Source of the DNA: Octopus vulgaris | Lineage: Eukaryota | DNA length: 64,000 bases | Assembly: GCA_951406725.2 (NCBI GenBank) | Contig: OX597825.1 | Span: 79,422,001-79,486,000 of the forward strand | Direction of reading: 5' to 3' | Shown here: positions 1 through 64,000 of the stretch, one piece after another | Layout of the letters: every line of letters starts with the position of its first letter | Numbering within the stretch: the stretch's first letter is position 1 | Program-made: the position numbers and the translations under genes | Notes under the pieces: generated by a model | Databases searched by the model: none | Told to the model about the DNA's origin: nothing | Seen by the model: only the letters and a program-made list of their open reading frames with translations

Positions 1-132
1 TATTAGTTTGCTGCTCAGGAATATATATATAAATATATATATACATGTACATATACTAGTACACCATGTGTGTTATGAATTAAACAGACTTTTATATCAG
101 TGGAAATATGTTTGTCTCTCTTACTGTAGTAT

Positions 133-175
133 CTGGTACTGATGATAGACAAATACCTAGAAATGCATTTATTGG
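133..175 (+). ncRNA. Decayed minimal hammerhead-like motif
   Basis: CTGGTA-CTGATGA-TAG/CTA-GAAA-TGCA-TT-TATTGG; exact spacing, wobble-rich stem I. Confidence 0.45.
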
Positions 176-1671
176 TCTACTAGATGGTGCCCTGAGATGA
201 TTGATGGTGTTATGGCACCTATTGCCTAAAGCAAGAATTTTCTCCATGGCAGCCACAGTGAAAAACGGTTTTTATGCAAGTGAGATGTGTCACAAGCACA
301 TTTGAACTGATTTAAAAGTTGGTTTAGTTCACAATACTTCTTTGTGTGAATAGTGTATAATATCAGTCTACAGTATACAATGTGTCCTCCTTGTTTTTAA
401 AGACAGTAGGGTGTGGTTTGAGCAAAATTTTCTTGTTATTTCTTGAAAGTCAAAGTGACACAGAAAGATTTCTGTTGTTGACCGGAGAAGAATGAAATAG
501 TTATGATAAATTCTGTCAACACTGTTGTGAATTTATCATTTGTAATTTAAGAAGAAAAAATAAACAAATGGAAAAGCAAACAAAACAGAACTAAACAGGT
601 GTCACTGCATAATTGAGTTTATAAATGTTAATTTAGCTACCGAATAAGAAAAAAAAATGCTGTAATTAGATTAAGAATGAATTATATTAAGAGCTAGAAA
701 TTCTTGTTGCATTATTATGGTATTTAGTCTAATAATAATTCGTTAAAATTTTGGGACACGGCCAGCAATTTCGGAGGTGGTGGGGGGAAGTTGATAACAT
801 CGACTCCTGTGCTCAACTGGTACTTGTTTTATTGACCCCTAAAGTATGAAAGGCAAAATTGACCTCAGTGGAATTTGAACTCAGAATGTAAAGACAGATG
901 AAATGTCACTAAGGTTCAGTGTTGTTTCCAGTTCTCCACATAAACGTGTTTGGGCTGTTTGTTGTTTGATAGATTAATTCTCCGTTTCGGATACAAATGT
1001 TGGGGTTGACAACAGGAAGGGCATCCAGCCATAGAAACTCTGTTTGAACATAGTTCTGTCTGACCCATGTAAGCATGGAAAAGTAGACATTAAAATGATG
1101 ATGACGATTTCGCGCACGTGCACGTGTGTTCACACACACAAATACATATCAACTCTTTGAACCTGACCTATACATATATTTAGCCACGAAACCCTTGCCA
1201 CATCACTGCTAACTTAGGTTTTGGGGGCCAAGGGAGCCAACCCTGGATAAATTCCTCAATTAATTGTATCATGTGATTTCATTTAATTCACAATTTTTTT
1301 TACAGCATCCACAAACTGGATGTGACAGTTTCTCACCTTCAATAGCAGAGAGCAGTCACCATATTTATTTTCATACCTGCTATCACTGAAGAGCACATAT
1401 ATTCGATAACCACCTTGTTATTTAATATCTGGTGCAAAACTGATCGGTAAGATCAGCTGTAATGGATCTACAATACTGTGTACTTTGATTAATGTACCCA
1501 CTCTATTGACAAATGTATGACTGCCTATTTTTCTTGACTTATGGATTTGTATACAATGACTCTATACACCCACACACACCCACACATTGTTATTGTATAA
1601 AAACATGTCACACTCTTTGATCTCTGCTTCACCTGTTACACTTCGTTGTTATATACCTTCTTCTTTTACAG

Positions 1672-1804
1672 CTTTGTGGTCAATATTCAAGAGACTTGGG
1701 ATCATTTGCGCAGTATCAAGCTAATCAACTAAAGTCTAAGCCAGACCAACTGTTTGATACTGATGGACAAACAAAACCAGCGGTTGGCTTCTGGGCATAT
1801 TGGG
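1672..1804 (+). CDS. CLCN2: ClC-2-like chloride channel, exon A (first in window): LCGQYSRDLGSFAQYQANQLK...GFWAYW; phase 0-1
   Basis: ttttacAG acceptor and G|GTtcgt donor. Peptide resembles the ClC-2 N-terminal MYGRYTQDLGAFA. The phase-1 end joins the next exon to give GAA. Confidence 0.8.
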
Positions 1805-2556
1805 GTTCGTATTTTGTTTTAAAAATATATATACGTCTACACATTGTCTTTGACTTATTTTGGTTTGCCTTTTCGTATCTTTGATCTGATGTTCTGTGAT
1901 TCAGTGTTCTGATAGTAAATTTTGTTCAAAGTATGTTGCTGCTGTGTTCCAAGGCACATCAATATAAACCTCTTCTTTCTATTCATTACACACACACACA
2001 CATTTGGAGTGATGTGTTCATAGGAACATGGTCAGACTACTTAGACTAAACAAGACTGGGTGTCAGTAAATTTAATCTATAACTGCAAATCTGACAAAAT
2101 GTATTTTATTTCACCTTGGAACAGTTTGGGGCCAGAACTTGGTGTATGGTACAGCTAATTATATAGGGAACCAGGTAGAAAGATGGTTGTACAGGTATAG
2201 AAAAGAGAAGTACACCAATGGCAGGCAGTGTGTGTAGTATGTGTTGAGGTTGGTGATGTGGTTGAAGTTACGGTTGCACCCTAGTGTAGGGGTGTTGATG
2301 AAGAAGGTGAAAGTGAAAATAGTACTCTTACTCTTTACTCTCTTTTACTTGTTTCAGTCATTTGACTGCGGTCATGCTGGAGCACCGCCTTTAAGTCGAG
2401 TAAATCGACCCCAGGACTTATTCTTTGTAAGCCTAGTACTTATTCTATCAGTCTCTTTTGCTGAACCGCTATGTTATGGGGACATAAACACGCCAGCATT
2501 AGTTGTCAAGTGATGTTGGGGGGACAAGCACAGATACACAAACATACACACACACT

Positions 2557-2593
<37 letters not shown>

Positions 2594-4177
2594 GCATATA
2601 TACATATATACGACGGGCTTCTTTCAGTTTCCGTCTACCAAAATCACTCACAAGGCTTTGGTCGGCCCAAGGCTATAGTAGAAGACACTTGTCCAATGTG
2701 CCACGCAGTAGGACTGAACCCAGAACCATGTGGTTGGTAAGCAAGCTGTTTACCACACAGCCACTCATTATAAATTGAGGGGTAGGTGATGTTGATATAT
2801 GAAGGGTCAAGGTAGAGTGTTTGGTGTTAGTGTTTCTGATGGTGAAGTGTGTGGTGGTAATGTGTTGACGCTAGAGGGGGAAGTGAAGGGGTGAGGGTTG
2901 TTGGTTGTACTGGCAAATGAGGGTGGGGGGGGGTAGGGTGGGGAGTGACTGTGGTGCTGATGACTGATAAGCACTCACTGCATGCATACACTCTCACATG
3001 TAATTAGTTTGGGTGGGGTGGGGGTGGGGGTGAATTATTGGCATGAATTGAAATTAAGCAAAAATAAATAAATAAATACATAAATAAATGCATAAATGCA
3101 TAAATACATAAATAAATATATAGATAAATAAATGTATAAATCAAATAAAAAAATAACGAGAGTGTTTGGAACTGTTTGAATGGAATAACATTATGCAAAG
3201 TTGAACCTGTGTGAATCAATACTCAGAGTTTCTCACTCCTGATCTTTATTAGTGCTTGCATATGTCATCATCATCATCATCATCATCATCATTTAACGTC
3301 TGTTGTCCATGCTGGCGTGGGTTGGATAGTTGGACTGGGCTTGGCACGCAGGAAAGCTGCACCAGAGCTCTGTCTGATTTGGTATGGTTTTCTACAGCTG
3401 GATGCCCTTCCTAATGCCAACCACCCCGTGTGTGTAATGGATGCTTTTGCGTGACAGCAGGGTGCATGGGTGCCAATTTGCGTGACACCAGTATCTGTCA
3501 CGACTGCAATTCTGTTTGGCTTGATGGGGTCTTCTTCTCAAACCCAACATAATGCCAAAGATCTCGGTCATTGTCTCCGTGAGGCCCATCATCATTATTT
3601 ATTGTCCTTTTTTTTTCCTTTCCTCTGCTGACATTGGTTCGATGGTCCCAGTGTCTTCTTTGGCATAGTCTCTACAGCTAGATACCCTTGCCGTGCTGAT
3701 CACTTCACACACTGGGTGCATTCCTTGTGGCACCAGCTCTGGTGAGGTCAACAAGTACCCAGAAGACAAGATCCTCCTCAGCTGAGTGGGGTATGGCATT
3801 GAAGGATAAGCAGATAAGATAAAGGGGCAGATGCAGGTGTCTTGCTTGTGAGGTGAATTCATGGCTTGCCCATCTGGGGAAAGAAAGAAGGGAATGAGAG
3901 AACAATGCCAGGTCAAGTTTAGGGACACAACTGAGGATGCTGTTTTGCACCAGTTTAGACAAATACAGAATCATGATCCAAAAAAGGGGTTTCTCTCTGT
4001 GATTGTTCGACCTGCTAGAAACAACAGCCAAATTTCCTTTTATTAGACTCTACTGTCTTGGGAAAAGAGTGGACATGTTGGTTAATGTAATCATACATAT
4101 TTCTAAAATGGCAGAATACTCATGTCAAGGTTGACCAACAACAACAGTCCAAATATAAACATACATATACACAAATA

Positions 4178-4216
<39 letters not shown>

Positions 4217-4311
4217 GTATATATGTATATATATACATGTGAGTGTATATGTATATGTGTTATATATATATATATATATATAAGTATGTGTATATGTTAT
4301 GTGTATGTATC

Positions 4312-4357
<46 letters not shown>

Positions 4358-4433
4358 TTATATATATGTTTGTCTATTTTCATTTTTTAAATGTGTATAT
4401 GTATGTTTGTGTGTATATATATATATATGTATA

Positions 4434-4480
<47 letters not shown>

Positions 4481-7400
4481 TGAGCTTCTGTATAATTTCC
4501 TTCTACTAAATAACATTCATGAGACATTGGTCAATCTGGAGTAACAGAAGATGTTCCTTGCCAAAGGTTCCCTAGAGTGGGATCAAAACATAGCACCTTG
4601 TTGCGAAATAAACTTGTTATTCACATAAGCTCTGCCTGTGCTTCTGATATAAGTTTACATTGAAATTTACAAAGCTGTAACAAACTTTGTAGCTGAGCAA
4701 CATCAAGGTCATTATCAACATGACTGAGTAGCCTTTTATTGGTTTTAGTCAGTGGTATAAGTTCTGAGGCCATGCGATTAACAAAAAAAAAAAAGCAAAT
4801 GTTGAACTTTTATTGCACAAAATGATCAAAGAGTTATAAAAGCAAAATTATTGAAAAAGGTGCCAATTTTGAAAAAAATGTGCTTGGTGGGGAGGGGGTG
4901 GGCGAAGTCACTCCCCTATTAACTATGCTACTGTGTAAAGTATTTCTTGATTTTTTTTTTTGCTTACCTTTGTACAGGGTCCTTCCTATCTTGATCTTCA
5001 GCATCATTCCTGGAATGCCATCAGTAAACCTTGTTTGACCCATTGCAAGTCAGGCAAAAAAAGACATTAAAATGATGATGATGATGGTGATGATGATGAT
5101 GTTGATTATCGTTTTTCAACTTCAGTCTTAATATGTTTGTTTGTAGTTGTTTTTGTGGTTTGGTTTGTTGCTGTTTTCTATTGTTTATCGTAATCTAAGT
5201 CCTGAACATCCAATAGACTAAATGGCCTGCAGCAACATAATCTCTCCTTTTTTTTTTCTTTTTTTGTTTTCATATATTTTTGTAAGTTCTTGTTTAACGC
5301 ATGAATTACATTGCTTTGGTAACGGATGTTAATAGTTAGCTATGAGATAATGAGGAGTATTCTGCCTTCATCATCAGATAATCTACCACATTACATACGT
5401 AATCAATATTAGTAATAAGGATTTAACATTGCACTTCCTCAATGTCACTTCATTGTGAAATACATCTTTCGGGTTTCGTCTGTGTGTTCGCCGGAGCTGT
5501 GGAGAAATTCCGTGAAGTAATGTCACAAAATCTATCACTGCATTGCTGCACGTGCAAGCATGTGCAACGATACAGGACCTAGAACGGTGTGCATCCGCTG
5601 AGGAGCTCTGCATTATTTGTCTTTTACCATGGTATAATGCAGAATCACGAGCCGAGTGAGTGTTGCGAATAATTATCTAATTGCCGACTGATTTCCTAAT
5701 GTTTTTAGATTAGACAATAGTAGTCACGTACTTTTGTTGTGGCTTGTTGATGTTGTGTTTTAAAGGTGTGTTTAGGTGGAAACAGATAGGGGTGCATGTG
5801 TTTGTGTGTGTGTATGTGTGTGTGTGTGCATGTGTGTGTGTGTGTGTGTGTGTTTGTGTGTGTAGTAGGTAAATTTTTTTTAGTACATATCTTGAGTGTA
5901 TGTGGATGTATGTGAGTATAGATGTATGTATATTATATGCTTACATGCGCACATGTGTATAGGTATGTGTGGTACAAGTAATGTTGGTCATATGATTGCG
6001 GAGCGTGCAAAAACAAAAAAAAATCAAAACAAAAAGAAAAAAACTTTAACCCCCTATACCCCCCTCAATGCAACACCCCTCCCTCAGAAAAAGGTACTCA
6101 ATGTATCTAGAGGCAGATTGGGTTATAGTTGAAAGGTAACTTAGGACTTGCAAGAGGTTTCATTAGAACAGCAATAGATGAATCCAGACCCCTCAGGGTA
6201 GAGGATGCAACTGAGAAATGAGGCATTACATTGTGGGTTGGTTACATGTGCGTGTGTGTGTGTGCATGCATGCAGGTGTGTGTGTGTAGGGGAGGGGTGA
6301 ATGTGAATGACAGGAGGAGGAGTAGGAGGAAGAAATAGAAAGAGTTACTGGGTGGAGTAGCATATATAAGGCTCTCCTGCAATGTCATCTGAATAGATTG
6401 CTATATATGTCATGATGATGATGATGGTCATTGTTTTAACATCCACTTTTCCATGCCTGTATGGGTTGGATGGAATTTGTTCGGGCAGATTTTTTTTTTT
6501 TGTATGGCTGGCTGCCCTTCTTTTTGTCAACTCTGACCTGTTCCCAAATAAGGTAACACTTCAAGACATAATGTGCTTTCACAGAAGATCGGAAGCAAAG
6601 GATACTTGCTTACAACTATCACATGATTCCAAGGAGAGAGTACCCCCCCACACACACACGCATACACATACACATAATGAGCTTCTTTTAGTTTCCTTTT
6701 ATCAAATCCACTCACAAGCCTTTGGTTGGTTCAGAGCTATAATAGAAGACACTTCACTGAAATGCCACATGGTGGGACTGAACCAGAGAACCATGTGGTT
6801 GGGAGACAAGCTTCTTCACCATGTAGCCATGCCAGTGCTTAAAGATGTAAAGAGAAATTTATTACTTTGAGATCTTAAGAGAATTAAAGGACATACAAAT
6901 GATATATATATATATATATGATATATATACAGTTGTACTTTCTACATAAACAGCCCAACACACCAAGAACTTCATATGTAGCCTAATGTGGCTGTGGTAA
7001 GAAGCTTGCTTCCCAACCACATAGTTCCGGGTTCAGTCCCACTGTGTGGCACCTTGGCCAAGTGTCTTCTACTATAGCCTTGGGCCAACCAAAGCTTTGT
7101 AAGTGGATTTTGTAGACGGAAACTGAAAGAAGACCATTGTGTATATATATGTATATATATTTATGTGTGTGTCTTTGTGTCTGTGTTTGTTCCTCCTCCC
7201 CATTGCTTGACAAGTGATATTGATGTGTTTACATCCCCGTAACTTAGCGGTTCAGCAAAAGAGAATGATAAAATAAATACTAGGCTTACATAGAATAAGT
7301 CTTGGGGGTTGGTTTCTTCGACTAAAGGTGCTGCTCCAGCATGGCCACAGTCAAATGAGTGAAATGTGTAAAAGAGTAAAAGAGTACCATATATGTATAT

Positions 7401-8320
7401 ATGATCACATACACACACACACACACACATCACGATACACTCACACACACAAATATATGTATATACATGTGCATGTAAACATATCTCTAAAACACACACA
7501 CACACACAAAAGTACACATGTACTTAGAGTGACTCTGATGCTTACACTTGTTTAGAGATAAGTTTTGGTTTGGTACTGAAATCATTCCTTCAACCCTTTT
7601 GTTACTGAATTTCTGTTGAGATGCTCTGTGTTTCTCTTAATTATTTTAGATATAACAAAGAATTTAGTAAAATCACTTAGTTATTATTAAGTTAGTGTTA
7701 GGAACATCAATTGTGACTAAGGTTTGGTGGAAGATTTTTATTCAGAACTTATGAAAACAAGACATTTATACTACAAAGCTAGAGGTGGTTTCAGCCGGGT
7801 TGGTATCAAAAGGGTTAAACACACATCTACATTTGGGCAGATAGACATTAGAAGCAGTTGGAAGGGTGTGGATTGAAGGAAATTTAGGCTATTATTTCTA
7901 GCATATAGAGTGACCACACTGAGGTCTCCTTCTCTTATGTCTTCTGTTGATTATTTTTCTTATCAACCCTTTTGTTACCATATTTCTTAATTATCATTAA
8001 GCTGGTGTTAGGAACATAAATTGTGACTAAGGTGTTGTGGGAGATTTTAATTCAAAACTTATTTAAACAAGACATTTGTATTACAGAGCCAGAGCTGGTT
8101 TCAGTTGGGTCGGTAATGAAAGGGTTAACTGGGTTTGTCAGCTGATTTAATACCACTGCCACCTGTCACCTGTCACCTTAGGTGCCTTTAGCAGAGTCCA
8201 CTCTGTTGCAAACATTTGAGCCAGGTCTCTGTTTTGAAGTTACCTTCCTCTTTCTCTGCTACCAGTCTTGGAAGCTCTGTAACAAGTCATGGGCACAGCA
8301 TTCCCTCCTAACTGAAAGAT

Positions 8321-8352
<32 letters not shown>

Positions 8353-8491
8353 TTCACACGAGTCTTGTGTGGTTTCTGTATGTATGTATGTATGTATGTG
8401 TGTGTGTATGTAGTCATATATATCTTGTCTGTTACTTGTTTCAGACACAGGATTACAGCCATGTTGAGGCATTACCTTGAAGGGTTTAATC

Positions 8492-8839
8492 CAGGGCTTC
8501 TCAATCATTTTTTATCTATGGACCCCTTTGATTACTATTTTATTCTGGTGGACCCCCATAGCTATTCAATGTTTAAAACTAGTTTCATAGTAACTTATTT
8601 CCTAATTCCTATCTTGTTTTTCCACACATTAACATGTATAGGTTGAATTATGTAAAATGTTAGAGAGAGAAACTCAGCTGTTTCTTGCAATACATATCAA
8701 TAAATACATTTAAAGCAAACTTTTTTCAGGGGCCCTTAAAATACAATTGTAAATCCCCAATTTACTACTTCATTGTGTGGACCCCTAAAACCTTATATAA
8801 ACCCTCAAGGGCCATATGGATCCTGGGTGAGAACCACTG
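8492..8839. mobile_element. hAT (Charlie/MER5-like) MITE inserted in a SINE; related copy at ~49292-49517
   Basis: CAGGGCTTCTCA ... TGAGAACCACTG termini; 8-bp TSD GTTTAATC/GTTTAGTC. Confidence 0.8.
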
Positions 8840-8993
8840 GTTTAGTCAAAGGAAATGAACTCAGTAATGATCTTTTTAAGCCTATTACTTATTCTATCAG
8901 TCCCTTTTTGCTGATCCAGTAAGGGATGTAAACAAACCAACAATGGTTGTCAAGTGATGATGGAGGACAAACACAAAGATATGCACACACTCA

Positions 8994-9250
8994 TCAAGGG
9001 CAGAAGAATGCAGCTGGTGGGTCATGTCCTATGAATGGGGGACAATGTCCCGGCAAGAACAGCAATGACATGGTAACCAACTGGAAGGAAGAGACCAAAT
9101 GGTCACTTAAAGAAAACTTGGAGATCCTCTTTAAAAGATGACCTGTGCAGCTGTGGAACAAATTGCTTTCAAGATCCAACCCTTGCCAAAGACTGAAAAA
9201 GATGGAAGAGCATGGTAGCCCATTGCTGGGAGTCTGGAGAAACCAAATGA
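8994..9250 (+). mobile_element. RTE-clade LINE ORF2 C-terminal relic
   Basis: Frame RRMQLVGHVL*MGDNVPARTAMTW*PTGRKRPNGHLKKTWRSSLKDDL...AKD*KRWKSMV resembles the RTE motif RWxGHVxRM..WxPxGKRPRGRPxxTW. Confidence 0.75.
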
Positions 9251-9970
9251 CTAATATGTACAGGATTGGTGATGCAGACAAGAAAAAAAGAACTCAAAAC
9301 ATGAATGAGTGTATATTTTTTTTTATTGATATTTAGCAAAAGTGCCAGAGTGATTCAAGGGCTGAGAGTTTCATTTGTTGGCACTTATCAAACTAGTTAC
9401 AAATTGAGGGGTTGTGAATTTATCTACAAGTGATAATAGTATTTCCCTAGATAGTTCTGGAACAAATTATAAAAACGATTACAATGTCATGTGAATAATG
9501 CATATTTTTCAAATAATTTAGTCGTTATGTCATTCAATAAGTAAATACATAAAACATTCAAGCGTGGTCATTGCCAGAACCACCTGACTGGCCCTCAAGT
9601 CAGTGGCGCATAAAAGCACCCACTACACTCTTGGAGTGGTTGGCGTTAGGAAGGGCATCCAGCTGTAGAAACTTTGCCAGATCAGATTGAGCCTGGTGCA
9701 GCCTCTGGCTCACCAGTCCTCGGTCAAACCGTCCAACCCATGCCAGCATGGAAAACAGACATTAAACGATGATGATGATGATACATAAATGAATACATAA
9801 GCAGAATTTGTGCATATTTACACACACATAAATGAGATATAATGAGCTTCTTTCAGTTTCTGTCTACCAAATCCACTTACAAGGTTTTGGTTGGCCTGGG
9901 GCTATAGTAGAAGACACTTGCCCAAGGTGGTGCACAGTAGGACTTTTCAACCACACGGTCATGCCTGTGC

Positions 9971-10014
<44 letters not shown>

Positions 10015-11655
10015 TCAGTATAAGTTGAGAAATTCAATCTCTCTCTTCATATAAAGAGGACACTTCCCTGTTGGGCCAGTCTTCTACTTAAAAACCCTTC
10101 CCAACAAGAAATACTTGGGTTTTAGTTACGGTGAATTCCTCAACTAAGAAAATGTGTGTGTGTATATGTCTATACACGCATTTATATAATATATATCTTT
10201 TGTAATCCCATTATCCATCCATCCATCTACCTATCTGTGTGTATGTAGGTACTGTAAGTTTAGAGGGAATACTGGATAAGTGTAAGCACTTATATATGCC
10301 AGATAGTGGCTGTGTGTATGTGTATACACTCATTCGTACAATACACATTTTTGTAATCCCATCAACACCTTCTCACCCCAACTCTGTCTCTCTTTCTCTA
10401 CGTCCTTCTCTCTCTCTCTCTCTCCCTCTTTCAACCTTCCTCTCTCTTCCTAGTTTTAATAACACCTCATTGTGAGTTACACATTATTTCATTTCTTTGT
10501 CTTTTTATTAGAAGAGTTTACCTGCAAAGACATTAACACCTATGTACAAACATATATCCCACCAGCCTGTAGACATGCACAGGTATGGCTGCATGGTAAG
10601 AAGCTTGCTTCCTAACTACATGGTTCTGGGTTCAGTCCCACTGCATGGCACCTTGGGCAAGTGTCTTCTACTATAGCCTCAGGCCAACTAAATCCTTGTG
10701 AGTGGATATAATAAATGGAACTTGAAATAGCCTGTTATGTATATATATATTTGTGTGTGTGTGTGTGTACATATATATATAAATGGAACAAAAATGCAAT
10801 AGAGGACATTAAAACATTCGGACAGATAGACAATACAAAGGCAGACAAGAGAAACAACAGTTAGAAGGACAGGCAAAAAAAGACAGGTCATTCATGGCCT
10901 TCTTTCTTCAGTCAAGTACCAGGCATCATAACCATTTCAGGCAGTTACACTTGAGGTGGTTCGATCTGGTTGCCTCCAAAAAAGTCTAAGCTAAGAGCAT
11001 TAGACCCCGTTGTAAGAAAGCTAGCGAATGTGTATGACAACAAAGACAAAAAACGGAGAACATGGTACATAATTAGGAATACAAACAACTATGCATTTGT
11101 GTGTCTTTGTAGCTGTGTTTGACCCCCCCCCCCCACTGCTTGACAACCAGGGTTAGTGTATTCATGTCCCCCCCCCATAATTTATTGGTTCTGCAAGAGA
11201 GACTGGTTGAATAAGTGCCAGGCTAAAAAAAAAAAACAGATAAAAAATGAGCAGTTGGGTTGGTTCATTTAAGTAGAAATTATTCAAGGTGGTGCCCCAG
11301 CATGGCCACAGTCTAATGAGTGAAGTGCTCACATGCTAGCATACAAACAAACTCATGCACACATAAGCTAACCACATACACATACAAACATATAAACTTT
11401 GAAATGTGCACAATCACATAGAAATGCACACATGCATACATAGAAGTGCACAAACACACTGTTTCACTCTTTGACTGTGGCCATGCTGGAGCATCGCCTT
11501 TAGTCAAGCAAATCGACCCCAGGACTTATTCTTTGTAAGCCTAGTACTTATTCTATCAGTCTCTTTTGCCGAATCGCTAAATTACGGGGACGTAAACACA
11601 CCAGCATGAGTTGTCAAGTGATGTTGGGGGGACAAACACAGATACACAAGCATAC

Positions 11656-11700
<45 letters not shown>

Positions 11701-12542
11701 TACAACAGGCTTCTTTCAGTTACCGTCTACCAAATCCACTCACAAGGCTTTGGTCGGCCTGAGGCTATAGTAGAAGACACTTGCCCAAGGTGCAACGCTG
11801 TGGGACTGAACCCGGAACCATGTTGTTGGTAAGCAAGTTACTTACCACACAGCCACTGCTGCGCCTACACTTACTTGCATGCATAGAAACACATACATAT
11901 ACATAGGAACACAGAGACATGTATAAAAACAGATGGGTGCATGTGTAGACACACAGACATATGCATAGATACACAAACAGGTGTGTACATAAAAGCACAT
12001 GCATGCTCATACATGGAAGCGTGCATAGACGCAAACATGGAAAAATACACAGACACATGCATAAAGACACACATAGCATGCATAGAAACACTCATGCACA
12101 GATGCATACACGGAAATACCTACACACAGACACATACATAGAAACATATACAGACGCATACTTAAAAATACACAGATGCATTCATAGAAACACACACACC
12201 TTGCACTATTCCGTGTATTAAGAAATCAATTTGCATTAGGTTGTAAATTGTTAATTAGGTTATAAATTGTTAATTACTATTTGGTGATGGATTTCATTGA
12301 ATGTTTACACTTGCAGCAAAGCCAACATTATGACTGTAACAGTCTCTTGTCTTCATGTCGGCACACACTTTGCTGTGCAAGTACAGGCATGGCTGTGTTG
12401 TTGTGGTGAGGCTTTCTTTGCAACCATGTGGTGTTAGGTTCTGTCCCGCACTGTGGCATTTTGGGCAGTGTCTTCTACCATAGCCCCTGGCCAATCAAAG
12501 CCTTACAAGTGGATTTGGTTGGTGGAAACAGAGAAACCTATC

Positions 12543-12617
<75 letters not shown>

Positions 12618-13307
12618 AAAGTAAGATAGGGGTTATGAGGGTAACCCACTTAGAAAAAATAAGGTACTCATGGATCTGGATGGTTTTATATTTACAGATT
12701 TTTATTAATATGTCACATGTTCTTATAAATCATATATTAGCGCTTGCGTCCATCTACTAGAGTAGATGCAAGTGCTCCTGAATCCTCCTGGTGTCTAAGA
12801 TAGTTGAAGATTTCTTGGTAGCTAGTGGCAGAGCCATTCTATATTCTGGGACTACATTATCATCATTTAACGTCTGTTTTCCTTGCTGGCATGGTTTGGA
12901 TGCTTTGACATGGAGCTGGCTAGCAGGGAGCTGTCCAGACCCCAATTGTCTGTTGTGGCAGGATTTCTATGGCTGGTTGCCCTTCCTATAATGCCAACCA
13001 GTTAACAGAGTGTACTGGGTGCTCTTTACATGTCACCGTGACAGGTGTGTTTATGCAGCCCTGGTATGGGTGCTTTTTATGAATATATATATATATATAC
13101 AAATTGAGATAGGGGTTGTAAATGTACACTGATTTGTTCTGCGTTTTTATATTTAACCCTACAGTCTCTTATGTGGTGGTTTAATAAAGTATGTGATTGA
13201 GTATTATCTGGTAATTGATATTTGATTTAGATGTATTTCTCCATTTTCACCGTGACAGGTGTGTTTATGCAGCCCTGGTATGGGTGCTTTTTATGAATAT
13301 ATATACA

Positions 13308-13871
13308 CAGACATGCAGGAAGTAAATAGACACCTTTAATTTTCAAAATCTTTTATTTGATATTAATTGGTTGAAGGAGAAGTTTTCTTCTAGCTGCTCG
13401 TCCATAATACCCAAGCTTATGCAGATATGTAACACACATTCTACTAGCTGTTTTGCAATGTCTGAAGCTTTTGAACGGGGTTCATTTTCCACAATTCTCT
13501 TCAAACATTGAAGCTGCCTTTCTGAGGGCCCAGGTCGGCTGGGATGAGAATCTGTTGATTCTTTTCCATGGCTTTTGAATTGCACTCTAATTCTATTAAC
13601 AATAGCAAGAAGAATTTAAAGATTTTCGGCAATTTTTGGCTGCCAGAGACCAGCCTCAGATTGCCCAACAATATGACCTCTTTGAAAATCTGACAGTTCT
13701 GCTGAATTTTTTGTGTATGGCATGATTACTCTTTGCAGATGCTTAATATAATGGCACCTGGAATGAAAAAGAATAATTACATTGTAAATTCTACACCACT
13801 GAAAACATATTAAGACCTTTAGGTCGAAAATTTTGAAAACTAAAGGTGTCTATTTACTTCTTGCATGTCTG
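13308..13871 (-). mobile_element. Internally deleted Tc1/mariner transposon with ~40-bp TIRs and a transposase N-terminal relic
   Basis: TIRs CAGACATGCAGGAAGTAAATAGACACCTTTA / TAAAGGTGTCTATTTACTTCTTGCATGTCTG. Minus frame from 13723: MPYTKNSAELSDFQRGHIVG...(stop)...RPGPSERQLQCLKRIVENEPRSKASDIAKQL, a paired-like HTH. Confidence 0.88.
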
Positions 13872-14184
13872 TGTGTGTATATATATATATATATATATAA
13901 AGTTCAGCAACAATTTAGATTCAAATGAATATGGCACTTAATTTAGATGCACCAGAATTTTTTATGGTGTTACCCATAAAAATATGCGGGGTGATTATAA
14001 TCAAAAAATAAGCAACAAGGATGAATAAATATTTACAGCTTTTAATAAAATGTTGTAGTATGAAACAATTGTACTAAATTACCGGATTCATCCTTGTTGC
14101 TTATTTTTTGTATATATATATTTATATGTATATACAAATACACATAATATATTTACTATGTATACATTCACTATTTATTTTCAG

Positions 14185-14316
14185 AACAATGTATCCGACT
14201 TCGAGACATTATTTTTCACAAAATTGGAGAAGATTGGGTGTTCTTAGCTTTATTAGGAATTATAATGGCCTTGATGAGTTTTACAATGGATTACGTCATT
14301 GAAAAATGCCAGGAAG
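14185..14316 (+). CDS. CLCN2: ClC-2-like exon B: QCIRLRDIIFHKIGEDWVFLALLGIIMALMSFTMDYVIEKCQE (helix B); phase 1-1
   Basis: tttcAG / GTgagt; GEDW.FL.LLG..MAL.S..MDY motif of ClC-1/2; 132 nt. Confidence 0.95.
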
Positions 14317-15226
14317 GTGAGTCTGTGTTTTCTGTTTTCAACCTTTTGCCTTTAAAAAATACATCAATATTTATGTTGTCATTGTCAAATAATATTGAGG
14401 AAGATTCATCTTCATTGGAACCTTAAATCATCCTCAGTTTGTTTTGTGCATGTTTTTTATCATTTTTTTTCCTGTTCTTGTTTTTCCTTTTCTTTTCTTC
14501 TTTCCCTTTTTGATTTTTATATTTCTACTTTTCTTACATGGAAAATGTGGAGGGGACAGGTGGAGGAGGAGATTGTGAGGGTTGGCTTGAGGAGGGAGGA
14601 CGCCAGAACCCGGGCGAGGTGGTGTGAGAGTGGTTGCTGAAAGAGTGAAATAGATCCGGTCACCCCTGTTAACAGGGACAAATCTGGGTTTAAAATATTG
14701 GACATCTATCAATCGATTCATTAATTTTTTTTTTTATTGATTTATATTGTTGCTTAGCCCAAGATGCCATGCAGTGAGATTGAACCTGAAACTGCATGGT
14801 TGCAAAGTGAGCTTCTTAACCATACAGTCATGCCTGCATCATATATCATTGTTTTTTTATTCTGATTTTAAAACAGTTTTGTGTGATATCAGGGAGATTT
14901 GGTTGCTATTTCTAGCAAGTTGAGTAACCACGTAGAGGCTTCCACATTATTTTAATATTTTTAATGTCAGCGCCTTTTATAGAGTTATAAAACTTGATGC
15001 GTTAAATATAACCAACTCCTTGTAGCTGCAGATGTGGCTGTGTGGTTAGCACTGTGAGGTTAGAACAAAGTTTGCTTCCCAAACACATGGTTTCAGGTTC
15101 AGTCCCACTGTATGGCACCTTGGGCAAATATTTTCAACTAAGCCCAGCGAGTGGATTTGGTAGACAGAAACTGAAAGAAGCCTGATATATATGTGTGTGC
15201 TTGTGTGTGTATGTGTCTGTGTGTAC

Positions 15227-15288
<62 letters not shown>

Positions 15289-17956
15289 ATAATGTATATA
15301 TATCTACATTTGTGCCTGGTGTTGGTTTGTTTATGTTTCCTATAACTTAGTGGTTCAGCCACAGAAAGCAGTAATAGAGGAACAGACTTGAAATAAAATA
15401 AGTTCTGGGGTTGATTTGTTTGACTGGATACATCAAGGCAGTGCCCCAGCATGGCCACAGTCCAGTGACTGGAACAAATAAAGCATGGAAGCTAAGATAC
15501 TCTTAGCACTTAGTGAACGTGTTATATTTTCCAGTGACCTGTTTGGATGTAAGTCACATGCTCAGAATCGTATAAACCATTTATGCTTATTACTAATCTT
15601 TCCTATATACAACGAAGACTTTAATTAGTTTTACGCTTTCCACTGAGTTTACCAAGTGCAAAGTGAGTGCATTAGAACTTTTGGCAGACTGACTGTGGCG
15701 CTTGAAAGTACATTACTCGGCTGTATTGAAACTGCTTGTCAAGGCCACAATTTCTGGCATTGAACTTCAGATGTGGCAGCTAAGATTTGTTTACTCATCT
15801 GTTGTTAGAAAATAACTACAATACCTAACATGGAATTGAATGAAATGTAAAAACCTCTAAGCAGTCAAACAGCTTGCAAGAAATAACAGCTAAATCTACC
15901 TTGAAGCAGGCATTACTGTCTTCGGTAAACAAGGTTACATTGAACTAAGTAGGTGCAAAATGATTTTCTTAATCACATAGCAATTTGCCAGGATTTGAAC
16001 CAAGGATATCTGTTTGTTTTACGTCTGTTTATCCATACTGACATGGGTTAGATGAATACATTACTGAGGCATTGCCTTATAACTGAATGCCCTCCTTGTT
16101 GCTGACTCTTAATTGTTTTTCAAGTAAGGGATTGAGGGGAGCAGAACATTTTAAGTATCCTGCTACCTCTAACATTTGTCAACTGTACTGTGTTCTTTTA
16201 TTGGCCCCAGAGATACAAAAGTACAAGGCAGAATCAATCTGGATGGCTTTTGAAGTGTGGACATAAACAGGTTCAATGGGGAGGTAGAGTTCATAATTTA
16301 TGGCTGTAGACTGTGGGAACACTTAAAGGTTTGTTAGTTTGCTGTGCTGAACTGTAAACTTTCACCCTTTAGCATTTAACCCAGCCATATCCGGCCCAAA
16401 TATTCTACCTGTTTTATATCCAAAGTGACCAGATCCAGCCTCTCACACAAACCTTACAATGTCCTTCTAAAAATCATCGATCACATCATCAAAGTCTTGA
16501 AGCTAAAAGATAATAATACATAATTAATTCCAAACAATGTGAATAAATAAGGATTACATTTAACAGATTAATCCGAATGCTTGGGGATTAAATGGGGTGT
16601 GGAGGAGAAACACTGAAGGGGAAATCGTTTAAATGTACCTTGCAGGTGGCACGTAAAAAAACCATTTTGAACGTGGCCATTGCTATAGACTGGCCCTCGT
16701 ACCGGTGGCACGTAAAAGTACCCACTACACTCTTGGAGTGGTTGGCGTTAGGAAGGGCATCCAGCTGTAGAAACTCTGCCAGATCAGATTGGAGTCTGGT
16801 GCAGTCAAATTGTCCAACCCATGCTAGTATGGAAAGCGGACGTTAAATGATGATGATGATGATGATGATGATGATGTGTGTGTGTGTGTGTGTGTGTATG
16901 TTGAAATGATGATGTTGATTCATTGGAGGCCATTGCAATAATGAGAATTTTATTCTTATGTTTTTCATTACTGAAGTTTATTGCTTTTTATTTCCTGCTA
17001 ATGAAATATAGATTCAGAAAACAAATCTTTTTTTGCTGTATGCAGTGTCATATTTAATGCTGTTGGCTGGTCGAATGAAATCTGACTACAAACCGGGACT
17101 AACCCCTGAGCTCTAAATTAACAACCTGCAATATAATGGATCCTTCATTGGCTTGCTACATGAAGCTACATGAAGCTCCATGAAACTATAGTTTTCAGCA
17201 GGCCATGGCATTCCAATCAGTAAAAGGACATTACTTTTTTTTTGTCAATTTTTTCTATTACAACTATTAGTTGTCTGTTTGCTATAGATTTGCCTCTTTC
17301 ATCACAGATAGCTTAGCACTACATAATCACTGTCAAGCTAATTAATTGACTAATTGATGTACTCTTATGCATCAGAGAGGTGGAGGACTAGAATCGTTGA
17401 TATTGGTCATCATCAATAACAACAAAACAACACATGAATATCTTTTATCTTTTACTTGTTTCAGTCATTCAGCTGTGGTTGTGCTGGGACACCGCTGCCT
17501 TGAAGAATTTTTAGCCAGATAGATTGGTCCCAGTACATTTAAAAAATTATTTTAGCTGGGTACTTATTGTATCAGTCTCTTTTTCTGAACTGCTAAGTTA
17601 TGGGGACATAAACACATCAATACCAGTTGTCAAGTAATGGTGGAGTACAAAGACAAATATAACACACACACACACGCATGTATGTACGATGGGCTTCTTT
17701 CAGTTTCTAACTACCAAGGCTTTGGTTGGCTCGGGGCTGTAGTAGAAGACACTTGCCCAAGATGCTCTGCAGTGGGACTGAACCCAGGACCATGTGGTTG
17801 GGAAGCAAGCTTCTCACCACACAGCCACGCCTGTGCTTATAAGTACTTTCCGTCAATAAAAAAAAATCTCTGTGCGGCCAATTCAACTAGAAAAGCATTG
17901 AATTAAGACCATATTAACACAAATCTTTTTTGCACATTTCAGATCCCTCTCTTTCC

Positions 17957-17988
<32 letters not shown>

Positions 17989-18223
17989 TGTCTGTTCCCA
18001 TCTTTCACCACTCATCCCTCCCTGCTCACCCCCATCCCTGCCACCACCACCACCACCATCAATCATCAATATTTAATCTATTGACCATTTGTGTAAATGG
18101 TGCGAGTTGCTGTTGACACATCCTATTTATTAATTAATTAATCTTATTAGATTTGACCATATTTCGCTTGTTTGTTTGTTTGTTTATCGTATACAATTAT
18201 GTAGTTAATTATATATATATATG

Positions 18224-18274
<51 letters not shown>

Positions 18275-18681
18275 TATGCATTATGTATGATTGATTTTAT
18301 TCTGAGCTAAAAAGCAAAGAAATGCTGAATACACCCTTGTGTTAGAAGCGTGTAGAGTTTGCTGTATTTGTTAGTTATATACGTAATGTATACACACATC
18401 CATCCATGCATCATATGTATGGGTGTATATGTATCATCATCATTGTCATCATTATGATATGTGTATGATATGGATGAGTGTTTGTGTGTAAACACATCTC
18501 TCCACACACACACACATATACCAGAGTAAGCAGATAAATGCAAAATAAGGCGGGAAAAATAGTACTCGAATACCAGAGGTAGAGTAATATGCTTTATTGA
18601 AAAGCAGCAAAGCTATCAGAAAAACTGTTACTCAGAGTTTCATGTTCCTGTTCATTGAGCAGTTTTGTTTAGAATCTAAGC

Positions 18682-18719
18682 CTGATGAACGGGAACGTGA
18701 AACTCTGAGTAACAGTTTT
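18682..18719 (+). ncRNA. Hammerhead-like core in an inverted Penelope-like repeat (5' strand of stem I missing)
   Basis: CTGATGA-ACG GGAA CGT-GAAA-CTC T GAG-TA-ACAGTTTT. Confidence 0.55.
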
Positions 18720-18757
18720 TCTGATAGCTTTGCTGCTTTTCAATAAAGTATATATAT

Positions 18758-18802
<45 letters not shown>

Positions 18803-20083
18803 TCACAAATTCTGTCTCCTTCATACTTTCTCCTTATCTTTCTCTCACCCTCTCACTTCTATTCTAGCCTTTCTATACTACTTTTCTCTCTCCCTCTTGT
18901 ACTCCTAGCCTTTCTCCTTCCCTTTCATCAACTTCCCCCTTTTTTCTCTGTCACTCCCTCTCCCTGCTGTTGTCACATGACCAACAGCCAGTTCCTCTTT
19001 CTCTTCCCTTAGACTGCTCCCTTAGTTGACCACTTGCAAATTCTGTCTCTCCGTTCTTCATCCTTCAAGACATTTCCTAAGTGCTACCCACTATTCTCTT
19101 CTCCTTGGCCCCAAGGCCGTATTTTGTTCGACTGTTCATCCTTGTCCATCGTTCTAAATTACACTCATTTTGCTTGTTTCGTTTTGTTTTATTTGCTCTT
19201 GTCTCTAATTCTACATCAAGAAAACATTTTTTCTGTGGGCACCATCAATTGTGAAGCATTCAGTTTTATTATTAAAAGTGTGAAACTGAACAGTACCATT
19301 GGTCAATAACTGATGAAGAATTACGGACCTTCTGTTTGTCTCCTGTTCACTTTTACATTCAGTATATGCTACGTCGTTTCTTTATACATTTTTCATTTAT
19401 GTGTGTGTGTGTGTGTGTGTGTGTGTATTTATGTGTATAATCATTATGCCGAGGGGGAATTTATCATTCCTCCTTACAGAGTGGATGAAATAAGTACCAG
19501 TTGAGCAACGAGATCGATGTAATTGACTTATCCCATCCTCAGAAATTGCTGGCCTTGTGCCAAAATCTGAAAGCATTCTTCTTATTGTTTATTAAGGCAG
19601 AATTGTTAATGTGTCAAATAAAATGCTTAGGAGCATTTTGTTTGTTTTTACATTGAGTTCAAATTTTACTAAGGTCAACTTTGCCTTTCACCCTTTTGGG
19701 ATTGATCAAATAAGTACCAGTTGGATGCTGGGGTTGATATAATTGATTCATTTCCTCTCCTGAACTTGCTGGCTTTGTGCTAGAATTTGAAACTTTACTA
19801 TTGGCATTGGTGTTGGTGATGGTGCCACCTAAAATGCACAGGTGATGGCGCCATGTAAAAACCATTTGTGATGGTGTCATCGGAAAAAAGCACCCGGCAC
19901 ACTCTAAAGTGGTTGGCATTAGGAAGTGCATCCAGCTGTAGGAAGCAAGCCAAAAACAGACTATGGAACCAGGTGTGGGAGCCTCTGGCCTTGCCAGTTC
20001 CTGTCAAGTTGTCAACCCATGAAAAACAAGTTGTTAAATGATGATGGTGATGATGATACTGATGTTGTTTGTCACTATTATTA

Positions 20084-20125
<42 letters not shown>

Positions 20126-20272
20126 TTATTATTATTAATATTATGTTTTAAAAGGATCGACGTAACTATTCATATTGTCTATTATTATTATCATCATTAT
20201 TATTTTTTTTTTTCTTTTTTATTATTATTATTATATTTTAGAAGGATTGACATAACTCTTCGTATTGTCTAA

Positions 20273-20303
<31 letters not shown>

Positions 20304-20329
20304 ATTATGTTTTTTTCAATCTTTTCCAG

Positions 20330-20458
20330 CAAAAATCTGGCTCTTTGAGGAGTTGTCCTTCTCTTTAGCATTACAGTTTGTGGCCTGGGTCACGTACTCA
20401 TTAATGTTCATTCTCTTTGCTACCGGCTTTACACACCTTGTCTCGCCTCAGGCAATAG
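20330..20458 (+). CDS. CLCN2: ClC-2-like exon C: AKIWLFEELSFSLALQFVAWVTYSLMFILFATGFTHLVSPQAIG; phase 1-1
   Basis: ttttccAG / GTaagt; matches ClC-2 LQYLAWVTY...PQAVG; 129 nt. Confidence 0.95.
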
Positions 20459-21037
20459 GTAAGTGGCAAGTTCTCTTCTCTTCTCTTATTTTGATTTTCT
20501 TCTTATAAACACACTTGTACACGCATATTTTGTTTTTTTTTATTTATGGTGAGCCTCTGAACAGCACAACCAGTCATTGAACAATGATGGAAATATCATA
20601 AGGGAGACTTGTGTCTTGTGGCAGTTCGCAGCATCTGTCCCTCTGGTCTCTGTGGCCAAAGAGGAAGAGATAATCACTCCAAAATGCATTATCCGACAGC
20701 TTGGTTAAGGAAAGCTGTGTGCTGGTTTGGTGTATTTACACCTATTTGTCTGCAGTGAGAAATTTTCTCCATCACAAAATACAGTGATTGACCCTCTCAC
20801 AGGTTCGGATCTGCCTCAAGCATATTTGAACTTTTTGTATTTGCACCTATTTTGTACCCTTATTCCTTGGTGCAGGAGTGGCTGTGTGGTGAGTAGCTTA
20901 CTTACCAACCACATGGTTCCGGGTTCAGTTCCACTGAGTGGCACCTTGGGCAAGTGTCTTCTACTATAGCCTTGGGCCGACCAAAGCCTTGTGAGTGGAT
21001 TTGATAGACGAAAACTGAAAGAAGCCTGTCGTATATA

Positions 21038-21086
<49 letters not shown>

Positions 21087-22906
21087 TTGTGTGTCTGTGT
21101 TTGTCCCCCCAACATCACTTGACAACCAATGTTGGTATGTTTACGTCCCTGTAACTTAGCGGTTCGGCAAAAGAGACTGATAGAATAAGTACTAGTCTTA
21201 CAAAGGATAAGTCCTGGGATCGATTTACTCGACTAAAGGCGGTGCTCCAGCATGACTGAAACAAGTAGAAGAGTAAAAGAGAGTATGCGTATAGGTGCTG
21301 GCATAGCTGCATGCTTAATGCATGTTTCCTCCCAGGTGGCGCCTGAAGTATCCTGCATCTCCTTCCATAATCTTCGGTTAACAAATGTCCTGTGAGTAAA
21401 ATTTAGTTGATGGAAACTGCACGGAAGCCCATTGTTATATCTGTGTGTTGTTGTTTGTATTGTTGTTGTTTTGTCCTAAATCAGACCTGATTGAGCAGAC
21501 CTATGATCAAAGACCTATTAGTCATAATCATTCTATCATTTGGTATCTCTGTGTCCATATTGGTGACTCCTTCCATTTAAATTTTTTTTAAGATAGTAGA
21601 GTATGACTGGAGGTATTTCTAGCAAACTGAGCAACCACATAACGAGCTTCCTCATTAGGTTTTGTGGATATGTGTGTATGTATCATCATCATCGTTTAAG
21701 GTCCGCTTTCCATGCTAGCATGGGTTGGACGAATGACTGAGGGCTGGCGAACCAGATGACTGCACCAGGCTCCAATCTTGATCTGGCAGAGTTTCTACAG
21801 CTGGATGCCCTTCTTAATGCCAACCACTCCGAGAGTGTAGTAGGTGTTTTTTACGTGCCACTGGTACAGGGGCCAGTCAGGCGGTATATAAAGCGTGTGT
21901 ATTTGTATGCGTATACATGAACTGTATGTGATGTGTGTGTATGTATATAAAGTGCGTGTGTTTGTATGTGCATACATGAACTGTGTGTAGTGTGTGTGTA
22001 TTTGTATGCATATACATGAGCTGTGTGTGTATGTATGTGTATGAGATGGGTGCACATGTTAAGAGTGTTTATTATGTGCGCACATAAGATATGAGTGCAC
22101 ATATGAAGTATATATATTTGTATGTGCATACATAAACTGTGCATTTTTATTTATGCATGTACGTGGGAGATGTGTGTAGCTGCATATAAGTTATTTAGTG
22201 GAAAATAATCAAAGTGACTGCGAAGGTTATTGACTTTGTTGGTCATGTTAAAGTCAAGCTTATTAAAATTGGAGAGCATGTTCTCTATTAATTGAAAGTG
22301 GTTGACCGCTTATTAATTCAAAGTGGTTATCAATAAAGTTTGCGATAACCAGAACAGCTGAAAATCATGTCCATAACTCAGTGTTCCTTGTGAATCCATG
22401 AAATGTAGGCCTTTTTAAAGTCTTTGCTTTAATGTTTTTGCATGCTCAGTTCACCAAATTTACTACATAAATAAATAGTAGAAGTACCAACCAAGAACTG
22501 GAGTTAATTAAGCCTTTTCCACTAAATTGTTGGTTAGAAACAAGTATTAACCTCTCGACTCCGCACAATTCACAGAACCCTTGTGAAGGGTCATGAGTGT
22601 TGTCCTTCCTTTCTCATTCGAAGAATAAAATTAAAAAATACCTCACAGACATGACTGTGTGGCTCACTTCACAACCACATAGTTTTGGGTTCAATCCCAC
22701 TTCTTGGCACCACAGGTATGTGTCTGCTGTAATAGAAGACACTTTCATCGGTCCCAGAAAGATGAAAGGTAGAATTGACTTTGACAGGATTTGACCTCAG
22801 AATCTCAGAATTGTAAAACATTCTCTCTGATGCTCTAATGATTCTATCAATCCATTACTTCTGCAAGGGCAACAGGTTAGCAGATCATTAGAGATGGCAA
22901 GATGAG

Positions 22907-22967
<61 letters not shown>

Positions 22968-22970
22968 TCG

Positions 22971-23037
22971 AAATGGCGGTGCCCCAGCATGGCCACAGCT
23001 CATAAGCTGAAACTAGAATCAATCAATCAATCAATCA
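22971..23037 (+). mobile_element. Very short 3' end of the same LINE family with (ATCA)n tail
   Basis: Reverse complement of the tail at about 51816-51882. Confidence 0.8.
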
Positions 23038-23900
23038 ATGGAAATTGCAGATGTGTTACCAGTGCCGGTGGCATGTCGATACTCTACTTGTGAAGACCCG
23101 TTGAGGCAAGTGAGGATCAGAATGGAAATCGATCAATGGAAATTGCAGATGTGTTACCAGTGCCGGTGGCATGTAAGAGAACCTTCCGTTTCGCGACCAT
23201 TGCCAGCACCGCCCCGTTTCGTGTCCGTTGCCAGCCTCGCCTGGCCCTTGTGCCGGTGGCACATAAAAAAGCACCATCCGTTCGTGGCCGTTTGCCAGCT
23301 CTGTCTGGCACCTGTGCGGGTGGCACGTAAAAAGCACCCACTACACTCACGGAGTGGTTGGCGTTAGGAAGGGCATCCAGCCGTAGAAACACTGCCAGAT
23401 TTGACTGGGCCTGATGAAGCCTTCTGGCTTCACAGACCCCAGTAGAACCGTCCAACCCATGCTAGCATGGAAAACGGACGCTAAACGACGATGATGATGA
23501 TGATGATGATGACTATAGGCACAAGGCCTGAAATTTTGGGGGAGGTGGGGGCCAGTTGATTCAATTGACTCCAGTATGCAACTGGTACTTAACTAATTGA
23601 TCTTGAAAGGATGAAAGACAAAGTCGACCTTGACTGAATTTGAACGATGAAATGCTGCTAAGCATTTTGCCAGGCATGCTAATGATTCTGCCAGCTTCCT
23701 TCCTACAACATAAAATTTTGGAGAAGGGGGTTAGTTGATTAATTGACCCCTGTACTTGACTAGTACTTTATTTTGCTGATTGGCACTTTAAAGATTCTGC
23801 CAGCTCACTGCCTTAATTATGATAATGCTAATCAAAAAATAACGATTTCCTTAATTGGACGGTCTCTCAGTCTTATCTTTCTCTCTTGTTTCTTTCTCAG

Positions 23901-24034
23901 GTTCTGGAATTCCAGAGATGAAAACCATTCTTCGAGGTGTTGTCCTAAAGGAATATCTTACCTTCCGTACACTGGTTGCCAAAATTGTTGGCCTCTGTTC
24001 ATCGCTGGGTAGCACATTGCCCCTGGGCAAAGAG
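23901..24034 (+). CDS. CLCN2: ClC-2-like exon D: [45 protein letters not shown]; phase 1-0
   Basis: tttctcAG / GTaatt; GSGIPE filter motif and gating glutamate (GKE|GP); 134 nt. Confidence 0.98.
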
Positions 24035-24588
24035 GTAATTCAGTCATGCTTATTTATTTATTTTTTTAGGGGTTCAAAAATGGGAAATTGGAACCAAGTC
24101 TATGGAACTGAATGAACTTTGGAACTTGTGAGATGATAGTGATGATGATGGTGGCGGCTGCAGTCCTGTTTGTAGTGACTGGGGTGGTTGAGATGGTGGT
24201 GGTCATGATAGGGATTATGATGATTGTGATGTTGATCGTGATGGTGATGATGATGGTGCTGTTAAACGCTTTGCCTGGCATGCTAACAAGCCTGCCAGCT
24301 CGCCACCTTTGTGTGTGAGATGGTATTAAAAACTAGATTCGTTTGATTGTTTGCTTGATATCAATTTGATGTCAGTGATCAGTAATAATTGATGAGTGAC
24401 ATTAACAGGCATTAATAATTTAAATATTCCAGATTATTAACCTAATTCTCTTTTGTGTGCTTGCGCGTTCTAGTTTCCTGCACTATTTTAATTAATCTAA
24501 TTCCTAATTGTCTTAATATTCCCCTCTACCTACATATACATGTTTCTGTAAACTCTTTTTGGATTTGAAACCCTTTTTTTATACAATA

Positions 24589-24984
24589 CTAGCAGTATCA
24601 CCCGGCGTTGCTCGGGTTTGTAAGGGAAATAACTATATAAGCATTTTTAGAGAGTTATAGCCAAAAAGTAGCAAAAAAATGCATTAAAAATGGAAAAAAA
24701 TGATGGTAAATTTTTTTAAAAATCGTTGACTCATCGTAGACATTTTTAGAGAGTTACTTCCCTTATATAATAGCGAAAAAATGCATTAAAATGGAAAAAA
24801 TGATGGTAAATTATTTTTTAAATCGTAGACTCATCGTAGACGCGCGCTAATACCCAGAAGGGCTCGATATGAATCACGACTATAAGATACCCGGTTTTGG
24901 TTAAACTGCACCGCAAAATGTGGGAGTAGTTAGGAATCTAAATCGTAGGAGACAGACACACAACTTGACTTTTATATATAAAGA
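24589..24984 (-). mobile_element. Non-autonomous Helitron with an internal ~100-bp tandem repeat
   Basis: Minus strand A|TCTTTATATATAAAAG ... CCCGAGCAACGCCGGG hairpin ... CTAG|T; canonical TC/CTAG ends in an AT target. Confidence 0.85.
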
Positions 24985-26866
24985 TTTCTATGCACTTGAC
25001 TTCTTTTTTGCTGGGAAAACTTAGTTTTGAATTAATCATGACTTATGTCATATCTTTGAGATTTTGATGATGTGATTGTTTATCTTTAGAATGACATTGT
25101 AGGGTAGGTATGAGACGCTGAATCTGGCCAGTTTGAACATAAAACAAAGTAGAATATTTGGGCTGAATATGGCCAGTTTAAATGTTAAAAGTTTATTGTA
25201 CTACAGTGCCCTCGGCCAGTTAACCTGATTGTTGACCTCTAGACAATATTGTCTCTTCCTCTTTATTAGTCATTGCAGTTGTGTGTCATCAGCTGCACTT
25301 ACTTCACTTAATTAACCCATTTAGTTTTTAATTAGGTCACTACCAGATCTCTACACGTCTTGCCTTAAACGTCTCTGATTGTAAAGGTGGTGCTGCAGCA
25401 TGACCTTTGATGTGATGGCTAAGACAAATTTAAGAATATAAGAGCTAAAGTAAGATAAAAAAATAATAACTAAATTGTCTTTGAGATTTGAACTCACTAC
25501 CTTCATACACTGGGCTAGAAGTCATTAAGTACTTAGTCTTGTTGCTTCTATTTTCGTCATAATTTCTCAGATTTGTGTTAAGAATTTGAGGGAAAATTGT
25601 GTGGGAAGAAATATCTGACAAAAATGATAAGATAAATGCTAGAGTTTAAGGGAACTAGTGTTAGTCAATGTCAGCAAAAACAAAACGAAAATTTATAAGC
25701 TAAAATATTTTAGTAAGAAATGAAATTTGTGCTGTGGAAGTGAATTTGCTAAACAAACAAGCTTGCTTTATGAGATTTGAGTTTAATATTGTAAGTTTCA
25801 GAGAGAAACATTGGGTTTGAATGTTGGGACAAAATAGTAGTTTTTGTGTCCTGGGTATGGTGTTAAATTGCATCTGATAGTGGGACCCTGGTTTTTGGAG
25901 TTCTTGGATTTTGAAGAGCGTGAAACCACCTTTTAGACAGTATTGTTTCTAGGTCACCCTGCCATGGGTTAAAATAGCATGTAACTAACCACTCATGAGA
26001 TGCAGCATGGTGGATGTGAATTATTTCAGTAAATGAGTCTTATTGAATCAATGGCAAACATCCATAGATGCTGAATAGATGAACAGACAAGAAATTGCCA
26101 ACAGCCAGGGTCAACCAGTTCAGTTAGCAAACCACTGCTGCCATCTGTGGTTGTGGTGTTTGCTGGTGAGATATTTCAGCTCATGAAAAAACAATGTGAT
26201 TAAAACTCAAACCAAATATTCTGGCATGGAAGTTCTATGGTAAACATCCCATAAATATTCTATGGTAAACACATAACCTTTGTCAAGGAAGTCACCAAAA
26301 TTGTTCATTGACTTCATGGTATGGGTAGGGGGAAGATACATGTTGAAATATGGGATGGTTACACAGATCAAAGGTCCTTTTGACCAGGGCAGACCTGGTG
26401 CTAAAATAGCAATATTCGGAAGAAGTGAATTTCTCCTGGCCTTTGCAGACGTTTTGGATATACAAAGTTCTAACGCCTGCTATTTTGCAGTTATTGTTAT
26501 TGCAAATCTCTCATCAGGAGCATTCTAGCTGTGAACATTCCATCTTTTTTTGTATATCTAGAGCTATATTATGTAAAATATTGTAGACTACCATCAAGAC
26601 TACGAAAAAACAAAAGATGAAGACAGGTGGTGTACAAAACAAACAGATGTATTAGTATAACGCTCAGGAATAGAAAAAGTCATTTACGTTTCGAGCCTAC
26701 GCTCTTCTACAGAAAAGGACGCAGAAAAAACAAGGAGAGAAAAAAATGTGTTTAGTGGCTAACAATCTATCATGACGACTGTATATATATGTGTGTATAT
26801 ATATGTATATATATACACACATACATACACCTATATAAATGTGAATGTGTGTGGGTGTGCGCGCAC

Positions 26867-26900
<34 letters not shown>

Positions 26901-27281
26901 TCATCCAACCCATGCCAGCATGGAAAATGGATGTTAAGCGATGATGATGATAATGATATATACACACACGCACGCACACACACACACACACACGCGCGCA
27001 TGATATGCCTTCCTTCTTGCACACACACACGCATGCATCTATATATATAATATGTGTGTGCGTGTGCATGTGTGCCTGTCTCTGTGTGTGTGTATATGTA
27101 TGTATATATACAGACACACACGCATACACACATTCATTGTCTTGTAAGGTTTAAGGTTTCCACAATACTTTTAGCACAAGAAACAAATATTTGCATCTTC
27201 CAATTTCCACATGTCTTATTTGGCTACAAATTGTATATATGTATATGTATTTATATATATTTCTTCTTTTCCTTCTTTTAG

Positions 27282-27359
27282 GGTCCATTTGTACACATAG
27301 CAAGTATAGTTGCTACACTCCTAGGAAAGCTGGTTGGCTCTTTTCGTGGTATCTATGAA
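27282..27359 (+). CDS. CLCN2: ClC-2-like exon E: GPFVHIASIVATLLGKLVGSFRGIYE; phase 0-0
   Basis: cttttAG / GTaagt; GPFVHIAS motif; 78 nt. Confidence 0.97.
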
Positions 27360-27751
27360 GTAAGTTCTTTGCTTTCATTTCAATCCTGTCACCAAACACA
27401 AAACGCAGCATTTGTTGTTCTACTCTTAGTCTTTTTTTTATACTCCTTTCATTTTCTGATTTCATCGATTAGTCACGTGGTGTGAAGGTGCACGGCTTAG
27501 TGGTTAAAGCTGTCACACTCTCAGTTGTAAGATAGTTGTTTCGATTCCAGGGCTTGGTGGTGTGTTGTGTTCCTGAGCAAAATCTCTTCATTTCACATTC
27601 CTCCTGTCAACTCATCTGTGAATGATTTCCAGCAATAACTGGGGAAGTTAACCCTGTGATGGACTGGCATCCCATTCAGGGAGAAGTGTTGTAATCTCAA
27701 TTTGTATATATATGTTTGTACCTTTGTTTTGTGTGTCTTTGCTTCTTTTAA

Positions 27752-28019
27752 CCCTTTCCTTACTGTATTTATTTTGAGATGCTCTGTGTTTCTTTCAATT
27801 ACATTAAATATAACAAAGAATTTAGAAAAATAACTCAGTGGTCCAACCCATGCTAGCATGGAAAGCGGACGCTAAACGATGATGATTATCATTCAGCTAG
27901 TGTTATGAACATAAATTGTGACTAATGTTTGGTGGAAGATTTTAATTCAAAACTTAGGAAAACAAGACATTTGTACTACAGAACCAGAGCTGGTTTCAGC
28001 CGGGTTGGTATCGAAAGGG
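27752..28019. mobile_element. piggyBac-like MITE family 1 (related copies ~7594-7814, ~7967-8124), carrying a nested (GAT)n-tailed repeat end
   Basis: TTAA|CCCTTTC ... GAAAGGG|TTAA. Confidence 0.8.
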
Positions 28020-28376
28020 TTAATCTTAACATTGGACGATAATTGTAAGCAAGAATCACTATCATGTCCTTTGTTTCCAATCTTTCATGGAAAAATGTCC
28101 AGTCAAGGAGGAAATATCATTATTCTTGGAAATAGGTGAGGGTTGGCAACAGGAAGGGCATCTGGCCATAGAAAATATGCCACAATGAATTCCGTCTGAC
28201 CCATGCCAGCATTGAAAAGTAGATGTTAAATGATGAAGTTTTAACTTTGTATTTTCTTGTTTTCGTATTAAGTTCAGTTTTAATGCAATTCAGTCTTATT
28301 ACAATTTGGAACTTTTTTACACTTTGACCTTAATATGACTTGAATCTTTTTGGTATTGGCAATATTCTATCGTCAT

Positions 28377-28597
28377 AAGGCGGTGTGCTGGCAGAATCAT
28401 TAGCATGCCACCCAAAATGCTTAGCAACATTTCATCTGTCTTTACATTCTGAGTTCAAATTCCGCCAAGGTTGACTTTGCCTTTCATCCTTTTGGGGTCG
28501 ATAGATTAAGTACCAGTTGCATACTGGGGTTGATCTAATCGACTGGCCCCCTACCCCAAAAATTTCGGGCCATGTGCCTAGAGTAGAAAAGAATATT
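28377..28597 (+). mobile_element. tRNA-derived SINE family B. Other copies: ~750-905, ~23515-23700, ~29790-30025, ~36290-36520, ~44860-45075, ~53118-53335, ~54448-54665, ~58180-58405, ~62370-62595
   Basis: GAGTTCAAATTCC B box and central GCCTTTCATCCTTTTGGGGTCGATA..TAAGTACCAG domain repeated in both orientations. Confidence 0.85.
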
Positions 28598-29222
28598 CTA
28601 TCGTCATCAGCATCATCATCAGTAAATATCCATTTGCCATGGTTGGATGGTTCAACTGGAATTGGTAAATCAAAAAGACAGCACCAAATCCTGCTGTCTG
28701 CTTCTGTGTACTTTACAATACCTATTTGAGTAATGGCACAAACACACAGGTGTAAAACGTCTTAGAAAATAACACTTTTAATTGTCATGTTCTATTGTTA
28801 TAACATGATGTCAGTTTGGCAAAGAAGTCCGTCTGTTTTGTCGATGAAGAAGTCTGTGCCGACCTAGTTCTAGCAACACTTTTAAGTTGAAAACTCTTTT
28901 GAACTGGCTTTACACATGGCAAATAAATCTGTTTGGTGAAAGGTGTGTAGTTAAATACAGAGAAGATTAAGTTTGGTTGGTTTGTTTGCTGTAGAAATCT
29001 ATTTAAAGATTCTCTTTTGACAAGTTTGGTCGTTAGTACTTAGTTTGTTAATTCGAAGCAGTAGTTATTTGTAAAACTGGAATTCTCAAATGCTTCAACT
29101 TAACAACTAGAATTATACCTGCAGAATACAAAAGAAGACAGAAAATAACTTAAAAGAAAAAAAAACAAACTGAAAAGCTCTGTGAAAGAGCTTTCCATCA
29201 TTTTAACTGTTAAGATGTTTAA

Positions 29223-29445
29223 CCCCTTAGCAGTTAATCTGGCCATATCCAACCCAAATATTCAGGTTGTTGTATGTTCAGACTGGCCAGATCTTGCTTC
29301 TCACACCTGCCCTACAATGTTATTCTAAAAATAAACAAACACTGCATTTGAAATTTCGAAGCTATGAGATAAATGCCAGATTAATTCAAAAGAACGTGGA
29401 TAAATAAGGATTACCATTTGACAGAATAATCTGAATGCCAAAGGG
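29223..29445. mobile_element. piggyBac-like MITE family 2 (related copies ~16363-16590, ~25040-25195, ~46100-46327)
   Basis: TTAA|CCCCTTAGCA ... TGCCAAAGGG|TTAA. Confidence 0.75.
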
Positions 29446-30694
29446 TTAAAGCATTAATTTTACCATTTCTATGTATTAGGAATATGTAGAAACGATTTTG
29501 TGTTGGTGCCACTTAGAAAACACCCGTGCCAGTGCTGCGTAAATGTACTTGTGTTGGTGGCTTGTAAAATATACCCAGAACATTCTCTTAAGTGGTTGGC
29601 ATTAGGAAGGGCATCCAGACTTAGAAACCATGCCACAGTTGGAGTCTGGACAGCTCCCTGATAGCCAGCTCCATGTCAAACTGCCCAAGCCATACCAGCA
29701 TGGAAAGTGGACATTAAACTATGATGTTGATGATGATGATTTTGTCCAAGACCATCTGTATTTCAGTTGGTTTATGATTAATCCTTTTCTTATTTCTTTA
29801 CTGCCCACAAGGGGCTACACACAGAGGGGACAAACAAGGACAGACAAACAGATTAAGTCGATTATATCAACCCCAGTGTGTAACTGGTACTAATTTAATC
29901 GACCCCGAAAGGATGAAAGGCAAAGTTGACCTCGCTCAAAATTTGAACTCAGAACGTAGCAGCAGATGAAATACTGCTAAGCATTTCGCCTGGTGTGCTA
30001 ACGTTTCTGCCACCTCACCACCTTATGATTAATCCTTTTGGTAACAACCTGTGCCTAGAGTAGAAAAGAATAATTTTATTACTGTATCATATTGCCACCC
30101 TCCCATCTTTCCCCTGCCTGGCACCTTGCTGCAGCCTCAGACCCTATCTATGGCTTACAGCTGGTCATCTCATAGACACTCCCAGTTTTCCTCTTTGTTA
30201 TAAACCAGACTCTCCACTTCCTCTTTGTTATAAACTCATCACCTAGGACCACCCTGCACCTGTGTCTACCTAAATCTAGTGGGTGGCTCTTTCACTTTCT
30301 GTATCTTCCTTCTCCGGATGGCCTTGTGTCAATGAGTCTGTCTAGCTCTGATTCTGTTGTCATTAGCGATATATTCTTCCCCGAGGAAACACTTGATATT
30401 CACAACCATCTGTCTATCCCGTTTCCTCATGATAGTGCAGTGTTTGGTTTTTGCTTGTTTGTCTTACTGATAGTGGTTAAGTGGTTGGGTGGTTTCCTGA
30501 AGTTAGTCTTACAGACGTTTGGGTTGTTTGTGTCATTGTGTGTGTGTGTGTGTATATCATCATCATCATCAGCATCACCATCATTTAATATCTGTTGTTC
30601 ATGCTGGCATCAGTTGGATAGTTTGACGAAGACAGCACACAGACTCTAGTCTGATTTGGTATGGTTTTTATGGCTGGATGCCCTTCTTAACACC

Positions 30695-30744
<50 letters not shown>

Positions 30745-30746
<2 letters not shown>

Positions 30747-31297
30747 GCAAGCGAAATCGAATCGAACCAGCCAGGTTCCCTGGTCTGGTGGTACGTAAAA
30801 AACTATCCGACTCGTGGCCGATGCCAGTGCCGCCTCCACTGGCTTCCGTGCTGGTGGCACGTAAAATACACCAATCTGACCGTACAACAGGCACCCATGC
30901 CAACCCCCTTGCTTGCGAAGACATGTTGGGGCAAGCGAAATCGAATTCGAATTGAACCAGCCAGGATCCCTGGTCTGGTGGTACGTAAAAAGCACCATCC
31001 GACTCGTGGCCGATGCCAGCACCGCCTCGTCTGGCTTCCGTGCCGGTGGCACATAAAATACACCAATTCGACCGTGGCCGTTGCCAGCCTCGCCTGGCAC
31101 CTGTGCAGGTGGCACGTAAAAAGCACCCACTACACTCACGGAGTGGTTGGCGTTAGGAAGGGCATCCAGCTGTAGAAACACTGCCAGATAAGACTGGAGC
31201 CTGGTGCAGCCTTCTGGCTTCCCAGATCCCTGGTCGAACCGTCCAACCCATGCTAGCATGGAGAACGGACGTTAAACGACGATGATGATGATGATGA
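30745..31297 (+). mobile_element. (GAT)n-tailed retroposon family with internal ~60-bp tandem units. Other copies: ~3265-3600(-), ~9560-9780, ~16640-16875, ~21690-21880(-), ~23040-23510, ~34380-34730(-), ~46690-47047, ~58430-58700
   Basis: Shared 3' block AAAAGCACCCACTACACTC..GGAAGGGCATCCAGCTGTAGAAAC..CCAACCCATGCTAGCATGG..GTTAAACGAT(GAT)n. Confidence 0.85.
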
Positions 31298-31702
31298 TAT
31301 ATATATATACACACTCACACAACGGCAGTGCATCAGCATGGCTGCAGCTCTGAGCTGAAACTAGAGAGTAAAAAAAAAATATATATATATATATATATAT
31401 GTGTAAAATGAGATAGGGGTTGTAAATTCAACCCTCCATGGGATAACATATATCCAATGTATAATATCATTGCTATTGTGTAGTGTTTTAATAAAGTATT
31501 GATTCGGTATTATCTGATAGTTGATGATTGATTTAGATATATTTCTCCATTTTCTCATTTTGTATATATATGTGTATATACATATGTATATATATGTATG
31601 TTTATATATAGAGATATGTATATATATATATATATATATATGCATGTATATATATATATATATGTGTGTGCGTAAATGTGTGTATATGTATATGTAAATG
31701 TG

Positions 31703-31733
<31 letters not shown>

Positions 31734-31749
31734 TGTGTGTGTGTGTGTG

Positions 31750-31861
<112 letters not shown>

Positions 31862-31872
31862 ATATATATATA

Positions 31873-32003
<131 letters not shown>

Positions 32004-32155
32004 TATTAATTAATTCGACCGAGCAGTGTTCGGTATGTAAAATGACCATTTACGGTATATTTGAAATATTACTTTATAAAAATTTTTGGCTGCTATTTCT
32101 AAAAAGCTCAGTGTGTGGTAAAGTAAATTATTTCACTTTACCCTATTTTTATAAA

Positions 32156-32193
<38 letters not shown>

Positions 32194-32564
32194 TTATTTA
32201 TATTTCCTGAGCGCCATACTAATACAATTGTTTGTTTGTATTCCACCTGCCTTCATCTTTTGTTTATTTTCATAAAACTTCCCGTTATATATATATATAT
32301 ATGTATGTTTAACGAAGGGGAACATGAAACCCTGTGTAGCAGTTTTTTTTGTGATACTTTTGCAGCTTTGATAAAGATAAAGCATATAGCTCTACCTCCG
32401 GTATTTGATTACTATTTTTTTCCCCCACCTTGTTTCACATTTATGTGCTTACATTGTTATGTATATATATATATATATATGAGAGAGAGAAAGAGAAGGG
32501 CTGATAGTCAGTAGGTAAATATATCAAAGGTTATCATTTAAGTATTTAGAACATAATTCCAAAC

Positions 32565-32613
<49 letters not shown>

Positions 32614-32692
32614 TCTGACAGATAATAGATAAACTGATGAAAGGTTACTATTATGTAAGCAATTAAAAGGTAGTTTCAGGTCGTGTTTTTAT

Positions 32693-32731
<39 letters not shown>

Positions 32732-32806
32732 CACACCACATTTAGTTGATGCATGGGCATTCTCAAATGCCAGATTAAAAATTCTTAAATGTAATAAATA
32801 TAAATA

Positions 32807-33286
32807 CAGTGATCCCTCGCTACTTTGAATTCAGGACTTCACGAATTTTTAAAATATATATATATGAACGCCTAAAATTTTTCATTAAATCCATTAAAAT
32901 ATTAATAATAAATATTATTTCCTAGTCTAGGAACAACAAAACAAGCGTAAAATAGCAAAAAGCATATACAGGGGTATTTGGACTTAAAACGGGCTGTGAT
33001 TGGTGCAATGGAGAGAGACGACGAATCACAGGTTTCTATTTTGCAATCTGGCCTGTGTAACAGTAACAATCTTTATTTTTTTAAATCCAAAGTGTTATTG
33101 CTTAACAGTTGTCCTTGTTATTAATAGACTACTTTAAAGGGTGGGTTGTTAACAGTACAGGGAGGGTTTTAAGAGTCCAAATACACGTTAAATAAATACT
33201 GTAAATATGGTGTCCCTACTTCACGGAAATTCAGTTATCGCGGCCGGTCTCAGAACCAATCTACCGCGATAAACGAGGGATCACTG
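32807..33286. mobile_element. pogo/Tigger-like MITE
   Basis: TA|CAGTGATCCCTCG ... CGAGGGATCACTG|TA; 13-bp TIRs with TA target duplication. Confidence 0.85.
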
Positions 33287-36110
33287 TATTCTAATATATT
33301 TTACTTTGTTTCATTCCACTTCATTCATTTCCTTGGAAAATTTAAAACCATATTGAAAAACCATATTGTTTCAAGAACTTAAAAGCCGCCACTGTTTGTG
33401 CCAATTTCAGGAATGAGATTTTTTTTTATGTCTGCCTTTTAACAAAATATATTTTGGTGGAATTTAGAAATGGAGCAGCTGACACAACTTCTCAATCTGA
33501 TTTATGTACTTTTGACATATATGTTCATTGTAACATTGATTATCTCTGCTGTGTTTCCCCATCTGTTTTTTCTCTCTCCTTCATCATGAGCATTCTCTGT
33601 TCAAATGTCATCTGCTTTGAATGCACTGCAAAATGGTCTTGTTCTAATCAGCTTGAAAAATAGCAAAATAAATTATTTTGATCAAGAAAACTTGGGCAGC
33701 TGTATTTCACGAGATTTATGGTTCTCATTATAACATATATTTATGTGTGTATATATAACGATACATGCATTCTCTTGACAACTGTGTAGTCAAAAGCACA
33801 ATTAAGAATATGAAGAAAGAGAGGGCCTCTTGGTCATGTGCTAATCACGTCCATTGTAATTGGGATACTATAGGGAGATGTCATACACAATGACCAGCAA
33901 AGAACTATCATTGTCAACTGCTACAAGGACAAAAGAGATGGTATTGAGAGAGATATCTACACAGAGATTGAATTAAACCAGCCACCATCATCATCATCAC
34001 TTATCATCTGTTTTCCATGCTGGCATGGGTTGGACTGTTTGACAGAAGCTGATCAGCTATTATCAAATAATAGTCCAATCTACCTAGGGGCCCATTATAG
34101 ATTTTTATTGAAAACCAATTAGCCTATAATTGAACTGGATGTAAGTTTAACATGTATGCAAAGTTTCATCAAGATTGGTTCACTGGTGTAGGCAGCAAAA
34201 TGGTAACAGACAGATCAACAAACAGAAATTGCCATCTATGTATAAGATATATAAAACGCAGGTGACGCTGAGTGGTTAAGAAGTTTGCTTTCCAACTACT
34301 TCATTTCAGGTTCAATCCCATTGCGTAGCACTTTTGGCAAGTGGATTTGGTAAGACAGGACCTGAAAGAAACCTGTTATCATCATCATCATCATTTAGCG
34401 TCTGCTTTCATGGGTTCAACGGTTTGACTGAAACTGGCAAGCTGCACCAGGTTCCAATCTGATTTGGCATGGTTTCTATGGCTGGAGGCCCTTCCTGGCA
34501 CCAACCACTCCAAGAGTGTAACGAGTGCTTTTTATGTGCCAGTCATGTGACACTGGCATCAGCCACGACTACGACTTCACTTGGCTTGACGAGTCACTTA
34601 TCATTGCTTCCATGAAACCCAAAGTTCAAAGGGTGCTTTCTGTGTGCCACCAGCACGGGTGCCTTTTATGTGACACTGGCATCAGCCATAACTATTGTTT
34701 CATTTGGCTTGACAGGTCTTCTCAAGCACAGCATATGTATGTATGTATGTGTATGTATGTATGTATGTGTGTGTATCTATGTGTGTGTATGTATGTATGT
34801 ATGTATGTGTGTGTATCTATGTGTGTGTATGTATGTATGTATGTATGTATGTGTGTGTATCTATGTGTGTGTATGTATGTATGTATGTATGTATACACAC
34901 ACACACATGTGTGTGTGTGTCTTTGTTTGTCTAATCCCTTCAGAGCAGTGCCTCAACTTGGCTGCAATCCAATTAGTGAAACAATTAAAAGGTCGATCAT
35001 AAATAAAAGACATCACCTTTTGTAAGGGAAGTGTACTTTAGAATATTCCAATCCTAGATATACTGTGTCTGACAAAAAAAAAATAACCATGATGAGATGG
35101 TCATAACTGGAGCATCATTGATCACAGATCTGCTTGATCAGGTTTGACCAGGTACTACACAACAACAACAGCAACAACAACAATTGTGAGCAACATAACA
35201 AAGTGTGTTTATTTCAAAGTTTCATGAACTAAATCCAGTGGAAATTGTGCCAACTTTTAAATTATTCTGAATTATCTTTGGTAAGTGATTTGAAAATGTC
35301 AAGTACCATTTAACTTTCTAATTTTGTGACAGTGACCTTTCACATTGACCTCTTTGTTGTTGTATGTAGTTATTGTATTTTTTTTCTGTTTTACCTTATT
35401 CTTTTTTTATTTCTTTTTATTTTTCCTGTGGGATACATCTCCCACAACCTTTAAAACTTTCACAGTAGAATGGTAACGCCTCTACCACCAAAGGTTCTGT
35501 GTACTTTTATATGATTCCATTTGCTTAGATCTTGTGTCTTTGAATCAAATGTCAAGTTAGGGGTTCCAACAAGGTGCTGTTCTGATCTAACTTTCTGTTA
35601 CTATTTTCTTTTTCCAACATACAAGTCAACATAGTATATATAGTTTAAACGTGAAGTGTAAGCATTCCAACATTGTCTCTATCTTTCCAAATCTTGCTGC
35701 ATTTCACATGGAATTTTTCATTCCATAAAATTATTTTGGTGTATTAGTCAACCTACCTTTTTTGGGGTTGTAAATTTTGGCCTGAAAAATTCAACCTGTA
35801 TACTGGAATATGCAGTAATTGTAGATGGAAACATACTGACTAAAAGACCACAGATCATTATTGTAAAGATTGGTACCGGATGATTTTATGATTCAGATAT
35901 TGTCATCACTTGTTCCACTGATTGAACTGTTGTTACCAGTTTTCAGAGGTTCTTTTAATCACACATTTGCTACCTAAGAATTATATGGATTTTATCATTT
36001 GTACCTGTTGAGTTTTTGATTGAAATAGTGTTACTAGGTAAGCTTATGAGCAAAACATTCTTAGCAGGGGCTAAACAAAATCTGAACTACAAAATAATAA
36101 TAATAATGAT

Positions 36111-36270
36111 ATAGAAGACCTACAAAAATCAACATTGCTTGGAACTGCAAGAATTCTTCACAGGGTTCTTGAAGCTTGACCAGTAAACCAGTGTCACCTT
36201 AGTCTGCTGGCTGTGGAAAGCTGACATTTTCCATCATACCCAAGAAAATAAGCTGAAAAAGTTCATCAAA
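36111..36270 (+). mobile_element. R4/Dong-like (RLE) LINE 3' fragment within (TAA)n
   Basis: IEDLQKSTLLGTARILHRVLEA* flanked on both sides by AAT repeats. Confidence 0.7.
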
Positions 36271-36533
36271 TAATAATAATAATAATGATAATGGTTTCAA
36301 ATTTTTCCACAAGGGCAGCAATTTTGGGGGACAGGGTGAGTTGATTACATTGATCCCGCCTCCTGTGTTCAACTGGTTCGTATATTATTAACCCTGAAAG
36401 GATGAAAGGATGAAAGGCAAAGTTGACCTTGGTGGAATTTGATCTCAGAATGTAGCAACAGGTGAAATACTGCTAAGTATTTTGTCCAGCACATTAATGA
36501 TTCTGCCAGTTTGCCACCTTAATAATAATGATA

Positions 36534-36577
<44 letters not shown>

Positions 36578-36623
36578 CGTAATAATAATAATGATAATAA
36601 CAATGATGATGATGATGATACTG

Positions 36624-36860
36624 CCAATTATTGTCGGGTCCTTGGAGATAGTATTAGAAGGCATCAAGGGGAATATAAAGGAAATTGGAATAGAGTAGAA
36701 CTGTTACAAAAGGTTTGCCTCATTGGTATGGCCAGAATAATCAGGAGAGTATTAGATAGTTGGAAAGAATGGATAGCATGGTACCACAGGGTGCAGGCAG
36801 CAAGCCCACTATGCATGCAAGTCTCCAGGAGCTCCAACAAAACCTGAGATAAAAAGAAAA
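36624..36860 (+). mobile_element. Second, divergent R4/Dong-like LINE 3' fragment
   Basis: PIIVGSL..., frameshift, then VELLQKVCLIGMARIIRRVLDS; flanked by AAT/GAT repeats. Confidence 0.65.
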
Positions 36861-36909
36861 GTGATGAAGTGATGATGATGATGACAATAATAATGTTTTC
36901 TCCTTTCAG

Positions 36910-36988
36910 AATGAATCCCGCCGCTCTGAGATGTTAGCTGCAGCATGCGCTGTTGGTGTTGCTTGCACGTTTGCTGCACCAATTGGAG
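36910..36988 (+). CDS. CLCN2: ClC-2-like exon F: [27 protein letters not shown]; phase 0-1
   Basis: cctttcAG / GTgagt; near-identical to ClC-2 [27 protein letters not shown]; 79 nt. Confidence 0.97.
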
Positions 36989-38377
36989 GTGAGTACTTTG
37001 TTGTTGCAGTTAAGCCTTGGTCGTCCTTGACCTAGTAGGCCTATGGTCAAAAGTATTCCAGCCATGACCGACCCTTCTTTTGGTTATCTAAGTCTACTCC
37101 TTCTATTAAAATAGTGAAGTATGAGTTTAAAGAGTTTAACTGTTATTTTTAGCATGTCCAGTGGCTGCACAGTGGTGGTGTTTTTGTTTGTTTTGGCAGT
37201 TACTTGTATATGTTAAGATCTCTATTGGTCAAGTCTGGCCACACCTCTGTACATGTATTCACAAGCCTTGGTTAAGATTTCATGAGGAAGATTGACATTG
37301 TCCCTGCAGGCTAGTCCCCCCTTTCCATGCCACCCATGTTTATCCAAGGGAAAGGTTGTTGTCTTATGGCAAAGGCCCACAACTCTTGGGCCAGAAACCA
37401 GTTCCAGGCTATGGATCATCTGGTACTTGACTGCACAGAAAGAATAAATCTCTTAATTTTATTTCTATTTCATCCAATATCACAGTCTGCAGAGTGTTTT
37501 TGCACCATTTCTCTGTTATAGAAGTAATACATATGTATTATATATGTAATAATTAAATTAATATATTATGCACTTTATTGTGTTTTGTTATGTGCATAAC
37601 ACCCCAGTCTGTGGAAAAATTGCCTTGCATGGAATTGGTCCATGGCGCCAAAAAGTTTGGGGACTGCTGCCTTAAGGTTTATATGCCTTGACACTTGTGT
37701 AGTCACTGGTGTTATTGTCAGACCACAAAGGGCTGTAACAAATAACATTAAGTATCGTTCTATATTTAAGAGATGAGGAATTATCTACATTATTTACATT
37801 ATTTACATTTGACAGATATTTGTTAGCAACAAAGAAGATGAGGACAAATATCCGTAAAATGTAAATAATGTAAATAATGAACATTGGGTATCTTTGCCTG
37901 CCTCTGCTTATTTTCACCTGACTATGCATTGATACCATGTGGTTAATGGAATTCTATTTGTCCCTTGTAAAAGCAATACCAATATGTCTAAATAACCCAG
38001 CAGTTTCAACAAGTAAAGATCAGTGCGAAAAAAAAAAACCCTTACTTGCAATATAGGTAAAGGTTAGCAACAAGAGGTGCATCTAACTGTGCATCTAACT
38101 GCTTCAATAAGTCTCACTCAACCCATGCCAGCATGGATAAAAGCAAGCATAAAAACTAGGTAGATGATGATTATGTTGATGGTTGTTGAGGAAAGCCCCT
38201 GTTGTGGTGAATGATCCTTTGTTTGTTGTTATACTTCTCAATAGATGTGTTGTGAACTGTGAAGAACTTTTTAAAAGCTTATTTTGATCAGTAAAAACTC
38301 CCTATTGTTTCCATCTGAGACCTCATTTAACAACATTGATTGTTTTTTTCTTTCTTTTTTTTTATTCTTCTGACCAG

Positions 38378-38503
38378 GGGTATTGTTCAGTATTGAAGTA
38401 ACAGCCACATTTTTTGCTGTCAGAAACTACTGGAGAGGGTTTTTCTCTGCTGTGTGTGGGGCACTTATTTTTAGGTTATTGGCATTTTGGTTTAAAGACG
38501 AAG
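38378..38503 (+). CDS. CLCN2: ClC-2-like exon G: [42 protein letters not shown]; phase 1-1
   Basis: Polypyrimidine tract, ccAG / GTaagt; LFSIEV and VRNYWRGFF motifs; 126 nt. Confidence 0.98.
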
Positions 38504-39540
38504 GTAAGTTTCTCAACTAAACACTTCTTTATTTTTTCATCAGCTATTTCTTCCTGTAACTTTCCTTGGGGAAGGTTGGGGGGGGGGGGCACACACTATA
38601 AAGGGCCACAGAGAATTAAAGGGATTAATAATTATTTTCATAAGGGTGGTCTCTTGGGCAGGTTGCTATTTTTGTGCACAGGCATGGCCACGAGGTTAAG
38701 AAGCTTGTTTCTCCATCCGTGTGGTTTTGAGTTCAGTCTCAGTGTGTAGTATCTTGGGGTAAATATATTCTACTATAGCCCTGGGCCAACCAAAGTCTTG
38801 TGAATGGATTTGGCAGATGGAAACTGGAAGAAGCTTCTCATATGTAATATATATGTATGCGTTTGTGTGTGCCCTTGTTTTAATATCACCTGATGATTGT
38901 AAATGAGCATCACCATCCAAGAAGTGGTGTGGTTTCATTTCTTGCCTTCTTTGAAAGACATGTCTGGTCATAGGGAAATATTACCTTACTTGGAAACAAA
39001 TGAAGGTTGGTGACAGGAAGGGCATCCAGCTGTAGAAAAATATGCTTCAGCAGGTTCTGTCCAACTCATGCCAGCATGGAAAAGTGGATATTAAAATGAC
39101 GCTGAGGATGAACGTCAAAAAAGCCGACCTCTTCAAGAACGTTCACATACTCTTCTTTGAATCTTGAGTGGAAGCCATAATGGGGGTGAGTGTGGAGGAA
39201 GGGGCGCAGGCGAGGAAACAGACTTGTCAAGACTTGGTTGTGGACAGTAGCGGCAGACCTAATATATATATATATATGGCCGTGGTCCAAGAACAGGTTC
39301 ATGACAGGTCTTGTGATCATGCTGAGGTGGAGAGCTCTCACTATCTAATTCTCCATGGGAAGTGGTAGGCAGCTGGTCTATGACTTCCTTGTCTGTTATA
39401 ACCTGATTGGGCAAGTGTCCTTCTGTTATAGCTCTGAACTGGTGTGTGAATTTGGTAGGTGGAAACTTGATGAATCCCAATATTTTTTTTCTGTTATTTT
39501 CAATATTCTGTCATTTGTTTGAAATATTTTCTTGTTGCAG

Positions 39541-39625
39541 AAACCATAACAGCTTTATTTAAGACAACTTTAAGAACAGAAGTGCCATTTGATGCTCTTG
39601 AATTGATCATTTTTGCAGGAATTGG
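39541..39625 (+). CDS. CLCN2: ClC-2-like exon H: ETITALFKTTLRTEVPFDALELIIFAGIG; phase 1-2
   Basis: ttgcAG / GTaaat; ETITALFKT...PFD..EL motif; 85 nt. Confidence 0.96.
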
Positions 39626-40380
39626 GTAAATACGACTGTATTCTTATATCCATCCATCCATCTATCCAGCCAGCCATCCATGATGGTGTGTGTGTGTGTG
39701 TGTGTGTGTATTTCTCCCTCCCTTCTCTCTCTAGCACTACACTAATTAACGTAATCCCCCTATTTTGAAGAATGTTGTGTGATTTGAGAGAGATTTGGCT
39801 GCTATTTCTAGCAGGTTGTTATTATGGTGGGTTGTGATCTATAGTTCCACATTCACTCTGTCTGAGCAGATATATATGCTCACAGGAATTTCACCTGTGA
39901 CCATTTTTCAGGAACCAGACTGCTGTGAATTTTTGTATATCAAAGACTACACTGTCCAATGTTACCTTCTCTTTTTAAAGTGGTATGGTGTGAGCTGAAA
40001 GAGATTTGGCTGGTATTTCTAGTAAAACTGTCACACAAACACTCCCTTCTATGAATTTTGTATGTTGTCTGTAACCCTGTGTCATACAACTCCTTGAAAC
40101 TAGACAAGGTGGTCCCTCTTTATGTGTTCGGTTCATTCAAGAAATAAAAAAAAACCCAAAAAACCTGCTATCTTTTGTCCTTTATTTGTTTCAGTCATTG
40201 GACTGTGGCCATGCTGGGGCTCCACCTTGACAGGTTTAACCAAATAAATCGATCCCAGTACTTGATTTTTACTTTTTATAAGCTTAGTACTTACTCCATT
40301 AGTGTCTTTTGCTGAACCACTAAGTTATGTGGATGTAAACAAACCAACACCAGTTGTCAAGCAAGCAGTGAATTAGAGGA

Positions 40381-40431
<51 letters not shown>

Positions 40432-40450
40432 AGATACACACATACATATA

Positions 40451-40625
40451 TACAAGGGGGTGCTGAAAAGATCCTTGTTTTAAGGGTATCATGAAAGGCC
40501 TCAAGTTCTTTTACAGGGCTTAGAAAAACTGAAGGACCGCTGCAATAGGTGTATGAATCTGAGAGAGGAACATATTGGATAAAATCCTAATTAACTGATC
40601 CTCCTGTATTTGCTTTTACCCAAAA
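40451..40625 (+). mobile_element. Mariner relic (one TIR-like end plus transposase C-terminus)
   Basis: TACAAGGGGGTGCTGAAAAG end; frame LQGLEKLKDRCNRCMNLREEHIG* resembles the mariner C-terminus GIxKLxxRWxKCxxxxGxYxE. Confidence 0.6.
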
Positions 40626-42233
40626 AAGTTGCCCAACCTGATGATGACGATGACGATGGTGGCACTGGTTATTCTTTCATAAAAACTTAGTAACTTCGTT
40701 TTATACTTATCCATTTAATTATAATCCACTTTGTGCTGTAATTACTGGCTTTATTAAGTAGGTACATTACAGCATTTTTAAGTAGGAGCAGTAATCTATA
40801 AATCCAGCTCAGAGTATTGGTTTACTACTAAATATAGGAAGCTTGCGTTTCATGCAATTCGGTTATACGTACACACATACTTGTGTTATTTTATTATGCA
40901 CAAATATACAGCTACAGATATATACGCACGGAAATATGCGCAATCAGCTGTACATAGATGTGCACATACAGAAACATTTGTGTGTGTGTGTGTGTGGTGT
41001 GTGTGTGTGTGTGTGCATATACATGTATGTATGTGTGTGTGTATGTGCATATGTATATGTGTGTGTGTATGTATATATGTGTATGTGTATACGTGTATGT
41101 ACATATAGATATGTGTGTATTTATATATATATGTGTGTGTGTATGTATATGTATGTATATGTATGTATGTATATATATATGGATGTGTATGTGTGTATAT
41201 ATATATGTATATATTGTGTGTATGAGTATGTGTGTATATCTATATATATATGTGTGTGTGTGTATATATATGTGTATGTATATATATATATGTGTATGTA
41301 TATATATATATATATATGTGTATATATATATGTATGTGTGTGTATGTATATGTGTGTGTGTATGTATATGTGTATATGTTTGTGTGTATATATATATATA
41401 TTTGTACCCACACACACATACAGATTAATTTCAGTGGTATTGCTTTGCACTAGTGTCATTATTCATCATTATTCATTATCTTCTTATTTCAAAGCAATTA
41501 AAACTTGATAATTTACACAAAACAGCAGGGAAAAGAATTACAGAAGCCAATGAGAAACTTCATAAACATTGCTTGTGCCGTTAGAAATAGCAGCTAAATT
41601 TTTCTTAATCCTTTTCATACCAACCTTCTAGAAAGTGCCCCAAATTTTATGATACAAATTCCTCATTTTAAAGGGATATAAATGAAATCCACCCATTAGT
41701 ATTGAATATATTTATATATTTATTTATTTAACAAATTTTTCATTATTTTAAAAAGCTATTAACACAAAGGCAGTGAAGTTTTAATAGAAATATGGTCGTG
41801 AAAAGTTTTGAGGTCCTATCTTACCAGTCTCGAAAATTTACAGATGATTTATTAGATAATGAGGTTGTAGATGTACTGAGCCTAAAAATAGATGGACTGG
41901 TCACAGCTAGAGTGTCTTTGGTCTTATATCTATTGAATGGGTGTTGACTTGGGGGTCAAAAAACTATACCATCATTAACAATATAGGAATCAGGTTGGTC
42001 AGATTTGGATAAGTCTTACTTCTGTTTCTTTCCACATTTGATCTTTAGTTCTTACCTTGAACAAGATTTTCAACTCTTCATCATCATTGAACAGTGGTTG
42101 GAGTTTGATTTACAATTCCTTTATTGCACCATCTGAACAACAAATGACCCCTGGTGACTCTATTGACTGGCACTGTGGGCTCCTCATGCAATTTTCATTG
42201 GAGAACTTAAAAATACTTCTTACAAGACACATC

Positions 42234-42583
42234 TTGTAGTAAAGATTGTTTGCCAACATAACATGGCAGTCCTGGTTTAAGATGAATATTGCTGTAATTT
42301 AGCCCCAGGAGACATCGTCTCCAGCTGACTATATGACACGATCTGTGTCCTTACATTTTCAAACAATTATTCTGTGCTGATGAAGGGAAATAACCTGGAA
42401 ATTGCAGTACACAGATATTGTTTTGAGCTGAGTGGGGGTGCTAGATTCCCTTACTTGAAAATATAAGGACACAGATCGTGTTGTATAGCCAGCTGGAGAC
42501 AGTGTCTCCTGGGGCTAAATTACAGCAACATTCATCCTAAACCAGGACTGCTATGTTATGTTGGCAAACAATCTTTTCTACAA
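42234..42583. repeat. ~129-bp imperfect inverted repeat (42234-42362 / 42455-42583)
   Basis: TTGTAG.AAAGATTGTTTGCCAACATAAC...TTTTCAA against its reverse complement. Confidence 0.92.
42371..42415 (+). ncRNA. Candidate minimal type-I hammerhead in the loop of a ~129-bp inverted repeat
   Basis: TCTGTG-CTGATGA-AGG/CCT(G)-GAAA-TTGCAG-TA-CACAGA; perfect 6-bp stem I, GUA site, one extra nucleotide in stem II. Confidence 0.6.
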
Positions 42584-44320
42584 AGTACTGTTGCTGAATA
42601 TCTCTCGTTGTGAGACTTAAAAATAGTAATTTTCTAAGACACATCTTGTTGGTGATGGCCAATTATGGGAGAGAGCGAGAGTGAAAGAGAGAAAGGGAGG
42701 AAGAATTCAGTCCAGTTCTTAAATGATACTTTATTGTTTTATTTCCAAAATGATGGAAGGCAAAGTTGACCTTGGCAGATTTGAACTCTGAGTGTAGAGC
42801 TTCAATAAACACCACAAGACATTCTGTCTGATGCTGTGATGATTCCGTTAATTCACTGCTCTCTGTTTACAATACATTTTGGAAACAACTTGTCAAAATA
42901 AATCATATATACACACATATATATATGTGTATATATATATATATATGTGTGTGTATATGTATATATATATATATTATTGCATGTTGTTTATGTTTATACA
43001 TTGCTTGAATACAATGACATGGATCTAGTGACCATCACATGTTCTTGTAAATTATTGTGCAGTCAAGCTAATGAAGGAGCCTCTCCATAGATCCTTAATT
43101 CACTAGAAATAGCAGACAAATTTTCCTTAATTGTTACTGTTTTTTTTTTTTTTAAATGAAAGGACTGCAAATAATCTCAGATATAATCTATTAGATTGTT
43201 ATGGCCATGGTTGGCAAGTCTTAGGTCATAGGCCAGATTGACCTGGGGCTCTCTCTCTTTACTCTTTTACTTGTTTCAGTCATTTGACTGCGGCCATGCT
43301 GGAGCACCGCCTTTAGTCGAGCAAATCGACCCCGGGACTTATTCTTTGTAAGCCCAGTACTTATTCTATCGGTCTCTTTTGCCGAACCGCTAAGTGACGG
43401 GGACGTAAACACACCAGCATCGGTTGTCAAGCAATGCTAGGGGGACAAACACAGACACACAAACACACATACATATGTGAACCCAGAACCATGTGGTTGG
43501 TTAGCAAGTTATTTACCACACAGCCACTCCTACCAAAAAAAAAAAAAAAAGATATATTGGGTTGGATAGTCCTAGATACATTATGTTTGAATGAAAGATG
43601 GGATGATCACAGTTGGAAAGTCTTTGGTCATAAGTTTTCTTGGTTAGGGTTGTGACCCTGGGCTAAACAGTAGCGGCTTCTCCATCGCAAAGTTTGATCC
43701 AACAAGGGACCTTTTACATCAGTGCTCCTCAAAGTGGGGAGTGGAAAATTTTATGTGGGTATTGAGGACAAAGGGAAGCAGTGGGAGGTGAGGGACTTTT
43801 TAGTTTTTATCTCCTAATTTAAATATTAATTTAAAAAAAAAATGAAAATTAAATGTAATCCTATGATACAGTGTAGCAATTAAGGTAACAATAGATTATA
43901 ATAGCCATCTATGTATTATACATAATGCATGTACACAGTTGACTGGCCAGTTGGTATGGTATTTGTCCTTAGATAACAAATCTCATGGACTTACAATGTA
44001 GAAAACATAATAAGTATCAGAGAAAAAGATGAAAACTCATCATAGCAGTGGCCAACAAGAACACCAGATGCATTTTAGCCTTTTGAGGTCTTTTCAATGG
44101 CAAGTACTTGCAGCCAGCCATGTGTTTAGATGAGAATTCAGGTAAGTTAGAAACAAAAGGCTTAACGATTACATTAATCAATGTGGTTTGACTTCTTAAA
44201 CACTGTAGGACGTGATTTGAAGTAGATTTTGCTTATTATTTCTAGCAGGTTGAATAATCTTGCTTTGATAATCTCTGTTTTGTCCTGATGTATAATCCCT
44301 TTTTTTTTTTTATATTTCAG

Positions 44321-44422
44321 CGTAGCATGTGGCTTAGGTGGGTCTCTCTTCATTTTACTTCATAGAAAAATAATTCTCTTCACCAGAAGACACAAAAGGA
44401 TGTCTGCTTTTCTACAGAAAAA
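44321..44422 (+). CDS. CLCN2: ClC-2-like exon I: VACGLGGSLFILLHRKIILFTRRHKRMSAFLQK; phase 2-2
   Basis: tttcAG / GTaagc; helix J similarity (G.GG.LF..L.RKI); 102 nt. Confidence 0.94.
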
Positions 44423-45074
44423 GTAAGCAGAATCTCTTTTTTTCTAAGAAACTTTTCCTTGTGTGTTCAACAGTCTGACATGAAATTTATTGTTTGTTTT
44501 TAAAATATGTTTTATCTTAGATCAAGGGAAGTAATTCTTGCTTCTGAAACAATAAAATGCTTTTCAATGTTTTCGGATTAAACATTGATTAGACAAGATT
44601 GATTAGTATATATGAATACGTGATGTCATCATCATTTAAATGTCAACTTTCCCATGGTTACATGGATTGGACAGAATTTGTTGAGGCAGATTTTCTGTGA
44701 TGGGATGTTCCTCCTGTTACCAACCCCTACCCGTCTCCAAGTAGGGTAATATTTTGGTATAGCTTGATCCAGAGGGACGGAAGGCAAATTTGACCTCAAA
44801 GGGTTTTGAACTCAGACGGTAAAGAGACAACAACAATAATAGTAATAATAATAATCCTTACTACTAAAGGCACAAGGCCTGAAATTTGTGGGGAAGGGAC
44901 TAGTCGATTACATTGACCCCCAGTGATTCACTGGTACTTCATTTATTGAGCCTGAAGGGATGAAAGGCAAAGTTGACCCTGGCAGAATTTGAACTCAGAA
45001 CGTAAGGATGGATGAAATGCCACTGAGCATTTTGCCCCCAGCATGCTGGCGATCCTGCCAGTTTACTACCTTAA

Positions 45075-45125
<51 letters not shown>

Positions 45126-45129
45126 TGAT

Positions 45130-45160
<31 letters not shown>

Positions 45161-45169
45161 TGATATAAT

Positions 45170-45200
<31 letters not shown>

Positions 45201-45202
45201 TG

Positions 45203-45252
<50 letters not shown>

Positions 45253-45275
45253 TTTGATCTGTTTTATCATTTCAG

Positions 45276-45360
45276 TCGATTTATTTATCCTGGAATAATA
45301 GCTATTTTAATATCTACATTAACATTCCCACCTGGTCTTGGACAATATTTTGCTGGACAG
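45276..45360 (+). CDS. CLCN2: ClC-2-like exon J: NRFIYPGIIAILISTLTFPPGLGQYFAGQ; phase 2-0
   Basis: tttcAG / GTatgt; LISTLTFPPG.GQ..AGQ motif; 85 nt. Confidence 0.97.
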
Positions 45361-46437
45361 GTATGTATATATATGTATATATTTTTGTATATCTTTAATA
45401 TAGTATATGATAAACCCTTTTCTGACAGAAGACACCCAAGTTACTTTTCCTTCTCCTCCTCTTTTCACCCCTGTTGTGTCCAGCCCCTTTGTATCTGCAC
45501 TAAGCACCATCCCAGTCCTTCCTTTTCAGAATGACTTCCCTCTGAAACCTCCCTCTCTGCTCATGTCATTCATGAATGTGTTGACTTGAAGTAGTTTAAA
45601 TAAAAAAATTAATAGCATCATTTTTACCTGTTTTCGATGACTGGTGATGGCCAATGGTCACTGCTCCTTGTTCCACACCTGGCAAATGAGAAAAAAAAAT
45701 GAATGTCTTTTTATTTGTTTCTGTAATCAGAATTAAAAAAAAATCTTCTCGACTGGTTTCATATCTAATTTGATTCTCTTCAAATATCATTTGACCCACC
45801 CATTTCATTTAGTGATTGTACATAGCTGTTAATTATACAAGCATGCCTCAGTGTATATTGTTTCGAGTTGCATCTTTTTTGGCTTAGCCATTTATTTTTT
45901 TTTTTAAGAAATTAATGAGAAAAATAGCCCTCAACTACAGTTGATTTATCTAACTTTACATTGATCTCAGTGAACATATTTAAAAGCATAAAGATTCAAA
46001 AAGCATAAAACCCAATCCTGAAGTAGAAAATAAAAAAAATAATACATGTGAAAATATGTACAAACCATTTATTCAAACAGATAAGAGGTAATAAATTTCT
46101 CAACCCTCCAGCATTTAAACTGGCCATATCCAACCAGAATATTCTACCTGTTTTATGTAGAAATTAGCTAAATTCTAGCCTCTTATACCTACCCTACAAT
46201 GTTATTCTAAAAGTAAACAATCACATCATCAAAATCTCAGAGCAACAAGGTAATGTGAGACTAATTCAAAATAATGTGAATAGATGAGGATTTTATATGA
46301 TAGAGAAATCTGAATGTTAAAGAGTCAATTGGTCTTCCATTTTTTATAATTTTTTAAGTGAACCTGCATATCTCAGAACTAATTACTGATGTAAGTTGAG
46401 GGATACCTGCATTTCTCTCCTTGGGCAGATCATATAT

Positions 46438-46484
46438 TTTATCTCTGATGAAAATCAAATGAGATGTGAAACCGGTCAGGTAGA
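46438..46484 (+). ncRNA. Candidate minimal type-I hammerhead ribozyme (Penelope-type)
   Basis: TTTATCT-CTGATGA-[stem II AAATC/GATGT]-GAAA-CCGG-TC-AGGTAGA; intact core, palindromic stem III, GUC site, 7-bp stem I with two G:U pairs. Confidence 0.65.
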
Positions 46485-47559
46485 TCCTTTTTTGTTTTTG
46501 TTTTTGTCAACAGAGAAAAAGAAAATGACATTTGTTTACAGTTGTCCCAGCCCTGTGATGGATCTGCTGTGAAAGACGGTTTAGTTTGAGTCATACCAAA
46601 TATAGGCCAAAAAATAAAAGCTATTTAGTGCTTAATTAATTCATTTGTAAGAATCTCTGTGTGTGTGTGTGTGTACATCTATATTCATCGTGGCCGTAGC
46701 CAGCGCCGCCCTGACTGGCTTCCTTGCTGGTGGCACGTAAAAAGCACCATTCGACCGTGGCCGTTGCCAGCTTAGTCTGGTCTCCGTGCCGGTGGCACAT
46801 AAAAAGCACCATCCAATCGTGGCCATTTGCCAGCCTCGTCTGGCACCTGTGCCGGTGGCACGTAAAAAGCACCCACTACACTCACGCAGTGGTTGGTGTT
46901 AGGAAGGGCATCCAGCTGTAAAAACACTGCCAGATCAGTCTGGGCCTGGTGCAGCCTTCTGGCTTCCCAGACCCCAGTTGAACCATCCAACCCATGCTAG
47001 CATGGAGAACGGACGTTAAACGATGATGATGATGATGATGATGATGATTTTATGCCTGTTTTTCCATTTCCTCATGTGTTGGGTGAGTCTTCTCCAGCAG
47101 AACACCTTGTCACTTGTCATCTCCTTGATAAGATTCAGCCCCTCAAGATTAGCCTCCTGTGTCTTCCTTGGTCTTTCTCTTTTTCTGGTTCCTTTCTCTA
47201 CACTTCCACACACACACACACACATGTGACTGTGAGTGTTTCTGTACATATATATATTTTCAACCAATATATCCCTCTTTATTTGTTCTCTACTTATTAT
47301 TTCTTTACCCCTTCTCTTCCTAGGGTCTGCCTTTGACGTTGAATCTACTAAAGTTTTTCTTAAATACTTAATAGTGTTCTGTTTATCATTTATGCAGTCA
47401 TTGAAATTGTTATAATGTCTTGTTGTTGAGATGGGTTCCCTTTCTTTCCTGATGAGAAGATAGCATTTTACACCGTGTATTCCTTTGGAATAATACCAAT
47501 GTTGTCTTCGAAACATATGTCGAAAATTTGAATAGCATCTGCGTTCAACTTCACTTATA

Positions 47560-47691
47560 CAGGGTGTCCCCAAAAAAATGTATACACATAGTGGTTCGGC
47601 AAAAGAGAACGATAGAATAAGTACTAGGCTTACAAAGAATAACAAATTTACAATTATTTAAGGTGTGTATACATTTTTTTGGGACACCCTG
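47560..47691. mobile_element. Tc1/mariner-type MITE containing a SINE fragment
   Basis: TA|CAGGGTGTCCCCAAAAAAATGTATACAC ... GTGTATACATTTTTTTGGGACACCCTG|TA. Confidence 0.85.
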
Positions 47692-50300
47692 TATATATAT
47701 AATATGTAAATGTGTTTATGAATATCATATACGATATAATTGATAAACATGTAGTTTATTTATTAGCTGTGGGTTTGGGTCCCATGAGCATCCTTTGACA
47801 TGCACTGAGCTCCAGTGTCTGCTATATATATAGCTGTGTGGGACAAAACACACAAACACATTTAGTTTACATTTTTTATGTATATCATCATCATCACCAT
47901 CCTGTGTTTGAGTGTGTCTGTACATGTATGTATATCTATATATTTAACCTTATATATACGTCACTTTAACTATGTATAAACATACACACACACCCATAAT
48001 GGGTGCATGTATGTATACTGCCTTAGGATGTTTACTGTTGGCTGGTTTGTTTATATGTATTTCACCAGATATAGATGTATGTGTGTGTGTGTGTGTATAT
48101 ATATATTATATATCAGCAAATATATATAAATACAAGTTCTAAATAGGTTGTTAGCATTAGATTTCAATAATTCAGATTTCAGAATATTTCCATATTCCTA
48201 ATGAGCAATATTGTATTTCATTTTCATGCACAAATGTCTTCTGCTTTAAGAATTCATTGTGGTTCTTTGGTTATTCCTGTCAGTTGACGTAGTTATCACC
48301 TATCAATTACAATATTTCACTCTATTTATTTTGTATAGAATAACAGCAAAAAAACAAAAAAGAAAAAAGGTTTCACCTGATGAGTTTTGATAACGGATTC
48401 TTGGTAAAGTGGAATGGGGGTGGCATCAAAAGCTGTTAATGCCAAGAATTTGGTACTGGCTGATCCCAAAGACCATCCCCTGAGAAATACGGGAGTTCTA
48501 ATTGCAGTAGCATTCATGTTCTGGTGATATTGTTTGCTTGTTTCAATCATTGGACTGCAGCCATGCTGGAATACCACCTTGAAGGGTCCTCATCCATCAA
48601 ATTGATCCCTAGTACTCATTAAGTCTGCTACCTGTTCTGTCATTCTCTTTTGCTGAACTGCCAAACCATGGGGATGTAAACAAACCAACACTGGCAGTGG
48701 GTGTGTGGGGCAGACAGATAGACACATGTACATCTGTGTGTGTGTGTGTGTATGTACACACACATACACACAATGAGCTTCTCCACAGTTTTCTATACAC
48801 TTTTCACTTTTAGGAAAAAGACATCTTGCTTTACTTTAGACATTAATCTGATGGTTTATCTGGCAAATGAGCTGGCACTCATGAGCATTCCAAGCAAAAT
48901 GCTAAGCAACATTCTATTAGCCTTTATGATTTGAGTTCAAATACCACCAAGGTCAGCTTTGCCATTTATCCTTTCATGGTTGAGCACTTTGGATTGATGT
49001 AATCAATTTAACCCCTCCCCCGAAATTGCTGGCCTTGTGCCAAAATCTGAAATCAATATAATGGTTTATAATAAAAATCTCATACGGCTTTGCAAAGTTC
49101 TTGGTTTGAATTCTAAATTCCAATAAGTTTATTCTTGGCAGCAAAATGGTAGACTTGTTGGAATGTTGGATGGAATTACTTAAGCCCTTCACTGCCAATG
49201 GATCATAGGCCATTGATGACTTTTTCTCACTGTTCTCTACTCTGAGCTGTTGGGGCCACTCCTGGGGACACCCTCATCCATGTGTCTTGGGCACTGATTC
49301 TCAACCATGTTTTACCTATGGACACCCTTGATCCCTATTTAAAGTTAAAAAAAGAATCCCATAATTAAATATTATTAGGACCTTTATATAAAAAAAAAAT
49401 TGAAGTATTTTGTGTAATGTAGAAGTACAACTGATTTATTGTACAGAATTTTTAACAACTAAATCTTATCTGGACACCCCCTCCCAGAGTCATGTGAACC
49501 CTGGTTGAGAACCACTGATCTAGAATTTCCCTGGGAGAAGGGCTTCTGCTCTCAGCTCTTGTTGGTTTTGAATTGACATCTATTCTTCTGAAACTTTGCT
49601 TTTATCTAGGTAAGAGTCTTGGCCCTATGTAAATCCATTTTTACCTCTGGGATGAGGTGATCCAACGTAGTCTGACCTCAATACTTTGACCTGTCCAGCA
49701 TTGTAGTCCCTGCCTGGAGCTTATGCTCCACTGGCACAGCTCTCAAGTGCATTATACACACAGTACCAGGCTAGTTTCCAACAATAAACTATTATTTCTA
49801 AACTAAATGTAATTCCACAGTTATCTGATATTTTACTGATATATTTATGTGAAACTTTTTTTTGCCATTCTCAAGATGCTTATTACTAAAGGGATTGTTC
49901 TTGTTTCCAATCTTCCCTATTTTTGTTATCAATGTTTCCAGGTCCTTGTATTTGGATACGTATGTCTCTTTCCCCCTAATTCAGAAATAAGGCTTTATTT
50001 AAGTTTGAATTCAGTCTGGAGTCTGGACATGTCCAGGAAAAAGACGCCTAAAGCTGATTAAATACCAAACTGATCAGAATATAGAGTAGATATAAAGGAA
50101 AGGAATATTTCATCTCCACTATAAAGGTTTCTTAAAAAAACACAGACACACAAGAAAAAAGAGGGAATAGAGCAATCAGGTCTGGAATTCAGTCTTGTCA
50201 AATCCATCTCTATCTGGTTAGAACTCTTCTAAAAATTTTTAAAAAATGAAAGAAAATGTAATAAAAAGCATATATTTATAATGAGTTGATTGTTTTGCAG

Positions 50301-50453
50301 TTGACTGCTCGTCGAGCCATTAACGAACTATTCAGTAACATTACATGGACCACAGGACAAGCTGATGATTTAGAAGAAGAGGCCATCCTCAGGCACTGGA
50401 ATCCTCCGGCTACCAATATCTATGTCACACTATTACTCTATGTCATTATGACC
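50301..50453 (+). CDS. CLCN2: ClC-2-like exon K: LTARRAINELFSNITWTTGQADDLEEEAILRHWNPPATNIYVTLLLYVIMT; phase 0-0
   Basis: ttgcAG / GTaagt; LF.N.TW with N-glycosylation sequon NIT, and WNPP..N motif; 153 nt. Confidence 0.95.
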
Positions 50454-51099
50454 GTAAGTATTTTATATCCAGTTTTATTTTCCATCTCAGTAATTTATAA
50501 TGGGGACAAAACTGAAAAATTATTTCTATAAATGTGTAGATTTTACTTTGGAATTTTTCCAAACCCATATGTTATAGCCATCTATATATCATACTTAACA
50601 TGTATACACTGTGGACAGGCGAGATACTGCAGTTTTTGTCAGAGCTCCCCAAATCACAAGATTATCCTGGAGTTGTGATTATCCTTGTGGGTGCAAAGAG
50701 GAAGGGAAGCTGATTGTGCAGAGTAAAAAAACCCAGTTGCTACATATGTGGAAGTAAAAGCCACTCTTCTCCTCCTAGGAACTCCTGGTTCTAAGAACAG
50801 CCATTGAAGAACTTAATGGATCTACTGAACAACTGGAGGAAACCGGGGAACAATGTGTTGGTTGTGGTAGAAGCAAGACCCTATACACAGCTTGGAATGT
50901 TTCTGGCTTAGTCTCATATCGTGGGGGCTATTACATGAGTAACAGTGCTGGGTGGGTCACTCTTATTTTGTTTTTGCGTTCATTTATTTATAATTACATG
51001 CATTTATATTTATTTATTCTATGTATGTTATCTGAAATTTGATATTTGAAAATATATCTTGTATAATTTCATATAATACACCCACCCACCACACACATG

Positions 51100-52053
<954 letters not shown>

Positions 52054-52409
52054 CAACTGGAGGAAACCGGGGAACAATGTGTTGGTTGTGATAGAAGCAA
52101 GAGCCTATACACAGCTTGGAATGTTTCTGGTTTAGTCTCATATCGTGGGGGCTATTACATGAGTAACAGTGCTGGGTGGGTCACTCTTATTTTGTTTTTG
52201 TGTTCATTTATTTATAATTACATGCATTTATATTTATTTATTCTATGTATGTTATCTGAAATTTGATATTTTAAAATATATCTTGTATAATTTCATATAA
52301 TACACCCACCCACCACACACGTGTATATATATATATATATATATATACATACACACACACACATATATATGTATATTTATATATATATATATACTCATAT
52401 ATACATGCA

Positions 52410-52483
<74 letters not shown>

Positions 52484-53658
52484 AAATACTTGAGTACATA
52501 TTTCGTAGCACCTTTATAACTTGTTGTTATGAATATATGGTCCCTTGTGACAAATACAAGACATTTAACTGGTTGGCAATGAAGATCATAGGTTTTTCTG
52601 CTGCTGCCTTCTGGAAATAATTAAGTGGATTGAAAGAATCGTTAGAGAATCTAATTTCCTTGCAGTATTCAGTTACAGCACTTTACATTTACACTTCAAA
52701 TGATGCCAAGGTTAACTTTGCCTTCATTCTTTCAGGATCCGTATAGTAAAGTACCAGCAAAATACTGGGCTCAATCTAATTGACCAACCCCTCCCAACAA
52801 ATTTCTGACCTTGTGTTCTTGAGCAAGACACTTTATTTCACGTTGCTCCAGTTCACTCAGCTGTGGAAATGAGTTGCAACATTATTGGTGACAAGTTGTA
52901 TTGGCCCCTTTTCCTTTCCCTTGGATAACATCAGTGGCATGGAGACGGGAGGCTGATATGCATGGGCAACTGCTGCTCTCCCATAAACATCATTACCTGA
53001 ATGTGTGCCTTGGAGGGAAGCTTTCTAAGTGCAATCCCATGGTCATTCATGACTGAAGGGGTCTTTACCTGTTACCGTTTTTACTGATGTTAGAAATTAT
53101 TCTTGTTATTATTGTTGCTAAGGCGGCAAGCTGGCAAAATTGTTAGCACGCTGGGCGAAATGCTTAGCAGTAGTTCATCCATCTTCACATTCTTAGTTCA
53201 AATTCTGATGAGGTTGACTTCGCTTTTCATCCCTTTAGGGGGTCGATAGATTGAGTACCAGTGAAACACAGGGGTCGAGGCAATCGACTATCCCCCTCCC
53301 CTAAAATTTCAGGCCTTGTGCCTATAATAGAAATTATTATTGTTGTTGCTACTACTGCTGATGCTGCTGCTGTTGTTGTTGTTGTTGCTGTTAAGCAACA
53401 AGATGGGTAAGGGTGATTAGGTGATGGTCTAGTGGTGAGGAGCGGGAGACCCCCAGACCTTGGAAAAAAACAAAAAAATTTGGTTGTCTTGTTGTAGTCG
53501 AGGGCTCTTCGTTGACACCTGACACCACTGGGAGGTGGCCCTCGAAGTCGCTGGAAATGGAGATCTCCAGGTTCAAATTCTTGAACAGCTGCTGCTGCTG
53601 CTATCATATTGAAGAACATTGCCTTATATATCTTTTTTTTTTTTAACTTTTTTTGTAG

Positions 53659-53728
53659 TTTTGGATGGGTGCCTTGTCAAACACTTTACCAATTCCTGCG
53701 GGTGTCTTTGTTCCAGTTTTCTGCTGTG
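53659..53728 (+). CDS. CLCN2: ClC-2-like exon L, copy 1: FWMGALSNTLPIPAGVFVPVFCC(G); phase 0-1
   Basis: tttgtAG / GTttgt; GxFxP motif; 70 nt; identical to copy 2. Confidence 0.85.
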
Positions 53729-54368
53729 GTTTGTAGATTATATATTTTGCTTTTTTTCCCCCCACAAGACCCATGCTTTCTCTCCTCTTGTAAAAGTTTT
53801 GTCTTTGCCCTATCTAATACACATTCGGCAGAGTGGACTCGCATTGGACTCAAAAACGACTCTTGGTAAACAACTTGTTGTCACTTCCACATATCCTCAT
53901 AATCTCATTATTCTTCACATTCATCCCTTCCATGCTGGCTCCGGGTGGACCAAACTTACTGAGGTAGTGTCCTTTGGATTAATGTCCTTTCTGCCACCAA
54001 TTTTTGTCTGTTAAAACAAGTAAGATATTATATTCCATTGGTCTTCAACAAAACAGCTGTTGACCTACAGGAAGCAATGTTTATATACGACATTAACAGA
54101 GTACCATTTTTGCACAAGTGATTTCATTGGGAAGACAGGGAAATAAGCTCTCATGTGCACACACATGTATATATGCCAGCATGACAGGCTTCCATACAGT
54201 TTTTGTCTACCAATTTCACTCAGAAAGCTTTAATTAGTTCAAGGTTATAATTGATGTTCAAAGTGTCATAGAGTTTGATGGAATTGACACCATATGGAGA
54301 ATTTGTAACCAGAGACATGCTTCTAACTTGGCTTAATAAATACACACATTTATGTGTGTGTGGGTATT

Positions 54369-54416
<48 letters not shown>

Positions 54417-54996
54417 GTGTTAGAAATTATTCTTGTTATTACTGTTGCTAAGGTGGTAAGCTGGCAAAATTGTTAGCATACCGGGCGAAATGCTTAGCGG
54501 TATTTCATCCATCTTCACATTCTTAGTTCAAATTCTGATGAGGCTGGCCTCACCTTTCATCCCTTTAGGGGGGTCGATAAATTAAGTACCAGTGAAACAC
54601 TGGGGTTGATGCAATCGACTATCTCCCTCCCCTAAAATTTCAGGCTTTGTGCCTATAATAGAAATTATTATTGTTGTTGCTACTACTGCTGATGCTGCTG
54701 CTGTTGTTGTTGTTGTTGCTGTTAAGCAACAAGATGGGTAAGGGTGATTAGGTGATGGTCTAGGGGTGAGGAGCGGGAGACCCCCAGACCTTGGAAAAAA
54801 ACAAAAAAATTTGGTTGTCTTGTTGTAGTCGAGGGCTCTTCGTTGACACCTGACACCACTGGGAGGTGGCCCTCGAAGTCGCTGGAAATGGAGATCTCCA
54901 GGTTCAAATTCTTGAACAGCTGCTGCTGCTGCTATCATATTGAAGAACATTGCCTGATATATCTTTTTTTTTTTTTTTTTTTTACTTTTTTTGTAG

Positions 54997-55066
54997 TTTT
55001 GGATGGGTGCCTTGTCAAACACTTTACCAATTCCTGCGGGTGTCTTTGTTCCAGTTTTCTGCTGTG
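54997..55066 (+). CDS. CLCN2: ClC-2-like exon L, copy 2 (tandem duplicate, identical 70 nt)
   Basis: Same acceptor, donor and exon sequence as 53659-53728. Only one copy can be used in frame. Confidence 0.85.
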
Positions 55067-55706
55067 GTTTGTAGATTATATATTTTGCCTTTTTTCCCCC
55101 CACAAGACCCATGCTTTCTCTCCTCTTGTAAAAGTTTTGTCTTTGCCCTATCTAACACACATTCGGCAGAGTGGACTCACATTGGACTCAAAAACGACTC
55201 TTGCTAAACAACTTGTTGTCACTTCCACATATCCTCATAATCTCATTATTTTTCACATTCATCACTTCCATGCTGGCTCCGGGTGGACCAAACTTACTGA
55301 GGTAGTGTCCTTTGGATTAATGTCCTTTCTGCCACCAATTTTTGTCTGTTAAAACAAGTAAGATATTATATTCCATTGGTCTTCAACAAAACAGCTGTTG
55401 ACCTACAGGAAGCAATGTTTATATACGACATTAACAGAGTACCATTTTTGCACAAGTGATTTCATTGGGAAGACAGGGAAATAAGCTCTCATGTGCACAC
55501 ACATGTATATATGCCAGCATGACAGGCTTCCATACAGTTTTTGTCTACCAATTTCACTCAGAAAGCTTTAATTAGTTCAAGGTTATAATTGATGTTCAAA
55601 GTGTCATAGAGTTTGATGGAATTGACACCATATGGAGAATTTGTAACCAGAGACATGCTTCTAACTTGGCTTAATAAATACACACATTTATGTGTGTGTG
55701 GGTATT

Positions 55707-55752
<46 letters not shown>

Positions 55753-55899
55753 GTGAAATAGAAAGATGAATAATCTTGTTGCAGATTAATCAAAAGTTTA
55801 ACCGATACCTTTGTAGCAAAAATCACAGCAGAAGAAAGCACGGTTGGAGGTACAACCATATGGTGTTGCAACCGTGCATTGGTGCGGATAATTGAATTT

Positions 55900-56002
55900 T
55901 AATATTATTAGTGAATTGAAGAAATGGAGTTGAACGAAGATTGAACAGGATTTCTGTTCAATCTTCGTTCAACTCCATTTCTTCAATTCACTAATAATAT
56001 TA
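55900..56002. repeat. Perfect 49-bp inverted repeat with a 5-nt loop
   Basis: 55900-55948 is the exact reverse complement of 55954-56002. Confidence 0.95.
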
Positions 56003-56124
56003 TATATATATATATATGTGTGTATGTATGTATTTGTGTGTGTGGTGCAATCGTTTAGTGAGTTTGACTGTTGGCTAAAAGGTTGGTGGTTGAAGTCCAC
56101 CCAGGGATGTACAGCATATTTTTT

Positions 56125-56470
56125 GTGAAGGTGCATGGCTCAGTGGTTAGAGCTCGGGCTTGCAATCATGAGGTAGTGAGTTCGATTCCTGGATCGAGCT
56201 GTGTGTTGTGTTCTTGAGCAAGACCCTTTATTTCACGTTGCTCCAGTTCAGCTCAGCTGTAGAAATGAGTTGCAACGTCACTGGCGTCAAGTTATATCGT
56301 CCTTTGTCTTTCTCTTGGATAACATCAGTGGCATGGAGAGGGGAGACTGGTATGTATGGGTGACCTGCTGGTCTTCCATAAACAACCTTACCTGGACTTG
56401 TGCCTCGGAGGGTAACTTCCTAGGTGCAATCCCATAATCTCATGGTCATTCATAACTAAAGGGGGTCCTT
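56125..56470 (+). mobile_element. tRNA-derived SINE family C with a CORE-like domain (partial copies ~27480-27700, ~52812-53070, ~57435-57620)
   Basis: A box TGGCTCAGTGG, B box GAGTTCGATTCC, then TTGAGCAAGAC...CAGCTGTAGAAATG. Confidence 0.75.
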
Positions 56471-56825
56471 TTTTTATATACACTCATGCAACCACTACAC
56501 ATCTGTTCTTCCCAGTCTTTTGTACTCGCTCTGTCCTCTAATCACCTTCTTGTACTTTAACAGCACATTCTGACTCCTCATTACCGCCATCTTCATCTCT
56601 CTTTCCAGCTCCCCCCTGATTGCTCCTACCCACTTTTATATATAAGGTAGCTGTGTCTCTCCTCTACAGCATAAAACCATCTCCTTTTCTACTATACTCT
56701 CATTCAGTCAAGGGAGATCCTTAGCTAGGTGAGTTACATGGTGACCTCACAAGTGTTGGCCATATGGAAAAGGCACTCGGTACACACTGTGAAGTGGTTG
56801 GCATTAAGAAGGTCATCCAGCTGTA

Positions 56826-57128
56826 TGTTTGTTCCTTCTTGAGCCATGCCTGGCTCATAAGGGCCGGTTTTCCGGTTTCCTTGGCATATAGGTTCCCCAC
56901 CTGGATGGGATGCCGGTCCGTTGCATGTGAGCTGCAAGATGCAGGAGGAAAGAGTGAGAGAAAGTTGTGGTGAAAGTGTCAGCAGAAGTTCGTCATTACC
57001 TTCTGCCTGAGCCGTGTGGAGCTTAGGTGTTTTTGCTCATAAACACACACATCACCTGGTCTGAGATTCGAACCTGTGATCCCTCAACCACGAGTCCGCT
57101 GCTCTAACCACTAGGCCATGTGCCTCCA
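56826..57128 (-). mobile_element. tRNA-derived SINE family D with 12-bp TSD, nested in another repeat
   Basis: TSD CATCCAGCTGTA at 56814-56825 and 57129-57140; minus-strand A box TGGCCTAGTGG and B box GGTTCGAATC. Confidence 0.85.
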
Positions 57129-57936
57129 CATCCAGCTGTATAAACCAGGCCAAAGTAGACATTGGAGCATGGTCCAGTTATCTGATTCTTTCGGTTGTTA
57201 AACTGTCAGTGTGGAAGGTAGATGTTAAACGATAATGACACTTGTGTGTTTGTATGATACTAATGAATAGTGAAATGAAAAGAAGAAAAAAAATGTTTGG
57301 TGCGTGGAACAAAAGTACATTGTAGTGTTACAACTCTTTCTATGATGATACACTTAAACATTTCATAGCATAAATACCAACATGAGTTCCTGACAAAGTG
57401 GTTGGTATAATTGGTGACTAAAGCATCTTGAGTGGATGTGCATGATTTAGTGGTTAAAGTGTTGTACTTATGATTGTAAGATTGTGCTTTCAATTCCTGA
57501 ACCAGGCAACACATTTGTGTTCTTGAGCAAAACACTTCTTTCCACGTGGCTCCAGTCCACTCAGCTGGCACAATGGAGTAACTGTGCGATGGATGGACTG
57601 ACGTTCTGTTCAGCAAGGGAAAAAAATATACTTCTCAGAAGCCAGAGAACTGTCCTAATGAGCCTTAGGTTCAGGAAGAACCTTTGATCCTTTTCTTTTC
57701 TTTTTTGGAAACCCCTTTGGGGTGCAGTGCCTGAGTTTGGCAGCTGTCCAGTGACTGACACCAGTAAATGCAGTGCAAGAATAACTAAATACATAATAAA
57801 GCACTGGAAATATTTTAATAGCATCAACATTTCAAAACTTAGCACACACATTTCTAGCAAGGAAACCACCACCACCACCACCACCACCACTTTGTCATAT
57901 ATGACATATGGCATTCATTATAGATATGATATGACA

Positions 57937-57971
<35 letters not shown>

Positions 57972-58967
57972 TGCTAAGTAAGGCAGACATATCTGGTGCT
58001 TCTGATAACTTTATCCTTTCATCTCATGGACATTTTTCCCTTTAATTTTTTCCCAAAAACAATGACACGCCTCATTTGCATATACTCTTTCTTCTCTTTG
58101 CAATCTCCGTGCCCTTTCCACCCCCATCGACACTATACCATTATTAAGTAGTGGAAACCTTTGTTATCATGATTATCACTAGGATGGTAAGATGGCAGAA
58201 TTGCCGGTGCGTCAGACAAAATACTAAGTGGTATTTCTTCTGGCTCTTTATTTTTCTGAGTTCAAATCCCACCAAGGTCAGCTTTTCCTTTTGTTATTTC
58301 GGGGCTGATAAAATAAGTACCAGTTGAGTACTGGGGGTTGATGTAATTGACTAACTCCTTCCCCACCAAATTTCAGGCCTTGTGCCTATAATAGGAAGAA
58401 TTATCATTATCATTGCTTGTAGTGACTGGGTCTTGTGCCAGTGGCACGTAAAAAGCACCATTCAAGCGTGGTCGATGCCAGTACTACCTGACTGGCCCTT
58501 GTGCCGGTAGCACAAAAAAGCACCCACTACACTCTGAGTGGTTGGCATTAGGAAGGGCATCCAGCTGTAGGAACCTTGCCTGATCAGATTGGAGTCTGGT
58601 GCAGCCATCTGGTTCGCCTGTCCTCTGTCAAACTGTCCAGCCCATGCCAGCATGGAAAGCGGACGTTAAACAACGATGATGAAGATGATGACGATGATTG
58701 AGGACTCATGGCCTAGTGGTTAGGGTGTTGCGTTCACTATCACAAGATCTTGGTTTCAATTCCTAGATCGGGTGGTGCATTGGGGTTCTTGAGTAAAGTC
58801 CTTCATCTCATGTTGTTTGATGATCACTTTGACACTTGACACACTGTGCACCTGATCAGGCACCATTGATTTGATGAAGGGAGGGAGCTCATTTATGGGC
58901 ACAGCACATTCGATCACCATAAACAAATAATCTGTGCAGGTTGTTTGGCAAAAGCTGAACATTCGTA

Positions 58968-59196
58968 TACTCTTTACTCTTTTACTCTTTTCAGTCATTT
59001 GACCGCGGCCATGCTGGAGCACTGCCTTTAATCGAGCAACTCGACCCCGGGACTTATTCTTTTGTAAGCCCAGTACTTATTCTATCGGTCTCTTTTGCCG
59101 AACCGCTAAGTAACGGGGACATAACCACACCAGCATCGGTTGTCAAGCAATGCTAGGGGAACAAATACAGACACACAAACACACACACATACATAC

Positions 59197-59258
<62 letters not shown>

Positions 59259-59420
59259 GACAGGCTTCTTTCAGTTTCCGTCTACCAAATCCACTCACAA
59301 GGCTTTGGTTGGCCTGAGGCTATAGTAGAAGACACTTGCCCAAGGTGCCACGCAGTGGGACTGAACCTGGAACCATGTGGTTGGTAAACAAGCTACTTAC
59401 CACACAGCCACTCCTGCGCC
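58968..59420 (-). mobile_element. SINE family A, full length, antisense
   Basis: Near-identical reverse complement of 62717-63117. Confidence 0.9.
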
Positions 59421-59896
59421 TATGTTGTCTTTGATGGAAGAAGCCATCATCATCATCATCATTATTATTATTATTATTATCATCATTGTCATGGCAGCAA
59501 GCTGGATAGAATGGTTTCTTTTATTCTTTTACTTGCTTCAGTCATTTGACTGTGGCCATGCTGGAGCACCGCCTTTCATTGTAGGCCTAGTACTTATTCT
59601 ATCGGTCACTTTTGCTGCAGCATGGCCACAGTCAAATGACTGAAACAAGTAAAAGGATAAAAGAATAATTTTGAAATATATATATATATCAAAAATTGTT
59701 GTATAATTTCTAATTTTATGCACCCTAAATAATTCACTGGGTACAATTCAGTGTAGTTTTTGTGCAATCAGATATTTAAGAATTGTATTGATCCCCTGCA
59801 AAGCTGTAGAAATTCATGTCCCGACATTTAACCTGAAATGAATGACTGTCCTTCTGGATTGTTCTAAAATGTGTTTATGATTTGTCTTCTGTGAAG

Positions 59897-60007
59897 GGGC
59901 CGCATTTGGAAGGCTGGTCGGCGAGAGTATGTCTACATGGTTTCCAGAAGGAATTCGTAGCGGAGATGTTGTTCGGAAAATAGTTCCTGGAGGATATGCT
60001 GTGGTTG
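59897..60007 (+). CDS. CLCN2: ClC-2-like exon M: GAAFGRLVGESMSTWFPEGIRSGDVVRKIVPGGYAVVG; phase 1-1
   Basis: tgaAG acceptor / GTaagt; near-identical to ClC-2 GAAFGRLVGESM..WFP.GI...IVPGGYAVVG; 111 nt. Confidence 0.97.
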
Positions 60008-60034
60008 GTAAGTATATACGCACAAGTGCATGTG

Positions 60035-60099
<65 letters not shown>

Positions 60100-60140
60100 A
60101 GACACACACACAGACACACACACAGACAGACACACAGACA

Positions 60141-60191
<51 letters not shown>

Positions 60192-60588
60192 TCACACACA
60201 CTTTCAAAACTACTACCATCACTATCATCATTGGGGTCAAAGTAATTCACTTATCACCTCTGCCAGAATTGCTGGCCTTGTGCCAAAATTCGAAATCAAT
60301 ATTTTGATAATGTTTATTTTGATACTGTTAGTATTTAGTTAATGTCTACAATACTTTGATAATGTTCTTATTATCATCATCTGTTTTGTATGCTACCATT
60401 CGTTGGACAATTCAACAGGACCCAAGGAGCCAGAGAACTGTGTCAAGTTCCAGTGTCTGTTTTGACATAGTTTTTGTGGCTGGATGCCTTTCCTTAGATA
60501 ATGCTCTACTATTCAGATAATGTTGTTTTATTTTGATAATGTCTTATATAACACCATGTGTTTTAAAATCTTCTAATAACCTCTTCAG

Positions 60589-60686
60589 GTGCGGCAGCCC
60601 TCTCTGGAAGCGTAACGCGTACAATATCCACATCTGTGATAGTATTTGAACTCACTGGTCAGATTAGCCATGTGTTGCCTGCTGTG
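60589..60686 (+). CDS. CLCN2: ClC-2-like exon N: [33 protein letters not shown]; phase 1-0
   Basis: cttcAG / GTaagt; FELTGQ motif; 98 nt. Confidence 0.97.
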
Positions 60687-60706
60687 GTAAGTTGTTATTC
60701 TTATTA

Positions 60707-61067
60707 ATTACTTCCACCCTTAGCGAAGGTGGAGGTGTTGTTTTCAGTTGTATTTGTTTGTTTGGTTGATTGCTTTGGACAAGATATCTCAAGAACCGCT
60801 GGATGGATTCGGATGAAACTTTCAGGGATGTTTGGCCTCAAACTGATTAGATTTTGGGACTGATTCAGTACCGGACAAGGATTCTGGATCATTTTTCTGT
60901 TTTTATTTTTTACTTAATTTTTGAGATTGGTCGGGTTCATTTTTAGTTCACTCGTTTGTGAGAGCAGTTGAGTTTATTTCAGATATTCTCATTTTAAAAA
61001 TCATCTCCGGCGAATTGTTGAGAAGACATTGGTGTTGCTTGGTGGAGATTTGAGCTCTCTGAGTGCT
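60707..61067 (+). mobile_element. Helentron-associated (DINE/HINE-like) non-autonomous element
   Basis: 5' ACTTCCACC..GGTGGAGGT short inverted repeat, GTTT microsatellite, 3' TTGGTGGAG followed by a short CTCTCTGAG stem-loop. Confidence 0.6.
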
Positions 61068-62716
61068 CCTGTGATTATAGTTACTTCACAGAATCGGTAA
61101 AATGCTGGAGAAAATTGATTTGAACACGTTTAGTTATAACTTGTGTTGAAACACTACCAAGGTTGACTTAGCCTTTAATCTCTTCTGGATTTAAGAAATA
61201 AGTACCAGTCAGGTGCTGGTGTTGATGTATGTGAATTTAGTGTCTTAGAAATAATTTTGTTACTGTTTCAAATCCCTCCAGATTCACCATTACCATTTAT
61301 CTCCCCTGGGTTCTCATCAATGATTGTGGTTGCATTAGTTGGCTACAATAAATTACTTTGTCTGCTTGTGTATTGGTGTGTGTTTCATCATCATTTTAAC
61401 ATCCTCTTCCAATGTTTACACGTGTTTGTGTGTATGCATATATCACTCTGTAAAGTGGTTGGTTTTAGGAATGGCATCTGCCCATAGAAACCATCCCAAG
61501 GTAGATCTTCTGGCTTGTCAGTTTCTTTTGAACCATCCAATCTATACCAGTGTGGAAAGCAGACATTAAACAGCAATGATGTTGATGATGATGATGTGTA
61601 TGTGTGAAACTATTATAAAAAATTCGCTTGTTTTTTTTTTATCCTGGGTGAGATCTGTGATCCAAGGCATTCCACCCATGACCATTGCATTGCATTTTAT
61701 ATTGGGTAATTTTGATTTTTGTCCTTTCAGGGTTGATATAAATAAACTACCAGTTACATACGTAGGTCTGTGGTGTGCAAAATTTAAGGTCTTGTGCCTG
61801 TGCTAGAAACCTTATTAGGCTTGGCTGTGCAGTTAAGGAGTTTGCTTCCTAGCCACATGATTTCAAGTTCAGTCCCACTGCACAGCAGCTTCAGCAAGTC
61901 TCTTTTACTAAATCCCCAGGTTGACCAGAGCCTTGTGAGTAGAAGCTGGAAGGAACCTGTCCAATGTGTGTAAATGAGAGTCACCGTCCTGCAAGTGGTG
62001 TTGTTTGTTTCCAATCTTTCCTAAAAAGCGATGCCCAGTACTGGAAAAGTATTATTTTGTCTAGGGTTGGTGGCAGGAAGGGCATCCAGTTGTGAAAAAT
62101 CTACCCCAATGACCTCTGTCCGATCCATGCAGGCATGAGGCATGGAAAAGTGTATGTTAAAATGGTGATGATGTTTGTGAAAGAGTGGCAGAAATGGTAG
62201 AGTGACATGCTGCCACGTGGACATAAGGACGTTCGTTCATTTGTTACTTTTTCCTTGTCTTGACATTGCCTGATAGTTGTAAGTGAGTGTCACTGTCGTA
62301 CAAGCAGTGTCGTTCATTTCCAGTCTTCTGTGAAAACATCTTTGGCCTTGGGGAAATATTACCTATTTCTTTACTACCCACAAGGGGCTAAACACAGAGG
62401 GGACAAACGAGGACAGACAAATGGATTAAGTCGATTACATCGACCCCAGTGCGTAACTGGTACTTAATTTATCAACCCTGAAAGGATGAATGGCAAAGTC
62501 GACCTTGGCAGAATTTGAACTCAGAATGTAGCAGCAGACGAAATACAGCTACGCATTTCGCCTGGCATGCTAACATTTCTACCAACTCGCTGCCTTGGGG
62601 AAATATTACCTTGCTTAGAAACAGGTGAATGTTGGCAACAGGAAAGACATCCAGCTGTGAAAAATCTGCATCTGTAAACTTTGTTTGACCCATGCAAGTA
62701 TGGAAAAGTGGCCATA

Positions 62717-63117
62717 GGCGCAGGAGTGGCTGTGTGGTAAGTAGCTTGCTTACCAACCACAAGGTTCTGGGTTCAGTCCCACTGCGTGGCACCTTGGGCA
62801 AGTGTCTTTTACTATAGCCTTGGGCCGACCAAAGCCTTGTGAGTGGATTTCGTAGACGGAAACTGAAAAGAAGCCCTTTGTATATATGTATATATATATG
62901 CGTGTGTGTGTGTTTGTCCCCCTAGCATTGCTTGACAACCGATGCTGGTGTGTTTATGTTTCCGTTACTTAGCAGTTCGGCAAAAGAGACCAATAGAATA
63001 AGTACTGGGCTTACAAAACGAATAAGTCCTGGGGTCGAGTTGCTCAATTAAAGGCGGTGCTCCAGCATGGCCGCAGTCAAATGACTGAAACAAGTAAAAG
63101 AGTAAAAGAGTAAAGAG
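62717..63117 (+). mobile_element. tRNA-derived SINE family A, full length. Other copies: ~2323-2766(-), ~6985-7385(+), ~11460-11865(-), ~15030-15485(+), ~17445-17836(-), ~20869-21283(+), ~43255-43530(-)
   Basis: A box TGGCTGTGTGG, B-box-like GGTTCAGTCCC, internal (TA)/(TG) microsatellite, tail GGCGGTGCTCCAGCATGGCCGCAGTCAAATGACTGAAAC(AAGAGTAA)n. Confidence 0.9.
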
Positions 63118-63196
63118 TATTAAAATGATGATGATGATGATGATAGAATAAAGTACACTCGTCCTGGCTGACATGTTACCATTTTTTACCTTGCAG

Positions 63197-63312
63197 GTTG
63201 CTGTGTTGATTGCCAATGCAGTTGCACATTTTTTGCAGCCTTCCTTCTATGACAGCATCATTCGGTTAAAAAGGCTGCCCTATCTGCCTGACCTCATCAA
63301 CACTAAACAAGA
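63197..63312 (+). CDS. CLCN2: ClC-2-like exon O: [38 protein letters not shown]; phase 0-2; gene continues past the window
   Basis: ttgcAG / GTaagt; QPS.YDSII..K.LPYLP with central Tyr; 116 nt. Confidence 0.97.
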
Positions 63313-63598
63313 GTAAGTAGTTTCTTGAGTTTCACTATTTTACTTCCTCTCCGCTTTTTCCTTCTTCTTCAAAAAATTATTTCTTGGTTTTCAGTTATAG
63401 ATGTTTCCATGCCAAGTCTTGAAAATCGAATTTGAAACAAATTGGTTAGAATTCTGCTTAACCCTGTATTGAAATTCGTCAATAGTAGCATTGGCCTTTA
63501 GTCGTTAGAACTGAATTCGTAAAGTGATAGGACATAATTTGAAAACATAACTGTTTTACATAATAATGCCTGCATTATTATTATTTTTATTATTATTA

Positions 63599-63647
<49 letters not shown>

Positions 63648-64000
63648 TATTATTATTACCACCACTACTACTACTACTACTATTATTATTATTAAATGTG
63701 GCAAGCTTGCTCTTGTGGCAAATGAAAATTTCCTTACCGTTCCCTATTTTGAGGAACCTTCATTTGTCGACTCAAGAGAGAAGTGGTACAGCATGAATGA
63801 GCATTGAGGTTGGTAGAAACAACTGGCCAAGAGTCACAACCTCTGACTCAACGCAGCCCATGCTGTTGTGTGGGAGTTTTGTTGGCCACATTGGTGGGTG
63901 ACCCTAGGCAACTCTAGTGTCACAGCAAAAGGGGCCAAAACTTGCCGAATCGTTAGCACACCGGGCGAAATGCTTAGCAGTATTTCGTCTGCTGCTACGT

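Follow-up and report, generated by a model that had tools for sequence, protein, structure and literature searches.

A 1.33-kb segment of an Octopus ClC-2-like chloride channel gene is present twice, in tandem and head-to-tail, in the DNA analysed here (a single stretch of 64,000 nt from Octopus vulgaris, referred to below as the 64-kb window). The two units abut (unit 1 is 1330 nt and unit 2 is 1336 nt in length), and each contains an identical copy of the same pore exon, which we call exon L. From the sequence, we tentatively favor the view that this is a real, recent duplication allele, which would lose most of the function of the gene through a predicted frameshift and NMD. The features of the duplicated region are as follows.

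53090..54419, plus strand: duplication unit 1, consisting of a 30-nt flank, the SINE, intron, exon L copy 1, intron, (TA)n and 6 nt
53120..53340, plus strand: SINE-like dispersed repeat, version a, at the head of unit 1
53659..53728, plus strand: exon L copy 1, 70 nt, phase 0-1, with the GxFxP motif; the longest pyrimidine run of its acceptor is 14 nt
54373..54413, no strand assigned: (TA)20.5 tract, ending 6 nt before the junction
54418..54421, no strand assigned: unit junction 54419/54420, flush, with a 2-nt microhomology (TG)
54420..55755, plus strand: duplication unit 2, with the layout of unit 1 and holding exon L copy 2
54450..54672, plus strand: SINE-like dispersed repeat, version b, heading unit 2 and sharing 91.5% identity with version a
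54997..55066, plus strand: exon L copy 2, identical to copy 1; its acceptor has a pyrimidine run of 22 nt and a branch-point-like motif at -40
55711..55749, no strand assigned: terminal (TA)19.5 tract of unit 2

A sequence-only reading of this DNA had described two head-to-tail units of about 1.33 kb that carry identical, splice-intact copies of exon L, and both descriptions were borne out. The units (53090-54419 and 54420-55755) are 97.0% identical over 1343 alignment columns (blastn), and the exon copies agree at 70/70 nt, are both in phase 0-1 and flanked by AG..GT, and are separated by 1268 nt. No other repeat pair in the 64-kb window approaches the units in length and identity, which are far beyond chance (blastn). 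There are no N letters anywhere in the window, and the units join without a gap. The 2-nt microhomology at the junction has a chance expectation of 18%. Four features described below go beyond that reading: the uneven divergence of the units, the difference between the two acceptors, the frameshift on skipping both copies, and a further local duplication 1-2 kb upstream.

The remaining parts of the gene that are needed here are listed below.

14185..63312, plus strand: ClC-2-like gene, 14 modelled coding exons, 498 aa; its 3' end is beyond the window
near 1672-1803: a further exon of the ClC-2-like gene
50301..50453, plus strand: upstream exon K, 153 nt
59897..60007, plus strand: downstream exon M, which carries the premature stops at 59958-59960 (reached with both copies of exon L) and 59981-59983 (reached with neither)

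By its sequence, the gene with the duplicated exon is an Octopus ClC-2-like chloride channel. With one exon L the 14-exon model has an uninterrupted frame of 498 residues, and the protein is the same whichever copy is used. This one-copy model agrees at 498/498 residues with ClC-2 proteins of O. vulgaris (P0048, CAI9731383.1) and O. sinensis (P0043, XP_036363845.1), and has one difference from that of O. bimaculoides and 12 from that of Argonauta. The O. vulgaris protein P0048 contains a Voltage_CLC domain (PF00654; E 1.4e-71), and the signature motifs GSGIPE, GKEGP and GxFxP are all present in the gene model. A C-terminal CBS pair would be encoded beyond the window; P0048 has one CBS match, below the cut-off (17.2 vs 24 bits). 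The GxFxP motif marks the start of helix N and binds chloride via its backbone amides. Exon L aligns to residues 443-464 of human ClC-2, and its best structure matches are ClC-2 chains. The aligned segment spans F459, M460 and F463, which in human ClC-2 line the pocket for AK-42, and the external chloride is held by backbone nitrogens (both PMC10942593).

The reading frame depends on the number of exon L copies that are included. With both copies, translation stops at 59958-59960, after residue 495 of 967; the sequence-only reading had named the same TAG, and our recomputation gave the same peptide and the same stop. Skipping of both copies also shifts the frame, to a stop at 59981-59983 after residue 456 (of a protein of ∼967). 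Premature stops usually trigger NMD when they lie more than 50-55 nt before a later exon junction. The double-inclusion stop is located 47 nt before the M/N junction and 145 nt before the N/O junction, and because of the latter distance it fits this rule. If the two copies were chosen independently with probability p, the in-frame output would be 2p(1-p), which cannot exceed half and drops to about a tenth when p=0.95 (simple arithmetic). Acceptor 2 appears to be stronger than acceptor 1, and the donor common to both copies (GTTTGT, at 53729-53734 and 55067-55072) appears weak: it lacks a purine at +3, which is present in 13/13 of the other modelled donors. Single inclusion may therefore be common and the allele only mildly affected.

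In both units, the shifted frame of exon L extends into the intron without a stop, over 115 codons (53667-54014 and 55005-55352). A protein search with 45 residues of the copy 2 shifted frame and adjoining intron returned five candidates, none with E<=10; this is a weak test, as the product of joining the two copies would match only 21 of these residues. The open shifted frame is probably due to chance.

The exon L peptide was followed in 63 mollusc ClC-2 proteins, 37 from a search with exon K and 26 from clusters (the largest of which was covered for 15 of its 32 members). It is present once in 60 of the 63, absent from three shorter ones, and present twice in none (0/63). All 19 octopod proteins have the same version of the peptide, and there is no second version among them. 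The O. vulgaris and O. sinensis proteins thus contain the peptide once, whereas the window contains the exon twice. An identical genomic copy is invisible in proteins, and so this set shows just that one-copy transcripts are the annotated norm. The additional GxFxP-like match seen in oyster proteins is a different, unrelated motif further downstream.

The two units differ at 32 of 1330 nt (2.4%), with 29 substitutions (21 transitions, 8 CpG-type) and three indels located in runs or the microsatellite. Given the spectrum of transitions and CpG-type changes, sequencing error was rejected as the source of these differences. Their distribution along the unit is uneven: there is one in the first 30 nt, 20 in the 221-nt SINE, four in the next 318 nt, none in exon L, six in the next 198 nt and none in the last 446 nt, plus one TA unit. 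Divergence decreases along the unit, from 9.05% in the SINE through 1.3-3.0% around the exon to 0% at the end. This clustering was reached in none of 100,000 random placements and remains significant when CpG sites are left out (p=0.0006), while the clean 446-nt tail at the (TA)n end is weakly significant (p=0.037). The sequence outside of the SINE shows 10 differences in 1032 nt (∼1%); the heterozygosity reported for O. vulgaris is 1.22% (10.1101/2023.05.16.540928), a value that may stem from another assembly than this one.

The repeat at the head of each unit, which we take to be a SINE, has 11 other copies of at least 130 nt in the 64-kb window (63-78% identity). When compared with these 11, versions a and b share 22 departures from the family majority in 192 informative columns, seven of which are absent from the other copies; each version also has eight private states, and three are ambiguous. 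The 30-nt 5' flank is common to the two versions as well (29/30). Because of this shared flank and the 22 shared and 8/8 private states, versions a and b derive from one insertion, and have been apart for long and diverged about equally. What lies in tandem is, on this comparison, a pair of versions of a single locus that separated long ago. In its simple form, an origin by independent insertion of SINEs or by recombination between them was rejected; the 30-nt flank is common to both versions and absent before the five other copies that were inspected, and unit 2 has no SINE after it. The shared and private states are interspersed, leaving no long tract, and on this ground conversion of either version by a different member of the SINE family was likewise set aside. 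A young SINE subfamily might still account for versions a and b.

The window has two local duplications of at least 100 nt, and both end at (TA)n, of which there are 19 pure runs of (TA)15 or longer. The second one (50830-51089 vs 52054-52313; 98% identity, with six substitutions in 270 nt) is in the same intron as the units, 1-2 kb upstream, and a TA-rich tract follows each of its copies (716 nt for copy 1 and 160 nt for copy 2). Tracts of (AT)n are hard to assemble. They are also cleaved by nucleases and are fragile and break-prone in yeast and human cells (PMC12708500). The link between duplication and (TA)n therefore cuts both ways.

The exon L pair has the outward form of mutually exclusive exons (MXEs), being adjacent, homologous, equal in length and phase, and flanked by intact splice sites. 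The peptides of the two copies do not differ, and neither steric nor U2/U12 exclusion is indicated for copies that are separated by 1268 nt and both have GT-AG introns. Steric exclusion requires under about 50 nt (PMC5740500), which upholds the view in the sequence-only reading that this intron is too long for it. In duplex scans for docking/selector pairing, the best duplexes with the downstream intron had energies of -49.7 and -41.5 kcal/mol, and these were matched by 12/19 and 14/19 intronic control stretches, respectively. Two unit-to-downstream duplexes beat three Markov shuffles, and those with the upstream flank fell within the shuffles. The segment at 53410-53452, which is present in each unit, can pair with the head of a minus-strand repeat (57070-57130) at -46.6 kcal/mol for unit 1 and -41.8 kcal/mol for unit 2, which is not above background. 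The docking-site/selector model (Ivanov and Pervouchine 2018, PMC6071210) requires that the duplication include flanking intron, as it does in this case, but pairing between a duplicated stem arm and a single-copy flank did not rise above background in our scans. The remaining ways to use a single copy would be competition between the copies and NMD.

The favored reading, a real and recent allele, can be pictured as follows. The (TA)n tract would break, or a replication fork would stall there, and in the course of repair the template would be switched to a site 1.33 kb upstream that probably lay on the homologous chromosome; two different alleles would thereby be placed in tandem. Both exon L copies are predicted to be spliced into the transcript, which would shift the frame and lead to a premature stop. 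With the copies uncoupled, only transcripts with exactly one exon L would be in frame, and those with two or zero, in which translation would end around residue 495 or 456, respectively, of ∼967, would be NMD substrates. We favor this reading because the join is flush, with neither a gap nor an N; because the differences look biological (21/29 are transitions, and eight are CpG-type); and because the divergence outside of the SINE (10/1032) is near the reported 1.22%. It is also favored by the retention of AG and GT on both copies, with neither exon decayed, by the lack of any exclusion device in our scans together with the one-copy peptide in 60/63 proteins, and by the fact that both local duplications end at break-prone (TA)n. 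The arrangement resembles out-of-frame single-exon duplication alleles of human DMD, in which a constitutive exon and its flanks are doubled and double inclusion leads to a premature stop; in the present case this outcome is predicted from sequence. By this analogy the duplication, if real, would work like such an allele and belong to an ordinary class. If it is also private, it would be an ordinary structural variant, yet it would offer a clean natural test of how the spliceosome deals with a freshly doubled, frameshifting exon, the presumed first step in the origin of ion-channel MXEs.

Several points count against a real allele. The duplication is seen here in one assembled sequence, and the 2-nt microhomology at its junction has the 18% chance expectation noted above. 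If the donor without a purine at +3 makes single inclusion common, the effect on the allele would be only mild. An unusually divergent SINE allele is needed, and a 9% patch between two alleles is unlikely, with a probability from a simple coalescent calculation of 0.2% if diversity is 1.22%, 1.7% if it is 2% and 6% if it is 3%; that the divergent patch stops near the place where the SINE does is not explained by the model. A divergent stretch beside an identical one is also the setting in which Ko et al. (PMC9516828) describe false duplications.

A different account is that an assembler or gap-filler set two haplotypes of one locus end to end, and that the animal has one exon L per chromosome. 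We regard this as somewhat unlikely, although a good deal is consistent with it. The overall divergence of 2.4% is about twice the reported O. vulgaris heterozygosity, with the 9% patch beside the 446-nt identical run; the join is 6 nt from a microsatellite, with a second two-copy stretch only 1-2 kb away; and the octopod proteins compared carry the exon L peptide once. In Ko et al. (2022, PMC9516828), false duplicates have 1.5-1.8-fold higher heterozygosity, especially at boundaries between heterozygous and homozygous sequence, and unsupported gap-filling is a route to gap-free false duplicates. The units share with their heterotype false duplications the adjacent near-identical copies and the raised divergence beside an identical run, and differ in having no assembly gap, though a filled gap is possible; false duplicates are most often gap-separated, and one true allele-specific tandem duplication within a single contig is described in the same work. 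The raised divergence at a putative heterozygous/homozygous boundary is therefore compatible with false duplication, but is not diagnostic of it. Apart from the missing gap, two points speak against this account: the coding exons and splice sites over 49 kb are error-free relative to two reference proteins, which suggests a well-supported consensus, and long reads are generally longer than 1.33 kb. If the duplication is nevertheless false, it is a warning that 1-kb exon duplications next to (TA)n in octopus assemblies, even where there is no gap, should be checked against reads before they are annotated. The falling divergence itself (from 9.05% to 1.3-3.0% to 0%) is explained best by another history, in which the units are as old as the split of the SINE versions and repeated repair from the (TA)n end, by gene conversion, overwrote the rest, including the exon; splicing would use mostly one copy, and NMD would clear the remainder. 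Clustering beyond that of any of the 100,000 random placements, the roughly equal evolution of versions a and b from one insertion, and the seemingly stronger acceptor 2 with a weak shared donor all agree with such a history. We nonetheless consider it unlikely, since unequal crossing-over should soon remove a constitutive pore exon's frameshifting copy if exclusion does not work, and our scans revealed no device for exclusion. Both exon copies are free of decay, the difference-free run next to (TA)n is of weak significance, and deep alleles would yield the same SINE pattern. Its stricter form, an old and fixed pair frozen before divergence, whose copies are held identical by gene conversion from (TA)n while splicing picks one and NMD clears the rest, is less likely still. 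If the pair were old and fixed, it would be a case of concerted evolution that has kept two exons from diverging, and the intronic differences between the units could reveal which copy is used.

A regulated switch, in which the ClC-2 level is tuned by the inclusion of one vs two copies (unproductive splicing) or in which the pair is a working mutually exclusive cluster, strikes us as very improbable. The frame and stop geometry would permit NMD, and of human MXE clusters 377 (60%) have lengths not divisible by three, with joining reads for 83 of them (PMC5740500); but identical copies create no new isoform, and neither a docking site above background nor a second peptide version in octopods was found. 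Of the four explanations offered by the sequence-only reading, the loss-of-function allele and the false duplication both fit the present results, whereas the mutually exclusive pair and the NMD switch find no positive support in the sequence, given the same peptide and no exclusion mechanism besides NMD clean-up. That reading had also invoked tandem exon duplication as a common source of such exons in ion channels. The enrichment in ion channels stands (PMC9741552), but the events are mostly ancient and give different peptides. The exon L pair resembles the tandem-duplicated and mutually exclusive ion-channel exons covered there and in PMC5740500 in that homologous exons are adjacent, the gene encodes a channel and joint inclusion shifts the frame. 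Unlike the mostly ancient MXEs in those accounts, with their two peptides and junction support, the exon L copies are identical and showed no exclusion device in our scans. Among the papers listed in a literature search, with most subscription journals outside its coverage, none described this locus or a CLC pore exon that is duplicated or mutually exclusive.

The surroundings of the units contain additional repeat structures. Between the copies of the second duplication is an insert of ∼237 nt (51817-52053), which begins with a (GATT)n run. Its minus strand has 49 open codons, without a Pfam match, in a frame that presumably resembles the C-terminus of a LINE ORF2. The whole structure (50830-52483) might represent a truncated retroelement whose target-site duplication is very long. 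A near-perfect palindrome of 103 nt (55900-56002; 97% arm identity) lies 145 nt after unit 2 and is MITE-like or hairpin-forming. Further downstream, 230 nt before exon M, there is an imperfect inverted repeat (59516-59665; 77% over about 150 nt) that consists of two opposed repeat fragments.
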